NCBI GenBank assembly: GCA_041652815.1
Contig: JBAZGN010000004.1
Span: forward strand, 79,890 to 143,889
Direction of reading: 5' to 3'
From: Candidatus Omnitrophota bacterium
GTDB taxonomy: Bacteria > Omnitrophota > Gorgyraeia > Duberdicusellales > 4484-171
DNA: 64,000 bases
Shown piece by piece: positions 1 to 64,000 of the stretch. Within the stretch, counting starts at the first letter, position 1. Every line of letters starts with the position of its first letter. Below the pieces are notes generated by a model. That model saw only the letters and a program-made list of their open reading frames with translations, ran no database searches and had not been told where the DNA came from. The position numbers and the translations under genes were made by a program.

Positions 1-660
1 AAATCAAGCAAGGCCGACATAAGAATGCGCATATTCAATGCTGACGGTTCCGAGGCTGAAATGTGCGGCAATGGCGCGAGGTGTGCAGCATTTTGGCAAA
101 GCGTAAAGCACAAAACGAGCAATACAAAATTAAAAATAGAAACTAAAGCAGGGGTTGTTGAGTCAGAAATAAATGGGGATAATGTAAGGATTAAGTTTAC
201 AGAGCCGAAAGATATAAGATTAGATATTCCGCTTAAAGTGAATAACCGGAATTTAAAAGTGAATTTCATAAATACCGGCGTTCCGCATGCGATAGTTTTT
301 GTAGAAGGGCTTGATAAAATCGATGTGCACACAATCGGCAGAGCTATCCGTTATCATCAAAAATTCCAGCCCAATGGAACTAACGTGGATTTTGTCGAAA
401 TCGTCAATGATGATTTTATAAAAGTACGTACTTACGAAAGAGGAGTAGAAGCTGAAACGCTTGCCTGCGGCACGGGTTCAACCGCATCTGCAATATTTTC
501 AAGTTACGGGTCAGAAAAATCCGGAAACAGAGTTATCAAGGTAAAAACGAGAGGCGGGGAGATACTAAAAGTTTTCTTCAGCAAGACTAATTCTAAGGTT
601 AGCAATATTTGGCTTGAAGGTTTGGTCAGGATAGTTTACAAGGGGGGTTACTATGTTTAA
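1..660 (+). CDS. dapF: Diaminopimelate epimerase, C-terminal part (gene starts upstream of window)
   Basis: ORF 25..660 open to window start; the translated sequence (CGNGARC..., two-domain fold) looks like DapF; followed by dapA/dapB/dapL. Confidence 0.8.
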   Translation, partial: KSSKADIRMRIFNADGSEAEMCGNGARCAAFWQSVKHKTSNTKLKIETKAGVVESEINGDNVRIKFTEPKDIRLDIPLKVNNRNLKVNFINTGVPHAIVFVEGLDKIDVHTIGRAIRYHQKFQPNGTNVDFVEIVNDDFIKVRTYERGVEAETLACGTGSTASAIFSSYGSEKSGNRVIKVKTRGGEILKVFFSKTNSKVSNIWLEGLVRIVYKGGYYV

Positions 661-1528
661 GGGTTCAATAGTTGCAATTGTTACTCCGTTTAAAAATGAT
701 AACGTTGACGAAAAAGCATTAAGAAAGCTTATTGAATTTCATATAAAGAACGGAACCAGCGCAATTGTTCCTTGCGGTACAACCGGTGAATCTGCGACTT
801 TGAACTATGAAGAGCATGAAAGAGTGATAGAAATCTGTATTGAAGAGGCAAAAGGAAGAATCCCGATAATTGCCGGAACAGGCTCAAATTCAACACAGGA
901 AGCCATAGTGCTTACAAAGCACGCAGCAAAAGCAGGAGCAGCCGCGTCGCTACAGGTTTCACCTTATTATAACAAGCCCACACAAAACGGTTTATATGAG
1001 CATTTTAAGGCTATCGCCGAGGCGGCTGATATTCCTATGATTTTATATAATATTGCTTCCCGAACCGGAGTAAACATTGAACCGGAAACAATCGCAAAAT
1101 TGGCCCGTGATTGCAAGAATATTATTGCGGTTAAGGAGGCATCCGGAAATTTGGAGCAAATGTCGCGCATAAAACTTTTATGCGGAAAGAATTTTAACTT
1201 ATTGTCCGGTGATGATGCGCTCACTCTGCCTGTACTTTCGATAGGCGGTGTAGGAGTTATCTCAGTTGTTGCCAACATAGCACCTCGTGATGTTGCTAAT
1301 TTGGTAAACGAGTTTCAAAAAGGAAATATCGAAGCATCTCAAAAAATTCATTATAAGCTTCTGCCGCTGATTAAGGCAATGTTTATTGAAACTAACCCCA
1401 TACCTGTAAAAACCGCTATGGGTTTGATGAAGCTTTGCGAGCCTAGCCTACGGCTTCCGATGTGTGCGATGTCTGAAGGGAATTTGAGCAAGCTTAAAAA
1501 AGCCCTCATAGAATATGGCATTATTTGA
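653..1528 (+). CDS. dapA: 4-hydroxy-tetrahydrodipicolinate synthase
   Basis: 291 aa; typical DapA N-terminus (VTPF..., GTTGES) and Lys-containing TIM barrel; 8-nt overlap with dapF. Confidence 0.9.
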   Translation: MFKGSIVAIVTPFKNDNVDEKALRKLIEFHIKNGTSAIVPCGTTGESATLNYEEHERVIEICIEEAKGRIPIIAGTGSNSTQEAIVLTKHAAKAGAAASLQVSPYYNKPTQNGLYEHFKAIAEAADIPMILYNIASRTGVNIEPETIAKLARDCKNIIAVKEASGNLEQMSRIKLLCGKNFNLLSGDDALTLPVLSIGGVGVISVVANIAPRDVANLVNEFQKGNIEASQKIHYKLLPLIKAMFIETNPIPVKTAMGLMKLCEPSLRLPMCAMSEGNLSKLKKALIEYGII

Positions 1529-1561
1529 CTTACATAACTAATTAACCGTACAACCTAATCT

Positions 1562-4147
1562 ATGCCTGTAAATAAATTTAAAAAGTGGCTGGTGCTTACT
1601 ATACTAATTGCCGGTTCCATCTCAATTAATGTTTACATGCGTCTTAATACTTTGCGTCTGGACAGTTTTTATCAAATTACAAAAGAGTCGGTACACGCGA
1701 AAATCTCAGCAAATTTAGAAAAACATCTTAACGAGAATTACCCTACGATTGCTTCCGCGACAAAACAAAGATTTTCGAAAAGTTTGCTTGATGAGTATCT
1801 CATAAAAAATAAAGAAGAAGTTTCAGGGCAGATAGCTAAAGACAGTCAAGAAGCTAAAGAGGTTTTCTTCGACGCTAACGGTATGCCATACCTTTTGGAA
1901 ATAGATCCTTACCGATGGATGCGCCGCATTGATAATTTTTTAAATACCGGCCATTTCGGTACCAGTATTAAAAATGGTATTGAGTGGGATAATCTGCAAT
2001 TTACGCCATTTGGAAGGAAAGTAGAACCTATTAGATTTCATTATTATTTAGGTGCATTTTTCTACAAATTACTCAATTTCCTAAACGACAAAATATCTTT
2101 AATGAATGCGCTCGCATTTTATCCTGTTTTTCTTTCTTCAATTATGGTTGTGGCTATATTCTTTTTTTGTGGAACATTTGGCATTTCCCGCTGGAGTGGT
2201 TTTATTGCCAGCGTAGTTATTGGGCTATCGGAAGTTTTGCTGGTAAGATCCAGCCTGGGGTGGTTTGATACTGACCTGTATAACATAATTTTTGCTTTGT
2301 TTATTGTTTCAGTTTTAGCGCGCGGATTAAATTTCGAAACTAAAGCAAAAAAATATGTGTTTTTACTAATATCGGCATTTTTGGTGGGTATTTATTCGGC
2401 CTTTTGGGCGACATGGTGGCTTGTATTTTTCTGTATAATCTTTGGCTTATTTTTATATAAACTTGAATTTATAATTTACGATGAATGCCATAATTTATTT
2501 CCGAAAATAAAAGATTCATTTCTAATCATGGCTTTTTTTATTATTTTTTCATATTTATTTGTTTTTTTAATATCTGGCTTAAGCGCAATAAAAAATTCGT
2601 TTTTGGAGCCTCTTTTGTATATGAAAGCCAGAACCGGTTTGACGATTGAAAATTTCTGGCCGGACATAGCCTTTAGTATAGCGGAGCTAAAACGGCCATC
2701 AATTCCCACAGCCATAAAAGCCTGCGGCGGCAATGTTGTAGTTTTTGGAGGCATTATCGGGCTTATCTTGCTTTTTATTTTGAAAAGAAGGGTAAAAGGT
2801 GCGGATCAAAAGCGTTTTCTTCTGTTCATTCTCTTTGCCTGGCTTTTAGCCGGAATATTTTTATCTTTTTTTGGAACAAGATTTCTTATTTTTTTAGTGA
2901 TTCCTTTAGGTATTCCATTCGCTATGCTTTGGGATCTTTTGGCTGAACGGCGTATTATAAATAGAAAATTGTCCTGGATGCCACAAATTAACCGTAAAGT
3001 TTTGATCTTACCTATTGTTTTTATTTTGATGGTTTTGCCATCGATCAAAAATGTATCTGCATTGAATCTTTTTCCAATGATGAATGATGTTTGGTTTAAT
3101 ATGCTTGAGAAAATAGAAAAAAATACGCCCAAAAACGCTGTCATCAACACGCAATGGGATTACGGTGATTATATAATGACTATATCTAAACGCGCAACAC
3201 TCTATGATGCAAGCTGGCAATATACGCCAGTTGCATACTGGATTTCGCGGGCTTTAATTTCACAAAACGAAGAAGAAGCAATGGGTATATTTCGCATGCT
3301 TGATTCCGGTGGCAATTTGGCATTTGATGAGCTATATAAGATAATCAAGGATAAAATATTAACGTTTAATCTGGTAAATAAAATGATTTCAATGAACGAG
3401 AATGACAGCCGTGAGCTTCTGAATAAATATGTTAAAGATAAGGAAAAACTTATCCAGATTTTAAAACTTATGTATGGCCCGCCCCCGCCTGGTTATGTGC
3501 TTCTTGCTGATAGAATTTTGGACACAATGCTCATAATGAGTTCCGTAGCAAACTGGGATTTTAAAAAATCCGAAGCATGGCAAAAATTCAATCAACTAAA
3601 TAAAGAAGATTTCATTAATTACGCAGTGGCAAACCTAGGTTATTCACATAAAGAAATCCAACAATTGTATTCGACGATGGCGTTAATGGATAAATCGGAA
3701 GCTATTTCTTGGATAGCCAATTCTGGCTACCGGTTTTACTTTGTTCGTTCAGCCCAGCTAATGAATGACGAAAATTTAGTAATATTTGATAGCGGAATTA
3801 TATTTGACAAGAAAGCCCCAAAGGTTTATCTTGTGAATGATTTTTTTAAGGTGGGAGCAACTATACCGGGGTGCCTATTTTTGGTGGAAGGAGATACAAT
3901 GAAAGAATACGCGTACAGTGACGGAAACGCCAATTATACGGCATTTATATTGAAAAACGGAGATGAATACGAATCGTTTCTCGTAGACGCTCCGCTGGCA
4001 AAGAGTTTATTGGTGAAATTATATTTTTTACGAGGCAAAGGCTTGAAACGTTTTGAGTTAGTTGCTGAGCAAAAAAATAAAGATACGCCATACCGCATGT
4101 ATTTATATAAAATTAATTGGCCGGATAGTAAAAAAGGAGTTAAATAG
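1562..4147 (+). CDS. STT3/AglB/PglB-like GT-C oligosaccharyltransferase-family membrane protein
   Basis: 861 aa; TM1 then a long loop then ~12 TM helices; WDYGDY motif directly after the last TM cluster (cf. WWDYG of STT3); large C-terminal soluble domain. Confidence 0.5.
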   Translation: MPVNKFKKWLVLTILIAGSISINVYMRLNTLRLDSFYQITKESVHAKISANLEKHLNENYPTIASATKQRFSKSLLDEYLIKNKEEVSGQIAKDSQEAKEVFFDANGMPYLLEIDPYRWMRRIDNFLNTGHFGTSIKNGIEWDNLQFTPFGRKVEPIRFHYYLGAFFYKLLNFLNDKISLMNALAFYPVFLSSIMVVAIFFFCGTFGISRWSGFIASVVIGLSEVLLVRSSLGWFDTDLYNIIFALFIVSVLARGLNFETKAKKYVFLLISAFLVGIYSAFWATWWLVFFCIIFGLFLYKLEFIIYDECHNLFPKIKDSFLIMAFFIIFSYLFVFLISGLSAIKNSFLEPLLYMKARTGLTIENFWPDIAFSIAELKRPSIPTAIKACGGNVVVFGGIIGLILLFILKRRVKGADQKRFLLFILFAWLLAGIFLSFFGTRFLIFLVIPLGIPFAMLWDLLAERRIINRKLSWMPQINRKVLILPIVFILMVLPSIKNVSALNLFPMMNDVWFNMLEKIEKNTPKNAVINTQWDYGDYIMTISKRATLYDASWQYTPVAYWISRALISQNEEEAMGIFRMLDSGGNLAFDELYKIIKDKILTFNLVNKMISMNENDSRELLNKYVKDKEKLIQILKLMYGPPPPGYVLLADRILDTMLIMSSVANWDFKKSEAWQKFNQLNKEDFINYAVANLGYSHKEIQQLYSTMALMDKSEAISWIANSGYRFYFVRSAQLMNDENLVIFDSGIIFDKKAPKVYLVNDFFKVGATIPGCLFLVEGDTMKEYAYSDGNANYTAFILKNGDEYESFLVDAPLAKSLLVKLYFLRGKGLKRFELVAEQKNKDTPYRMYLYKINWPDSKKGVK

Positions 4148-4873
4148 ATGTTACAATTGGCAATATCGGGATTTTGCGGGAAAATGGGCCAGCGTATTTT
4201 TGCTTTAGCGCGCAGCGATAAAAACTTTAAAGTAGTCGTAGGGTTAGAAAGAAAAGGCCATCCACAGGTTGGTAAGATTGTAGACGGCGTTCGCGTTACG
4301 GATAATCTGGAAGCAATAAAAGAATGTGACTGCGTTATTGATTTTACTATTGCAGTAGCTACTTTAGAAAATTTGCCACATATTGTAAAATACAAAAAAT
4401 GCGCAGTTATTGGTACAACCGGCCTTGATATGAGCCAGCAAGAACAATTAGAAGAAGCTTCAAAAAAAATAGCAATTGTTTTTTCTCCGAATATGAGTGT
4501 GGGTGTTAATCTTTTGTTTGCTCTGGCTAAGACGGCAGCTTCAACTTTACGCGGATATAAAGTGTTAATTGAAGAAGCGCATCATATCCATAAAAAAGAT
4601 GCTCCTTCCGGAACAGCAAAGCGCATTGCGCAAATAATAAACGAGGAAGGGCTATCCTGCCAGGCCGAAGATATACGAGCTATACGTGAAGGCGAAATCG
4701 TCGGGGATCACAGAATAATTCTTGAAAGCGAAGTGGACAGGATTGAATTATTCCATCATGCAAAAACCCGTGATATATTCGTTAAGGGTGCGCTGATTGC
4801 CGCAAGATGGGTTGTTAATAAAAAAACTGGGCTGTATTCAATGGATGATGTTTTATCGGACAAAAACAAATAA
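4148..4873 (+). CDS. dapB: 4-hydroxy-tetrahydrodipicolinate reductase
   Basis: 241 aa; N-terminal Rossmann GxxGxxG (GFCGKMG); the C-terminal E..HH.HK.DAPSGTA motif looks like DapB. Confidence 0.85.
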   Translation: MLQLAISGFCGKMGQRIFALARSDKNFKVVVGLERKGHPQVGKIVDGVRVTDNLEAIKECDCVIDFTIAVATLENLPHIVKYKKCAVIGTTGLDMSQQEQLEEASKKIAIVFSPNMSVGVNLLFALAKTAASTLRGYKVLIEEAHHIHKKDAPSGTAKRIAQIINEEGLSCQAEDIRAIREGEIVGDHRIILESEVDRIELFHHAKTRDIFVKGALIAARWVVNKKTGLYSMDDVLSDKNK

Positions 4874-4882
4874 ACTAAACCG

Positions 4883-6037
4883 ATGAGAAATTTTGAATTA
4901 TCAAAAAGGCTTACTTCACTGCCGCCTTATTTATTTGCGGAAATTGACCGGCAAAAAAAAGAGTTACGTGATAAAGGAATAAAATTCATTGATTTAAGCA
5001 TAGGTGATCCTGATGTAGCTGCGCCGCAAGGAGTTATAGATAACTTATATCAGGCAGCTAAGAATAAAGAAAACCAAAAGTACGCCTTGGATCAGGGAAA
5101 ACAGGCGCTTAGGTCAAGTATCAGCCGTTGGTTTTTAAAGCGATTTGGCGTTAGCCTTGATGAAAATAAGGAAATACTGCCTTTGATAGGGTCAAAAGAG
5201 GGGCTTGTACATTTTCCTTTGGCGTTTATTGACAAAGGCGACTATGTAATTATACCCAGCCCGGGATACCCCGGATACCGCGGAGCTGCCGTTTTCGCAG
5301 GTGCGAAAATATATGAGATGCCGCTTTTAGAAAAAAATAATTTTTTACCCGATTTAGACAAAATACCTGAAAGCGTCAGGAATAAAGCAAAAATCATTTA
5401 TGTGAATTATCCGAATAACCCAACCAGCGCGGTCGCACCGCTTGAATTTCTTAAAAAGCTGGTTGCTTTTTGCGCTAAATACGGGATTATCCTTGCGTAC
5501 GATAATGCTTATTCTGAAATTTATTTTGAAGAAAAGCCTCACAGTATTCTTGAGGTTCCTGGCGCGCGCGAAATTGCCATAGAATTCCATTCATTTTCCA
5601 AGACCTTTTGTATGACCGGTTTTAGAGTTGGCTGGGCTGCTGGCTGCGAAAATTTGATAAAAGGCCTTTTGAAAGTAAAAACCAATATTGATTCCGGAAT
5701 TTTTGGAGCGATACAGGATGCTGCAGGTTTTGCTTTAGAGAAGGAAACAGCATACATGGAAGATATGAGAAAAATATTTAAAGAAAGAAGGGATTTTTTT
5801 GTGCAAAATATAAGGGGTAAAATTTTCAAAAATGTTCACGCTGACGCTACATTTTACGTTTGGGTAAAATTGCCACGCAAATTTAAATCGTCTATTGAGT
5901 TCTCAAAATATCTTATCCAGGAAAAACGGATAGTAGCCACTCCTGGCGTAGGTTTCGGAAAATACGGCGAAGGTTTTATGCGGTTTGCTTTGACGCGTGA
6001 TAAGCAGGTTCTCAAAGAAGCAATTGACTTGTTGTAA
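4883..6037 (+). CDS. dapL: LL-diaminopimelate aminotransferase (class I aminotransferase)
   Basis: 384 aa; N-terminus LPPYLFAEID typical of DapL; PLP-fold aminotransferase with SFSK Lys motif; sits in the dap cluster. Confidence 0.75.
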   Translation: MRNFELSKRLTSLPPYLFAEIDRQKKELRDKGIKFIDLSIGDPDVAAPQGVIDNLYQAAKNKENQKYALDQGKQALRSSISRWFLKRFGVSLDENKEILPLIGSKEGLVHFPLAFIDKGDYVIIPSPGYPGYRGAAVFAGAKIYEMPLLEKNNFLPDLDKIPESVRNKAKIIYVNYPNNPTSAVAPLEFLKKLVAFCAKYGIILAYDNAYSEIYFEEKPHSILEVPGAREIAIEFHSFSKTFCMTGFRVGWAAGCENLIKGLLKVKTNIDSGIFGAIQDAAGFALEKETAYMEDMRKIFKERRDFFVQNIRGKIFKNVHADATFYVWVKLPRKFKSSIEFSKYLIQEKRIVATPGVGFGKYGEGFMRFALTRDKQVLKEAIDLL

Positions 6038-6049
6038 TACCTAATATAG

Positions 6050-6472
6050 ATGTATGTTTATATCGGTATCGGTTCAAATTTAGGGGATCGGCTGGCTAAT
6101 ATAAATAGCGCGATAGAAGAACTGAAAAATAATCCCGCTATCAGAATAGAGAAAATTTCTTCAATTATTGAGACCGCGCCGGTAGGTGGGCCTTCCCAGG
6201 GAAACTACCTAAACGGTGTTATCAAAATAAAAACCGAAATCTCTGCTAAAAAGCTTCTATGTACTTTGCAAAATATAGAGAAAAAATTAGGAAGAATGCG
6301 GGCAATAAAGGACGGCCCGCGTACAATAGATTTAGATATACTTTTATATGGTGATAAAATAATAGATGAACCTGGTTTACAGGTGCCGCATCCAAAAATG
6401 TTTGAGCGTGAGTTTGTAATGAATCCGCTTCTTGAGATAGAACCCGATATTTTGAAACAAATTAAAAAATAA
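6050..6472 (+). CDS. folK: 2-amino-4-hydroxy-6-hydroxymethyldihydropteridine pyrophosphokinase
   Basis: 140 aa; YIGIGSNLGDR ... IDLDILLYG are HPPK signatures. Confidence 0.85.
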   Translation: MYVYIGIGSNLGDRLANINSAIEELKNNPAIRIEKISSIIETAPVGGPSQGNYLNGVIKIKTEISAKKLLCTLQNIEKKLGRMRAIKDGPRTIDLDILLYGDKIIDEPGLQVPHPKMFEREFVMNPLLEIEPDILKQIKK

Positions 6473-6479
6473 GGTTGCG

Positions 6480-6600
6480 TTAACCGGTTACGCATCTCGT
6501 ATCGGTTGCGTTACTCGTTGATCGTTTTTTGAGACGTAACCGATAAACGGTAAACGAAACAAGCCGCGCAAACGCAACCGTAAAACGTAGCCATAAGCCT
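6480..6600. repeat. Word-palindrome element (GGTTGCG / CGCAACC and CGTAAAACG words around a T6 centre)
   Basis: Imperfect inverted repeat in the folK-panC spacer: ggttgcgtt ... aacgcaacc; the same word family occurs at 17562-17700. Confidence 0.6.
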
Positions 6601-7455
6601 ATGTTAATAGCAAAAACTATCAAACAAGCAAAAAAAGCAATCAGCGAAGCAAAACTAAAGAATAGAACCATTGGTTTTGTGCCGACAATGGGCGCTTTAC
6701 ATTATGGCCATCTTTCTCTGGTAAGAGCAGCAAGAAAGAGCTGCGATTTTGTTGCTGTAAGCATTTTTGTTAACCCGGCACAATTTGGGCCGAAGGAAGA
6801 TTTTAGAAAATATCCAAGGGCGTTTATCCGGGATGAACGGCTATTACAAAAGGAGAAGGTTGATTTAATTTTTTATCCTTCTGTTGCCGAAATGTACCCA
6901 AAAGATTTTTCTACCTATGTTGAAGAAATATATTTAAGTAAGCCGCTTTGTGGGTTAATACGCCCGGGCCATTTCAGGGGAGTTTGTACGGTTGTGGCAA
7001 AGTTATTTAATATAATAGAGCCGGACACCGCCTATTTTGGCCAGAAAGATTATCAGCAGGCGTGTATTATAAAGCGTATGGTAAAAGATTTAAATTTCCC
7101 CGTCACTGTAAAAGTGGTTTCTACGGTGCGCGAGAAAGACGGTTTGGCAATGAGCTCGAGGAATGCATATTTGAATTGTCAGGAGAGAAAGGATGCTTTG
7201 GTTTTATTTGAATCAATAGAGCTTGCAAAGAAACTTGTAAGAGGCGGCGGAAAAAACCCAAAGAAAATAATCGCTAAGATGCGCAAGCTTATACTTTCCA
7301 AAAAAAGCGCCAAGATAGACTATATCGAAATAGTTGATGCGCAAAGCCTGCAGAAAGTTGACAAAATGCAAAAAAATGTGTTAATCGCTATTGCTGTATA
7401 TATCGGTAAAACAAGATTGATTGACAACGTAATCGTGCATCTTAAAGGGAGTTAA
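6601..7455 (+). CDS. panC: Pantoate--beta-alanine ligase
   Basis: 284 aa; PTMGALHYGH HIGH-like motif typical of PanC. Confidence 0.9.
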   Translation: MLIAKTIKQAKKAISEAKLKNRTIGFVPTMGALHYGHLSLVRAARKSCDFVAVSIFVNPAQFGPKEDFRKYPRAFIRDERLLQKEKVDLIFYPSVAEMYPKDFSTYVEEIYLSKPLCGLIRPGHFRGVCTVVAKLFNIIEPDTAYFGQKDYQQACIIKRMVKDLNFPVTVKVVSTVREKDGLAMSSRNAYLNCQERKDALVLFESIELAKKLVRGGGKNPKKIIAKMRKLILSKKSAKIDYIEIVDAQSLQKVDKMQKNVLIAIAVYIGKTRLIDNVIVHLKGS

Positions 7456-7470
7456 AACCAAGGAGGTTTT

Positions 7471-8292
7471 ATGCAGAGGAATAAGAATAAAACAAAAATA
7501 GGAATAGTTGGTTGCGGCGCGATAGGAGAAGGTGTTGCAACTTTTATAGATAAGCAATTGCGCGGTAAAGCGGTGTTATGCGCTATTGCCGATAAAGACA
7601 GCGAAAAGGCCGAATTTCTGATTGAAAAGCTTTCGGTTGTTCCAAGACTAAGCAGTATTCATGAATTGGTTAAATCTGTAGACCTGGTAATTGAAGCGGC
7701 ATCAGTTGAAGCAGCCGGTATTGTGCTTAACGAAGCTATAAAATTTAAAAAAGATGTTGTAATCTTAAGCGTAGGTGCATTTATCAATGATAAAACCATA
7801 ATAAAAAGATGCGAAGAGCAGGGGATTAATATTTATGTCCCGTCTGGCGCGATATGCGGGGTAGACGGCTTAGGTTCATTAAGCCTTGGAGAGATAAAGA
7901 AGATTTCCCTCACAACCTCAAAACCGCCCCGTGGGCTTCAGGGGGTTGATTATCTAAAAAAGAACAATATAAACCTCGATAATCTAAAAACGGCGAAAAT
8001 TGTATTTAAAGGAAGAGTGAAAGAGGCGATAAAATATTTTCCGCAGAATATAAATGTTGCAGCAATTTTGCTTTTAGCCTCCTCATTTAAAGACGTGGAA
8101 GTTATGATAAAAGCTGATCCGCAAGTAAAACGCAATATACATCGTATAGAAATAGATACCGAAGAAGCCAAGATAAATATATCTGTTGAGAATGTTCCTT
8201 CTAAGGCAAACCCTAAAACAAGCACTCTGGCGATTCTTTCCACCCAGTATCTGCTGAAGAAGATTTTTTCTTCTTTTAAAATAGGTAGTTGA
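7471..8292 (+). CDS. nadX: L-aspartate dehydrogenase-like (NadX family)
   Basis: 273 aa; GIVGCGAIG Rossmann; PSGAICGVDGL, PQNINVAA, ADP...RNIHRIEI, ENVPSKANPKTS resemble Thermotoga-type aspartate dehydrogenase. Confidence 0.65.
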   Translation: MQRNKNKTKIGIVGCGAIGEGVATFIDKQLRGKAVLCAIADKDSEKAEFLIEKLSVVPRLSSIHELVKSVDLVIEAASVEAAGIVLNEAIKFKKDVVILSVGAFINDKTIIKRCEEQGINIYVPSGAICGVDGLGSLSLGEIKKISLTTSKPPRGLQGVDYLKKNNINLDNLKTAKIVFKGRVKEAIKYFPQNINVAAILLLASSFKDVEVMIKADPQVKRNIHRIEIDTEEAKINISVENVPSKANPKTSTLAILSTQYLLKKIFSSFKIGS

Positions 8293-8545
8293 TTGTATAA
8301 TACACAGATTAGCGCAGATTTGAATGGATGAGCACAGATTTTTAAATCACAATATACAAACCACAAATCACAAACAATATACAATAAACAATTCCGAAAT
8401 CACAAAGGGATTTAAAATTTTGGTCATTGTGATTTTGGAATTGTGATTTGTTTGTAATTTGTAAATTGTGGTTTGTAATTTTCAATAACATCTGCGATCA
8501 TCTGTGATTTCCAATCTGTGATCATCTGTGTAATAATATATAAAA
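8293..8545. repeat. Nested word-palindrome (outer CACAGAT/ATCTGTG words, inner AATCACAA/TTGTGATT words)
   Basis: About 250-bp intergenic region: left half has 3x (c)acagat and 5x aatcacaa-like words, right half has their reverse complements; centre gggatttaaaatttt. Confidence 0.65.
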
Positions 8546-11356
8546 ATGAATGACTATATCATAATAAAGGGTGCCAAAGAGCACAACTTAAAGAATATAG
8601 ATTTAAAAATTCCAAAGAATAAGCTTGTCTGTATAACCGGTTTATCCGGCTCCGGTAAATCTTCTTTGGCGTTTGATACGATTTACGCCGAAGGCCAACG
8701 CCGCTACGTTGAAAGCCTTTCAAGCTACGCCCGTCAATTTTTAGAGCAATTGCATAAACCTGAGGTTGAACATATTGAAGGTTTATCTCCTGCTATTGCC
8801 ATTGAGCAAAGAACCGCAGGAGGTTCGCCTCGCTCAATTGTTGCTACGCAAACAGAAGTGTATGATTACTTAAGGCTTCTTTTTGCGCGTATTGGTAAGC
8901 CTCATTGCTATAAATGCGGAAAACCAATCAGCAAGCAAACTTCCCAGGAAATCATCGAAAAAATATTAGCTGTACCTTCAGGTAACAAGATATACATTCT
9001 TTCGCCGGTAATTCGTGGCAAAAAAGGCGAGTATTCAGCTTTATTTAGCAGGCTTATCAAAGAAGGGTTTTCTCGTGTACGTATTGACGGTAGTATCTAT
9101 GAGCTATCGGAAGAAATAAGATTAGCAAAATATAAAATTCATAATATAGAAATTGTTGTCGACAGGATACAGATTTCTTCTAATTATGCAAAAAGAATAG
9201 GCGATTCTGTAGAAACTGCTCTTAAACACTCAAATGGGTTGGTTATTGTGTATGATGAAACTCAGAATAAAGAATTTCTTTATAATTCGCAAATGAGTTG
9301 TTCAACCTGCGGTATTTCCATAGGTGAACTTGAACCAAGGATGTTCAGTTTTAATTCTCCTGACGGGGCTTGTCCTGCTTGTCGTGGTCTCGGGACTAAA
9401 CCTGAATTTGATACTGATTTAATAATACCCGATAAGAAAAAAACCTTAGAAGAAGGAGCTATAGAAGTCTGGCATCATGGAAGCCGCGGTTACGTAATGT
9501 TTCATAAGGCTTTGCTTAGAGAGCTATCTCATGAAGCAAATTTTTCTATGAGTACTCCATTTAAAGATTTACCCAAAGAAACAAGGCGCCTTATTTTGTA
9601 TGGAGCAGATGATGTGTATGTATGGGGAAAGCCTTATGAAGGGGTATTCAAACGGCTTGGAAGAATGTTCAGCAAGACCGAAAGCGCGTACATGAAAGAA
9701 GAGATAGCTAAATATATGTCAAAACTGCCTTGTCCGGAATGTAATGGGGCAAGAATCAGAAAAGAAAGCATAGCGGTGCGTGTAGGAGGAAAGTCTATTT
9801 GGGATATAGTTAAAATGAGCATAGGTGGCTGCCATGATTTTTTTGTCAGCCTTAAGCTAACTTCATACGAGGAAAAAATCGCATATTACATAATAAAAGA
9901 AATAAAAAAACGGTTTAGTTTTTGCATTGACGTGGGGCTTTCTTATCTTTCCCTGGACAGGCTAAGTTCGACACTTTCCGGAGGAGAAGCACAAAGGATA
10001 AGGCTCGCAACACAGGTCGGTTCTTCGCTTTCAGGCGTCATTTATATACTTGATGAACCAACCATAGGCCTGCATTCGCGCGACGATAAAAAACTTATCA
10101 ATACTTTAAAAAACTTAAGAGTTTTAGGAAATACCGTTATTGTTGTTGAGCATGATGAGCAGATGATAGACGCAAGTGACTGGGTAATTGACCTTGGCCC
10201 CGGAGCAGGCATAAATGGCGGCAGCATTGTATATAATGGAGCAAAAAAGGATGTTTTTAAGGCCAACACTCTTACCGCAAAATATTTACGCGGCGAAGAA
10301 AGAATAGAAATTCCAAAACACAGAAGGCCTTATGCCGATAAGCCTTATTTACATATAAAAAAAGCAACCGAACATAATCTTAAAAATATCGACATAAAAA
10401 TACCTCTTGAAGTTTTTGTTTGTGTAACCGGAGTGTCAGGTTCAGGAAAATCAACTTTGGTTGAGGATATATTGTATAAAGTATTGGCCAAAAATTTATA
10501 CGATTCCAGAGAAAAACCAGGAGCGCATAAAAAAATAGAGGGGCTTAATTCTGTCGATAAAGTAATAATTGTTGACCAGTCTCCGATAGGCAGAACTCCG
10601 CGTTCAAACCCGGCAACCTATACCGGGGTATTTACTTACATACGGGATGTTTTTAGCCAGCTTCCAGAAGCAAAACAAAGAGGGTATAAACCATCAAGGT
10701 TTAGCTTTAATGTCACAGGAGGCAGGTGCGAGGCCTGCCAGGGGGATGGAACAAAGAAAATAGAAATGCATTTTTTACCTGATGTGTATGTTCCTTGCGA
10801 AGTATGCGAAGGAAAAAGATTTAATAAGCAAACGCTTGAGATAACTTTTAAAGGAAAAAGCATATACGACTGCCTCATGATGAGTGTTGGCCAGGCCTAT
10901 GAGCTTTTCGAAAATTTTCCTCACATAAGGAATATTCTTAAAACAGTAGAGGATGTAGGATTGGGTTATATTACTTTGGGACAGGCTGCCACCACTCTTT
11001 CCGGCGGCGAAGCCCAAAGGATAAAGCTTGCCTCGCAGCTACGTAAAAAAGCAACAGGTAAAACTATCTATATACTGGATGAGCCCACAACAGGCCTGCA
11101 CTTTGACGATACAAAGAAGCTTTTGTCTGTACTCCATCGGCTTGTAGATAAAAAAAATACTGTTTTAGTTATTGAGCATAACCTCGATGTTATCAAATGC
11201 GCCGACTACATAATAGATTTGGGGCCGGAAGGCGGAGAGGCGGGTGGCTATCTTGTTGCTTGCGGAGCACCTGAAGAAGTTATAAAATATAAGTCTTCGT
11301 ATACGGGTATTTTTTTGAAAGAAAAATTAAAGCTATTGCAACCTAAAAAAATATGA
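8546..11356 (+). CDS. uvrA: Excinuclease ABC subunit A
   Basis: 936 aa; two ABC ATPase modules (GLSGSGKSSL, GVSGSGKSTL), zinc-finger CxxC pairs, LSGGEAQRI signature x2. Confidence 0.95.
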   Translation: MNDYIIIKGAKEHNLKNIDLKIPKNKLVCITGLSGSGKSSLAFDTIYAEGQRRYVESLSSYARQFLEQLHKPEVEHIEGLSPAIAIEQRTAGGSPRSIVATQTEVYDYLRLLFARIGKPHCYKCGKPISKQTSQEIIEKILAVPSGNKIYILSPVIRGKKGEYSALFSRLIKEGFSRVRIDGSIYELSEEIRLAKYKIHNIEIVVDRIQISSNYAKRIGDSVETALKHSNGLVIVYDETQNKEFLYNSQMSCSTCGISIGELEPRMFSFNSPDGACPACRGLGTKPEFDTDLIIPDKKKTLEEGAIEVWHHGSRGYVMFHKALLRELSHEANFSMSTPFKDLPKETRRLILYGADDVYVWGKPYEGVFKRLGRMFSKTESAYMKEEIAKYMSKLPCPECNGARIRKESIAVRVGGKSIWDIVKMSIGGCHDFFVSLKLTSYEEKIAYYIIKEIKKRFSFCIDVGLSYLSLDRLSSTLSGGEAQRIRLATQVGSSLSGVIYILDEPTIGLHSRDDKKLINTLKNLRVLGNTVIVVEHDEQMIDASDWVIDLGPGAGINGGSIVYNGAKKDVFKANTLTAKYLRGEERIEIPKHRRPYADKPYLHIKKATEHNLKNIDIKIPLEVFVCVTGVSGSGKSTLVEDILYKVLAKNLYDSREKPGAHKKIEGLNSVDKVIIVDQSPIGRTPRSNPATYTGVFTYIRDVFSQLPEAKQRGYKPSRFSFNVTGGRCEACQGDGTKKIEMHFLPDVYVPCEVCEGKRFNKQTLEITFKGKSIYDCLMMSVGQAYELFENFPHIRNILKTVEDVGLGYITLGQAATTLSGGEAQRIKLASQLRKKATGKTIYILDEPTTGLHFDDTKKLLSVLHRLVDKKNTVLVIEHNLDVIKCADYIIDLGPEGGEAGGYLVACGAPEEVIKYKSSYTGIFLKEKLKLLQPKKI

Positions 11357-13806
11357 AAATAGCAAAAAGGATTATCCTGATTTTTATCTTGATGCTTTCC
11401 TTAACCCAGGCAATTTTTGCTCTGGATAATGAAGAAGAAAAATTTTTCGTAGCGAGTAAGGCCTTCTCCGACGGGTTTTACGAAGCAAGCTTTTCGCTTT
11501 TTAAAAAATTTACAGAAGACTTTCCAGGCAGTAAGAATGTTTACAATGCTAAATTGTATATGGCAAAATGCCTTTATTATAAGGGTGATTATTCTGCCGC
11601 GCTGCCTATCCTAAATGACTTACTCTCAAAGCCTGACGCATCAGATGTTTATGATGAAGTCAACTATTTGCTTGCTCAGGTTTATTCAAGAGGGAAGAAT
11701 TTTTCCAATTCGCTTATCTGCGCAAAAAAAATCATTTCTGATTATCCTCAATCAAAGTTTCTTTGGCAGGCTTACTATCTGGCAGGAGTGAATTCGCTTG
11801 AGCTGGGAGATGTGGCTGCAGCCCAGGATTATCTTGAGCAGGCAATCTCACAGAGTAAAGAAAATGATACTATCGATAATGCCTATTCCAGCCTTTTTGA
11901 TTTCTATTTTCAAAAAAAGAACTACCCACGTATTATTTCCCTTGGAGAAAAATACGAAAAATTTTTGAAAGCTTATCCGAAAAGCAAAATTATTGCTACC
12001 ACCTATTTTTATCTCGGAGAATCTTTTTATGACCGCAAGGATTTCGAGCGTGCCAGCCGATATTATCGTCGTGCCTTGGAGGCAAGCAGCGATGATTATC
12101 TTGATGATTTAATTTATCAGGGGCTCGTCTTTTCCTCAGTAGCTAGAGGGAACAATGAAGAAGCAAAGAGCAGTATTTCTGAAATAAAGGATGCGCAGGT
12201 TAAGCTTTTTTGCGAGGGCACTTTTTATTTTCGTACAGGCAACTATCAAAATGCTTTAGATGCTTTCGAGAAATTTTTGAGAGATTTTTCGCAAAGCAAG
12301 ATGGTTTCGAATATTTACCTCGCAAAAGCTGATACGTTGTATGAAATGGGCAGAATCAATGATTCTTTGTCAGCATACAAGTATATTCTCGATAAGTTTA
12401 AAAATGCTCAATATTCAGATGTGCTCGATAAGGCACATTACGGGCTCGCGTGGTGCTATCTTAAAAAGGGAGAGTTCAAAAAGGCAATTGACGAATTTAA
12501 GAATACCTTAAAATATACGAATAACCAGGTTGTTATGGTAAGTTCGCAGATTCAAATAGCCGATGCCTATCAGGAGGCAGGTAATTTTAATCAGGCGCTG
12601 GATGTATATAATGAAATTCTCGCAAATAACCCAAATACGGTTTATACGGATTATATACAATTTCAGATAGGCATGGTTTTTTTGAAAAGTAAAAAATTAG
12701 AAGAATCTCTTGTCGCGTTACGAAATTTACAGAAAAATTTCCCATCTTCTAAGCTTATTCCTCAAGCGCAATATTATCTGGCAGTCGGCTACTTTAGCCA
12801 GGATAATTATCAGGAAACAAAATTGCTTCTGGAAGATTTTATGAAAAAGTTCCCGCAGGACGAGTTACTTGCGCGCGTTTATTACTTGTATGGAAAATGC
12901 TTTTTTAATGAAGGGAAATATCAAAAAGCAGCCGACACCTTTAAGGAAATGATAGATAAATTTAAGGATAGCCAAACGCAAGAGCTTGGATTTATAGATA
13001 TAGGCAACTGTTATCTTAATTTATCGGAGTTTGATAAAGCAAGAAAAACATGGGAAGAGTTTCTGATTAAATTTAAATCCTCTCCATATGCAGCGTCTGT
13101 CGCGTTATATCTTGGCGGGTTATACGAAAAAGAGCAGAATTACGTTGAAGCAGAAAAATATTATAGGATGACACTTGATAATTACCAGGATTCTTCAATT
13201 GCCGCGGAAGCCATGTTTTCATTAGGGCATCTTGCCATGATGAAGGAAGATTATACAAAGGCAGAAGATTATTTTAGAAAAATAGCGCTTTCAGATGACC
13301 CGGTTTCCCTGAAAGCAAAAATTTATCTTGCAAAGATTTATGCGCGTAAAGGTTTAACTAAAGATGCGCTAGGCGTTTATGATGATTTGATAAGCGCTTC
13401 TCCCAGTATTTCAAAGGCAGCAATGCTGGAGAAGGCATTACTGCTTAAAGATACCAGGGAATACGAACCGGCAAGTAAGCTTTTTAAAAAGCTGATTGGT
13501 GAAGGGGTGGATTCTATGGAAGTGAGATTCTCTTTAGCCTTTTGTTTAGAAAAAATGGAAAAAAATAAGGAAGCCATAGAGGAATATTTTAAGGTAATTT
13601 ATCTATTTTCTTCGGCAAAAGATTCTTCGGTTAAGGAATCGGATAGCGACTATGATGTTAAGGCGTATTTTAGAATTGCAAAAATTTATGAGAAAGAAAA
13701 TAGAATAGAAGCTGCAAAAGAGCTTTATCAAAAGATAGCAGGTTTTAATACCGAAGAGTCAAAAATTGCCAAGGTGCGCCTGGAAGAACTAGGTAAGAGT
13801 AAGTAA
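11353..13806 (+). CDS. Secreted tetratricopeptide-repeat protein
   Basis: 817 aa; signal peptide; many TPR-like 34-aa repeats (A..Y..G..Y..A). Confidence 0.7.
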   Translation: MKIAKRIILIFILMLSLTQAIFALDNEEEKFFVASKAFSDGFYEASFSLFKKFTEDFPGSKNVYNAKLYMAKCLYYKGDYSAALPILNDLLSKPDASDVYDEVNYLLAQVYSRGKNFSNSLICAKKIISDYPQSKFLWQAYYLAGVNSLELGDVAAAQDYLEQAISQSKENDTIDNAYSSLFDFYFQKKNYPRIISLGEKYEKFLKAYPKSKIIATTYFYLGESFYDRKDFERASRYYRRALEASSDDYLDDLIYQGLVFSSVARGNNEEAKSSISEIKDAQVKLFCEGTFYFRTGNYQNALDAFEKFLRDFSQSKMVSNIYLAKADTLYEMGRINDSLSAYKYILDKFKNAQYSDVLDKAHYGLAWCYLKKGEFKKAIDEFKNTLKYTNNQVVMVSSQIQIADAYQEAGNFNQALDVYNEILANNPNTVYTDYIQFQIGMVFLKSKKLEESLVALRNLQKNFPSSKLIPQAQYYLAVGYFSQDNYQETKLLLEDFMKKFPQDELLARVYYLYGKCFFNEGKYQKAADTFKEMIDKFKDSQTQELGFIDIGNCYLNLSEFDKARKTWEEFLIKFKSSPYAASVALYLGGLYEKEQNYVEAEKYYRMTLDNYQDSSIAAEAMFSLGHLAMMKEDYTKAEDYFRKIALSDDPVSLKAKIYLAKIYARKGLTKDALGVYDDLISASPSISKAAMLEKALLLKDTREYEPASKLFKKLIGEGVDSMEVRFSLAFCLEKMEKNKEAIEEYFKVIYLFSSAKDSSVKESDSDYDVKAYFRIAKIYEKENRIEAAKELYQKIAGFNTEESKIAKVRLEELGKSK

Positions 13807-13905
13807 TAGAAGCGGATTACCGCGGATTAAAACGCGGATTGCCGAAAGCTGAGTTAGCGTGCGTAAATCCGCGTAAATATCCGCGGTAATCCGCTTCTAC
13901 AAAAA
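13807..13905. repeat. Word-palindrome (3x GCGGATT / 3x AATCCGC), probable terminator hairpin
   Basis: tagaagcggattaccgcggatt...aatccgcggtaatccgcttcta; the outer 22 nt are perfectly inverted. Confidence 0.7.
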
Positions 13906-13916
13906 AGGGGGACATA

Positions 13917-14552
13917 ATGTGGCTGTGGATATCTAAGGGTGGCTTAATGATGGTGCCTATTATGCTCTGTTCAGTATTTACTTTAGCTATTATTGTTGAG
14001 CGTATTTTATTCTATTTTTCAAAGATTAAAGTAAATAGCCAGGATTTACTCAATCAAATAGTAGATCGTGTGCGTAAAAACAAAATTTCAGAGGCGGTTG
14101 ATATGTGCGAAAAAAATCCGTATTATATGACAAACATATTAAAAGCAGGTTTGGTTTATTACGAAGATTCCAGAGAGGCCATAAAAGAGGCCATAGAAAC
14201 TGCTTCGCTTTATGAGTTGCCTAAATTGGAGAAAAATTTAAGTTTCTTAAATATGTTGGCCAATATAACACCATTGCTTGGGCTTTTAGGCACGGCTATC
14301 GGTTTATTCAAAAGCTTCTATGCAATTTCACAAAAAGCAATTAGTGTTGGGATCGTTGCACAAGCTGATATAGCAATCGGTTTATGGCAGTCGTTAATTG
14401 TTACGGTAAGCGCTCTGGCAGTTGCGCTACTTGCGTCAATATTCTATCAATATTTTGTGCACAAGGTTAATTTTTATATTCTTGAAGCAGAGAGAGCTTC
14501 CGGAGAAGTGCTGGAAGCTTTGTCTCAGAGGAGATATGCAGGTGAAATTTAA
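13917..14552 (+). CDS. exbB: MotA/TolQ/ExbB proton-channel family protein
   Basis: 211 aa; 3 TM; LGLLGTAIGL motif of the TolQ/ExbB family. Confidence 0.8.
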   Translation: MWLWISKGGLMMVPIMLCSVFTLAIIVERILFYFSKIKVNSQDLLNQIVDRVRKNKISEAVDMCEKNPYYMTNILKAGLVYYEDSREAIKEAIETASLYELPKLEKNLSFLNMLANITPLLGLLGTAIGLFKSFYAISQKAISVGIVAQADIAIGLWQSLIVTVSALAVALLASIFYQYFVHKVNFYILEAERASGEVLEALSQRRYAGEI

Positions 14553-14931
14553 AAGGCGCCTGGGAAAAACCTCTTATTTCAATCAGGTAAACAATATTTC
14601 TTTTTTAAATATATTATTGTTATTCTTTGCTTTTCTTATGCTCGGTACCGGCTTTGCGATTGTGCCGGGATTGAACGTTAAACTCCCAAATGTTGTAACC
14701 TCAAAAGAGTTAAGTAAGATGATTGATGTCAGGATTTCAGATGACGATACAATATATATACAGGGTAAGCCGGCATTTATCAAAGATGTGGCTATATTCT
14801 TGAAAAAAAACAAGTATGATACTGTTTTTATCAAGGCAGACAAAAATTCAAATGTAGGAGTTTTAACCGAAGTATGGCAGGCCTGCAAAGAAGCAGGCAT
14901 AGGACGGATAAGCTTTGTTACAAACCAGTGA
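14536..14931 (+). CDS. exbD: ExbD/TolR family biopolymer transport protein
   Basis: Internal ATG of ORF 14422..14931 preceded by GGAG; single TM then ExbD-like periplasmic domain; 17-nt overlap with exbB. Confidence 0.7.
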   Translation: MQVKFKRRLGKTSYFNQVNNISFLNILLLFFAFLMLGTGFAIVPGLNVKLPNVVTSKELSKMIDVRISDDDTIYIQGKPAFIKDVAIFLKKNKYDTVFIKADKNSNVGVLTEVWQACKEAGIGRISFVTNQ

Positions 14932-14934
14932 TTT

Positions 14935-15105
14935 AATATAATAGTAACGCCTATGAGACTAAATAACCAAGATACAAGAAACAATAACCAAACAATAAAC
15001 AATATTCAAATTCCAATAACCAAACATTTCTGTTTGGTTATTGGTGATTGAGATTTGAATATTGTTTGTGTCTTGTCTCTTGGTTATTGGTTATTTTAAT
15101 CATGC
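14935..15105. repeat. Word-palindrome (AATAACCAA words / TTGGTTATT words)
   Basis: 5 direct copies of (a)ataacca then their reverse complements in the exbD-lgt spacer. Confidence 0.6.
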
Positions 15106-15125
15106 GGCAATAAAATTAAATAAAA

Positions 15126-15902
15126 ATGCATCCAATACTTTTCAAATTCGGTTCATTTACCATATATACTTATGGATTTTTTGTTTTTTTAGGAGTTTTG
15201 TTCGGATACTTTTTCTGCCTAAAGCAAGCCAAACGGGAAAACATAAACAAAAGTGTATTCTCCGATATAATTTTCTGGACTCTTATTTTTTCTTTTCTTG
15301 GCGCAAGAGTTTTTTATATATTCGCAGATTTTGAAAATTTTCTGCTTAATCCCTTGGAAATATTATTAAGCAGAAGCGGGTTTGTTTTTTATGGAGGAGT
15401 AGTTTTCGGGATAATTGCGCTTTATGCCCTGGCTAAGCTGCATAAAATAAATTTTTTTAAATTATCTGATATAATTGTTTCAGGTGTTCCCCTGGCGCAT
15501 GCCTTTGGAAGGCTGGGGTGTTTTTCTTATGGTTGTTGTTACGGCCGGCCAACTGATTCGTTTCTTGGCGTTTTATTTCCGAAAGATTCTCCTGCGGGTT
15601 TCGCAGGAGTTCGTGTGATACCTACGCAGTTAATAGAAGCATTGTCGCTTTTCTTGCTTTTTCTTGCTCTAATATTTTTGAGAAAGCGAAAGAAGTTTGA
15701 CGGCCAGCTTTTGGCATTTTATCTGATTTTTTATTCAATCATCAGATTTATTATCGAATTTCTCCGGGGCGATCCAAGAGGCAGTGTATTCTTCCTTTCG
15801 CTTTCGCAGTTTATTTCAGTAATTCTTATGGTTTTCGGTATATTTTTGCATTTCTGGCTTAGGCTGCGCAAACAGCAGGAAAAAACGAATAAAACTATAT
15901 AA
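15126..15902 (+). CDS. lgt: Prolipoprotein diacylglyceryl transferase
   Basis: 258 aa; polytopic; GRLGCFSYGCCYGRPT resembles the Lgt signature GR.GNF.N.E.WG. Confidence 0.8.
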   Translation: MHPILFKFGSFTIYTYGFFVFLGVLFGYFFCLKQAKRENINKSVFSDIIFWTLIFSFLGARVFYIFADFENFLLNPLEILLSRSGFVFYGGVVFGIIALYALAKLHKINFFKLSDIIVSGVPLAHAFGRLGCFSYGCCYGRPTDSFLGVLFPKDSPAGFAGVRVIPTQLIEALSLFLLFLALIFLRKRKKFDGQLLAFYLIFYSIIRFIIEFLRGDPRGSVFFLSLSQFISVILMVFGIFLHFWLRLRKQQEKTNKTI

Positions 15903-15905
15903 TCT

Positions 15906-17516
15906 ATGAGTATGTTAAAAGTTGCATTAGCTCAAATAAATCCTTGCGTTGGAGATTTGGATTATAATGCGAATAAAATCATTTCTAATATCAAGAGGGC
16001 AAAGAAAGCAAAGGCAGATATCGTTATATTTCCGGAATTGTCCCTTACGGGTTATCCACCGGAGGACCTTTTACTTAAGCCGCATTTCATTGATGAAAAT
16101 CTGCGCTATTTGAAGATTATTGAGAAAGAGTCAAAAGGCATAATAGTGCTTTTAGGATTTGTAGATAAATGCAACGATAGGATATATAATTCCTGCGCTT
16201 TTTTAAAAGATGGTAAGTTAAAAGATGTTTACCGGAAAATTTATCTTCCGAATTATGGAGTTTTTGATGAAAAACGATATTTTGTGCCCGGAAATCTTCT
16301 GTCCTTCTATGCATTTAAGGGGTATAAATTCTGTGTTAGCATATGCGAGGACATATGGAGAAAAGGTTTTGTAAACAACTTGGCCAGTAAAAAACTCGAT
16401 TTTATCATTAATATATCTGCTTCTCCGTTTCATCTCGGGAAAATCTCCATGCGGGAAGAAATTATTTCAAATCTTGCTAAACAAACCAATGCTTTTGTGT
16501 TTTACGCTGATTTAGTAGGAGGCCAGGACGAGCTTGTGTTTGATGGCACCAGTATGGTAGTTTCTCCTTCTGGCAAGATAGCTGCGGTTGCGAACAGGTT
16601 TAAGGAAGATTTTCTGCTTTTTGAATTGGGTAACAATAAAAAGTATCCCGTAAAGAAGATATCCATAAAGCAAGAAGACGAGGCGTTTTCTGCACTTAGG
16701 CTTGGTTTATGCGATTATGTGCATAAAAATAGTTTCAAGCGGGTTATAATCGGTGTAAGCGGAGGAATTGATTCTGCTGTTGTTGCGGCTCTCGCGGCGT
16801 CTGCTCTTGGAAAAGATAATGTCTGTGCGCTTATTATGCCTTCACGCTATACATCCAAAGCAACTTTTACGGATGCGAAAATCTTATGCGAAAATCTAGG
16901 TATAGATTATAAAATTATAAATATAAATGAAATGCTTGACGCATATTTAAAAATACTTTGGCCGCTGTTTAAGAAAAAAGATGGCACCAAGACGGAAGAA
17001 AATCTACAGGCAAGAATAAGAGGCAATTTGCTTATGGCTTATTCCAACGAGTTCGGATACCTTGTATTAAATACAGGAAATAAGAGCGAGGTTTCCTGCG
17101 GTTATTGCACTCTTTATGGCGATATGGTGGGCGGGTTTGGGTTGCTGAAAGATATACCGAAAATGCTGGTTTATAAAATCGCACGCTACATTAATCATAT
17201 TTATCCTAAGCCGGCAATCCCGCTTTCGGTTATACGCAGGGCCCCTTCAGCGGAACTTAAGCCCAATCAGAAGGACACGGATAGCTTGCCGCCGTATTCA
17301 TTGCTTGACCCGATTGTAAAATTATATGTCGAAGATGATTTTTCACTTGAAAAAATCGTAAAAAAAGGCTTTAATCAGAAACTGGCCCGTAAGGTAATGA
17401 CAATGATTGACTCAAGTGAGTATAAGCGCAGGCAAGGCCCAATAGGTATAAAAATTACGCCCCGCGCTTTTGGCAAAGACAGGCGTATGCCGATTACCAA
17501 CAAATTTAATTATTGA
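15906..17516 (+). CDS. nadE: Glutamine-dependent NAD+ synthetase
   Basis: 536 aa; N-terminal CN-hydrolase domain plus C-terminal PP-loop SGGIDS NAD synthetase domain. Confidence 0.9.
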   Translation: MSMLKVALAQINPCVGDLDYNANKIISNIKRAKKAKADIVIFPELSLTGYPPEDLLLKPHFIDENLRYLKIIEKESKGIIVLLGFVDKCNDRIYNSCAFLKDGKLKDVYRKIYLPNYGVFDEKRYFVPGNLLSFYAFKGYKFCVSICEDIWRKGFVNNLASKKLDFIINISASPFHLGKISMREEIISNLAKQTNAFVFYADLVGGQDELVFDGTSMVVSPSGKIAAVANRFKEDFLLFELGNNKKYPVKKISIKQEDEAFSALRLGLCDYVHKNSFKRVIIGVSGGIDSAVVAALAASALGKDNVCALIMPSRYTSKATFTDAKILCENLGIDYKIININEMLDAYLKILWPLFKKKDGTKTEENLQARIRGNLLMAYSNEFGYLVLNTGNKSEVSCGYCTLYGDMVGGFGLLKDIPKMLVYKIARYINHIYPKPAIPLSVIRRAPSAELKPNQKDTDSLPPYSLLDPIVKLYVEDDFSLEKIVKKGFNQKLARKVMTMIDSSEYKRRQGPIGIKITPRAFGKDRRMPITNKFNY

Positions 17517-17519
17517 TAA

Positions 17520-19298
<1,779 letters not shown>

Positions 19299-19382
19299 GT
19301 TGTTACAATCTACAGCACAGATATTTGCTCATTGTTAGAAAATATATTCGCGGGGTGGAGCAGACAGGTAGCTCGCAAGGCT

Positions 19383-20044
19383 CGATGGATACAAAACTTA
19401 AAGCTGACATTGCGGAATCAGCCGTAATCACTGAACTTCTTAAAAGAGGTTTTAGGGTGTTACGGCCGTAGGCGATAGGCTTTCCTATGATTTGGGTGTA
19501 GATTTTCAAGGAGAGTTTATCCGTATCCAGGTAAAAAGCGCGTGGTTTAACACAAAGGACAAGTGTTATATCGTTGATGCTCGGCGAACTAAGACTAATC
19601 GCCGGCGTATGTTAAGAGCGCATTACCGCAAGAACGACTTTGATTTCGCAATTGTTTACATCGCTGATTCAAATGTGTTCTACGTTATGCCTATAGCCGC
19701 GTTCTCTGGTTATAAAAGCACCATACATTTGTTGAATCAAAAAAGCGGCAGCGTGGGCCAAAAACAGCGATTTACAGAGAGCGATGGGATTTGTTATCCA
19801 ATGGGTCCCTCAGTCGGTAACGATTGATGGAAAACTTGTCAAATTCGGTGAAACTCTCGATGTTAAGTCAGAGCAATACCGAGCCAAGCCTTGACATTGC
19901 GTCAAGGAAGGTGTAGAGACTAGGTGGCAGGGACCCAACGCTAATTTAAAGTGTAACATAATTAGTGCTGGGTTAAGGTATAGTCCAGACTACAAACTCT
20001 TAACAAGCAGTTGTTAGGGGGCAGTGAAAACTGTAGCAGTAAAG
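19383..20044 (+). ncRNA. Group I intron (IC3-like, Azoarcus/cyanobacterial tRNA-intron type) carrying an ORF
   Basis: Core elements tcaaattcggtgaaact (P3/P4), gagccaagcc, gtgtagagactag (P7 5'), aaggtatagtccaga (P7 3'); omega G before the 3' exon. Confidence 0.8.
19385..19827 (+). pseudogene. Intron-encoded PD-(D/E)XK (Hjc/YraN-like, I-Ssp6803I-type) homing endonuclease, -1 frameshifted
   Basis: Frame 1 MDTKLKADIAESAVITELLKRGFRVLRP* stops at 19469-71; it continues in ORF 19492..19827 frame (GDRLSYDLGVDFQGEFIRIQVKSAW...), giving an E...D...(I/V)xVK nuclease motif. Confidence 0.55.
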
Positions 20045-20224
20045 CATAACCTTGAGGTCACAGGTTCAAATCCTGTCCCCGCAATGTCTTCTTTTTTACA
20101 TCATTTTCAAGCCAACGACACCATTCTTTTAACAATAGTAATATTTGGATGTAATAGTGCCTTCGGCACACTCCGCCTTCGGCGGAGATTACATACAAAT
20201 CCTGTCCCCGCAATGTCTTAAATT

Positions 20225-20270
20225 GAAGGCGTAGATTGAAGAAATTCAGTCTACGCCTTCGTTGTTTTTC
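20225..20270 (+). terminator. Rho-independent terminator
   Basis: gaaggcgtagattgaagaaattcagtctacgccttc stem followed by gttgttttt. Confidence 0.6.
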
Positions 20271-20377
20271 TCCCAGCTAAATTATTATCAAAAGTTCTAC
20301 CAAAAATTTTATTCTGTAATATAATAGAATATAATATACTGATATTATTATAAGGTATTTGTGATAATAGGGAATTT

Positions 20378-21109
20378 ATGGTTAGCAAACTAAAACTTTT
20401 TATATTTTTGTTACTGTTTTTTTCTGTTGCCGGAACAATTTATCCTGAAAATGAAGAGATAAAACTTCCCGATGTATGCGTGAGCGGAATTTTATACGAT
20501 ACTGATAGTTCTTTGGCAGTTGTTAACGGAGAATCTTTAAGGCAGGGAGAACAGATTAATGGAATGACAATAGTAAAAATTTCGGATTCGACGGTTTCTT
20601 TCGAATACAAAGGGAAAACATTTGAAAAAACAATAGGAGAAGGCTGCCTTACTCCCCAGCTTATTTATAAAAAAACTGCAGAAATAACGAAATTTATTAA
20701 CCGTCCGAAGTCTCAGCAGGCATCTCGAAAAAAATCCGGCAATAACCGCAGGGTGTCTAGCCTTGGTTATGAAAGTATTTTTGTGCTTACTCTCCTGGCT
20801 GTATCGATTGTGCTTTATATCTATAATTCGTTATGCCTGTCTAAAATAGCCAATAAAACAAATACGCCTTTTGGCTGGTTTGCTTGGCTTCCCATATTAA
20901 ACATATTTCTTATGCTGATGATAGCGAGGAAATCATTCTGGTGGCTTATTCTTTTGTTAATTCCGTTAGTGAATTTTATATGTATAATTATCATTTGGAT
21001 GGAAATTGCGAAAATGCGCAATAAACCGGCATGGCTGGGCCTTTTGATGATGTTACCATTACCATTTGCAAATTTTATAATTATTGGATATCTTGCTTTT
21101 TCCAGGTAA
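20378..21109 (+). CDS. Secreted/membrane protein with C-terminal 2-TM W..W.P..N domain (GspB/PilP-like N-terminal region)
   Basis: 243 aa; signal peptide; C-terminal ~85 aa homologous to the C-terminus of ORF 54862..56706. Confidence 0.5.
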   Translation: MVSKLKLFIFLLLFFSVAGTIYPENEEIKLPDVCVSGILYDTDSSLAVVNGESLRQGEQINGMTIVKISDSTVSFEYKGKTFEKTIGEGCLTPQLIYKKTAEITKFINRPKSQQASRKKSGNNRRVSSLGYESIFVLTLLAVSIVLYIYNSLCLSKIANKTNTPFGWFAWLPILNIFLMLMIARKSFWWLILLLIPLVNFICIIIIWMEIAKMRNKPAWLGLLMMLPLPFANFIIIGYLAFSR

Positions 21110-21149
21110 AATATAATTTTATGAGGATAAAGCCTCAAGGAGGATTAGC

Positions 21150-21494
21150 ATGTACAATGGAGTAGAAAGGCGGCGTTACCCCAGGGCAAATGCAGGTTTC
21201 CTTGTCAGCTATAAAGATATGTATTCAGATTCTAATTTCAATATTTCACAAACGGTGAATGTAAGCCAGGGAGGCATGCTTATCACAACGAGCGAAGTTT
21301 TTCCAATAGGGGCAACGCTTAAGATGCTTACTTTTCTTCCGTTTTTTTCTGAACGCGTAAATTTGTCCGGAAAAGTAGTAAGGCAAAAGGAGGTTGCGAA
21401 AGGCTTTATATACGAAACAGGGGTGGAATTTACAAATTTGGAGCAAATTATTTTCGAGAAACTCGGCGAATTCATCCAAAGAAAACCGCGTTAA
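21150..21494 (+). CDS. PilZ domain protein
   Basis: RRRYPRAN (RxxxR) and NVSQGGML (D/NxSxGG) c-di-GMP-binding motifs. Confidence 0.7.
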   Translation: MYNGVERRRYPRANAGFLVSYKDMYSDSNFNISQTVNVSQGGMLITTSEVFPIGATLKMLTFLPFFSERVNLSGKVVRQKEVAKGFIYETGVEFTNLEQIIFEKLGEFIQRKPR

Positions 21495-21592
21495 CGTTAA
21501 GCGTAATATTGATATTGATATCAAGAGTATGGTATCAAATTTGTGATAGTAGGGTTTTTGTATGTATGGTTGGTCATTAAAAGGAGGTAGTT

Positions 21593-22057
21593 ATGAAGTC
21601 CGGTAAAATATTTACACTATTGATAGGTGTTTTATTCATTGCTATAGCCGCTGCTACAGCTCTTAATTTTAAGCTATACAAGGATTGTGACGACAAAATA
21701 GAGCTTTCGAAAAAACAATATAAATCTTTGGATAATAAACTGAATGAATTTGAGATGAATATATCAAGCTTTAAACTGAATATTGAAGAATTTAAAATTG
21801 ATTACGAGAAATACAAAAATGATCTTTCCGGAAAGTTTGGCCAATCGGAACAGATTAAATCCGAAATTAATGGCAAAATAGAAAGCCTGAAAAAAGAAAT
21901 GAAAAGCATTCAGGAAAGTTATAAAGCAATGCAGAGCGATATTAAAGATAAATTAGACAGCATAAAAAAGGAATTCGAAACAAGCATTAAAGAAGGGGCA
22001 GAAAAAGTTGACCTTGGGGAGATTTCCGTAAAAAATGAAGAGCCAGCCAAAGAATAA
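21593..22057 (+). CDS. Membrane-anchored coiled-coil protein
   Basis: 154 aa; N-terminal TM; heptad-rich K/E sequence. Confidence 0.5.
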   Translation: MKSGKIFTLLIGVLFIAIAAATALNFKLYKDCDDKIELSKKQYKSLDNKLNEFEMNISSFKLNIEEFKIDYEKYKNDLSGKFGQSEQIKSEINGKIESLKKEMKSIQESYKAMQSDIKDKLDSIKKEFETSIKEGAEKVDLGEISVKNEEPAKE

Positions 22058-22066
22058 AATATAACA

Positions 22067-22960
22067 ATGGAGAAGACACTTATCCGGTTGTCCGGTATCT
22101 ATGTTTTATGCGTAGGTGTCATTGTGTCTATCACAATGGCACTTGGGCTGTTGGCTCGCGGCAATTTAACCAAGAATCCGCCTTTTTTAGGCGCAATCAT
22201 TCTTTATTTGCTATTTTTGGTTTTATGGCCGATAGCAACCGGACTAGGGATAACATTTAAAAAAAACTGGGCAAGGTATTCTATCATCGTTATGTCGGTA
22301 TTTGCAATATTCATAGGGATATCATCTGCCGTTTCGCTCATATTTATCCCTCAATCTGTTTATGATGCGCAAACAAAACCTGCGAATTATATTCCAGAAT
22401 TTTTTATTTCTGTTACAAATTTTATTTTCTTTATATGCATCCCGATGTATTTTATGATTTTTTTTAATAAGGGTGCAGTAAAAACAATATTCGGTGCAAA
22501 AAAACTTCAAATTACGAATAAAAAGAGGCCGCTTGGTATAACCCTTATATCGATATTGACATTTTTTACCGCTTTGTTTAGCGCTATTTTTATTTTTGTA
22601 CCGACGTATCCTAAGTCTCCTTTAATCGGAGGACTGTTTCTTTCCGGAACCGGCGAAAAGATTTATTTTTTATTGGTAAGCGTAATCAATTTGTATATTT
22701 CTATAGGTTTCTTACGGATGCGAAAAAATGCATGGACAGCTTACATTGTTTTTTATATCGTAAGTATCATTATTGGGATAGTTAACAGTTTTACTGCCTC
22801 AAAGATGACTTTTTTCGAGATAGTCCCGAGTATCCAAGGCAGTTACCATGAGATGCCGAATATTCTTTATAAATTTTCCGGAGTTATAGGGCTTATTTTG
22901 CCAACATTTCTTTTAATGTACGTTGTTTCCAAAAAGCGTTTATTCACGGCTAACAAATAA
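22067..22960 (+). CDS. Polytopic membrane protein
   Basis: 297 aa; about 8 predicted TM helices. Confidence 0.5.
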   Translation: MEKTLIRLSGIYVLCVGVIVSITMALGLLARGNLTKNPPFLGAIILYLLFLVLWPIATGLGITFKKNWARYSIIVMSVFAIFIGISSAVSLIFIPQSVYDAQTKPANYIPEFFISVTNFIFFICIPMYFMIFFNKGAVKTIFGAKKLQITNKKRPLGITLISILTFFTALFSAIFIFVPTYPKSPLIGGLFLSGTGEKIYFLLVSVINLYISIGFLRMRKNAWTAYIVFYIVSIIIGIVNSFTASKMTFFEIVPSIQGSYHEMPNILYKFSGVIGLILPTFLLMYVVSKKRLFTANK

Positions 22961-23109
22961 TTTTATCCGCCTTCGCCCTTTATTAGGATAGAAATAGCTA
23001 TGACGGGCTTCCTCCTACGCTAAAGCTTCGGAGGACAAGTCGGCGGATGTCACTAAATAAACAGGCCCCACGGTAGGCATGCTTAAGTGTTACAGGTTAG
23101 TATATTAAG

Positions 23110-23895
23110 GTGTTTCATATGGATAGAGAACCGAAAATTTTGGAAGCAGAAGCATATTCATTCCTTTATCAGGAAAAATTTGATGAAGCTTTTGGCCTGT
23201 TTAGAAAAGCAGGAGATATCTATAAAACCAAAGGCAATCATAAACAAGCGGCTATATGCCTTGCTGCAGCAGGAAGTAGCTGGAGTATAAAATGTGGCGA
23301 AAAAACCTTTTATAATTCGGCTATGTGTTACGAGGAAGCTTCCAAAGAAGCAGAGAGGGCCGGGGATTATGAATATGCGTCGTTGTTGTATAAATACGCT
23401 GCCGCTAACTATGAAAGGGATATGGAGTTTCTTCAATTTGCCGATTGTTTTTATAATTCCAAAGAATGCCGCAGGAAATTTCTAAACTATTTGCTTTTAA
23501 ATCGAAAGAAATTACACCCAATAGCAAAAAGCGAAGAAGAAAGGGGTGTTATGCCGTTTGCAAGGCGTGTTTGTTCCTGGCTGGCTTTGACCTTTTCCTA
23601 TATTATCTGGGGCCATGGCGAACGGCCTTCAAGGACAGTTTTGTCAGGATTAGCCATAATTTTTGCCTCGGCATTACTGTATACTCTTGGTTATCTTGCC
23701 AGAGATGGTGTCACTTTTAAGCCAGACTTTTTTGAAGCTTTGTATTTTAGCGTGGTAACTTTTTCTACGGTTGGCTACGGAGACATAATCGCTGTGGGTG
23801 CTACTAAGGCAGTTGTCATGTTTGAGGCGATGTGTGGGATGTTTGTTATGTCGATATTTATCGTTGGCCTTTCGCGTAAGTACCTAAGAATATAG
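23110..23895 (+). CDS. Potassium channel (ion_trans_2) with N-terminal TPR-like cytoplasmic domain
   Basis: C-terminal 2-TM pore with TVGYGD selectivity filter; GTG at 23110, ATG at 23119. Confidence 0.75.
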   Translation: MFHMDREPKILEAEAYSFLYQEKFDEAFGLFRKAGDIYKTKGNHKQAAICLAAAGSSWSIKCGEKTFYNSAMCYEEASKEAERAGDYEYASLLYKYAAANYERDMEFLQFADCFYNSKECRRKFLNYLLLNRKKLHPIAKSEEERGVMPFARRVCSWLALTFSYIIWGHGERPSRTVLSGLAIIFASALLYTLGYLARDGVTFKPDFFEALYFSVVTFSTVGYGDIIAVGATKAVVMFEAMCGMFVMSIFIVGLSRKYLRI

Positions 23896-24300
23896 TTGAT
23901 TGGGTATATTTATTAAGAATTAGACATTGTATTTTTAGGTTGACATATTCATTAGTAGAGATATAATTTCTTCCGCTTTTTGGTTGTTACCGTTTTAAAG
24001 GTTCCGTGGCAAAGGCATGGAGGCAGATCATGACAGAAAAAGTATTCAAGATAATTTGTAGCTCCGGCGAGCATCTTACCGCAGAAACAATTGCTATGGC
24101 TTTGCTTAAACAGGTTAGCCTGGAGTCAAAGAAATCCAAGGTATTTTTTGCGGTGAAGGAAGTAAGGAAAGAAAACCAAAACCGGAAGAATTCAAAGCAA
24201 ATCTGCTTTATAGAATAACACATTTTTCGTAAACGACTTACCTTGTCAGGATCGTAACATTTCTGTTGAAAAAAAACAAAAACATAGTATCATAGGTTCA

Positions 24301-24477
24301 ATGAGACAGAGCAGTTTACTTTCGTTGTTTTTTCTATTTTTGTTTTGTATGATTTTGAGCGGTTGTGAATTGCTTACTTTACCGCTTCAGTTGGTGGGTT
24401 CTGCTATTGGGCTTGCAGGCGATGCAATGAGTTTAGCGGGAAGCTTACCAATGCCACCTCCGTGGGTATTTTTTTAA
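24301..24477 (+). CDS. Small lipoprotein (58 aa)
   Basis: MRQSSLLSLFFLFLFCMILSGC lipobox; below the ORF-track size cutoff. Confidence 0.35.
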   Translation: MRQSSLLSLFFLFLFCMILSGCELLTLPLQLVGSAIGLAGDAMSLAGSLPMPPPWVFF

Positions 24478-24487
24478 CTTAATTATT

Positions 24488-24868
24488 ATGGCAGAAGCAG
24501 CTAGAAAAAAAATACTTATAGTCGACGACGAAGAAGCTACTTTAAGTTATCTTTGCCGTATTTTGGAACGCGAAAATTACAAGGTTTTTTCAACTACTAA
24601 AGGAAAAGAGGTTTTTGACCTTGCTGCAAATAATAGGCCAGATGTTATAGTCCTGGATATAATCCTTCCAGATATAGACGGAGGAGAAGTTGCCTCTCTT
24701 CTTTCAAAAAATGCCGCTACTTCAAATATTCCTATTATATTTCTGACAGGAATCCTTACAAAGAGCGAAGAAAGCTTTGCGGGAAAAACTGGCAAACGTT
24801 ACGTATTGGCAAAGCCAATTGCAAAAGAAAAACTGTTGGAAATGATACAAAAAGTTCTCTCCGAATAA
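24488..24868 (+). CDS. Response regulator receiver domain protein (CheY-like, stand-alone)
   Basis: 126 aa; KKILIVDDEE ... VLDIILPDIDG ... K; conserved Asp/Lys positions. Confidence 0.8.
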   Translation: MAEAARKKILIVDDEEATLSYLCRILERENYKVFSTTKGKEVFDLAANNRPDVIVLDIILPDIDGGEVASLLSKNAATSNIPIIFLTGILTKSEESFAGKTGKRYVLAKPIAKEKLLEMIQKVLSE

Positions 24869-24937
24869 TTAGACGTTACGAAGATTTTCTGTTCTTTTAA
24901 TAATTAATTTCAGTAATTTTTTAGCTATAAGCTGTTT

Positions 24938-25011
24938 GCGCCCGTAGATCAATTGGATAGATCGTCTGGCTACGGACCAGAAGGTTGCAGGTTCAACTCC
25001 TGCCGGGCGCG
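24938..25011 (+). tRNA. tRNA-Arg(ACG)
   Basis: gcgcccg acceptor, anticodon stem tctgg/ccaga, loop ctACGga, T-arm gcaggttcaactcctgc. Confidence 0.85.
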
Positions 25012-25140
25012 TTTACTATGAAAGGTTACGAAAGTTACGTAGGTTACGCAGGTTACGAAGGTTACACTAAACCCCGATGTTTTATTGTAACCTTCGTAAC
25101 TTCCGTAACATTCGTAACCTTCGTAACAATATACTGAGGA
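25012..25140. repeat. Word-palindrome (4x GGTTACG / 5x CGTAACC variants)
   Basis: gaaaggttacgaaagttacgtaggttacgcaggttacgaaggttac ... gtaaccttcgtaacttccgtaacattcgtaaccttcgtaac. Confidence 0.7.
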
Positions 25141-25147
25141 GGATACC

Positions 25148-25621
25148 ATGTCTAAAGTCGTCATTATCTACTATACCCGCACCGGAACCACAAAGAAAAT
25201 GGCTGAGATTATTCATAAAGAGATAAAAAATAATGATATCGAGGCGGATATCTTTCCGGTAGAATCCGTAAAGCCAAAGCAGCTTCTAGGCTACGACGGA
25301 ATAATTATAGGCTCCCCTACGTATTATGGTACTTTAGCAGCCCCGATAAAACAGTTTCTTGACGATAGCGTTGCTTTTCATGGAAAATTTGATGGCAAGA
25401 TTGGAATGGCTTTTTCTTCTTCTGCGAATATTGCCGGTGGAAACGAAACTACCATTTTATCAATTCTGCAGGCGCTACTGATACATGGAATGATTATCCA
25501 GGGAGATTTTAAGGGCGACCATTATGGGCCGGTCGCTATAGGAAAAATAGATAAAAGATGCGAAGATAATTGCCGGAGAATGGCATTTAGATTTATAGAG
25601 CTCGCCAGAAAATTAGCGTAG
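25148..25621 (+). CDS. Flavodoxin-like fold protein (flavodoxin/WrbA-type FMN protein)
   Basis: 157 aa; VIIYYTRTGTTKKMA ... GSPTYYG FMN-binding motifs. Confidence 0.7.
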   Translation: MSKVVIIYYTRTGTTKKMAEIIHKEIKNNDIEADIFPVESVKPKQLLGYDGIIIGSPTYYGTLAAPIKQFLDDSVAFHGKFDGKIGMAFSSSANIAGGNETTILSILQALLIHGMIIQGDFKGDHYGPVAIGKIDKRCEDNCRRMAFRFIELARKLA

Positions 25622-25645
25622 CTGCTTATTCTAATTGGAGGTAAC

Positions 25646-25972
25646 ATGGTTATAGCCGTATTAGTTGCTATTCCGGAAAAAGATGCAGAATCGCTTGCGA
25701 AGATGCTTTTGGGAGAGCGTGTATGCGCTTGTGTAAACATAGTCAATGGAGTCAAATCGTTATTTTGGTGGAAGGGTAAGCTTGACGAAGCCAACGAGTC
25801 ATTGCTTATTATCAAGACAAAAGAAGCATTATTTGCTAAACTAAAAATGCTTATTAAAAATAATCATCCCTACGAAGTTCCTGAAATAATAAGTTTTAAA
25901 ATAGACAATATAAACCAGGAATATCTTGACTGGTTGAACAAAGAGGCGAATGCTTTACCATTTTCTTCATAA
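25646..25972 (+). CDS. cutA: Divalent-cation tolerance protein CutA
   Basis: 108 aa; CutA1 fold motifs (C.C ... HPYEVPEI). Confidence 0.8.
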   Translation: MVIAVLVAIPEKDAESLAKMLLGERVCACVNIVNGVKSLFWWKGKLDEANESLLIIKTKEALFAKLKMLIKNNHPYEVPEIISFKIDNINQEYLDWLNKEANALPFSS

Positions 25973-26657
25973 TTTAGAGGAAATTTTTAATTCGTCGCCG
26001 ACATTAGGGTTGGGAGCAAGTTTCTTGGCTGGTATTCTGGTGAGCTTTTCTCCCTGTATTTTTCCGCTTGTGCCTATAACTTTGGGCGTTGTCGGAGCCA
26101 CATCTGTTTCTTCCCGTACTAAAGGCTTTTTTGTAAGCGCAGTTTTCGTTTTGGGCATAGCAACTATCTACACAGTTTTAGGCGTTATAGCTGCTTTATT
26201 CCATGTTATTTTTGAAAAATTTTTCATAAATCCCATTACGTATATTTTCCTAGGCCTGTTTTTTATCATAATGGGCTTGTCTTTACTGGGATTAATTAAG
26301 ATAAACTTTTTTTCTTTCTCCCATAATTATAAACATAAGCCAACGTACCCTTCAATTTTTGTACTTGGTTTAATAAGCGGGCTAAGCATAATTCCCTGTA
26401 ATTTTCCGGTTTTGGGCTCAATACTTACGCTTATTTCACTTAAAAAAGATATAGTTTACGGAGCAATTGCGCTTTTAATTTTTTCGCTTGGCTACGGTAC
26501 AGTTTTGATAATTCTTGGGACATTTACTTCGTTGATTGCCAAATTGCCAAAGCGAAGTAAAATGGTTATAATTATAAATAAATCTTTGGGGGTTGTTATG
26601 CTGCTCATGGGTATTTATTTCTTTTTAAAATTTGTTTCAATGAATGGCTGGCTTTAA
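25950..26657 (+). CDS. ccdA: Cytochrome c-type biogenesis protein CcdA / DsbD transmembrane domain
   Basis: 235 aa; 6 TM; SFSPCIFPLVP and second Cys in IIPCNFPVL. Confidence 0.8.
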   Translation: MLYHFLHNLEEIFNSSPTLGLGASFLAGILVSFSPCIFPLVPITLGVVGATSVSSRTKGFFVSAVFVLGIATIYTVLGVIAALFHVIFEKFFINPITYIFLGLFFIIMGLSLLGLIKINFFSFSHNYKHKPTYPSIFVLGLISGLSIIPCNFPVLGSILTLISLKKDIVYGAIALLIFSLGYGTVLIILGTFTSLIAKLPKRSKMVIIINKSLGVVMLLMGIYFFLKFVSMNGWL

Positions 26658-26669
26658 AAAAAGGCCAAT

Positions 26670-27119
26670 ATGAAAAAAATAATAGCACTGTTTATCTTTT
26701 TTTCTTCAATGACAGGCGCGGTTGCTTTAGATGAGGCATTTGGCACACTTAGTGGAGCCCGTATATCTTATGAACAGAATATCGCGCAAGGCGACACAAT
26801 GCTTTTTATTTGGACAAGCCGGTGCCCTTATTGTATAAGTGAGCTTAGGGAAATGAACAAAAATGAAGATCTTTGTAAATATTTTAAATGTTTTTTCGTA
26901 AACGTTGGCGAAGGAGAATCAAGCGTTAAAGAGGTGGTTAATTCGCTAAAGCTTAAAAGCCACATTTCACAAAATATCATTATGGATAAGTCTGCCAGCC
27001 TTGCGGGTAAGTTTTCTATCGTAGGCGTGCCGACTTTTATCTTCATGCGTGACGGAAAAGTTTTAAATCGTTCCTATCATTTTGACGAGACTGCTGTAAA
27101 ACAAATTTTTAAAAAATGA
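26670..27119 (+). CDS. TlpA/ResA-like periplasmic thioredoxin
   Basis: Signal peptide; W.SRCPYC CxxC motif; follows ccdA. Confidence 0.75.
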   Translation: MKKIIALFIFFSSMTGAVALDEAFGTLSGARISYEQNIAQGDTMLFIWTSRCPYCISELREMNKNEDLCKYFKCFFVNVGEGESSVKEVVNSLKLKSHISQNIIMDKSASLAGKFSIVGVPTFIFMRDGKVLNRSYHFDETAVKQIFKK

Positions 27120-27324
27120 AAGAACAGGGAACCAAGCACAGAGGACACATAATAAAAAAAGAAAACCTTTTGTGTTTTCTGTGATTAAGTTTTGACAGAA
27201 CGACGGTATTTTACCCCTTGCGTCTGTATATCGGTTAAATTTCACGGCCTGCGGCCAGGAAATTTAACCGAGACGCTTCGGGGTTAATTTTCCCGACGAA
27301 CGTCGGGAAAATTAAGGAGGCTAA

Positions 27325-28110
27325 ATGTCTAAATGCTATTTGGTTTCGTTTTTTATTAGTTTAATCATATTTCCAGGTAAGGTTTTTTCTCAAGGAACGC
27401 AAAATTATGATAAACGCGATCCCGTTATCGTTGAATACAGCGATAGAATAAAAATAAGCCCTAACCTTGAGCAAGCATATTATAAGCGTGCAAACGAGGA
27501 GTTAGATGCAGGAGATTACGAGCTGGCTATCTACGATTATACACGGGCACTGGAAATAAATCCTAACGATGCAGAGATTTACAACAATCGGGGTATAGCT
27601 TACAGCAAAAAAACACAATACGATGAAGCAATTGCCGACTACGTAAAGGCTCTGGAAGTAAATCCGCAGTCCGCAGAAAGCTATTATAATAGAGGCATTG
27701 CTTACAGCAAAAAAGGAAATTATTCGAAAGCAGTTGAGGATTATACAAGAGCCATAAAAATCATGCCTGATAACGCCGAAATTTATTACGCCAGGGCAAG
27801 GGCTAATGATGCAATCGGTAAGCGCCGGCAGGCAGTTAGCGATTATAATTCAACCAACAATTTAGATTCCCGGTTGGCGCAAGCTTATTACCATAGAGCG
27901 CTTGCCTATAGTGAGAAAAGAGACTATGAGAAAGCAATAGAAGATTATTCAAAGGCAATCGAGGCTAATCCTAAGTATGCAGATGCATATATACGAAGAG
28001 GCCTTGCGTATGGGCAAAAACAAAAATACCGTAAGTGCTGGGAGGATGTAAAAAGAGCTTTTGAATTGGGAGTTGTAACCGAGGAAGAGAATTTAAACAT
28101 TAATCAATGA
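27325..28110 (+). CDS. Secreted TPR-repeat protein
   Basis: 261 aa; repeated AxxYxxRAxAYxxxGxYxxAIxDYxxAIE units. Confidence 0.7.
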   Translation: MSKCYLVSFFISLIIFPGKVFSQGTQNYDKRDPVIVEYSDRIKISPNLEQAYYKRANEELDAGDYELAIYDYTRALEINPNDAEIYNNRGIAYSKKTQYDEAIADYVKALEVNPQSAESYYNRGIAYSKKGNYSKAVEDYTRAIKIMPDNAEIYYARARANDAIGKRRQAVSDYNSTNNLDSRLAQAYYHRALAYSEKRDYEKAIEDYSKAIEANPKYADAYIRRGLAYGQKQKYRKCWEDVKRAFELGVVTEEENLNINQ

Positions 28111-28583
28111 AGAAAAAAGATTTTGATATTTTACCGGTAGCTGAACGTAGGCGTTTTATACGGCACCCCTTAAGTATCCCTATTAGCTATAAAATTCTCA
28201 AAAAGACGCGAGACATTAACGAAAAGGGTGTACCGGCAGTGACAGCTAATGTAAGCATGGGGGGGTTATTGTTTTCGACGAAACGCCCGGTTAAGGTGGG
28301 CGCTTTGATTGAAATAAAATTACCATTTAAAGATAAGATATTTAATGTTAAATCAAAAGTTGTGCATTGTGCTAAAAGCTCCGAAGCAAAAGTTTATAAT
28401 GTCGGTAGTAGTTTTTATCGCTTTAGTGATGCTTTTAAAACCAAGTTGATTGAGCAAATTTATCTAATTGCTGAATACCGCGATTTACGCAGTATTCAGT
28501 TGGGCAGAGAAATTTCTCTTGAAGAGGCATCTCGTGAATGGATAGAGCGCTATGCTGAACGTTTTAAGAGGCTCTACTGGTAA
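28107..28583 (+). CDS. PilZ domain protein
   Basis: RRRFIRHP and NVSMGGLLF motifs. Confidence 0.65.
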   Translation: MKKKDFDILPVAERRRFIRHPLSIPISYKILKKTRDINEKGVPAVTANVSMGGLLFSTKRPVKVGALIEIKLPFKDKIFNVKSKVVHCAKSSEAKVYNVGSSFYRFSDAFKTKLIEQIYLIAEYRDLRSIQLGREISLEEASREWIERYAERFKRLYW

Positions 28584-28715
28584 ACCCCGTTAGAGAATTT
28601 CGTTCTCTAACGGTATTGCTCGACGGTGGCTTTAAACCACCGTCTTCGCCTAGATAATTACCACCGATTTTATCGGTGGCTTTCTCTAACGGGGTAAAAG
28701 TTTGAGTTATTATGT

Positions 28716-28991
28716 ATGCATAAAAAACTGGCAATTGCTATTTTATTAAGCATATTTTTCTTTGTTACCTGCCAATTGTTTGCTCAGGATATCCCTCAAG
28801 AAATACAGAATCTCGGGTTTACGCAAAACCTGCTTATAAGTTATGATAGAGAAGGCAGTGAGGAGTTTTTTACCTTTTCAGAATTAACCGCTATCCAGGT
28901 GGGAGAAACTATAACATTTATAGTTGAGAATGGGAAGGTAAAACAAAGGATTAAGGGGCAAATCGCAAAGTTTTTGGAAAAGAGCTCATAG
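28716..28991 (+). CDS. Small secreted protein
   Basis: 91 aa; signal peptide. Confidence 0.4.
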   Translation: MHKKLAIAILLSIFFFVTCQLFAQDIPQEIQNLGFTQNLLISYDREGSEEFFTFSELTAIQVGETITFIVENGKVKQRIKGQIAKFLEKSS

Positions 28992-29223
28992 CGATACGAT
29001 ATATAAAATTTCTGATGAATCTACGAAAATAAGCCTGGAGAATTTCCTTCCTGTGCGTTGATTAACCTTTTTTATAGTAGATTTTTTTATCCTTGAATGA
29101 TATAATTTTGAAACACAGATGATTGCAGATGGCAGACACAGATGATCACAGATGTTTGAAAGGTAGAAAATAGAAGGATAAACAATAAATTTCTATTAAT
29201 TTCCTAATTTCTGCCAATTTCTA

Positions 29224-29275
29224 TTGTCCGCCACCGATGACTTTTTATATGTGGGCGGATCCGCCTCTGGCGGAA
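29224..29275. repeat. ~50-nt MITE-like hairpin element (CCGCCAC..GTGGGCGGATCCGCCTCTGGCGGAA)
   Basis: Near-identical copy at 34903-34953 and a diverged copy at 35107-35150; internal palindrome ggcggatccgcc. Confidence 0.65.
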
Positions 29276-29389
29276 AATTGATAGAAATTTGCTTCGCGAA
29301 ATTTATAGAAGTTAGTTGTTTGCTAAAAACTCTTTATTCTTAATATCTGCGATCATCCGCTTCAAAATCTGTGCTAATCTGTGTATATC

Positions 29390-29462
29390 GGGCCATTAGC
29401 TCAGTTGGTAGAGCAGGACACTCTTAATGTCAAGGTCGTAGGTTCAAGTCCTACATGGCCCA
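29390..29462 (+). tRNA. tRNA-Lys(CUU)
   Basis: gggccat acceptor, D-arm tagctcagttggtagagc, loop ctCTTaa, T-arm gtaggttcaagtcctac. Confidence 0.8.
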
Positions 29463-29519
29463 TGTCTTCTTACGCAGATGATCACAGATGAAAGATACAG
29501 ATAATCACAGATATTCTTT

Positions 29520-29954
29520 GTGTTCTATATGAAAAAGTATGAGATTCTCGAACACACCGCAGATATACGAGCCAGAATTTTCTCGAAAACGCAGGAAGAT
29601 TTGTTTGTTAATTCAGCTATTTGTCTTTTTGAACTTTTAACCGATAAAAAGCTTAAAGCCGACAAGATAAAAAGTGTTGAGCTGGAAGCATCTAAATTAG
29701 AGGATTTGCTTATTCTTTGGCTCAATGAATTGATTTCCATTTTTTATGCCGATAAATTTTTTCCGGTTGAATATAAAATATCCATCAAAGAATTTTCCGG
29801 CACGAAAAAGCTTTTTGCTGAGATAAAAGGGCAAGATTTTAATCCCTACGACAGTAAAAGCATAAAGTCAGAAATTAAAGCTGCTACCTACCACAACCTA
29901 AAAATAGAAGAAGATAGAAACGGTTTCATAGCGGAAATTATATTTGACGTGTAA
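29520..29954 (+). CDS. Archease
   Basis: YEILEHTADIRARIFSKT is the archease N-terminal signature; about 140 aa. Confidence 0.8.
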   Translation: MFYMKKYEILEHTADIRARIFSKTQEDLFVNSAICLFELLTDKKLKADKIKSVELEASKLEDLLILWLNELISIFYADKFFPVEYKISIKEFSGTKKLFAEIKGQDFNPYDSKSIKSEIKAATYHNLKIEEDRNGFIAEIIFDV

Positions 29955-29963
29955 GCGAAGGGG

Positions 29964-31370
29964 GTGCGTATGAAGAATCTGGTGATTTTTGTTTTTGGTT
30001 TTCTTTTTTGTTTTTCTGTGTGCGCGCAGGAGAATGTAGAACTTACGGTTTACAACCAGAATTTTGCTTTAGTAAAGGACCAACGCAGCCTAGATTTAAA
30101 AAAAGGATTGAATAAAGTAGACTTCAAAGACGTAGCCTCCCTTATTGAGCCGACTTCGGTTCATTTTGTTTCTTTAACCGCCCCTGATTCGTGTTCTATT
30201 CTGGAACAGAATTACGAATATGATTTGATGAGTTCCGAAAAGCTTCTTTCCAAATATATCGATAAAAACATAAAAATCATAACTAAAGATGCAAAGACAT
30301 ACGAAGGAGTACTTTCGAGCTTTGATGCTAACAATATTATAATTTCCGGTCAGGATGGTTTAAGCATGATTGTCCGGCCTGATAATATAGCTCAGATAAG
30401 TTTCGATAAAACTCCGGAAGGGCTTATTACAAAGCCAACGCTTGTCTGGGAAATTGAAAATGGCAAAGAAGGAAAACACTTAACTGAAGTATCGTATCTT
30501 ACCGGCGGCGTAAACTGGCTCGCCGAATATGTAACCGTTTTGGATAGGGATGATAAAAAAGTGAGCCTCGATGGTTGGGTAAGTATAACTAACAATAGCG
30601 GCGTAGGTTATAAAAATGCAAAACTAAAACTCATTGCCGGAGATGTAAAACGAGTGCAGCCACAAGCAGGCGCAGTTATTTACAATAAAATGGCTCTCAG
30701 GGAAAAGGACGAGGCTATGCCGCAATTTCAGGAAAAAGCATTTTTTGAGTATCATATGTATACTTTGCAAAGAAAGGCAACCCTCAAGAATAATCAGATA
30801 AAGCAAATCTCTCTGCTTTCCGCAAACAACATACCCGTAAAAAAGGTTTTTATATATGACCCGGTAGATTATTACGGTTGGAATTGGTATCGCTATGATA
30901 ATAACCAAACTACAAAAGAACAAAAAATAAAAGTGAAAATTGAGCTTACCAACAGTAAGCAAAATAATTTGGGAATGCCTTTACCGAAAGGAAAAGTAAA
31001 AGTTTATAAAAAAGACGATGATGGCAGTTTACAATTTATAGGGGAAGATCAGATTGACCATACCCCTAAAGATGAAACTATAAAATTATATTTGGGGGAT
31101 GCTTTTGATGTGGTTGGAGAGCGAAAGAAAATGAACTACCGGACTGGTAATGATTGGGCAGAGGAAAGCTTTGAAATAACTTTACGTAACCATAAAGAGA
31201 GCGATATTGAAGTTAATGTTATTGAACATATGTGGCGTTATTCAAACTGGAAAATAATCAACAAATCTCACGAGTTTACCAAGAAAGACGCTCAAACCAT
31301 AGAGTTTAAGGTTCCTGTGGTAAAAGATGGAGAGGCAAAAGTAACTTATACGGTCAGGTATTGGTGGTAG
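29964..31370 (+). CDS. Secreted DUF4139-like protein
   Basis: 468 aa; signal peptide; general resemblance to the DUF4139/MuiA family; sits between archease and rtcB. Confidence 0.4.
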   Translation: MRMKNLVIFVFGFLFCFSVCAQENVELTVYNQNFALVKDQRSLDLKKGLNKVDFKDVASLIEPTSVHFVSLTAPDSCSILEQNYEYDLMSSEKLLSKYIDKNIKIITKDAKTYEGVLSSFDANNIIISGQDGLSMIVRPDNIAQISFDKTPEGLITKPTLVWEIENGKEGKHLTEVSYLTGGVNWLAEYVTVLDRDDKKVSLDGWVSITNNSGVGYKNAKLKLIAGDVKRVQPQAGAVIYNKMALREKDEAMPQFQEKAFFEYHMYTLQRKATLKNNQIKQISLLSANNIPVKKVFIYDPVDYYGWNWYRYDNNQTTKEQKIKVKIELTNSKQNNLGMPLPKGKVKVYKKDDDGSLQFIGEDQIDHTPKDETIKLYLGDAFDVVGERKKMNYRTGNDWAEESFEITLRNHKESDIEVNVIEHMWRYSNWKIINKSHEFTKKDAQTIEFKVPVVKDGEAKVTYTVRYWW

Positions 31371-31422
31371 ATACAGAGAACAGATAACAGAGTACAGAGA
31401 ACAGAAGGATAAATGAACTAAA

Positions 31423-32874
31423 ATGGAGAAAGTCGAATTTGAAAAAATTGACGATTATAGGTTTAGGATTCCTAAGAGCTATAAGCCGGGAATGCGCGTG
31501 GACGGTATTATTTATGCAAGTGAGAAGCTTCTTTCCGGAGTAAAAAACGATAATGCTTTTGAGCAGGTTGCAAATGTAGCATTTTTGCCGGGAATTGTTA
31601 AACATTCCTTGGCGATGCCGGACATCCATTGGGGTTATGGTTTTCCTATCGGCGGAGTTGCAGCTACAGACCCGGAAAATGACGGAGTAATCTCACCCGG
31701 AGGCGTGGGTTATGATATAAATTGCGGTGTGCGCTTACTTCGGACTAATTTAACCCTTGAAGATGTGCAGGGGAAAATTTCTAACATCGTAAATAAACTA
31801 TATCAAGATGTTCCTTCGGGTGTAGGCTCAACCGGTGAGATTAGCGTATCGGGAAAAGAGGAAAGAAGAGTCCTTCTTGAGGGGGCAAAATGGGCGGTAT
31901 CGCGCGGTTTTGGAGTAAAAGATGATTTGGAATCTTGTGAAGAGTTCGGAGCTATTGAAGGCGCTGACCCTGACAGCGTTTCCGAGCGCGCATATAAGAG
32001 GGGCAAAGAACAGACTGGGACTCTCGGAAGCGGAAACCATTTCCTTGAAGCCCAGGTTATCAGTGATATCTTTGATGCAAAAACCGCCGAGAAATTAGGT
32101 TTAAACATAGGCCAGATTACAGTTATGATTCATTCAGGCTCAAGAGGTTTAGGCTACCAGGTATGCGACGATTATGTAAGGCAAATGATTAGCTGTCTTA
32201 GCAAATACGCAATAAACGTGCCGGACAGGCAGCTTGCCTGTGCGCCAGTAAACAGCCCTGAAGCAAAGGAATATATCGGTGCAATGCGTGCGGCAGCAAA
32301 TTATGCCTGGGCAAACCGGCAAGTTTTAATGCACCTTACACGCTTGGCTTTTGAGAAGGTTTTTTCCAAAAGCTGGCAGTCTTTGGGTATGGATTTAATT
32401 TATGATGTTGCGCATAATATAGCAAAATTTGAAAAACATATTGTTGACGGTAAAGAAAAACTTTTGTGCGTGCATCGAAAAGGTGCAACGCGTTCCTTTG
32501 GCCCGGGCCACCCTGAACTTCCAGAAAAGTATAAGGAAACAGGCCAGCCGGTGATTATACCGGGAGATATGGGAAGGGCATCATATCTACTGGTTGGTAC
32601 TAAAAAAAGCGAAGAAGAAACTTTCGCAAGTACTTGTCACGGAGCCGGCAGAGTTTCTTCGCGCCACGAAGCATTAAAGAGAATAGATGTAAATGTTCTT
32701 TTAAAAGAACTTAAGGCTAAAGGCATAGAAGTAAGGGCAACCGGAAAAAAAACTATTGTCGAAGAAGCTCCTTCAGTGTATAAGAATATAGATGATGTTA
32801 TAGAGGTCGTACAGGAAAGTGGTATTTCCCGTAAGGTTTGCAGAATGCGGCCGTTAGCGGTTGTTAAGGGATGA
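31423..32874 (+). CDS. rtcB: RNA-splicing ligase RtcB
   Basis: 483 aa; GYDINCGVR, HSGSRGLG, TCHGAGR metal/GTP-binding motifs. Confidence 0.9.
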   Translation: MEKVEFEKIDDYRFRIPKSYKPGMRVDGIIYASEKLLSGVKNDNAFEQVANVAFLPGIVKHSLAMPDIHWGYGFPIGGVAATDPENDGVISPGGVGYDINCGVRLLRTNLTLEDVQGKISNIVNKLYQDVPSGVGSTGEISVSGKEERRVLLEGAKWAVSRGFGVKDDLESCEEFGAIEGADPDSVSERAYKRGKEQTGTLGSGNHFLEAQVISDIFDAKTAEKLGLNIGQITVMIHSGSRGLGYQVCDDYVRQMISCLSKYAINVPDRQLACAPVNSPEAKEYIGAMRAAANYAWANRQVLMHLTRLAFEKVFSKSWQSLGMDLIYDVAHNIAKFEKHIVDGKEKLLCVHRKGATRSFGPGHPELPEKYKETGQPVIIPGDMGRASYLLVGTKKSEEETFASTCHGAGRVSSRHEALKRIDVNVLLKELKAKGIEVRATGKKTIVEEAPSVYKNIDDVIEVVQESGISRKVCRMRPLAVVKG

Positions 32875-32923
32875 TTGGGCTATTATGTTTTTATGTTGTT
32901 AGGTTGTTAAGCAAGAGGGAAAT

Positions 32924-34195
32924 ATGTTGGATGCAAAGTTTATAAGAGAAAATCCGGATACAGTAAGGCAGGCTTTAAAAGACAGGAATGATAAATTCGA
33001 CCTGGATGGTTTTCTTTCTTTAGACGAAGAGAGAAGGCGGCTTATGCGTCAAATAGAGGAATTATCCGCACTCCAAAATAAGATTGACGCTGAGATGAAA
33101 ATAATTATTAAGGAAAAGAAAGAGCCTGCTGCAAAGATTGCGGAAGGTAGAGAAATAAAAAAGCAGATTAGCGAGTTAAACAAAAATTTTAACGAATTAG
33201 AAGCCAGATTTAAAGACCAGTTGCTGAGAATCCCGAATGTTCCGCATCCGTCTATACCAAAAGGGCATCCGTCAAATAATAAGGTTATTAAAGAATGGGG
33301 GAATAAACGTAGGTTTGATTTTAAGCCGCTTGATCACATTACGCTTGCCGAACATCTGGATATCATAGATTTTAAGCGTGCTGCCAAAATAAGCGGTTCG
33401 AATTTCGTTTTGTTCAAGGGCGCTGGCGCACGGCTTGAAAGAGCGCTGATTAATTTTATGCTTGATTTGCATACGCAAAAGCATGGATTTAAAGAAGTGT
33501 TTCCGCCGATGCTGGTTAACCGTGATTCAATGCGTGCAACAGGCCAATTACCGAAGCTTGAAGAGGATATGTATAAACTTCACGATGACGAACTTTTTCT
33601 TATTCCCACGGCGGAAGTCCCTGTAACCAACATTCACCGAGACGAAGTTTTGCGCGAAGAGGATTTGCCAATCTACTATACTGCGTATACCGCGTGTTTT
33701 AGAAGAGAAGCTGGTTCTTATGGAAAAGATACAAAGGGGTTAACGCGGGTGCACCAATTCGATAAAGTAGAGCTTGTTAAATTTGTAAAGCCAGATACTT
33801 CTTACGAGGAGCTTGAAAAACTGCTCACAAATGCATATACGGTTTTAGAGTTGTTGAATATTCCTTATAGGATATTAGAACTTGCAACCGGCGATATCAG
33901 TTTTGCCGCGGCAAAATGTTATGATATTGAAATTTATGCGCCGGGGATCGATAAATGGCTTGAAGTTTCAAGCTGCAGCAATTTTGAGGATTTTCAGGCA
34001 AGGCGCGCAAATATTCGCTACAAAGAAAAAGAAACCGGAAAACTTAAGTTTGTTCATACCTTAAACGGCTCAGGGGTTGCTTTGGCGCGCCTGGTGGTTG
34101 CTATCCTTGAAAACTATCAGCAAGCCGATGGCACAATTACGATACCTGAAGTTTTACGGACATACATGGGCGGGCTGGAAAAAATTTCCGAATAA
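32924..34195 (+). CDS. serS: Seryl-tRNA synthetase
   Basis: 423 aa; N-terminal coiled coil plus class II core (FRREAGS, GSG..ARL). Confidence 0.9.
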   Translation: MLDAKFIRENPDTVRQALKDRNDKFDLDGFLSLDEERRRLMRQIEELSALQNKIDAEMKIIIKEKKEPAAKIAEGREIKKQISELNKNFNELEARFKDQLLRIPNVPHPSIPKGHPSNNKVIKEWGNKRRFDFKPLDHITLAEHLDIIDFKRAAKISGSNFVLFKGAGARLERALINFMLDLHTQKHGFKEVFPPMLVNRDSMRATGQLPKLEEDMYKLHDDELFLIPTAEVPVTNIHRDEVLREEDLPIYYTAYTACFRREAGSYGKDTKGLTRVHQFDKVELVKFVKPDTSYEELEKLLTNAYTVLELLNIPYRILELATGDISFAAAKCYDIEIYAPGIDKWLEVSSCSNFEDFQARRANIRYKEKETGKLKFVHTLNGSGVALARLVVAILENYQQADGTITIPEVLRTYMGGLEKISE

Positions 34196-34216
34196 TTTAC
34201 AAGAGAGAGGTGCAAA

Positions 34217-34804
34217 ATGGATGAAAAAGTTACAAAACAAAATTCTTTCTTTACTTTAATTAAATTTTTTCTTTTTTTAATTATATTTTGTTTCGTAATT
34301 TCTATAAGCAAAGAATTTTTTAAAGAAATAAGAGCGCAGGAAGCGCTTAATATAAATATTCTTTTTTTCTCGGCACTTTCTGCTTTTTCGTTTTACACTT
34401 TCCTTGTCGATTTAAATGGGATTTATAAAAAGATACAGAATTTTTTCTTCCATTCATCGTTTCTCTCATATCTTGTGCCTTCGTTTCTTGTTCTTTTAAG
34501 CCTTGGTTATTTTATACTTCCAAAAGCATTTAACCTGGAAATCGATAAAGGAATTTTTGTTTTCCTTGGCGGTTTTGTTTTTACATCGCACCTTATTTTT
34601 ATTGCGCGGGAAAACAAAGGCAAGAATTTTGCCAGTGTTATAAATTATTTGTTTAATTTCAGCATTCTATATATAATAAACCTTTTGTTATTGGGAGTGT
34701 ATTTAATGGCAGCGTTTGAAATAAATCTGGGGAAGGTCTTAGTTGAGGGTTTAACCGGCGGCGCCTTATTGATTAAAAACTTGTTTACGCAGATTTTGCA
34801 TTGA
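34217..34804 (+). CDS. Membrane protein
   Basis: 195 aa; 5 TM helices. Confidence 0.45.
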   Translation: MDEKVTKQNSFFTLIKFFLFLIIFCFVISISKEFFKEIRAQEALNINILFFSALSAFSFYTFLVDLNGIYKKIQNFFFHSSFLSYLVPSFLVLLSLGYFILPKAFNLEIDKGIFVFLGGFVFTSHLIFIARENKGKNFASVINYLFNFSILYIINLLLLGVYLMAAFEINLGKVLVEGLTGGALLIKNLFTQILH

Positions 34805-34881
34805 TAGAATAGTTATTTTAAAGATTTCTCGTCTCACTTTCGGTGAGACTCGAAATCCAAAAAATTACTTCGTAATTTTTT

Positions 34882-35150
34882 GGAGAGGTGGCCGAGTGGT
34901 TTTCCGCCACTGATGACTTTTTATATGTGGGCGGATCCGCCTCTGGCGGAAAGGCGCCGGTTTGTTCAATGAAACTTAGCCTTTTTGTGTGTAACCACAA
35001 AAAGGCTTTAGTTGAATTAATCCGACCAACGAAGTGGTGGCGGACTAAACCGGTGTACGATCGTAAGGTTGTACCTGGGGTTCCCCGCCACCTTAATAAA
35101 AAATATATAGGCGGGCGGGTCCGCCTGCGGCGGAAAATCCCCACCTTAAT
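34882..35150 (+). pseudogene. Degenerate tRNA-Ser-like copy disrupted by three insertions
   Basis: ggagaggtggccgagtggtt | insert | aaggcgccggtttg | insert | accggtgtacgatcgtaaggttgtacctggggttc | insert | tccccacc; the 3' acceptor does not pair. Confidence 0.6.
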
Positions 35151-35169
35151 TTATACATAAACAGCGCTT

Positions 35170-35445
35170 TTGCTAAGTAATATGCCGTGGATATATGTGT
35201 TGCGAAGTAGTAAAGATAATAAGCTTTACATCGGCAGTACGAGAGATTTAAAAAATCGTATAAAATTGCACAATGCGGGAAAAGTAAAATCGACAAAATC
35301 AAGAAAGCCATTTGAATTGTTACATAGTGAAGAATATGAGACAATAATAGAAGTACGCAAAGGAGAAAATTTTTTGAAAACTGGCCATGGTAGAGAATGG
35401 CTAAAGAATGAAATAGTAGCTTGGAAGGGTGGCCGAGTGGTTTAA
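35170..35445 (+). CDS. GIY-YIG domain nuclease (UPF0213/YhbQ-like, 91 aa)
   Basis: WIYVLRSSKDNKLYIGSTRDLKNRIKLHN is a GIY-YIG motif; the 3' end overlaps tRNA-Ser. Confidence 0.7.
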   Translation: MLSNMPWIYVLRSSKDNKLYIGSTRDLKNRIKLHNAGKVKSTKSRKPFELLHSEEYETIIEVRKGENFLKTGHGREWLKNEIVAWKGGRVV

Positions 35446-35513
35446 GGCGCCGGTTTGCTAAACCGGTGTACGATCGTAAGGTTGTACCTGGGGTTCAAAT
35501 CCCCACCCTTCCG
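35423..35513 (+). tRNA. tRNA-Ser(GCU)
   Basis: Type II tRNA: ggaaggg acceptor, loop ttGCTaa, long variable arm tgtacgatcgtaaggttgtac, T-arm tggggttcaaatcccca. Confidence 0.85.
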
Positions 35514-35546
35514 TGATTGATTAATAAATTAAATAATTAACGAATT

Positions 35547-37259
35547 ATGGACTACATCGCATTTGCTTTAAAGTATCGCCCGCAGAATTTTGATGAAGTT
35601 ATAGGCCAGGAAAATGTTGTAACTTCTATCAAAAACGCTATTCTTAAAAAGCATATTCATCACGCCTATCTTTTTAGTGGGCCGCGCGGGACCGGCAAAA
35701 CTTCCCTTGCGCGAATTTTTGCAAAGGCACTTAATTGCGAAAGTGAAAATTCGCCGGTGGTATCGCCTTGCGGTAAATGCATCAGCTGTGTTGAAATTAC
35801 CAAAGGTTCTTCTTTGGATATTATCGAGGTTGATGGCGCTTCAAACAGGGGTATTGATGAAATACGCACGCTTCGCGAGAATGTTAAATTGTCCCCTGCG
35901 CATTCGCGCTACAAAGTATATATCATTGATGAAGTGCATATGCTTACCCAAGAAGCTTTTAACGCTCTCCTAAAAACACTTGAAGAGCCGCCTACCCACG
36001 TTAAATTTATTTTCGCAACTACTCATCCGCATAAAGTAATACCTACGATTTTATCAAGATGCCAGAAATTTCAATTTAAGCTTGTTGCGCTGGAGAAAAT
36101 TGTAAATAAACTGAAAAGTATTACAAAAATTGAAGGAGTAAAAATAAACGATAATCTTCTATATGCTATAGCAAGAGCTTCCGGCGGAAGTATCAGAGAC
36201 GCTGAGTCATTGCTTGATCAGCTTGTTCCTGTAGTGCTTGAAAAAGGTTCTATGGAGGATGTTTTTTCATTTTTGGGAATAATTGACGAGGACAGCTTGA
36301 GTAAAATGGCAGGTTTTATCGTAAACAAGGATTTACAGTCTTCGTTGGATTTTGTAGATAGAGTAGTTCAGGACGGCAAAGACTTAAGTATATTCGTAAA
36401 CGCGCTTATCGAGTATCTAAGAAATTTTCTCTTAGCCAAGGTAAGCCTAAAAACTTTCAATAGCCTGGAGGATATATCTACAGAGTCCAAGGCGTCGATT
36501 CTTAAGGCGTGCAGTTCAATTACCCTTTCGCAAATTTTAAAAATAATCGATTTGCTGATAGAAGCAAAAGAACTTTCCCACAGGCTAAATACGGTAAGGA
36601 TACCGCTTGAGCTTGCGCTTGTAAAATTCATTTTGCCGCAGGAATCCGATTATAAGAAGTCTGAAGAAAAAATCATGAATATGCCTGTTGATAAAAAAAG
36701 CCTGCCTGATAAAAAAGTAAACGCTGAAACTAAACTTTCGGATTCAAATATCAAGCTGGAAGGGGATTTTGATATAGACGATGAAGAGGGTAGCGTTAAA
36801 AAAGTGTCTTTATCACAAGAGTCACAAACTGAAACAAAAATTGATAATGATGGCCTTTTGCTTTCCGAAATTAAGGCAAGATGGGCGGAGATAATCGTAA
36901 ATATACAGAAGGTCCGTGCGGCTATAAGTTCGCATCTTTCGTTTGCCGAGCCCCTTTCTTCAAGTTCAAATATCGTAAAAATAGGATTTTCCAACAAAGA
37001 TTATTTTCACAAAGAAATAGTTGAGGAACCCAAGAACGTAAAATTTATCGAGGACGTTGTTTCTAAAATATTGAATAAAAAAATCGGTATAAAATTTATC
37101 CTTTCGGATAGGATTACGTCAAAAACTGTTAATATTGCGCAACATAAAGCAAGTTCTGCCCAAACGCAGGCGGAGGGTAATCCTTCCGGGCAGCAAAATG
37201 AATTTATAAACGAACTGATGGATACTTTTGGCGGCCAGTTTCATACGGACGATGAGTAA
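35547..37259 (+). CDS. dnaX: DNA polymerase III subunit gamma/tau
   Basis: 570 aa; GPRGTGKTS Walker A, SRC motif, Zn module CGKCISC. Confidence 0.9.
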   Translation: MDYIAFALKYRPQNFDEVIGQENVVTSIKNAILKKHIHHAYLFSGPRGTGKTSLARIFAKALNCESENSPVVSPCGKCISCVEITKGSSLDIIEVDGASNRGIDEIRTLRENVKLSPAHSRYKVYIIDEVHMLTQEAFNALLKTLEEPPTHVKFIFATTHPHKVIPTILSRCQKFQFKLVALEKIVNKLKSITKIEGVKINDNLLYAIARASGGSIRDAESLLDQLVPVVLEKGSMEDVFSFLGIIDEDSLSKMAGFIVNKDLQSSLDFVDRVVQDGKDLSIFVNALIEYLRNFLLAKVSLKTFNSLEDISTESKASILKACSSITLSQILKIIDLLIEAKELSHRLNTVRIPLELALVKFILPQESDYKKSEEKIMNMPVDKKSLPDKKVNAETKLSDSNIKLEGDFDIDDEEGSVKKVSLSQESQTETKIDNDGLLLSEIKARWAEIIVNIQKVRAAISSHLSFAEPLSSSSNIVKIGFSNKDYFHKEIVEEPKNVKFIEDVVSKILNKKIGIKFILSDRITSKTVNIAQHKASSAQTQAEGNPSGQQNEFINELMDTFGGQFHTDDE

Positions 37260-37349
37260 TTTGAACAAAAAAAGTTAAACCGATGGCAAGCTACAGATAG
37301 CAGGTGATTTTATCTGCTATTTGCCAAGCTGTCATCTACCATCTGTAAA

Positions 37350-37946
37350 ATGAGTTTTCCAAAAATATTTAACGAGTTAGTTACGAGTTTAGCGCGTTTC
37401 CCGGGAATAGGCAGGCGCAGTGCCGAGCGTATTGCTTTTTATATCCTTAAAATGTCTCCGGAGGATGTAAAAGACCTGTCGCGTAAAATAGAGGAAATCC
37501 ATAATCATATAAAACCCTGTAAACTATGTAATAACTTTTCAACCCATGAAGTTTGTTCCATATGCAGCGACTATAAACGCGACAAGGAAATGGTTTGTAT
37601 CATTGAAGAGCCCAAGGATATTTTAGCCATTGAAAAGACTTCGCAATATAATGGCCTTTATTATGTTCTTTTAGGCTCAATTTCACCCCTTGATGGAGTA
37701 AACGGCGAAGATTTAAACTTAAGAAAACTAATGAACCGTATCGAACAAGGAGAAATAAAGGAAATTATAATTTCTACGGATGCCGATAACGACGGAGAGT
37801 TAACTGCGCAATATTTGATTGAAAAAATTTCTCCTTATAAAATCAAAATGTACCGTATAGCCATAGGAGTTCCGCTTGGTACCCAGATTGAATATATTGA
37901 TTCCGCAACTCTAGGCAAAGCATTGCTCGAGAAGAGGCCGGTATAG
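37350..37946 (+). CDS. recR: Recombination protein RecR
   Basis: 198 aa; HhH, C4 zinc finger CKLCNNFSTHEVCSIC, Toprim domain. Confidence 0.9.
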   Translation: MSFPKIFNELVTSLARFPGIGRRSAERIAFYILKMSPEDVKDLSRKIEEIHNHIKPCKLCNNFSTHEVCSICSDYKRDKEMVCIIEEPKDILAIEKTSQYNGLYYVLLGSISPLDGVNGEDLNLRKLMNRIEQGEIKEIIISTDADNDGELTAQYLIEKISPYKIKMYRIAIGVPLGTQIEYIDSATLGKALLEKRPV

Positions 37947-38009
37947 GGTAAATCCAAACTTAAGTGTGTGTTGACGTAAAATAACAATTACGCTATAATT
38001 ACCCCTCGT

Positions 38010-38180
38010 TTGTTCTTTTACAAATTTATTCCCCGGTAGCCAAATTCGCCTTTTTCCACAATTTTGATAAAGGCGAATTTGTCCCGACGAACTCGGGGTA
38101 AATTTATGAAAGAAATTTACCCCGTATCTAGGTGAGTCGGGATAATAACATTGTTCTTTTACAAATTTATTCCCCGGTAG
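38010..38180 (+). repeat. 31-nt direct repeat (ttgttcttttacaaatttattccccggtagc), second copy includes the tRNA 5' end
   Basis: Copies at 38010-38040 and 38148-38178; hairpins between them. Confidence 0.6.
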
Positions 38181-38493
38181 CTCAATTGGTAGAGCGGCTG
38201 GCTGTGCGAGGCCGAAGGCCGAGCATCTCGAGGCGATAGCCGAGAGATCTTGAACTCAAGGTGTTAGCAGCTCTTATGGGAAACCGTAAGATGAAAAAGC
38301 GAGTAAATTCAGGGAAACCCCGACGTTACGTTGGGGCAATCCTGAGCCAAGCCCTGTATGGGAAGGTGCAGAGACTAGACACTCGCTGCCTAAATCCGAT
38401 GTGGACATGGCAAAGGTATAGTCCGACTCTCACAGTAATGTGAGTCAGCGTGTAACCAGTAGGTCGTAGGTTCGAGCCCTACCCGGGGAGCCA
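38171..38493 (+). tRNA. tRNA (Thr-UGU if spliced after U33; alternatively Asn-GUU) interrupted by a 247-nt group I intron
   Basis: 5' exon tccccggtagctcaattggtagagcggctggct, 3' exon tgtaaccagtaggtcgtaggttcgagccctacccggggagcca; intron 38204..38450 carries gcagagactaga / ggtatagtccg P7 elements and aaattcagggaaacc, gagccaagcc. Confidence 0.8.
38204..38450 (+). ncRNA. ORF-less group I intron (IC3-like)
   Basis: Conserved P3/P4/P7 sequences as in the Azoarcus tRNA-Ile and cyanobacterial tRNA introns; omega G; P1 ggct/ggcc with U.G at the splice site. Confidence 0.8.
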
Positions 38494-40107
38494 ATTCATT
38501 CTCTTATCAAACTGAGAGATAGAGCTGCCAGAAGAGCCTTTTTTAAGTTCTTCTGGCGTCTTTATTTCTGGTAGGTCATAGAAGGTAATCCTAATCTTTG
38601 AGGGATTCTCGTGATAGATAATCTTTTTGATAAGAAGATGTAGCAGTTCGCCTTGTTTGGTAGACGGCAGCTTATCAAATGTTTCACTGAACAATCTTAG
38701 GGTCTGAACTATAATAGCAGGGTCAAGTATCTTCGATTTTTCTCTTTCAATCTCAAGATTAAGTTCTTGAAGTCTGTTTTCTAAAGCCTCTTTTACTTCT
38801 TCAAGCTTTTCCAATGCCTCTTCAACAAGAGAGAATTTCTTCCGTTCGATAGACGCTATTAAAGGCTGTGCCTTGTTATTATTTTTGGTCAGCTTACCAA
38901 TAATTTCGGCTTTTTCTTTTTGTAAACCGGGTAGCTTGTTCTTAGATGATTTCATAGCAGCACTGACAATAGAGTCTATGATATTTTTGTGATTCGCTAT
39001 AAATTTGATTCTATCTATAACCAGATGTTCTAATTCTCTGGCAGGAGTGCTTTTGATACAGCAGGCGTTTTTATCCGAATGACCTACTCGCGTACATTTG
39101 TAATATAGATACGGCCTTCCTTTCTTTAGAGAATAGTTGGGCGACATCTGTGATTTGCAATGGTCGCACCAAACCAAGCCTCTTAGTAAATGACCATATT
39201 TATTTTCACTTACTGAACCTTTTGTTTGAGCATTTGAGTTAATGATACGCTGCACTCTATCAAATAAATTCTTGCTGATAATGGTTTTCCAATTCGCTTG
39301 AAAATACTCTCGTTCTTCTTTATCCCCTTTTCTTGTTATAGCCACAGTTTTACCTATGTAAACAGGATTCTTGAGAATATTCAATATAATACCTTCGGTA
39401 AATTTATTTCCTCCCTTGACATCACCCGTCTTGGTTTTCCACGTTTTTGTGCGATAGCCAAGACCATTAAAATATGTAGCGATACGATTTGCAGATTGCA
39501 CTTCGGTATATTTTGCGAAAATACGCTTTGCTATTTTTGTTTCTTTTGGGTTTACTTTCAGTATGCCTTTTTCGCTTGGATGAAAATCGTACCCTAAGGG
39601 AGGATATCCGCCGTGGAATAGGCCTTTTTTTGCACGATACCTCATTCTGTCTCTGGTTCTTTCGCTGGCAAGACGTCTTTCGAACTCGGCGAAACTTAGG
39701 AGAACCTGTAAGATTAACTTACCAGTGGCGTCAGCAGTACTAAATGTTTGACTGGCACAACATATATTTATACCGTGTTCTTCCAATTTAGGCCATATTT
39801 GGAAGAATTGCACAAGGTCTCTACTAAAGCGGTCGATGCTTTTGACAATTATCATATCAAATTTGCCCTGCTCAGCATCCTGTAATAGTCGTTTTAAGGC
39901 AGGTCTATCCAAAGTTCCGCCAGAGTAATTTCTATCATCGTATCTTGTTGGAATGAGTTTCCAGTGAGGGCGGGTTTTAAAAAAACTTTCGCATATGTCT
40001 CTTTGGCTTTCTATTGTATCACTTGGCGAAATTTCTTCTGGATCTTGGTCAGATATCCTTGTATATACTACGCAGGTAAATTTCTTCTCAGCGTCTTTTG
40101 TGAACAT
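38479..40107 (-). CDS. Large serine recombinase (resolvase N-domain + recombinase + zinc ribbon + coiled coil)
   Basis: 542 aa; N-terminal YTRIS(D)QD catalytic Ser region, DRFSRD; C-terminal CxxC Zn ribbon and coiled coil; the 3' end overlaps the tRNA. Confidence 0.85.
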   Translation of the reverse strand: MFTKDAEKKFTCVVYTRISDQDPEEISPSDTIESQRDICESFFKTRPHWKLIPTRYDDRNYSGGTLDRPALKRLLQDAEQGKFDMIIVKSIDRFSRDLVQFFQIWPKLEEHGINICCASQTFSTADATGKLILQVLLSFAEFERRLASERTRDRMRYRAKKGLFHGGYPPLGYDFHPSEKGILKVNPKETKIAKRIFAKYTEVQSANRIATYFNGLGYRTKTWKTKTGDVKGGNKFTEGIILNILKNPVYIGKTVAITRKGDKEEREYFQANWKTIISKNLFDRVQRIINSNAQTKGSVSENKYGHLLRGLVWCDHCKSQMSPNYSLKKGRPYLYYKCTRVGHSDKNACCIKSTPARELEHLVIDRIKFIANHKNIIDSIVSAAMKSSKNKLPGLQKEKAEIIGKLTKNNNKAQPLIASIERKKFSLVEEALEKLEEVKEALENRLQELNLEIEREKSKILDPAIIVQTLRLFSETFDKLPSTKQGELLHLLIKKIIYHENPSKIRITFYDLPEIKTPEELKKGSSGSSISQFDKRMNWLPG

Positions 40108-40312
40108 ATCCTCTTGCCCCCTTAGCTTAATTGACTTTGATTATATAGCAAAGTATAATAAATGACAATATTGCACAAGGAATGGAGGAGACTATGAGAC
40201 AATGCAAGAATCGTTAATGATTACTCGCGAAGTGGCTGAGTTGAGTTCCTCAGGGCTCGACAGATGAATCAGCGAGTGTGCTATTAGAAAAGATTAAACT
40301 GGATAAGAAGAA

Positions 40313-42697
40313 ATGAATCTCAAACCACTGCTTACAAAAATAAAGTATTATGCAACTACCTCTTGGACTCGAACAATAACTTTAAGTTCACACCTTCTTG
40401 AGAACCTTAAGAAATGCATTGTTGCGACTCGTAAGCGTATGATTTCCATTCGCCATAAACTTAAATCGATGATGGCTACCGCGCGACAGCGCGCCGGATT
40501 ATCTTATATACGAGTAATGAATTGTTATTTCACCGTGGCAGGTAGCGCTAAGAAGTGCTTTACAATTATTAGTAATTGTGCGGCTTCTATCTTCGGCTTA
40601 TTTATACTCTTTATTCTTTATATGCCATTGGCGCAGAGCGTAGTTGGTAAGATTAGCAATCTCGACGCCATATTTCTTGCGATAGGGGGTTTGATAGGTA
40701 CTATATTGGCCTTAGTTATCTCACTCTCAATAATCCCTATTCAAGCAGCTGCCGAAAGTTTCTCGTCCTCGATTATTCGACTATACAGAGAGGACAAGGT
40801 AACTCGATATATATTTGCATTGTTGTCAATTTTCTGTCTTATTTCTTTCCTAATGGCGATAGGTGAAGCATTTGGGTACGCAAAGGCAGTATTATTACCT
40901 ATAGCAATCTTGTTTGTTGCAATGTCCATTGATCTATTAAGGTGGCATCATCGCCACATAACAAATCTATTAGGATCCAATGATGCTATTAGCCAATTAT
41001 CGAGCACAGTTAAGTCTTATCTGGACAAGACTTGCAAGAACATTGCCTTTTGGGCCAGATTTAAATGGATGTTTTTACCAAAAGCAGAACAGGATAAATT
41101 ACCCGTTAAGGCAATGGAGCAGTTTTTGTCTCAACAATCTTACAATATAGGGCCGTTAAAGATTTGGTTAAACGAATTTGCAGAAGTAGCACATAAGGCA
41201 ATTGTAAAGCAAGAAGTATTAAGAGCTCAACTCGCGATATTTGCAATGGCAGATATTGCTTGTTATTTCTTGGACAAACGAAAAGATAATCTCCGCATTT
41301 ATGCAGAAACAGAAGCATTGGGGTTAGTTTTAGGCAGTGACGTGAATGATATCTTGACCCCAATCTATGAGCATTATCGCAATATCTCTCGTAATGCAAT
41401 AGATAAGAAAGTGGAAACGGCTGCGATTTGTGTAGTCCAAGCATTGGGTAAAATTTCTATACATATAACCAACCTTAAGTCTCCGGCATTCCATAAGAAT
41501 ACGGCGCCCTTAACCTATCTTCCAGTAGGATATTTGAGTACTTGTGTCGAGATGGCTCAAATAGAAAAAATGAATGATGTTGCATTACAAGGAGCCAATA
41601 TTCTTTTGGATGTTGTAAAGGCTTCTCCTGTCAATGTTGATATAGCGGATGTTCACCTTACCATACTCAAAGAACTAACGAAGATAGCTGTGGAATTTCT
41701 TGCAAAAGGCAATGTCGCTCTTAGTAACCACGTTATAACAAATATAATGACTGTGGGGCATATTGCTGTTGCGGGGAAACACTTTAACGTTGATGCAATA
41801 ATGAAACAGCTTTTGGATTATATATACAGTCTATTGGTAGGCGCAGTAACTCAACAACGACTTGCTCCAGCGACTTTCCTTAATTTGCCATTGACACCAC
41901 CGTATGACTTAACCCAAGAGGTTTCTTTGGGATATCTTGTTGCAAGAGCTCAAGATTTAATTGAGAAACCAGATGAGGAAAAGCACTGGATAAATCCGTA
42001 CAGCGATTTTATTGAACTAAATGAATCGATTACGCGTCATTTGTATAAGATTGGCGAGCAGATTGATTTCGGCCCCAATTTCCTTCTTTGGCATATAATT
42101 CATACGATAATGCACATCTCAAAAATTTTCTTTAGTCTATTACAAAAGCCAATAACAGACAATAGCGACCATATCAAGGAACTGAAAGATTGCTTCAAAT
42201 GGTATCTTAGTTTCTTCTGGCTTGTGTTTTCAAATAAGAAAACCTTTATTGAGCTGACATTTGCTGAAGAAGCCACAGACGGTCTTGCGGTTATCGGGAT
42301 GCTTTTCTACAGCATCGACCATAAAGATATCACTCAGATGTGTATTGATAACATTGCCTCTATTGCAGAATCCTATCAGGAGATAGCCAAACCAAATTCA
42401 CTCCCACAAGCAGCTTTTTCTTTTAATATAGTCGATGTTATAATGCCTCTTTGGCAGGTTCGTATTTTAATGGAAGCCAAAACAGATGCAGATTTCCTTA
42501 ATAAAATTGATAATAAGTTGGCAGTCTTCCTTAAAGGAAGGGTGATGTCCTTAGTGGGTGTTGAGCCTTTAGAAACAAGAAAACGGCAGCTACAAAGACA
42601 GCTTCAGGAAGAATTGCATTTTAGTCAATGGGAGAAGGCAGTAGGAGTACTTCAGCAACTTCTCAAACCTAACGATGTCAAGAATGATACAGATTGA
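40313..42697 (+). CDS. Hypothetical protein: N-terminal 5-6 TM then large alpha-helical cytoplasmic domain (island operon gene 1)
   Basis: 794 aa; no recognisable catalytic motif. Confidence 0.5.
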   Translation: MNLKPLLTKIKYYATTSWTRTITLSSHLLENLKKCIVATRKRMISIRHKLKSMMATARQRAGLSYIRVMNCYFTVAGSAKKCFTIISNCAASIFGLFILFILYMPLAQSVVGKISNLDAIFLAIGGLIGTILALVISLSIIPIQAAAESFSSSIIRLYREDKVTRYIFALLSIFCLISFLMAIGEAFGYAKAVLLPIAILFVAMSIDLLRWHHRHITNLLGSNDAISQLSSTVKSYLDKTCKNIAFWARFKWMFLPKAEQDKLPVKAMEQFLSQQSYNIGPLKIWLNEFAEVAHKAIVKQEVLRAQLAIFAMADIACYFLDKRKDNLRIYAETEALGLVLGSDVNDILTPIYEHYRNISRNAIDKKVETAAICVVQALGKISIHITNLKSPAFHKNTAPLTYLPVGYLSTCVEMAQIEKMNDVALQGANILLDVVKASPVNVDIADVHLTILKELTKIAVEFLAKGNVALSNHVITNIMTVGHIAVAGKHFNVDAIMKQLLDYIYSLLVGAVTQQRLAPATFLNLPLTPPYDLTQEVSLGYLVARAQDLIEKPDEEKHWINPYSDFIELNESITRHLYKIGEQIDFGPNFLLWHIIHTIMHISKIFFSLLQKPITDNSDHIKELKDCFKWYLSFFWLVFSNKKTFIELTFAEEATDGLAVIGMLFYSIDHKDITQMCIDNIASIAESYQEIAKPNSLPQAAFSFNIVDVIMPLWQVRILMEAKTDADFLNKIDNKLAVFLKGRVMSLVGVEPLETRKRQLQRQLQEELHFSQWEKAVGVLQQLLKPNDVKNDTD

Positions 42698-43916
42698 AAT
42701 TAAAGACAATAAGAAAGTTGAGTTTGCCTTAGAGGAGTTGAAGAAAACAGTGCACGATAATGTATTTCACCACTCCTTATGTAGTAATATTCTGCTTTTT
42801 AACGTTGACATAAAGGGAATTAAAAAAATCAGGGAAAGACTAAATTTGCTTCTTGTTTCCATTTCGAGATTCCAGAAATACACTTCGCATTCAATAGAAG
42901 ATTTTAAGAGGGCGATTTTGGAAGAAATTGAAGCAAGGAAAGGAATAAAACCCGAAGTTTTCCGTTTTATTTTTTATCTTAACATCGAACGTAGTAGTAT
43001 TGAAAAGAAACGGTTTTTTGCATTAAGAGGAAGTAAGCTTTTTAGCAGGACCCATAGTTTTATTGATAGGAATTTTAATTTAGAAAAATTTATTGCGGAA
43101 TCAAGACTTTATGTCAATGTTAAAATCCCACCGAGCCCTGCGATGTTCCAACCTTTTGAATGTATAGTTTCAGGAAGGAATGATGGAGAGGCATTTTGGA
43201 AAGCGTTTGATATATTTGAATTATTTAGAGCTATACTCAATTTTAGTAATAATTTTGGTGTCATTTCTGTTCATTTCGGCAGTAGGCACGCTTACTTAAA
43301 TAGTTTTTTGCCTTCACCGTTTTGTTTAGTTTATAATTCGAAAAGAGAATACCTTCATTTTAGATATGATTTAATCGAATACAAATATAAGACCTTTAAT
43401 AGAACCGGGGCATTCTTTAAACCCGAAGTTTTTAGACTGCTATTAAAAGTTTTTCGAGATGAAATCAAGGAAGAAAGCATAGAGGTAATTATATTAGAAG
43501 CCCTATTTCATTATGTAAAAGCGCTGGATTCTTTGGAGTGGGAGACAGATTTTCTTAAATTATGGAGGATTTTGGAAGTAATTACATTCTATTCTGAAGA
43601 ATCGACTATTAAGCTAACAGGCAATCGAATTAAACTATTATTTCATCAAACTCCCAAATGGAATTATGTCATTGATTTTTTATGTTCACTAAGGAATGAA
43701 TTGGTCCACAAAGGTAACTTCCCGGAAGAAGGTTCAGACCAAGTAAGTGCCTTGAAGTTCATAGTTGAAAATGCAATATCGATATTGATATCTATGCGAA
43801 AAGACTTTAAAGACAAAGCTGCTTTGAGGCTCTTTTATGAAAATGATTCTTCTGGCACAGGTGATTTAAGAAAGAAAATCTCTGTGATTAAAAAAATATT
43901 AGCTTACAGGAAATGA
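42675..43916 (+). CDS. HEPN-domain (Rx4H) Abi-like protein (island operon gene 2)
   Basis: 413 aa; C-terminal LRNELVHKGNF HEPN-type R-X4-H motif; 23-nt overlap with gene 1. Confidence 0.5.
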   Translation: MSRMIQIEIKDNKKVEFALEELKKTVHDNVFHHSLCSNILLFNVDIKGIKKIRERLNLLLVSISRFQKYTSHSIEDFKRAILEEIEARKGIKPEVFRFIFYLNIERSSIEKKRFFALRGSKLFSRTHSFIDRNFNLEKFIAESRLYVNVKIPPSPAMFQPFECIVSGRNDGEAFWKAFDIFELFRAILNFSNNFGVISVHFGSRHAYLNSFLPSPFCLVYNSKREYLHFRYDLIEYKYKTFNRTGAFFKPEVFRLLLKVFRDEIKEESIEVIILEALFHYVKALDSLEWETDFLKLWRILEVITFYSEESTIKLTGNRIKLLFHQTPKWNYVIDFLCSLRNELVHKGNFPEEGSDQVSALKFIVENAISILISMRKDFKDKAALRLFYENDSSGTGDLRKKISVIKKILAYRK

Positions 43917-43946
43917 GCAATATACTTTAACGACGAATCGGCGCGC

Positions 43947-45269
43947 GTGTTGTTGGAAAAAATAAAGTCGAGTAAGAGGACGAAAAAAATGGAAGAAAAT
44001 AATTTAGTGCAACGTATAGAGGTACTTTATGGTCAGTTATCTTCGCTTGGAGAAACGATAAAATCATCTATCAACCATAAAGATAAAAGCGATTCTTCTT
44101 ATCCTCAGGCCGCCAAAAGATACAATGTTATACTAAAACAGCTACAAGAATTAACTAAAGACATCGACTATATTCGAGAAAGTATATCACAGTTCACCGA
44201 ATATGAAGAAAAGAGCTTTATGTATCACGGTAATTACGGATACGCAATCAACCTATTAACAGATATCAATATGTTAGTTTCTTCTATTTCTAAATTTAAG
44301 AGCAGTATTGCTTTGGAGGCGAAAAAGATACAAGGCGAAAAGCCCTTGATATTTATTAGCTACGATGGAGACGAATTAGCACTCGCGGATTTCGTAAAAG
44401 TTATTATTACCAGATGGGCAGCAGACAAGATTGAAACATTCGTTGCTCGAAGAGATATTGGTTCCGGAGACAATCCGCTCAAGACTATGATGGAACTTAA
44501 GTTAAAAAATGCTGATGCTATAATTACAATTTGTTCAATTAAGTCTAAAGAAAGTGGTTGGGTGTGGTGGGAATCGGCTGTTTTATGGGCTAAAGACCGG
44601 AAAATTTTTCCTTTATGTAGCAATATATCTCCGGGTGGTTTTGGTGCCCCACTTAATTTGGTATCTCAAGGAAAATACTTTTTCGACGAAACTGAGTTTA
44701 TGGAAACTATTCAAGTGGTTTGTTCTGAATTTGACATCCAGACAGTAATAAAAGAGTTTTCTCAGGAAGAGAAAAAAGAGTATGAAAAGCTAAAGAGTGA
44801 ATATTCAATACCGAAGACAACCTCAAAAATAGATGTTGTTTTTGAAACGCTGGAAATGACTCAAAACTTGCACAAGTATTCCTTGATATTTGATGTATGG
44901 AATCTTGGAGATAAGGCATTTGAGAACGTAGTGGCTGAACTGTGGTTTCCTACTAAATATCTTGAAAAGACTGAATGGAATTATTCTCATTTACAAGCGG
45001 TTGAGTCAGAAGAAAAGAGGGGATATACTTGTTTGACCTTTGATTTTTCTGCTTTGCCAGACACCGGGAAGAGACAATTTGGGAAAGATTTGTTGCCAAA
45101 GAAGCGCTTGAGAATATTTGGTAAAGGTGGGATTTCAATACTCCAATATCATATGACCCACGATTTATGGTGGGACGTAACGAAGTATGAAGTTGTATGG
45201 AAGGTATACATCAATGGTGGAGCTCCCCACGAAGGTAAGATTTCTTTGCAGTCACTTCAACAATTTTGA
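43947..45269 (+). CDS. Coiled-coil + TIR-like domain protein (island operon gene 3)
   Basis: 440 aa; residues ~125-230 read IFISYDGDE...RRDIGSGDN...SGWVWWE, resembling TIR box1/box2 and the SxWCxxE helix with a conserved Glu. Confidence 0.5.
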   Translation: MLLEKIKSSKRTKKMEENNLVQRIEVLYGQLSSLGETIKSSINHKDKSDSSYPQAAKRYNVILKQLQELTKDIDYIRESISQFTEYEEKSFMYHGNYGYAINLLTDINMLVSSISKFKSSIALEAKKIQGEKPLIFISYDGDELALADFVKVIITRWAADKIETFVARRDIGSGDNPLKTMMELKLKNADAIITICSIKSKESGWVWWESAVLWAKDRKIFPLCSNISPGGFGAPLNLVSQGKYFFDETEFMETIQVVCSEFDIQTVIKEFSQEEKKEYEKLKSEYSIPKTTSKIDVVFETLEMTQNLHKYSLIFDVWNLGDKAFENVVAELWFPTKYLEKTEWNYSHLQAVESEEKRGYTCLTFDFSALPDTGKRQFGKDLLPKKRLRIFGKGGISILQYHMTHDLWWDVTKYEVVWKVYINGGAPHEGKISLQSLQQF

Positions 45270-46468
45270 AGGAAGGAACTATGAAGATTGATTGGACAAA
45301 TATTTGGTCTTGGATAGTTGTAACGATAGCGTCTATAGCTGGGATAGTTACTTTTTTATTGAATATTGGCAAAATCTTTTCTGGAATCGGAAAGGCTTGG
45401 CATTGGCTTTATCGTAGAATTACTCGATATCAACCGCGAGTGCCGAAAGAGACATTACGTTTAATACCGAAACCACGTCATAGCTGGTGGAGTATGGGGA
45501 CATTCGATGGCGAACCTTCTATGCAGCTTGTCTGTGATTGGTACGTTACAAACATAACAAATCAAGCTGTTAAGGTGTGTGGCGCCAGAGTACGGAAACC
45601 GAAAGTTGATGGTCATATGATGGTTCGACATCAAAAAGAAAATATATACGGGGGATACTATATCCCTCCTCAGTATACCACTGACGGAAGGGCAGATTTT
45701 TGGATTCATCCGCCTATAAAGAAAATTGGAGAGCCATTAGTCCTTGATCTCGAATTTATTGACCAATACGGAAATATTCATAGGGTTAAAAAGGTTAAAT
45801 TTAACGCTCCTCAACCAAAGAAGAAGGATGTTGAACCACCGATGGAATCAATAGCAACCATAAAAGACCCTATCGAAAAAGAGATTTTAAGCGTTCTTCA
45901 AAGCGAGGCGCATCGCTATAAAGACTGCGGACGACGAGTTGGAGGACTTGGTAGTGTTGTTCTAAACTATCAGGGGCGCAAAGTTACGGGTGTGGGAACT
46001 GATTGGAGAACGGCTGATTCCCCAGAAATGCAATCGATTGTTCCTGACCCACAGAGCGCAAAACTTGAATCCGACAATGGGACAATCCTTGTACGCTATT
46101 TTCAATCACTTACAGGAAAAGATATACAACGATTTTGTGAAGTTTTGCTTCAACGAATATCCAAAGGCAATGCTTATGCGCCAATCGGCTATTTTTTTCT
46201 GTATGTAGGATATCGAACAAATATATTGAAAGGTGTATTAAAATCTGCTAAAGATAATTTGAAGGGTGATTCGGGGTACGGATTCAGTGATTTACTTCGA
46301 CTTTTAGATGGTATACTTAAATATGAATACCAAAACTTTAATTCAGAAACCTTAGATATTATAGAACAATTTATTGATGGGTTGGACGATGAGTGTCTCT
46401 TCCGTATCCCAGAACGTGTTCGAGCAATAAGGGCATATATTCTATCTAATAAAATTATCTCATCATAA
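45266..46468 (+). CDS. Membrane-anchored hypothetical protein (island operon gene 4)
   Basis: 400 aa; one N-terminal TM; ATGA overlap with gene 3. Confidence 0.45.
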   Translation: MKEGTMKIDWTNIWSWIVVTIASIAGIVTFLLNIGKIFSGIGKAWHWLYRRITRYQPRVPKETLRLIPKPRHSWWSMGTFDGEPSMQLVCDWYVTNITNQAVKVCGARVRKPKVDGHMMVRHQKENIYGGYYIPPQYTTDGRADFWIHPPIKKIGEPLVLDLEFIDQYGNIHRVKKVKFNAPQPKKKDVEPPMESIATIKDPIEKEILSVLQSEAHRYKDCGRRVGGLGSVVLNYQGRKVTGVGTDWRTADSPEMQSIVPDPQSAKLESDNGTILVRYFQSLTGKDIQRFCEVLLQRISKGNAYAPIGYFFLYVGYRTNILKGVLKSAKDNLKGDSGYGFSDLLRLLDGILKYEYQNFNSETLDIIEQFIDGLDDECLFRIPERVRAIRAYILSNKIISS

Positions 46469-46765
46469 GTCTAATAATTGCTAACAAATTATATAATGAA
46501 TTATGATATATTAAGTTTGTCAGTAAAGTATCTTCCGTAAGACAGGATTAAAAAAGGAGGCGGAGTATAATCTAACAATAAAGGTTTCTATATAGAACAT
46601 AGATTTTCCTGATTTACAAACCAACTTGCAAGAGGAAAAGACTATGTCTCGAGCGTACAAACGTTTCGGGGCAAGCGGTCTTTCACTTTTACTTGCAAGT
46701 TGGGTGAGGGACTTAAAAATGCTTGCCCCCCTTTTATTTTTGGGCAGGCAAGGAGGTGTCTGTAT

Positions 46766-47156
46766 GAAAGAAGCAATTTATCTGATAGTTATCTTAACGT
46801 TAGTAGGCGGCTGCGCAAGCTTATCTGAAAAAGGAGATATTTATCTTCATAATTTAGAAAGACATAAACACTCTAAGGAAATAGTAGTGAGCAGTTCTTA
46901 TGACGAGGCATTTAATGCAGTAATAGAAACTTTTCGCGATTTGGGCATCAATGTGCTCAAGAAGGATTATGAAAATAAGAAAATTTTAGGCTCGCTTTAT
47001 CCTGAGCATTATATGAATCATTACGGAGTGTTTTTTAGCGATATGGGAGATAACAAGATAAAAATCACCCTGAAGGCAACGGGTTTTCTTATTAACGAAG
47101 ATACGATTTTGGAGAAAATAAACGAAACATTATCACAACCTAAACTTAAAAAATAA
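46766..47156 (+). CDS. Lipoprotein
   Basis: The internal Met of ORF 46626..47156 gives MKEAIYLIVILTLVGGCAS lipobox. Confidence 0.45.
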
Positions 47157-47194
47157 GAGATTATTATTGTTTGGAGAACAAATAAAGAAGGAGG

Positions 47195-47512
47195 ATGGAT
47201 ATGAAAAATTTAATTCTGGTTTTTGTAGCTATTCTAATCTCTTCTGGTTGCGCAACGTGCTTTGAAGATTTACATATCAGGCAACAGGAAGCCTCTCTAT
47301 ATACTGGAATGTCATATTATGAAGTAGTAAAGATAGTAGGTAGAGAACCGAACCCTGCTCGAGATACGATTCTTCAGGGAACAGACTCAGAAGGTCAATG
47401 GATGACTTGGGTGGTCGGACAAAGCAAACTATTAAGGAGCAACTCAAATTTTACTCAGACTTATCATTTAAAATTCAGAAACAGGAAGCTTACTGAATGG
47501 TGGAGTTCTTAG
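47195..47512 (+). CDS. Lipoprotein
   Basis: LISSGCATC lipobox; 105 aa. Confidence 0.45.
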   Translation: MDMKNLILVFVAILISSGCATCFEDLHIRQQEASLYTGMSYYEVVKIVGREPNPARDTILQGTDSEGQWMTWVVGQSKLLRSNSNFTQTYHLKFRNRKLTEWWSS

Positions 47513-47576
47513 TAAATAATTATAAGCTTCTTGACACCAGCATTATATTAGTATATACTATTTAGTAAATACTAAT

Positions 47577-48191
47577 ATGAAATGGTCAATTTCTTCAAAT
47601 CAGCCAAAGCTTTGTAGCGCTACAAAAATACTTAAAGAGCTTGGTGGAAAACTTAGCAAGAAGATGTTTGAGTATCTCCGGGATACCTTTCGTCTAATTC
47701 CACCTCCCATCAAAAGAAGTGAAGGTAAAGGTATCATAGCCCTATATCCGGAATCCGTTGTGTTTTATTTGCGCCGAATTTTGATTAAGCAGAGCAAAGG
47801 ATTTACCTTCAAGCAGATTAAAGAAAAGCTAAAAATTGATACAGAGCGAATTTTCCAAGAAACCGATGCCTTGAAGCGTCAGTTCGAATTAGAGAAAGAA
47901 TTTAAGAGGCGCTTAGTTCGTGGTTTGAAGACGGGTGACCATCCCGCTTTTGATGATGGAAACGTTATTGGTAGTGCTAATAAGCAGAGTGAAGACATAG
48001 AGTCAATGATAGAGATTGTTAAGAAGGAGTTTAAGAGACAAGCAAGCAAATTAGACGATGTATCAATCAAGGCTATAAGGACCTTGAGAAAGAAATTGGA
48101 TGAACTGGAAAAGCTTGAAGGCGAAAAAAAATTTTCGCAATATGTAATCGAAGAAATTACAAAGGTGGCAAATGAAAAGACAAGGGATTAA
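47577..48191 (+). CDS. MerR/excisionase-like HTH protein with C-terminal coiled coil
   Basis: 204 aa; the N-terminal ~80 aa resemble MerR-type winged HTH; directly upstream of a recombinase. Confidence 0.35.
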   Translation: MKWSISSNQPKLCSATKILKELGGKLSKKMFEYLRDTFRLIPPPIKRSEGKGIIALYPESVVFYLRRILIKQSKGFTFKQIKEKLKIDTERIFQETDALKRQFELEKEFKRRLVRGLKTGDHPAFDDGNVIGSANKQSEDIESMIEIVKKEFKRQASKLDDVSIKAIRTLRKKLDELEKLEGEKKFSQYVIEEITKVANEKTRD

Positions 48192-48741
48192 ATATTTTAC
48201 AAGTGAATTAAAAGGAATCTTGATCAAGACATTAAAATTGCGCCGAGATGCAGTTAGATCATATGCGCTATACGATTTAATGCTTAATACTGGTTTGCGT
48301 TTGGCTGAGGTTATGGGACTTGATGTTGGAGACGTAGAAAACAGAACAGTTCTCGAGGTGATTGGCAAGGGTTCTAAATTTCGAGAAATACCTCTCAATA
48401 AGGCAATCAGAGAGCATATACAAGATTTTTTGAGTTGGAAGAAAAAGAAGGGTGAAGGTTTGTCTGCGGATTCGCCATTATTCGTTAGTAGACTTGGAAA
48501 ACGTCTTAGTAAGCGAGCCGTGCAGCGAGACCTCGCTAAATGGGTTAAGCAAGCTGGAATCGAGGGGCACTTTACGCCGCACTCTCTTAGGCATACGGTT
48601 GGAACAGAATTGTTAAATAAGACAGGGAATTTACGGGTAGTGCAGGAATTTCTCGGCCACGCAGATATATCAACAACTCAGATATATACTCACGTTAGCA
48701 GGGAGCAGATACAGCAGGCTGCTGACCTTTTGGCGATATAA
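48172..48741 (+). CDS. Tyrosine recombinase catalytic domain (truncated, no N-terminal core-binding domain)
   Basis: 189 aa; R(LRLAE)...HSLRHT...GH...Y(IYTHV) catalytic tetrad region. Confidence 0.6.
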   Translation: MKRQGIKYFTSELKGILIKTLKLRRDAVRSYALYDLMLNTGLRLAEVMGLDVGDVENRTVLEVIGKGSKFREIPLNKAIREHIQDFLSWKKKKGEGLSADSPLFVSRLGKRLSKRAVQRDLAKWVKQAGIEGHFTPHSLRHTVGTELLNKTGNLRVVQEFLGHADISTTQIYTHVSREQIQQAADLLAI

Positions 48742-48828
48742 CGACGCATTATATAGAAAAAGCGTCGTTCAATAGCGTTTTTGTGCATAAAGATGGTCAA
48801 AAAATAGGGTATAAAGCGGCGTTCGGAG

Positions 48829-49665
48829 GTGGACAAAATGGACAAAATTGGACCAAGATGGTATAGGGATGAGTCAGGTATTCACGTAGATGTCGAACTT
48901 TTGCCTGAAATAAATATCCTTGTTGAGTTTAACCTGACCGAGAACGAATACAATCAACAAATAGGTATGCTTCTTAATTGGCGTATTACTCGCATAGAAC
49001 AAGAAGCCAAACTGCATTTTGCTGAAAAGAAACCTTTCCGTGTGATAGCTGATATTGTTGGTGTCTCTAAGTCACAGGTTTGCAATGATATTGCTGATTA
49101 TCGTAGAACAATTTTAAAGAGCATCGGGCAAGATATACAAGCTAACGGGTCGGCGCTTGGTCTGTTGGTAGAATTAACTGTGCAGGTTGCGAGCAGAATA
49201 CAGCTTTATTGGGATAAGTATAACGAACTTCAGCGTTCATCGCAAGTGCTGGGAATTCTTTTAGATAGGACATATAACAGGCTTCAAAAGAATCCTAATG
49301 CGAGGGTAACGAATGCCAGCACCTTAAAGGATATAGCTCGAGAGAGACGCGCAATAGCAGAATCACAAAAGAATACCCTTGCGCAGCTTAGAGCAGAAAC
49401 CCAGCAATTGCTAAATATTTATGAGGCTTTTGGTTTGACCAGCATAGAGGCTCTCAGTTTGGTGAACACTGGCGAAGGATATCTACAACAAAAAATAGAT
49501 GAGGTTAAGAGTCTTATGCCTGTGTTAATAAAAATTATCAAGTTAGAAGTTACAGATGAGACACAAAAACGAAACATTTTCGGGAGGCTTGCAAATTTTA
49601 TTAGGGAAAATGCCCTTTCAAAACATTTAAACAATAGTGAGGTGGATTATGAATTTAGAGTATAG
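48829..49665 (+). CDS. Hypothetical protein with putative HTH
   Basis: 278 aa; RVIADIVGVSKSQVCNDI HTH-like segment. Confidence 0.35.
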   Translation: MDKMDKIGPRWYRDESGIHVDVELLPEINILVEFNLTENEYNQQIGMLLNWRITRIEQEAKLHFAEKKPFRVIADIVGVSKSQVCNDIADYRRTILKSIGQDIQANGSALGLLVELTVQVASRIQLYWDKYNELQRSSQVLGILLDRTYNRLQKNPNARVTNASTLKDIARERRAIAESQKNTLAQLRAETQQLLNIYEAFGLTSIEALSLVNTGEGYLQQKIDEVKSLMPVLIKIIKLEVTDETQKRNIFGRLANFIRENALSKHLNNSEVDYEFRV

Positions 49666-49939
49666 CCCAAAAGAAAGATACAACAAGATAGTCGAGATAT
49701 TAGCAGAGGGCGTTATTAGTCTTATCAGATACAGGTTGCGCTTATCTGCAATGTTACACAAGGGTATGAATGAATGCTTGAGTAGAATTATGGATATAAT
49801 GTCTAAGGATAAGTCAGTTAAGTCTTGTGCGATTAGTGGTTATTTTGTCGAGGCTACTATCGAGAAAAATAAACAAAAACGTTATATTGAGCCATTTGGA
49901 AAGGTTTATTCTTTTTCTCAAATGATTACACGCGATTAA
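49637..49939 (+). CDS. Hypothetical protein
   Basis: 100 aa; overlaps the previous ORF. Confidence 0.3.
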   Translation: MRWIMNLEYSPKERYNKIVEILAEGVISLIRYRLRLSAMLHKGMNECLSRIMDIMSKDKSVKSCAISGYFVEATIEKNKQKRYIEPFGKVYSFSQMITRD

Positions 49940-49953
49940 CGCGAGTATCGACA

Positions 49954-50745
49954 ATGTCTTATATTTGTAAAACAGGAAAAGGCGAAGAAGCAGACCCAAG
50001 TTTAGCCATTTTTCCAATCCTCAAAGAGGTAGATGGAAAAAGATTGGTTGTGGGCTCTGCTTTTTTTATTACTAATACGGGAATTTTTGTTACAGCAAAA
50101 CACGTTATAAAGGATGTATTCGACGAAAGAGGCAAGCAAAAATATCCAATATTTGGTTTACAAATTTTACCCGATGATAAATATATAATAAGACCAGTCC
50201 TTAGCTGTTATTCCAATACAAAATCTGATGTGGTGGTCGGTGCATTAGAGCAACAAAGGCATAAAATTACCGGTGAGCCACGATCCAATAAGCTTCTTGT
50301 TCTAACTTTAATTGAGCCAAAACAAGGGGCAAGGATAGTAACTTATGCTTATCCGGGGTCTAAAACCGAAATAGAAGGTAACGTGCAAACCCTTACATTA
50401 AAACCTGAATATTATGATGGAGTATTGGAAGATTATCTTCCGGAAGGTAGAGACAAATCAATGCTTCCTTTTCCGTGTTACAGGGGAAGTATAAGAATTA
50501 TTGGTGGGGCCAGTGGAGGTCCGGTGATGGATGAGCAAGGTCGAGTATTTGGGATAAATTGTACAGGATTCGAAGGAACGAACATCAGTTTTTTTGCCAG
50601 AATAAATGAAATTTTAGCATTGAGAGTTGACGATTTGGTGATAAATGGCGTTCACAGAGATAGTATTGATATTATTGAATTAGCTGAAAGAAAAGTAATT
50701 ATATTTGAACCGTCTTTTAAACGAAGTCAGATAATAAAAAAATAG
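49954..50745 (+). CDS. Trypsin-like (S1/chymotrypsin fold) serine peptidase
   Basis: TAKHV (His), GGASGGPV (Ser) motifs. Confidence 0.65.
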   Translation: MSYICKTGKGEEADPSLAIFPILKEVDGKRLVVGSAFFITNTGIFVTAKHVIKDVFDERGKQKYPIFGLQILPDDKYIIRPVLSCYSNTKSDVVVGALEQQRHKITGEPRSNKLLVLTLIEPKQGARIVTYAYPGSKTEIEGNVQTLTLKPEYYDGVLEDYLPEGRDKSMLPFPCYRGSIRIIGGASGGPVMDEQGRVFGINCTGFEGTNISFFARINEILALRVDDLVINGVHRDSIDIIELAERKVIIFEPSFKRSQIIKK

Positions 50746-50762
50746 TTCCCTCATTTATTTAG

Positions 50763-51026
50763 TTAAGACACGGGAAACATCCTTCTGAGATAATTAACTG
50801 GAATCCTTTCCTTCATTGATACTGGTAGGTCTTCAGGTATATAGTAAATCGGTTTTAAAATCAAACGTTTTTGTCCGTGGGCCGTTCTCAGGATATCAAA
50901 CTCAAATTCATCCGTAAATGCAGTTTGAAGAGAGAGCGTCTCGGGGAGCCATAAAAAAATTGCCCCACCCATTTTCGGGTGGGGTTTAATTTTTTTATGC
51001 TTTTTGTATAAGGCTCGAACCGTCAA
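50763..51026 (-). CDS. Hypothetical protein
   Basis: 87 aa; the only minus-strand ORF near the island right end. Confidence 0.3.
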   Translation of the reverse strand: MTVRALYKKHKKIKPHPKMGGAIFLWLPETLSLQTAFTDEFEFDILRTAHGQKRLILKPIYYIPEDLPVSMKERIPVNYLRRMFPVS

Positions 51027-51221
51027 GGGAGTTTGAGGGAAAGTATTTCCCTCAAATTATTTAAGCTTCTTCGTAAGGAAGGGGAGTGACAGGTGTGAAT
51101 CCGAAGGATGAGCCCGCCAGAGAGGGGAAACGTAGTTTCCTCTTTGTGGAGAGGAATGAGCGAAGTGAATGACGAAGGTTCGCCGAAGGGAAAGCCCTAC
51201 CCGGGGAGTTTTGACAAAAAT

Positions 51222-51248
51222 AGCCCAGCTTTATGCTGGGCTTTTTTG
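51222..51248 (+). terminator. Rho-independent terminator inside repeat copy A
   Basis: agcccagc ttta tgctgggct + tttttg; the same terminator occurs at 51972-51998 and 60273-60300. Confidence 0.6.
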
Positions 51249-51374
51249 TCAAATTGCCTTGGTAAAAGGGCGAGAACACCTGCCGAGTCTGTGTAAATTT
51301 ACTTCGTAAATTTACACAGTATCCAGCGAGGCGGGACGAGAGCCCATTCCAACTTCAAAAGACGGGGGAGTTTT

Positions 51375-51412
51375 TGACTTTTAAACCCTCTGTGATAATA
51401 TATTGCAGAGGG
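51375..51412 (+). promoter_or_regulatory. Promoter/operator module copy 1 (TTGACT-N16-TAATAT; palindrome AACCCTCTG..CAGAGGGTT around the -10)
   Basis: tttttgacttttaaaccctctgtgataatatattgcagagggtt. Confidence 0.6.
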
Positions 51413-51464
51413 TTTTTTGGTTTATTTTTTTAAAGTTAATTGGTATAAAAAAGGAGGGTTGGAT

Positions 51465-51908
51465 ATGAGAGGAAGGTGTATAATTATTTTATCCTTAGCG
51501 ATAAACCTATTTTTTTGTTTTGTTTCGTTTAGTGCGACTCTTCCTGATGAGAATGCTGCAAAAGATTTAACTAATAAAATTATGACAAAAATTGCCAACG
51601 GAGACATCGATAATGCCTTTAAGCTTATGAAGCCTTACGTCCCTATTAGTGCAACAGAAATTGATTCAGCTGCAATTCAGACGAAAGCACAATTAGAACA
51701 GTATGGGCAAAGGTATGGTGAACCGATTGGTTTTGAATTTATTGATTCAACAAAAATTGGTGATTCCGTGTTCAGATTTCGTTATCTTGCAAAAATGAAA
51801 AATAACGCTTTGCCCTGGGTTTTTATTTTTTATAAAACCACAGACGGATGGACATTGAATAACTTTAGTTGGAAGGATAGCGTAGTAAACTTATTTGAAA
51901 AGAATTAA
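51465..51908 (+). CDS. Secreted hypothetical protein
   Basis: ATG after AAGGAGGG; signal peptide MRGRCIIILSLAINLFFCFVSFSA. Confidence 0.5.
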   Translation: MRGRCIIILSLAINLFFCFVSFSATLPDENAAKDLTNKIMTKIANGDIDNAFKLMKPYVPISATEIDSAAIQTKAQLEQYGQRYGEPIGFEFIDSTKIGDSVFRFRYLAKMKNNALPWVFIFYKTTDGWTLNNFSWKDSVVNLFEKN

Positions 51909-51944
51909 CATTAGTTTCTTAACATCAACCAGTTGCTAAATTCG

Positions 51945-52200
51945 TCCAACCAGGGGAGTTTTGACAAAAATAGCCCAGCTTTATGCTGGGCTTTTTTGTC
52001 AAATTGCCTTGGTAAAAGGGCGAGAACACCTGCCGAGTCTGTGTAAATTTACGAAGTAAATTTACACAGTATCAGCGAGGCAGGTGGAGAGCCCTACCCA
52101 ACTCAACCTTAATATATGTATACAGAGAGTTGTCCCTTTAGGGGTTGGGGAGTTTTTGACTTTCTAACCCTCTGTGATAATATATTGCAGAGGGGTTTGT
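51945..52200. repeat. Long composite repeat, copy B
   Basis: Near-identical to copy C 60247-60500, including the perfect 31-nt palindrome ctgtgtaaatttacgaagtaaatttacacag (52039-52069). Confidence 0.7.
52154..52195 (+). promoter_or_regulatory. Promoter/operator module copy 2
   Basis: tttttgactttctaaccctctgtgataatatattgcagagggg. Confidence 0.6.
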
Positions 52201-52250
52201 TTACAATATAAAATACACATTATATATAGTAGAAAAACATAGGAGGTTCG

Positions 52251-53459
52251 ATGCTGAAAAAACATTTGTTATCCATAGTGGCTTTGCTGGCGATAAGCTT
52301 GAGTATGCCGCTTTCTAGGCTATGCGCTGAAGAATCAAATGGTGTTGTAGCTGCCAATAATCAATTTGCTTTTGAGCTTTATGCCAAATACAAATCAAAA
52401 GACGGAAATATTTTCTTCTCTCCTTACAGTATTTCTTCGGCATTAGCAATGACATATGAAGGCGCAAGGGGAAAGACCGCAGAGGAAATGCTGGTAGTGT
52501 TTCATTTTCCTAAGGATGGCGCTCTCCGTAGAGAAGGCTTCTTAGCCATAAATAATCAAATAAATAAGCAAGATAAAAAATATGAGCTACGTGTAGCAAA
52601 TGCTTTATGGGCAGAGAAGGATTACACATTCCTTGAGAATTATTTTAAGTTAATAAAAGATTACTATGGCGGAGGAGTGACAAATTTGGATTTTAAGTAT
52701 GACGCCGAAAATTCACGCCTTGCAATAAATACTTGGGTTGAAGAGCAAACAAATAATAAAATAAGGAATTTAATTCCTCCGGGCATAATTAATAATATGA
52801 CACGGTTAGTCCTTACTAATGCAATTTATTTTAAAGGAAAATGGCTTAAGCAGTTTGATGAAAAAAATACCATTGATGATGATTTTAGAATAAGCCCGGA
52901 GAAGTCTATTAAAGTTAAAATGATGAAATTAACCAGTAATAAACCAGATTTTAGTTATGCGGAAACAGACAAACTCCAGGTATTGGAATTACCTTATGAT
53001 GGCAAAGAGTTATCAATGTTGATACTTCTTCCCAAGGCGGGCGATTTAAAATCCGTAGAAGAATCACTAAATTCTCAAATGTTGACAGAATTAAAAAACA
53101 ACCTTTATGCAAACTACGTTGACATATTTTTACCAAAATTTAAGGTTGAAAGTAAATATTTTATGGCTGATGATCTTAAAGAAATGGGCATGCCTATGGC
53201 ATTTTCGGATAAGGATGCTGATTTTTCAGGTATGGATGGCATGAGAATTTTATTTATTGGACAAGTGATACACCAGGCTTTTGTTGAGGTGAACGAAGAA
53301 GGCACAGAGGCAGCTGCTGCAACAGCTGTAGTTATGGAATGCACGGGTATCTTTGAACGAAAAGTATTCAAAGCTGACCACCCATTTATATTTATAATTC
53401 AAGAAAAAAAATCCGGAAATATTTTATTTTTGGGAAGGGTTAATAATCCAGAAAGTTAA
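52251..53459 (+). CDS. Serpin (serine protease inhibitor), secreted
   Basis: 402 aa; signal peptide; NAIYFKGKW, reactive-centre-loop hinge EEGTEAAAATAV, C-terminal FKADHPFIFIIQE...ILFLGRVNNP serpin signature. Confidence 0.85.
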   Translation: MLKKHLLSIVALLAISLSMPLSRLCAEESNGVVAANNQFAFELYAKYKSKDGNIFFSPYSISSALAMTYEGARGKTAEEMLVVFHFPKDGALRREGFLAINNQINKQDKKYELRVANALWAEKDYTFLENYFKLIKDYYGGGVTNLDFKYDAENSRLAINTWVEEQTNNKIRNLIPPGIINNMTRLVLTNAIYFKGKWLKQFDEKNTIDDDFRISPEKSIKVKMMKLTSNKPDFSYAETDKLQVLELPYDGKELSMLILLPKAGDLKSVEESLNSQMLTELKNNLYANYVDIFLPKFKVESKYFMADDLKEMGMPMAFSDKDADFSGMDGMRILFIGQVIHQAFVEVNEEGTEAAAATAVVMECTGIFERKVFKADHPFIFIIQEKKSGNILFLGRVNNPES

Positions 53460-53470
53460 TCATGAGGTAT

Positions 53471-53505
53471 TTTTGACTTTCCAACCCTCTGTGATAATAT
53501 ATTGC
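53471..53505 (+). promoter_or_regulatory. Promoter/operator module copy 3 (right palindrome half absent)
   Basis: tttttgactttccaaccctctgtgataatatattgccagcc. Confidence 0.5.
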
Positions 53506-53564
53506 CAGCCTCGCATAGCTCGGTAGGCGGGCAGAGAGTTTCTGATTGAGGTGCAATTCAGTAT

Positions 53565-53906
53565 ATGGAAATAGTTACAAATACATTGGATCTTAATAGG
53601 CTTAGAGAGATGGCAGCTGGTATTTTTGGCAACCTAGTAAAAGCAGTTGTCGACGTTGATAAAGAACTACTCGCAGTTGACGGGGAGTTACATTCTGATT
53701 TAGAAGCGTTGTTACTTGAGAGCGGTTCAAGGCAAAAAAGCCTTTGGGGGATTAATCTTTATCCGGAGATGCAGGGGAAAGATTTTATTGAGTTTGATTC
53801 CGTGATAAATATGCGTCCTTCCCAAGATAACAGGAGCCGCGGAGTGGATGATGAACAAATACGCAAGAAAATTATAGAAGTTGTTAGCAAGAGGATTAAA
53901 CAATGA
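53565..53906 (+). CDS. Hypothetical protein
   Basis: 113 aa; 4-nt overlap with the next ORF. Confidence 0.4.
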   Translation: MEIVTNTLDLNRLREMAAGIFGNLVKAVVDVDKELLAVDGELHSDLEALLLESGSRQKSLWGINLYPEMQGKDFIEFDSVINMRPSQDNRSRGVDDEQIRKKIIEVVSKRIKQ

Positions 53907-54235
53907 GTTATCAACATAAAAGCCTTGCGGCTGGACGTTGGAAGCAATTATCATTTATTGAACAAATGGCAAACATTGGAAGCGAGGTAGAACGCGCTCT
54001 CAACTGGCAAGCTAAACATAATCCCGCCTACACGCAGCAGGCATTTGAGCGTTCTCTGGAATTAATAGATTTGACTATGGATAATTTAAAAGGGTTCCCC
54101 CGCCTTAAAGAACTCGCCCGTTTACGAGAAGCAATCGTGGATTATTTTTTTGGAGAAAACCAGTTTAAATTTACTGATAAATCTTTAAGGGGTTATTTCC
54201 TAAATTTTATATTTGCAGCCCGCAGGAACCATTAG
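53903..54235 (+). CDS. Hypothetical protein
   Basis: 110 aa; ATGA overlap with the upstream ORF. Confidence 0.4.
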   Translation: MSYQHKSLAAGRWKQLSFIEQMANIGSEVERALNWQAKHNPAYTQQAFERSLELIDLTMDNLKGFPRLKELARLREAIVDYFFGENQFKFTDKSLRGYFLNFIFAARRNH

Positions 54236-54333
54236 CGCTGTTAAACAGCATAACACATTTTTTTGTTTTATTCAGACTCACCAAAAAAAATCGAGCTCAA
54301 TAGACAATATAGATATTTTTCCCAATAGGGCAT

Positions 54334-54375
54334 TTTGACTTTTCAACCCTCTATGATAATAAATTGCAGAGGGTT
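54334..54375 (+). promoter_or_regulatory. Promoter/operator module copy 4
   Basis: attttgacttttcaaccctctatgataataaattgcagagggtt. Confidence 0.55.
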
Positions 54376-54416
54376 TTTTCTTTGGGATAAAATAATAAAG
54401 AAGATGGAGGTAGATT

Positions 54417-54653
54417 TTGATAGGTATCAGCTTACCGCAGGCTGACGATTTTAGTGCAGCAAAAATCTTCGCTTGCTTTATTTTTAGTACGATTGGGTTT
54501 GCTGTTTTTGTGTATGGTAAAAAAAATAAATTATTGCGGCCTATGATTATCGGGGCTGCCTTAATGGTGTATCCCTATTTTTTCTCAGAAACGCTTGTCA
54601 TTTATCTTGTCGGTATTGCCCTTACCGTGGCATTGTATTTCTGGCGGGAGTAG
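54417..54653 (+). CDS. Small 2-TM membrane protein
   Basis: 78 aa; followed by terminator 54692-54717. Confidence 0.4.
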   Translation: MIGISLPQADDFSAAKIFACFIFSTIGFAVFVYGKKNKLLRPMIIGAALMVYPYFFSETLVIYLVGIALTVALYFWRE

Positions 54654-54691
54654 ACAGAAGCAATTTAAATAATAATAGCCAATAAAAAAAT

Positions 54692-54717
54692 GCCCGTCTT
54701 TTTGACGGGCTTTTTTA
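54692..54717 (+). terminator. Rho-independent terminator
   Basis: gcccgtc tttttg acgggc + ttttttat. Confidence 0.65.
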
Positions 54718-54845
54718 TCGTTGTCCTCTGGCGGCGAGAGTTTTTTGGCGATAGCCAAGGTTAAGTAAGGGTAATTCTCGTAGCAATCGCAGGCATGTCT
54801 CTGTTCTTTACGCGGAAGTTCCCGCTATTTCAACGAAAAATTTTG

Positions 54846-54872
54846 ATTTTGACGAAATCTTGTGATAATATT
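54846..54872 (+). promoter_or_regulatory. Degenerate promoter/operator module copy 5 (TTGACG..TGTGATAATATTG)
   Basis: ttttgacgaaatcttgtgataatattgtgg just upstream of the ORF start. Confidence 0.4.
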
Positions 54873-56706
54873 GTGGCATATGAAAATAAGCTATAAAAGC
54901 TTATTTGTAACGATTGTTTTTCTGGCTTTTCTGGCAAGCGGACTGTTAGCCGATTCCTATGCCGACTCTGGGTCATATAAAAAACCCGTATATAAAATAA
55001 AACCCACTTACAAGAAACCACCCTCTACAGGCGGAGCAACGGTTTATCCGACTACAACAACTTCGCCTGAAACGCCTGTATATACAACAAAACCTACTTA
55101 CAAGAAACCACCTTCTACAGGCGGATCAACTGTTTACCCAACTACAACAACTTATCCTGAAAATCCAGTATATACAATAAACCCTAACTATAAGAAGCCA
55201 CCCGCTACAGGCGGAGCAACGGTTTATCCTCCTGCTACAACTTCGCCTGAAACGCCTGTATATATAATAAAGCCTACTTATCCGCTTCCTTCATTTTCGC
55301 CTTCGCTGCCTTCACAGCCGCAGCAGCAGGAAGACGAGCCAGAGCTTGGCCGGACACAGCATGCGCTTGGTCTTGGTGTCTTTAGTGACGCGTGGGACTA
55401 CGTCTCAGGTAAGGCAAGCGATGGTTATGATGCTTTAAGAGACCTCGCCGAAGGCGGTTATGATAGAGCTAGGGATGCTGCTAGCGACACCGGAAATTGG
55501 TTTTCGGATTGGTTTACGGATCCTGTGGGGGCGTCTAATGATTTGTTTAACGCGGCGGTTGATACGTTTCAGGATTTTTTAAACGGAGTCGCGGATTTCG
55601 GGCAAAGCATTTTTAACGGAGCAGTCGATGCATCTCAATATATCGGCAATCGTTTCGTAGATTTTTTCCAGGATATAACCGGCATTGACGGATTTGTAGA
55701 CAGGGCGCAGGGTTGGGCGAATGACGCTACAGACGCGATTCAGGATGGTATTAATGACTTTATAGATTCAGCGCAGGCTGTGCAAAATGACGCTATTGAT
55801 GCTGCTCAGGATGGTGCAAACAGCGTTTTTGATTCCATATATGATGCCGCAAGAAACGCCAGAGAAGCCTTTGAAGACGCGATTGATGCGGCACTGGGAC
55901 GAAACAGAGGGCAGACCGGAGCAGGCAGTCAGGGTGCTGAACCAGCCGTCGGACCCGAAGAAGAAGCGCCTTCTGGACAAGGACCTGCTGGACAAGGACC
56001 TGCTGGACAAGGACCTGCTGGACAAGGACCTGCTGGACAAGGACCTGCTGGACAAGGACCTGCTGGACAAGGACCTGCTGGACAAGGACCTGATGGACAA
56101 GGACCTGCTGGACAAGGACCTGCTGGACAAGGACCTGCTGGACAAGGACCTGCTGGACAAGGACCTGCTGGACAAGGACCTGCTGGACAAGGACTTCCTA
56201 ATCAGCCACCCGCTCAGATTATCGTTCCTAACGCTCCGGTCCAAGTTCTCCCAGGCCAGCCTGTGACAACTCAGACAACCGCCATTCCGAACGCGAGTTC
56301 TGGAGCGCAGCAGATTTCAAAACAGCCGGGAAGTGCGGAGTCATTAACGCCGCATCCTGAAAGGCTTCTCGTAAAAAAAGCAAGGCCGGCAACTCCTGCG
56401 TGGATTTTACTTCTATTATATGCCTACATGGCAATGTGCTTACAGCGTATCGCCAAAAAAACCGCTACGTCGAAGGGATGGTTAGCATGGGTGCCTTTTG
56501 TTAATTTGTATTTATCCTGTAAGATCGCACGAAAGCCTGGCTGGACGACATTATTTTTCTTTATTCCGGTTATGAATATAGTGATGGCAATTATCGTAAG
56601 TATCGGTATTGCCAAAGCGAGGGGTAAGCCTGGCTGGCTAGGCCTTTTTTCGTTCATTCCTGTAGCCAATCTTATACTGCCGGCATATCTGGCCCTTTCC
56701 AGGTAG
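54862..56706 (+). CDS. Secreted repeat protein: Pro-rich YKKPPSTGG-TVYPTTTTSPETPVYT repeats, D/A-rich region, ~13x GQGPAG collagen-like repeats, C-terminal 2-TM W..W.P..N domain
   Basis: 614 aa; signal peptide; 18-bp DNA tandem repeats at 55966-56202; C-terminus homologous to ORF 20378..21109. Confidence 0.6.
   Translation: MIILWHMKISYKSLFVTIVFLAFLASGLLADSYADSGSYKKPVYKIKPTYKKPPSTGGATVYPTTTTSPETPVYTTKPTYKKPPSTGGSTVYPTTTTYPENPVYTINPNYKKPPATGGATVYPPATTSPETPVYIIKPTYPLPSFSPSLPSQPQQQEDEPELGRTQHALGLGVFSDAWDYVSGKASDGYDALRDLAEGGYDRARDAASDTGNWFSDWFTDPVGASNDLFNAAVDTFQDFLNGVADFGQSIFNGAVDASQYIGNRFVDFFQDITGIDGFVDRAQGWANDATDAIQDGINDFIDSAQAVQNDAIDAAQDGANSVFDSIYDAARNAREAFEDAIDAALGRNRGQTGAGSQGAEPAVGPEEEAPSGQGPAGQGPAGQGPAGQGPAGQGPAGQGPAGQGPAGQGPDGQGPAGQGPAGQGPAGQGPAGQGPAGQGPAGQGLPNQPPAQIIVPNAPVQVLPGQPVTTQTTAIPNASSGAQQISKQPGSAESLTPHPERLLVKKARPATPAWILLLLYAYMAMCLQRIAKKTATSKGWLAWVPFVNLYLSCKIARKPGWTTLFFFIPVMNIVMAIIVSIGIAKARGKPGWLGLFSFIPVANLILPAYLALSR
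55966..56202 (+). repeat. 18-bp tandem repeat (ggacctgctggacaagga) x~13 inside a CDS, encoding (GQGPAG)n
   Basis: Near-perfect copies with one GAT variant. Confidence 0.8.
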
Positions 56707-56774
56707 CGCAAAGAATAAGGGGCAAGTTGTGCTAGTTCGATAATTCGTTAACTCCGTTTCCCCAAACATCAACC

Positions 56775-56858
56775 AGTTGCGAAATTCGTCTAATGAGCCA
56801 GCATCTTTTGAAGCTGAAGGCGCACAAAAGTGCGTTGGCGAATTATCCCCGAAGGGGA
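56775..56858 (+). repeat. ~85-nt repeated leader element (copy 1)
   Basis: agttgcgaaattcgtctaatgagccagcatcttttgaagctgaaggcgcacaaaagtgcgttggcgaattatccccgaaggggac is identical at 61751-61834. Confidence 0.7.
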
Positions 56859-56873
56859 CTACTATGTCAGTTT

Positions 56874-56913
56874 TTGACTTTCCAACCCTTTGTGATAATA
56901 TATCACAAAGGGT
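56874..56913 (+). promoter_or_regulatory. Promoter/operator module copy 6 (extended perfect palindrome ccctttgtgata-ata-tatcacaaaggg)
   Basis: tttttgactttccaaccctttgtgataatatatcacaaagggtt. Confidence 0.6.
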
Positions 56914-56964
56914 TTTTATTTTAAGTCAAATAGGAGGATCATAGAATTAGATAAAGGATTAGGC

Positions 56965-57744
56965 ATGGATAACATTAAGATTTGGTTACCGTTATTATTA
57001 GCTTTTTTGGCTGGGCTCTTTACATTGCTTGGTAGCCTTGTTTGTTTTCTTGTAAGAGACCTTAAGAAATCTTATCTGGAATTTTCTCTGGGGTTGTCAG
57101 CTGGAGTAATGATTTATATTGCCTTTGTAGAATTATTAACTTCGTCAATTAGAAACATCGGTTTCTTAAAAGCAAATATGTCATTCTTCGGAGGTATTAT
57201 CCTGATTATGTTTCTCGATTTTGTTATTCCCCACGAATATATTGACGAACATATTCAAAGGACAGGGGGAGATAAGAAAATTATGAAAGCCGGAATATTT
57301 ATTGCCATTGGCTTGGCAATTCATAATTTTCCGGAGGGCTTAGCGGTTTTTATGAGCTCTATGGTAAATATTAAATTAGGTATTTCTTTAGCTGTAGCAA
57401 TAGCGTTGCATAATATTCCCGAAGGTGTAGCTATAGCAATGCCGATTTTTTACGCCACCAAAAGCAGAAGAAAAGCATTCTGGTATTCTTCTTTATCAGG
57501 GATTGCCGAACCCATTGGAGCTATTGTAGGTATGTTGGTATTAATGCCATTTCTTAAATCAAACGTTTTATCTTATTGTCTTGCTGCTATTGCCGGGATA
57601 ATGGTTTTTATCAGTTTTGATGAACTTCTGCCTTTATCATGCGAGAATAAGAAGTCGCATGTGACTATTTTAGGTATTATATTAGGAATGTTAATGATCT
57701 TCCCCCGAAAAAGTGGACACAACGAAGAGTTGGTATTAGCATAA
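56965..57744 (+). CDS. zupT: ZIP-family zinc transporter ZupT
   Basis: 259 aa; HNFPEGLAVF and HNIPEGVAIA metal-binding helices. Confidence 0.8.
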   Translation: MDNIKIWLPLLLAFLAGLFTLLGSLVCFLVRDLKKSYLEFSLGLSAGVMIYIAFVELLTSSIRNIGFLKANMSFFGGIILIMFLDFVIPHEYIDEHIQRTGGDKKIMKAGIFIAIGLAIHNFPEGLAVFMSSMVNIKLGISLAVAIALHNIPEGVAIAMPIFYATKSRRKAFWYSSLSGIAEPIGAIVGMLVLMPFLKSNVLSYCLAAIAGIMVFISFDELLPLSCENKKSHVTILGIILGMLMIFPRKSGHNEELVLA

Positions 57745-57773
57745 AAACCGACTCTTAAAAAGGAGGATGTCCA

Positions 57774-58082
57774 ATGGAAGGTCAAAGCGTCAGAATGAAA
57801 CGGTTTGATAAGGCATTTAAGATTCAAGCTGTCAAAATGGTTACTGAAGAAGGCCAAAAAGCCTCAGAGGTAGCCCGTTCATTAGGAATCCATGCTAACA
57901 TGCTCTACAATTGGAAAAAAAGATACTCCGCTGAAGGCGACAAAACCTTCGTAGGCAAAGGTCATCTGAGTGAGATAGTATCTCTGCGGCGGAAGCTACG
58001 TGACGCCGAGATGGAGATAGAAATCCTAAAAAAAGCAGTCGGCATATTTTCAAAAACGACCGAGAACGGTGCGAGTTTATAG
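57774..58082 (+). CDS. IS3-family transposase OrfA (HTH)
   Basis: 102 aa; HTH; ends just past the A7G slippery site ctaaaaaaagc. Confidence 0.75.
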   Translation: MEGQSVRMKRFDKAFKIQAVKMVTEEGQKASEVARSLGIHANMLYNWKKRYSAEGDKTFVGKGHLSEIVSLRRKLRDAEMEIEILKKAVGIFSKTTENGASL

Positions 58083-58114
58083 ACTCAAATCGTTTAAGCT
58101 ATCCGCTTGAGAAA

Positions 58115-58930
58115 ATGTGCCGGGCAGTAGAAGTATCCAGGAGCGGATACTATGACTTCAAAAGAAGGCCTAAAAGTAAGAACAGAATCAATAACGAGAA
58201 GCTGCTCATTGAAATACGCAGGGTATTCTGGGATAATAACCGTAATTACGGTAGCCCTCGAGTATGGGATCAGTTGCGTAATAAGGAACAGATTCTTTGT
58301 TCTTTGAATCGCGTTGCCAGGCTTATGCGCTACAATAACCTGGTTGCCATACAAAGGCGTAAATTCCGGGTAACAACAAATTCAAAGCATAACTATCCCG
58401 TATGGCCGAATGTCTTAAATAGAAACTTCTCTGTAGAAAAGCCCAACGCTGTCTGGGTAACGGATATAACCTATATCTGGACATTTGAGGGCTGGCTGTA
58501 TCTTGCGGCAATCATGGATTTGCATTCCAGAGGTATCGTAGGCCTTGCTATGGATAAGACTATTTCCGATACCTTGACGCTGCAGGCATTGGGACAGGCA
58601 ATCCTAAGACGTTCACCGCCCAAAGGGTTGATTTGTCATTCCGACAGAGGAACTCAGTATGCCTGCAACGATTTTAAGGCATTATTGGCTCAGCATGAAC
58701 TTATCGGCAGCATGAGCAAAAAAGGCGATTGCTGGGATAATGCCGTTGCTGAGAGTTTTTTCCATACGCTTAAAGTAGAGCTTATACACCGGATGAAATT
58801 CAGAACCAGAGAAGAAGCGAAAAGAAAGATATTTGAATACGTGGAAATGTATTACAACACCAAGAGGGCACATTCAACACTTGGCTACTTAAGCCCTTTT
58901 GAGTATGAAAAGCAGGCGCTAGTATTTTAA
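58115..58930 (+). CDS. IS3-family transposase OrfB (integrase core DDE)
   Basis: 271 aa; D...D...E rve domain (WVTDITYI, HSDRGTQY, E in VAESFF); -1 frame relative to orfA. Confidence 0.8.
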   Translation: MCRAVEVSRSGYYDFKRRPKSKNRINNEKLLIEIRRVFWDNNRNYGSPRVWDQLRNKEQILCSLNRVARLMRYNNLVAIQRRKFRVTTNSKHNYPVWPNVLNRNFSVEKPNAVWVTDITYIWTFEGWLYLAAIMDLHSRGIVGLAMDKTISDTLTLQALGQAILRRSPPKGLICHSDRGTQYACNDFKALLAQHELIGSMSKKGDCWDNAVAESFFHTLKVELIHRMKFRTREEAKRKIFEYVEMYYNTKRAHSTLGYLSPFEYEKQALVF

Positions 58931-58944
58931 AGGAGAAAGGAAAT

Positions 58945-59559
58945 ATGAAAAAATTAATAATTTCAACACTTTTATCATTTTGCTTTTTATCTCTTGTGTA
59001 TGCGAGCGAGTCTGATAATTTCCTTAAAAAAGGAAATCAGTATTTTAGAGAAAAATCATATGAGAAGGCTTTAGGACAATATCAAGAGGCTCTGAAAATG
59101 TCACCCAATGATGCTGAGGCATATTTCAATATTGGCCTCATATACAGGGAGAAAGGGAATTATAAAGAGGCTAAAGAAAAATTTCTAAAGGCTGAAGAAT
59201 TATACACACTGCGCAATCAACAAGAAAAAAAGAAAGAGGCAGAAAAGTTACGAAGATCAATGGAGCTTGTGTTAAGAAATCAAAGAAGGGCCGGATATCT
59301 ATTATTTATCTTTATCCCTTTATTCATCTTTAGCGTGTTTCAAATGAACAAAAAAAGAATAAAATTCTCTCAAGCTAATAATGTAATAGCCTTCCTTCTA
59401 ATCATAACAAGTTTATTAGCTAATCGTTTTTTGCCATTTTTTCAACGGCAGTCTTTATTGTGGTGGAATAGAGCGATTATATGTTTTGGAACAGGTGTTG
59501 GGGGTTTATTTTTTCTTGTAAAAGGTTTATTAACCTATTATAAGCTAAGAAAAAAATAA
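58945..59559 (+). CDS. TPR-repeat protein with C-terminal TM helices
   Basis: 204 aa; signal peptide; 2 TPR; 2 C-terminal TM. Confidence 0.5.
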   Translation: MKKLIISTLLSFCFLSLVYASESDNFLKKGNQYFREKSYEKALGQYQEALKMSPNDAEAYFNIGLIYREKGNYKEAKEKFLKAEELYTLRNQQEKKKEAEKLRRSMELVLRNQRRAGYLLFIFIPLFIFSVFQMNKKRIKFSQANNVIAFLLIITSLLANRFLPFFQRQSLLWWNRAIICFGTGVGGLFFLVKGLLTYYKLRKK

Positions 59560-59718
59560 AATGGAGTTTTTAGTCACTGAAAACAGGCGTTATTATCTTA
59601 ACAATCTGTCCACTAAAGAGGGGAAGGTCATAATAATTGCTTTGAGCCTATACTTGTTTTAAGGATACTATTTTGATCGAGTTTTAATTTAGTAAAGTAT
59701 AATCAGTTACTGCGAGTT

Positions 59719-59758
59719 TTGACTTTCTAACCCTCTGTGATAATATATTGCAGAGGGT
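59719..59758 (+). promoter_or_regulatory. Promoter/operator module copy 7
   Basis: gttttgactttctaaccctctgtgataatatattgcagagggtt. Confidence 0.6.
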
Positions 59759-59796
59759 TTTTTTGATTGGGGTGAAATAAAGAAGAAGGAGAAAAG

Positions 59797-60183
59797 ATGG
59801 AGATTAAACGACCAAGAGGCGTCATAATTTTTACTTTATTAGGCATATTTTTCCTTGTTATGGGTTCAACAAGATGGTTGCCTTTCAAACCACTACAATT
59901 AAGCATATTTATAATTTGGCTAATTTTATATTATTTCCTTTTTCAATTAAAGAATTGGAGCAGGATTGTTCTTTTGATTCTTAATATATTTTTAGGTGGG
60001 GCGGTTATTTTGCTTGTTGTTGGATTCATAGTATTATATATTTTTAAACCAGATATGCTTCTTATGGATAGAATAACCAATCAACCAATTTCTTACTGGC
60101 TTGGTTTTGCTCTACAAATGATTTATGTCTATACTTTTATCTATTATTTTACTCGTCCCGCAGTAAAGGCACAGTTTAAATAA
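59797..60183 (+). CDS. Small 4-TM membrane protein
   Basis: 128 aa. Confidence 0.45.
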   Translation: MEIKRPRGVIIFTLLGIFFLVMGSTRWLPFKPLQLSIFIIWLILYYFLFQLKNWSRIVLLILNIFLGGAVILLVVGFIVLYIFKPDMLLMDRITNQPISYWLGFALQMIYVYTFIYYFTRPAVKAQFK

Positions 60184-60246
60184 TCAGAGTCATTTCTTTG
60201 GTCAGTTTTTCCGCTTCCCTAAACATCACCCAGTTGCTAAATTCGT

Positions 60247-60500
60247 CCAGCCCGGGGAGTTTTGACAAAAATAGCCCAGCTTTATGCTGGGCTATTTTTG
60301 TCAAATTGCCTTGGTGAAAGGGCGAGAACACCTGCCGAGTCTGTGTAAATTTACGAAGTAAATTTACACAGTATCCAGCGAGGCAGGTGGAGAGCCCTAC
60401 CCAACTCAACCTTAATATATGTATACAGAGAGTTGTCCCTTTAGGGGTTGGGGAGTTTTTGACTTTCTAACCCTCTGTGATAATATATTGCAGAGGGTTT
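60247..60500. repeat. Long composite repeat, copy C
   Basis: cccggggagttttgacaaaaatagcccagc...; perfect palindrome 60341-60371; promoter module at the 3' end. Confidence 0.7.
60458..60500 (+). promoter_or_regulatory. Promoter/operator module copy 8
   Basis: tttttgactttctaaccctctgtgataatatattgcagagggtt. Confidence 0.6.
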
Positions 60501-60535
60501 TTTATTTTAAATAATACCGTTAAAAAGGAGAGCGA

Positions 60536-61678
60536 ATGTTTTTAAAAAAAATGCGCATAGTAAAATTTATTATTTTTATTTCCCTGGCGTTATCTTTTGG
60601 TTTAAGCAATGTTTTAGCACGAGAAACTCCCGCAGAAGCTTTTACGATTTATGATAAGGGAATAAAATATAATGAGAAAGGCAGTTATGATGAGGCAATA
60701 AGTGCGTTTAACAAAGTTATAGAACTTGATTCTAACTTTGTGAACGCTTATATACAACGTGGCTTTGCATATTATTCTAAAGGCAATTTTGATAAGGCTA
60801 TCTCTGACCTCACCAAAGCTATTGAAATTAATCCTACTAATGATGTTTCTTACTATTATAGAGGTGTGGTTTACTTTAGTAAGAATAACTACGACAAAGC
60901 TATATTAGACTATACTAAAGCCATTGAATCAAATCCTAAATATGCAGAGGCTTATTACAGACGTGGGCTTACCTATGGGATGCAAGGTAGCTTTGCCCAG
61001 GCTATATATGACTTTAACAAAGCCATTGAATTAAATCCTAAATATGCAGAGGCTTATTACGGACGTGCTGGGTTTGCCTATGCTAAGCAAGGTAAGCGCT
61101 TTCAAGCTATCTCTGATTTTACTAAGGCTATTGAATTAAATCCTAACTTTGCAGAGGCCTATTGCGGCCGTGGGGTTATCTATGGAATGCAAGGCAATTT
61201 TTCCCAAGCCATATCTGACCACACTAAAGCCATTGAAATAAATCCTAACATTGCAAAAGCCTATTACGGACGTGGGTATGGCTATGCCAAACAAGGCAAT
61301 TTTTCCCAAGCCATATCTGACTATACTAAAGCCATTGAAATAAATCCTAAAGATGAAAAAGCTTATACTAATCGGGCAGATGTGTATCTTAAGAAAGGTG
61401 ATTATGACAAAGCTATTTTAGATAGCACAAAGGCAATACAAATCAATCCCAATGGGTTTATAGCCTATTACAACCGAGGGCTTGCTTATTATTGTATGGG
61501 GCAATACGATAAAGCGTTAGCAGGTTACAAAGAAGCTATAAAGATAAAGCCAGATAAGGAAGCTTATGACGACTTTGTTAAATATGTTCCAGAGAAGAAG
61601 TCTTCTGATGCTAAAGACATAAGAGAGGAAATACTTCAACTTCTTAAAGAAAAACTGGATTTAACGGATAAGAAGTAA
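60536..61678 (+). CDS. Secreted TPR-repeat protein
   Basis: 380 aa; signal peptide; ~9 tandem 34-aa TPR units (AISD.TKAIE.NP..A.AYY.RG..Y). Confidence 0.75.
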   Translation: MFLKKMRIVKFIIFISLALSFGLSNVLARETPAEAFTIYDKGIKYNEKGSYDEAISAFNKVIELDSNFVNAYIQRGFAYYSKGNFDKAISDLTKAIEINPTNDVSYYYRGVVYFSKNNYDKAILDYTKAIESNPKYAEAYYRRGLTYGMQGSFAQAIYDFNKAIELNPKYAEAYYGRAGFAYAKQGKRFQAISDFTKAIELNPNFAEAYCGRGVIYGMQGNFSQAISDHTKAIEINPNIAKAYYGRGYGYAKQGNFSQAISDYTKAIEINPKDEKAYTNRADVYLKKGDYDKAILDSTKAIQINPNGFIAYYNRGLAYYCMGQYDKALAGYKEAIKIKPDKEAYDDFVKYVPEKKSSDAKDIREEILQLLKEKLDLTDKK

Positions 61679-61750
61679 TGTTCTTAGACTATCTTAGCGC
61701 AATTTGACCCAGTTTTTCACATAATTCTTTTTGATTATCGAACAGTAGAA

Positions 61751-61834
61751 AGTTGCGAAATTCGTCTAATGAGCCAGCATCTTTTGAAGCTGAAGGCGCA
61801 CAAAAGTGCGTTGGCGAATTATCCCCGAAGGGGA
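61751..61834 (+). repeat. ~85-nt repeated leader element (copy 2)
   Basis: Identical to 56775-56858. Confidence 0.7.
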
Positions 61835-61848
61835 CAACCCGGGGAGTT

Positions 61849-61885
61849 TTTGACTTTCCAATCCCCTGTGATAATATATTAAGAA
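61849..61885 (+). promoter_or_regulatory. Promoter/operator module copy 9 (diverged palindrome)
   Basis: tttttgactttccaatcccctgtgataatatattaagaagg. Confidence 0.5.
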
Positions 61886-61917
61886 GGTTTTTGTCCTAAT
61901 TTTAATATCTAAAAACT

Positions 61918-62460
61918 ATGGGAAACGAAGAAAAAAACAAACAACAGGAAATCCAGGAGGCGCGTGAATATGCGGAGTGTATCATTAACGCTGTGCGTGA
62001 GCCACTGGTGGTTCTGGATCAAGATTTAAAGATAATTTCAGTCAGTAATTCTTTTTACGATATTTTTAAAGTAAAACCTGAAGAGACTATCGGGAAGCTT
62101 ATCTATGACGTAGGCAATCGTCAATGGGATGTTTCTAAGCTGAGAGAGTTATTGGAGACTATTCTTCCAAAAAGTGCCAGTTTTGATAATTTTGAGATTG
62201 AGCATGATTTCCCCGGCCTTGGCAAGCGTATAATGCTTCTAAACGCCCGGAAAATTCCAAGGCCTTCAGGAAAACCAAACATAATTCTCTTAGCCATTGA
62301 AGATATCACTGAAGCTAAAAAGATATTGGATGGGCTGCGCGAAGAGATAAGGCGGTTAGAAGCATTACAGAGAGCAGCGTCTACCCGAGAACACACTATG
62401 ATGGAATTAAAAAGGAAAGTAGACGAACTGGAAAGAAGGGTATTACGGAGGCATTCATAG
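61918..62460 (+). CDS. PAS-domain protein with C-terminal coiled coil
   Basis: 180 aa; PAS-like segment IINAVREPLVVLDQDLKIISVSNSFYDIF; no output domain. Confidence 0.55.
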   Translation: MGNEEKNKQQEIQEAREYAECIINAVREPLVVLDQDLKIISVSNSFYDIFKVKPEETIGKLIYDVGNRQWDVSKLRELLETILPKSASFDNFEIEHDFPGLGKRIMLLNARKIPRPSGKPNIILLAIEDITEAKKILDGLREEIRRLEALQRAASTREHTMMELKRKVDELERRVLRRHS

Positions 62461-62518
62461 CCGCGCATTTGTTCCTTCCATGAGAATATATTGCAAGAGA
62501 TTTATTTGAGCGAATATT

Positions 62519-63280
62519 ATGAAAATAATAAAAAAAATTATTATCTTTTTTGGCATAATCTTTTTAACCTTAGTCTTGCTGTTGTCTGTTTTATTCTTAG
62601 TGATAAGAAATATCAAAGCAAAAGAGTTGATTGTAAATGAAATTAAAAAAGAGTTAGGGATAGACGTTACAATAAAAGAATTAGAATTTTCGCCACTGCT
62701 TACGTTGATTCGCGCAAAAGGTATAACTGTTTATAATCCTGATGGTTTTGAGGAAAAGGAGTTAGCTTATTTGGGTTCCCTAAACCTTGTCTGGGACCCG
62801 ATGGAAATAATTATCCATAAGCGGCCCAACATATATATTGCAACGCTGGATTTGAGGCGTTTAAATATTATTAAAAATAAACAGGGCAAAGTTAACATAA
62901 AAGAATTAATTCCTGTTAAAAATGCAAATGTTTCCGATAATAAAGATGAAACTCCTTTCCATTTCGATTTATTGATTTTAAGTATAGGGGAAATAAATTA
63001 TACTGAATACAGCGGCGACGTGAAAAAGGTAAGTAAACATAAAATAGGGATAAAAAACCAGGTATTCGTCAATTTGAAAGATGAAGACGAACTGGTGCGA
63101 TTGGTCATTTATAAGGCAATACAAAATACCGAAATCGGAAAATTAATTAATTTGACTTTAATTCCTGTTACTTCCAACGTTTTTGGTACCGTCGATGAGG
63201 CAATCGGCACAGCTAAAACCGGAGCACGAAGCCTTTTTGATGCAGCTTCAGTGCCTTTTAAAATGCTTTTGGGCAAATGA
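62519..63280 (+). CDS. Membrane-anchored hypothetical protein
   Basis: 253 aa; one N-terminal TM. Confidence 0.4.
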   Translation: MKIIKKIIIFFGIIFLTLVLLLSVLFLVIRNIKAKELIVNEIKKELGIDVTIKELEFSPLLTLIRAKGITVYNPDGFEEKELAYLGSLNLVWDPMEIIIHKRPNIYIATLDLRRLNIIKNKQGKVNIKELIPVKNANVSDNKDETPFHFDLLILSIGEINYTEYSGDVKKVSKHKIGIKNQVFVNLKDEDELVRLVIYKAIQNTEIGKLINLTLIPVTSNVFGTVDEAIGTAKTGARSLFDAASVPFKMLLGK

Positions 63281-63453
63281 AGCTCCCTGGCTACCCGGAC
63301 TTTTTCATTTCAGGATTTCTCTCGTTGTGCGAAATCCTGAGCAGTTTCGCCAAGGCGGGGTTATTGAATGGGTAATTTTTCAAGTATGAATTTGCTAGTT
63401 TGATGATAATTTTTTACAAACGGTTTCACAAAATAAAGCAAAGAGGAGGTAGA

Positions 63454-63945
63454 ATGGGGAAAAATAAATTGTTTAATTTTCTTATAATATTTTTTGGATT
63501 AATGTTTATTGTTAATACAGCGAAAACAGAAAACCTTACATCTGACGATAAAAAAATATTAGTTAAAAATCTAGTTAATGAAGCAGCTGAACTCATCGAA
63601 ACAAAGGGGCAGGCTGGAGTTGATGCTATCGCAGATAAAAACGGAAAGTTCAACACAAAAGATGCATATGTTTTTGTTACATCTGAGTCCGGCGCTGACT
63701 TGATAAATCCTGCCTTTGAGGATATTGAAGGCTTACCGTTAGAAGCATATACTGATACTGACGCGAAAGCAGCACAGATAGCAATAGTTGATGCTGTAAA
63801 AGATAAAGATACAGCATGGATAGAATATTTATGGCCGAAGCCGGGAGAAACAAAACCATCTAAAAAGATTTGCTATTTGAAAAAAATAGTTGTTAACGGG
63901 AAAATACGTATTGTGGGAGCGGGTTTTTATCCTGAGGGGCAGTAA
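63454..63945 (+). CDS. Secreted hypothetical protein
   Basis: ATG after AGAGGAGG; signal peptide; start refined from ORF 63400..63945. Confidence 0.45.
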   Translation: MGKNKLFNFLIIFFGLMFIVNTAKTENLTSDDKKILVKNLVNEAAELIETKGQAGVDAIADKNGKFNTKDAYVFVTSESGADLINPAFEDIEGLPLEAYTDTDAKAAQIAIVDAVKDKDTAWIEYLWPKPGETKPSKKICYLKKIVVNGKIRIVGAGFYPEGQ

Positions 63946-64000
63946 ATTTAATTATTTTTTAGGGGCACGAAAGTTCATTTATCCTGTAGCGTTTTATACC

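Follow-up and report, generated by a model that had tools for sequence, protein, structure and literature searches.

A repeated 45-base unit with promoter and terminator-like signals punctuates an accessory-gene array of Omnitrophota

Results

The window, by which we mean the whole stretch of 64,000 nucleotides that was analyzed, contains eight near-identical 45-base units between 51.37 and 61.89 kb, all on the + strand, where chance would yield none. Their TTGACT hexamers start at positions 51374, 52156, 53473, 54335, 56874, 59719, 60459 and 61850. The full 41-nt motif gives five sites at three mismatches or fewer, versus zero expected in shuffles, and the left 30-43 nt, (GGGGAG)TTTTTGACTTTNNAACCCTCTGTGATAATATAT, occur eight times, on the + strand in each case. 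The remaining 53 kb of the window are free of copies, a search with a covariance model built on the unit recovered no extra one in positions 1-51000 or in the 8.4 kb past the window end (L008), and a species-representative collection holds just one to three exact matches per whole MAG. From TTGACT to the downstream start codon the distance is 68-95 nt at all eight units, versus 14-276 nt between the upstream stop codon and the unit.

All features given below lie on the + strand. The first unit (51365..51420) opens with GGGGAG and five T, continues with the -35 (51374-51379) and the TG-extended -10 (51396-51401), and contains a hairpin (51384-51414) and a T-run; it is called both as a promoter and as a 15-bp terminator (fold of -22.7 kcal/mol, z -4.7) and is followed by the gene of a 147-aa signal-peptide protein (ATG 51465). 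The second (52147..52202; -35 at 52156, -10 at 52178-52183, hairpin at 52166-52196) stands ahead of a serpin gene (52251), and the third (53473..53545), ahead of a DUF5674 gene (53565), begins 14 nt past the serpin stop codon and carries a 26-nt GC-rich hairpin element between ...ATTGC and its right arm, CAGAGAG. In the fourth (54335..54381), ahead of a 78-aa membrane protein (54417), the -10 reads TAATAA, and G>A and T>A changes disrupt the upper stem; over the unit and its 5' UTR, this copy shares 78% identity with L001 5929-5847, located ahead of an unrelated gene. The fifth (56874..56920), ahead of the ZIP transporter gene zupT (56965), had been described as fully palindromic and is indeed a perfect 14-bp palindrome (fold z -6.8), with the compensatory change CCCTTTG/CAAAGGG. 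The sixth (59719..59766) and seventh (60450..60505) precede a 128-aa membrane protein (59797) and a 380-aa TPR protein (60536), and the eighth (61841..61893) has an intact promoter, a degenerate right arm and no stable hairpin (z -0.2), ahead of a PAS protein (61918) whose orthologues in L015 and L017 likewise carry the unit. An IS3-family transposase pair, orfA/orfB (57774..58930), lies within the array, downstream of the ZIP gene and upstream of the TPR gene. The serpin, ZIP, TPR and PAS identities given in the initial annotation are correct, and its description of the genes as secreted or membrane is roughly true (seven of nine by inspection of the translations), although what they form is an accessory-gene array and not a demonstrated regulon.

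The initial annotation had counted nine copies, eight of which are real repeats ahead of the ORFs it named. The ninth, at 54843, is ruled out: it is a related promoter without the palindrome, the collagen-like/DUF5684 gene's own (54843..54882), with TTGATT at 54843, 17 nt and a TG-extended TAATAT (54866-54871), and it has only the TGTGATAATAT stretch in common with the units. An ATG at 54880 stands nine nt past this -10; the transcript is probably leaderless, and ATG 54880, not GTG 54862, is the likely start codon. Matching promoter geometry is found ahead of the orthologue in L007 (2246-2302).

The units punctuate a hypervariable array of accessory genes that, in a subset of Omnitrophota, lies between tRNA-Asn and the conserved PAS gene. 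Its ancestral anchor in the window is tRNA-Asn(GTT) (38171..38493), a gene split by a group I intron of 247 nt (38206-38452). A 16-nt direct repeat of the tRNA 3' end, AGCCCTACCCGGGGAG, at 51193..51208 (other copy, 38475-38490) marks the distal boundary of a 12.7-kb insertion, an island that separates the tRNA from the array; this island carries a large serine recombinase, and the same locus in other genomes holds recombinase or ICE-type genes. Elsewhere the window has promoters of the ordinary TTGACA/TATAAT type, such as the one ahead of tRNA-Asn.

Further conserved elements accompany the units. D10, AACATCAACCAGTTGCTAAATTCGTCCAA (51921..51949, 56765-56793, 60222-60250 and 61741-61769; also in L001, L002, L006, L007 and L016), is located between the 3' end of the preceding gene and the GGGGAG. 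The D5 unit (51196..51373, with further copies at 51946-52155 and 60248-60458) comprises a bidirectional terminator hairpin and a long conserved hairpin, and ends in a GGGGAG like that of the tRNA-Asn 3' end; a D5-type arrangement follows tRNA-Asn in L004, and in L006 the 45-base unit starts 3 nt past tRNA-Asn. The structured element D8 (56794..56863, second copy 61770-61839) sits between D10 and GGGGAG, with an AATTCG/CGAATT pairing invariant in five sequences and an outer CCCC/GGGGA stem.

Each 45-base unit contains a near-consensus sigma-70 promoter (-35 TTGACT, 16-nt spacer, TG-extended -10 TAATAT), and a TG-extended promoter is called at 8/8 sites. TTGAC and TGATAAT are at least 90% conserved among 24 copies from about 10 contigs. 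Both hexamers are kept where the right arm is degenerate or lost (w61850, L017_8632) and where it is absent (L001_7570), in which case an ATG stands nine nt past the -10 without a ribosome-binding site. Homology between copies ahead of unrelated genes spans the 5' UTR and ends at the start codon. The strong sigma70-type promoter proposed initially therefore holds at the sequence level, being supported by the calls, by the retention of the hexamers without the right arm, by the coupling to start codons and by the sharing of unit and 5' UTR among unrelated genes.

The inverted repeat proved longer than first noted. It folds, in the sense RNA, into a stem of 14 bp, two of them G·U, capped by an AUA loop (AACCCUCUGUGAUA-AUA-UAUUGCAGAGGGUU) and followed by a U-tract, and the -10 falls within the apical part of this hairpin. 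This predicted hairpin with its U-tract has the standard anatomy of an intrinsic terminator, on the same strand as the promoter, and the repeat is most likely better understood as the hairpin of a terminator than as a site for a repressor. A terminator is called in five of the eight window copies, with stems of 12-15 bp (14-15 bp in four), a 3-nt loop and a T-run, and three window copies (53473, 54335, 61850) give no convincing terminator fold. The sense RNA folds at -18.4 kcal/mol (z -6.6), the antisense RNA, which has an internal loop and lacks a U-tract, at -14, and the sense-strand DNA at -9.6; RNA that begins at the predicted start site shows no structure (z 0.1). Covariation of the arms is seen from copy to copy inside a genome as well as among genomes. 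Among the 24 distinct copies, drawn from about 10 Omnitrophota contigs and, as related sequences, less independent than their number suggests, 92% of cells are paired, six pairs (eight cells) changed on both sides, U·G became U-A eight times and G·U became G-C three times; 0/500 shuffles reach any of five measures, and slid controls pair just 32-62%.

Three copies (L007_676, L018_723 and L015_2497) have a decayed promoter and only the hairpin left, the first being followed by a fluoride riboswitch. In five copies the arms are separated by hairpin elements of 26-55 nt, and the right arm is still present. Ahead of several units the D5 unit supplies another canonical terminator, so that at these sites the unit's hairpin would be redundant. 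The lower stem, CCCTCTG/CAGAGGG, is conserved across genomes far beyond what pairing requires, which may reflect an extra protein that reads this sequence specifically, or a recent spread by horizontal transfer; for RecR, identity between the window genome and STA_84 is just about 71%.

Discussion

The sequence features described above make it reasonably probable that the unit is a compact two-function junction, one that would terminate transcription of the upstream gene and start that of the downstream gene. A polymerase that entered from tRNA-Asn or the gene upstream would transcribe both arms, the hairpin would form and transcription would stop in the U-tract. A polymerase starting at the unit would begin about 7 nt past TAATAT, within the descending arm, and its transcript would escape termination because, lacking the ascending arm, it could form no terminator; it would continue through an A-rich leader of 35-60 nt that carries a GGAGG ribosome-binding site. 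In this way every gene would become an insulated single-gene transcription unit, probably strongly and constitutively expressed. The unit, often with its leader, is a portable piece that is found again and again ahead of unrelated accessory genes, mostly for secreted or membrane proteins. The near-identity of the copies is probably maintained by this double constraint together with recombination or gene conversion among copies.

The initial annotation had instead seen a promoter with a dimeric-repressor operator straddling the -10, defining a co-regulated metal- or host-responsive regulon. A common promoter does imply similar expression of the genes, and a perfect 9-bp dyad, CCCTCTG(N13)CAGAGGG with AA/TT flanks, covers the -10, extending to 14 bp at zupT, with a lower stem conserved more than pairing needs. 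We nevertheless find an operator unlikely, since the inner five positions are in most copies symmetric via G·U alone, which means RNA pairing and no DNA dyad, and since symmetric compensatory changes occur inside one genome, where a single protein would not tolerate new half-sites. The insertions between half-sites are incompatible with a fixed-geometry dimer site; moreover, a conserved T-run follows the repeat, all copies have one orientation, one is directly behind a tRNA gene, and some keep the palindrome without the -10 (L007_676). No transcription-factor gene was seen travelling with the arrays, and neither a candidate regulator nor a link to zinc was found for the proposed tight co-regulation with the zinc transporter. 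That the array is one long operon, with hairpins acting as partial or regulated attenuators and promoter-like hexamers left unused, is highly improbable: the genes are all co-oriented with short gaps and the hairpin-plus-U-tract anatomy is present, but the -35 and -10 hexamers both stay conserved, outside the hairpin as well as in its loop, and also in hairpin-less copies, the ATG of L001_7570 makes sense only if transcription starts there, and the unit is also found behind a tRNA gene, a different transcription unit.

Two further explanations were considered. In a cassette system, which we judge rather unlikely, single-gene cassettes, each made of unit, gene, D10(/D8) and GGGGAG, would have been inserted successively at the tRNA-Asn 3' end; the junctions would be recombination sites, with gain and loss end-points at GGGGAG|TTTTTGAC, the hairpins DNA-level recognition structures like integron attC, and the promoter and terminator properties secondary. 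Arrays do begin at tRNA-Asn in the window (ancestrally), L004 and L006, orthologous loci differ wholly in content between conserved flanks (RecR-tRNA-Asn at one end, PAS-EF-hand-GHL10 at the other), a gene can carry the unit in one genome and lack it in another, (C)GGGGAG, which matches the tRNA acceptor 3' end exactly, stands ahead of most units, and D10/D8 forms an imperfect palindrome whose ends are conserved and whose centre varies in length. D10-GGGGAG resembles the tRNA-Asn 3' half in two window copies (p<=0.004), but the similarity is not significant in 6/8, many array genes have no flanking junctions, RYYYAAC/GTTRRRY core sites are absent, and no dedicated recombinase adjoins the arrays, the sole tyrosine recombinase being a truncated Xer-like ORF in a separate island (90.7 bits versus a 265-bit integron integrase cut-off). 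The G·U-dependent pairing favours RNA over DNA, and homologous recombination between 50-250-nt repeats would be enough for the variation. A selfish small palindromic repeat (MITE- or REP-like), locally spread and only incidentally like a promoter and terminator, is very unlikely, even though the intergenic regions of this genome are strewn with other families of palindromic repeats, elements nest (GGGGAGTTTTGAC repeats flank the D5 unit, and the 45-base unit contains hairpin elements) and the distribution among Omnitrophota is patchy, with no copy at four loci whose RecR is 74-78% identical to the window's. Against it, copy number is low and the spread strictly local, no target-site duplications were apparent on either side of the 45-nt unit, its orientation and its distance to the downstream start codon are fixed, the promoter hexamers and the hairpin can each persist without the other, and the unit is about 90-95% identical across genomes whose proteins are 60-70% identical.

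The proposed two-function junction resembles an ordinary sigma-70 promoter beside a Rho-independent terminator in its hexamers, spacing and extended -10, in its GC-rich stem base, short loop and U-tract, and in isolating transcription units. It differs in interleaving both signals in 45 nt, with the -10 in the hairpin and the predicted start in the descending arm, and in being a single sequence family repeated ahead of unrelated genes in several genomes. In E. coli, terminators sit nearer the upstream than the downstream gene, and near-identical terminator families are reported only with IS186 (bioRxiv 10.1101/2024.07.17.603904). Integron cassette arrays likewise consist of unrelated units, mostly of one gene each and all in one orientation, between which lie structured imperfect palindromes that vary in length, and likewise have a hypervariable content between conserved flanks; unlike them, the array here has neither IntI nor R/L core boxes, each junction brings its own promoter, the anchor is a tRNA gene instead of attI, and the G·U-dependent pairing points to RNA. 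As in tRNA-linked genomic islands, the array adjoins tRNA-Asn and 16 nt of the tRNA 3' end are duplicated at the bounds of the 12.7-kb island, but the array itself is without integrase and its units measure just 0.5-2.5 kb.

Correia repeat-enclosed elements, MITEs of Neisseria, are small intergenic inverted repeats with sigma-70-like promoters that drive adjacent genes, and they form RNA hairpins upon co-transcription (PMC10969869), features in which they resemble the unit. They are 100-200 bp long with terminal inverted repeats and target-site duplications, versus 45 nt here, and number more than 100 dispersed copies in both orientations, whereas the unit is low-copy, confined to one array and always co-oriented; their hairpin is an RNase III substrate, that of the unit has terminator anatomy. 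SPRITE, a repeated element of Streptococcus pneumoniae, resembles a Rho-independent terminator, and SPRITE, BOX and RUP elements cluster and insert into one another (PMC10969869). Unlike the unit, these three are spread genome-wide, and the same review mentions no embedded promoter or conserved 5' leader for SPRITE; D5, D8 and the hairpin insertions described here nest in a similar way.

Copies of the unit and its probable promoter

The initial annotation had proposed nine copies of one motif, each in front of a gene. Eight of these sites stand, all on the plus strand, with the TTGACT of the unit at 51374, 52156, 53473, 54335, 56874, 59719, 60459 and 61850 (located by a conserved-position pattern and a repeat finder), and Pfam agrees with the genes assigned 3' of them: a signal-peptide protein, the serpin, a DUF5674 protein, a 78-aa membrane protein, a ZIP transporter, a 128-aa membrane protein, a TPR protein and a PAS protein. 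The 41-nt motif as originally written matches five sites at three mismatches or fewer, with none in shuffled sequences. The ninth site, before the collagen-like/DUF5684 gene, is of another kind: TTGATT (54843) is followed after 17 nt by TAATAT (54866-54871) and by an ATG at 54880, and the palindrome is absent. An orthologue of this gene in comparison locus L007 (67% amino acid identity) has the identical promoter geometry; most simply, the 54843 site would be the gene's own promoter, and its transcript is probably leaderless. Three of the eight true copies are imperfect: 53473 carries 26 extra nt between the arms, the right arm of 61850 is degenerate or lost, and the upper stem of 54335 is broken. 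A covariance model of the unit (R1), built from 16 copies, found no further copies in positions 1-51000 of the window or in the 8.4 kb past its end on the source contig (L008).

Across 24 insert-free copies (alignment A3), the consensus reads (c)GGGGAG TTTTT GAC TTT NN AACCCTCTG TGATAATATAT TGCAGAGGGTT TTTTT. At the level of sequence, the sigma-70 promoter first suggested for the motif holds at all eight sites, each called as TTGACT-16-TAATAT with a TG-extended -10; membership in this class asks for near-consensus hexamers 16-18 nt apart, the TG extension being optional, and the unit has that arrangement. The hexamers are at least 90% conserved among the 24 copies, and this conservation falls outside the stem and in the apical stem, where pairing alone would permit any sequence. 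Ordinary TTGACA/TATAAT promoters elsewhere in the window indicate that the organism uses sigma-70-type signals. With this support, we infer that the unit works as a promoter.

The unit is positionally coupled to the gene that follows it, lying 68-95 nt from the start codon and 14-276 nt from the upstream stop codon; in one copy, L001_7570, the ATG comes only 9 nt past the -10. This is the opposite of the behavior of E. coli terminators, which sit closer to the upstream gene (bioRxiv 10.1101/2024.07.17.603904). The leaders are A-rich, 30-60 nt long and end in GGAGG, with no alternative promoter evident within them. When copies before unrelated genes are compared between genomes, homology covers unit and leader and ends at the start codon, as between window 54333-54420 and L001 5929-5847 (78%), which precede the 78-aa protein and an unrelated 137-aa protein, respectively. 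The gene of the 78-aa protein is also found without the unit, in L015 (83% nucleotide identity), which makes 'terminator + promoter + leader' the portable piece. Copies of the unit precede no fewer than 20 unrelated genes.

A probable RNA hairpin rather than an operator

An inverted repeat does straddle the -10, as had been noticed, but it is longer than first described: counting U·G and G·U pairs, the two arms make a stem of 14 positions (AACCCUCUGUGAUA / UAUUGCAGAGGGUU) closed by an AUA loop, with a T-run directly after. A scanning tool calls intrinsic terminators at five of the eight window copies, with 12-15 pairs (14-15 in four of them) and a 3-nt loop; three copies fold weakly. The sense RNA folds at -18.4 kcal/mol (z -6.6), the antisense RNA at -14 kcal/mol with an internal loop and no U-tract, and the sense-strand DNA at -9.6 kcal/mol. 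The unit thus has the anatomy of a Rho-independent terminator: a stable GC-containing hairpin, a short loop and a U-tract.

The pairing is maintained by covariation. The 24 distinct copies have paired bases in 92% of cells, and both sides have changed at six of the pairs, giving compensatory arms such as CCCTTTG/CAAAGGG (zupT), CCGTCTG/CAGACGG (L007), CTCTA/TAGAG (L015) and AACTCTC/GAGAGTT (L016); the two wobble pairs have also repeatedly become Watson-Crick pairs, U·G to U-A eight times and G·U to G-C three times. Sliding the partner by 1-3 columns lowers pairing to 32-62%, and on each of five covariation measures all 500 column shuffles stay short of the observed value, although the 24 sequences are related, so that the shuffle results are not strict probabilities even if their direction is clear. 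A terminator is expected to conserve pairing rather than sequence, and pairing is conserved here, yet the sequence is unusually conserved as well. Between genomes with 60-70% protein identity, the lower stem is still conserved at about 90-95%; this may reflect gene conversion, a recent horizontal spread of the array or an additional sequence-specific reader.

A palindrome over a -10 invites annotation as the operator of a dimeric repressor, and this was the initial proposal. Yet its inner positions are symmetric only by way of G·U pairs, and the zupT copy alters both half-sites symmetrically (CCCTTTG/CAAAGGG) within one genome, new half-sites that a single repressor would not tolerate. Neither is half-site spacing kept: in five copies from three genomes, a GC-rich hairpin of 26-55 nt stands between ...ATTGC and the right arm, with right arm and T-run retained, and such insertions destroy any fixed spacing. 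(A branched terminator, or recombination among terminator-like elements, would fit these copies.) Two features without a role in an operator, the T-run and the single orientation of all copies, favor a hairpin, as does the unit of L006, which begins 3 nt past the 3' end of tRNA-Asn, a place where a terminator is needed and a position consistent with 3' ends in the U-tract. The gene tables of the related loci reveal no regulator that consistently accompanies the arrays.

The two signals, moreover, decay independently. The promoter is kept and the hairpin lost in window copy 61850 and in L017_8632, both before PAS orthologues, and in L001_7570, where the right arm is absent; hairpin and T-run are kept and the promoter has decayed in L007_676, L018_723 and L015_2497. 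In L007 (676-812), this has left a hairpin-only derivative that has lost its -10 and carries the compensatory arms CCGTCTG/CAGACGG; 30 nt further lie a fluoride riboswitch (Rfam, 53 bits) and a crcB-like gene. Covariation, spacing, T-run and orientation, the tRNA position in L006 and independent decay are thus five lines by which an RNA hairpin is favored over an operator, and a tempting mis-annotation can be corrected: a palindrome over the -10 need not be an operator.

How the two signals could work together

From the sequence we infer initiation and termination activities, start site and promoter strength, and they combine into a simple proposal. The predicted start of transcription from the unit is some 7 nt past TAATAT and falls among the purines of GCAGAGGG, within the descending arm. 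Such a transcript would not contain the ascending arm, and its predicted leader RNA is unstructured (z 0.1), so that it would escape the terminator. Transcripts entering from upstream would carry both arms and the U-tract, and would stop. Within 45 nt, each gene would be insulated as its own, strongly expressed transcription unit.

If this dual function is confirmed, the unit would be a natural 45-nt insulator part, in which one hairpin ends incoming transcription and the embedded promoter launches a transcript immune to that same terminator, and it would offer synthetic biology a ready-made design principle. The Omnitrophota are an uncultured and often host-associated phylum. In this way, a compact genome among them could operate each gene of a dense accessory array (serpin, zinc importer, TPR, collagen-like and small membrane proteins) independently of the others.

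Distribution of the unit

By exact-pattern scan, three MAGs contain the unit, namely STA_84 and SO_2017_LW3 bin 47 (both Candidatus Omnitrophota) and DBS2-5.bin57 (labeled only 'bacterium'), and so do three metagenome contigs; four more contigs with copies were reached through homologues of the PAS protein, and a motif scan of viral contigs gave no match. In all unit-bearing loci the copies are locally clustered, one per gene and in the orientation of the genes, and whole species-representative MAGs hold 1-3 exact matches, all within one locus. Four RecR-anchored loci of other Omnitrophota (RecR 74-78% identical to that of the window) contain no units, and the unit is therefore not phylum-wide or a general Omnitrophota promoter type. 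It is patchy and low-copy. A literature search found no description of the motif in Omnitrophota. Rfam scans at gathering threshold (the window and 13 of the 18 comparison loci) and at E<=5 (50.5-62.5 kb) matched no known RNA family to the unit or to the neighboring elements D5, D8 and D10; all that they detected were tRNAs, group I introns and a single fluoride riboswitch. With the covariance model R1, Omnitrophota MAGs can now be searched for this variable 'surface and secretome' locus.

The tRNA-Asn locus and its hypervariable array

The array has a set place on the chromosome. On one side stands a tRNA-Asn(GTT) gene (38171-38493) with a 247-nt group I intron (Rfam, 82 bits) inserted between positions 35 and 36 of the anticodon; ARAGORN does not detect the split gene, but once spliced the sequence is called as tRNA-Asn. 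The intron-bearing gene recurs in L004, group I introns occupy the matching locus 3' of RecR in L012 and L013, and the tRNA-Asn of L006, L011 and L016 is intron-less. An island of 12.7 kb (38475-51208) is bounded by a 16-nt repeat of the tRNA-Asn 3' end (AGCCCTACCCGGGGAG, second copy at 51193). It encodes a large serine recombinase (38479-40107, minus strand), a TIR-domain protein (43947-45269), a truncated Xer-like tyrosine recombinase of 189 aa (48172-48741) and a trypsin-like peptidase, and over its final 200 nt it matches L003 3707-3906 at 98.5% identity. As reconstructed, before the island was inserted the tRNA-Asn was directly followed by a D5 unit and the first copy of the unit, and exactly this order is found in the orthologous locus of STA_84 (L004), whose neighboring proteins are 60-71% identical.

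At its far end the array is closed by the PAS gene, beyond which the window and L016 share EF-hand, GHL10, MarC and CNNM genes. From RecR-tRNA-Asn to PAS, L016 measures only 6 kb and encloses different genes; in L003, some 3.7 kb of different genes separate the 98.5%-identical island end from a PAS gene that is 89% identical. With such different contents between conserved flanks, the array counts as a hypervariable region of accessory genes; it also contains an IS3 element. Some of its proteins vary in length between samples: the collagen-like/DUF5684 protein (54880-56706; L008 2542-4188), whose gene holds 90-nt repeats (54980-55280) and 15-nt tandem repeats (55906-56244), has 614 aa in the window and 548 aa in L008, from the same population, and the TPR protein has 380 aa in the window and 346 aa in L009. 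Among the samples rich in this population are the sources of ERZ27247363, ERZ27247358 and SRR18595300.

Several further elements occupy the junctions. D10, AACATCA(A/C)CCAGTTGC(N)AAATTCGTCCAA, lies upstream of many unit copies (window 51921, 56765, 60222 and 61741; also in L001, L002, L006, L007 and L016) and is followed by (C)GGGGAG and then by a T5 that runs into the -35. It could be a decayed 3' half of tRNA-Asn, although alignment against shuffles is significant for only two of eight copies. Translated in antisense, D10 yields a recurring peptide, LDEF(S/R/C)N(W/F)(L/V)M..E..K, with apparently synonymous changes in Leu codons (51921-51949 and other copies); read in sense, D10 looks just as codon-like, a frameshift interrupts one copy, and Pfam has no match for the 77-aa antisense ORF across the 60222 copy (60176-60409). 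At some junctions a structured element, D8, stands between D10 and GGGGAG, forming with D10 a 120-190-nt 3' UTR or junction element (window 56755-56876 and 61731-61852; L003 6755-6878; L006 905-1025; L016 8898-9090) in which an AATTCG/CGAATT pairing is invariant in all five sequences, the inner hairpins covary, and a CCCCGAAGGGG hairpin is accompanied by an outer CCCC/GGGGA stem directly before T5. Other junctions carry the D5 unit of about 200 nt, a bidirectional terminator plus a long hairpin (window 51196-51373, 51946-52155 and 60248-60458; L004 310-150, minus strand). Its nested hairpin of about 90 nt, GGGC...CCTGCCGAG-CTGTGTAAATTTAC-loop-GTAAATTTACACAG-...GGCAGG...GCCC, covaries between the window and L004, and its end is the tRNA-Asn-3'-like GGGGAG; D5 may represent an sRNA, or else what is left of a small integrated element.

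The GC-rich hairpins (CAGCCTCGAATAGCTC...GGCTAGACGGG) form a family of their own (window 53506-53531; L005 7110-7085 and 6420-6380; L007 1668-1720 and 6267-6320; L001 5385-5330). They stand either within a unit, 3' of its -10 and ahead of its right arm, or alone (in L001), terminator-like and followed by CAAAGG-T7. We rejected a leader riboswitch as the identity of the 26-55-nt insertions: their fold is a simple GC-rich hairpin, the genes downstream are unrelated, and the same hairpin stands alone at L001 5385-5330.

Comparison with known systems

tRNA-linked islands and integron arrays are known. Small repeats that carry a promoter (Correia elements) or resemble a terminator (SPRITE) have been described too (PMC10969869). 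The unit differs from all of these in that both signals are interleaved in one hairpin, in its low copy number and restriction to one array, and in its fixed orientation and distance to the start codon, with the leader traveling along. An integron reading would make the palindromes attC sites and would call for an adjacent integron-type tyrosine recombinase (IntI). The sole tyrosine recombinase, the Xer-like fragment at 48172-48741, scores 90.7 bits on TIGR02249 against a cut-off of 265, and by inspection the units lack the R''/R' core sites of attC (RYYYAAC ... GTTRRRY) and paired L boxes, their AAC/GTT flanks being non-complementary (TTCT... versus ...TTTT). At 31 nt, the palindrome is also shorter than known attC sites. 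With a recombinase under the family threshold and no core sites, we reject this reading. A MITE or Correia-like element should have terminal inverted repeats, target-site duplications and many dispersed copies in both orientations, but there are no copies in the other 53 kb, only 1-3 exact matches per MAG, a single orientation and no target-site duplication seen around the unit. A REP/RAYT system should show high-copy dispersed palindromes and a RAYT transposase gene; the copies here are clustered, and Pfam scans of the ORFs in window 38.5-64 kb found no IS200-like or RAYT domain. The unit fails as attC site, MITE, REP and dimer operator, and we class it as a repeated regulatory intergenic element.

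A bolder reading, which we think improbable, is that the arrays are a previously undescribed cassette system of Omnitrophota, made of single-gene cassettes that each have their own insulated promoter-leader and a tRNA-Asn-3'-like end (D10/D8-GGGGAG), and that a trans-acting, site-specific recombinase would capture one by one at the tRNA-Asn 3' end. The cassette boundary would then fall between GGGGAG and TTTTTGAC, and a cassette would end in its own D10-GGGGAG. Were this true, the arrays would be a functional analogue of integrons in which cassettes are self-expressed and a tRNA gene is the equivalent of attI.

Other observations in the window

An initiator-like tRNA-Met(CAT) at 19350-20083 is split by a group I intron of about 660 nt (Rfam, 63.7 bits, 19783-19996) that holds a 111-aa ORF (19492-19827), and a 23-nt direct repeat of its 3' end (AAATCCTGTCCCCGCAATGTCTT) is found at 20068 and 20197. 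At tRNA-Ser(GCT), 34880-35514, a disrupted partial copy carries inserted repeats D9 and D13, and a small GIY-YIG-like ORF lies upstream of the intact gene (35422-35514), which suggests another tRNA-associated insertion. Many intergenic regions consist of short oligomer repeats, direct or inverted, that are specific to the locus, as at 8293-8545, 13807-13916, 17517-17740, 25030-25147 and 29100-29520 (CACAGAT..., GTTACGAAGGTTACG..., CGGTTGCGTTA..., CCGCGGATTA...); they are unrelated to the unit and are often arranged symmetrically around a gene.
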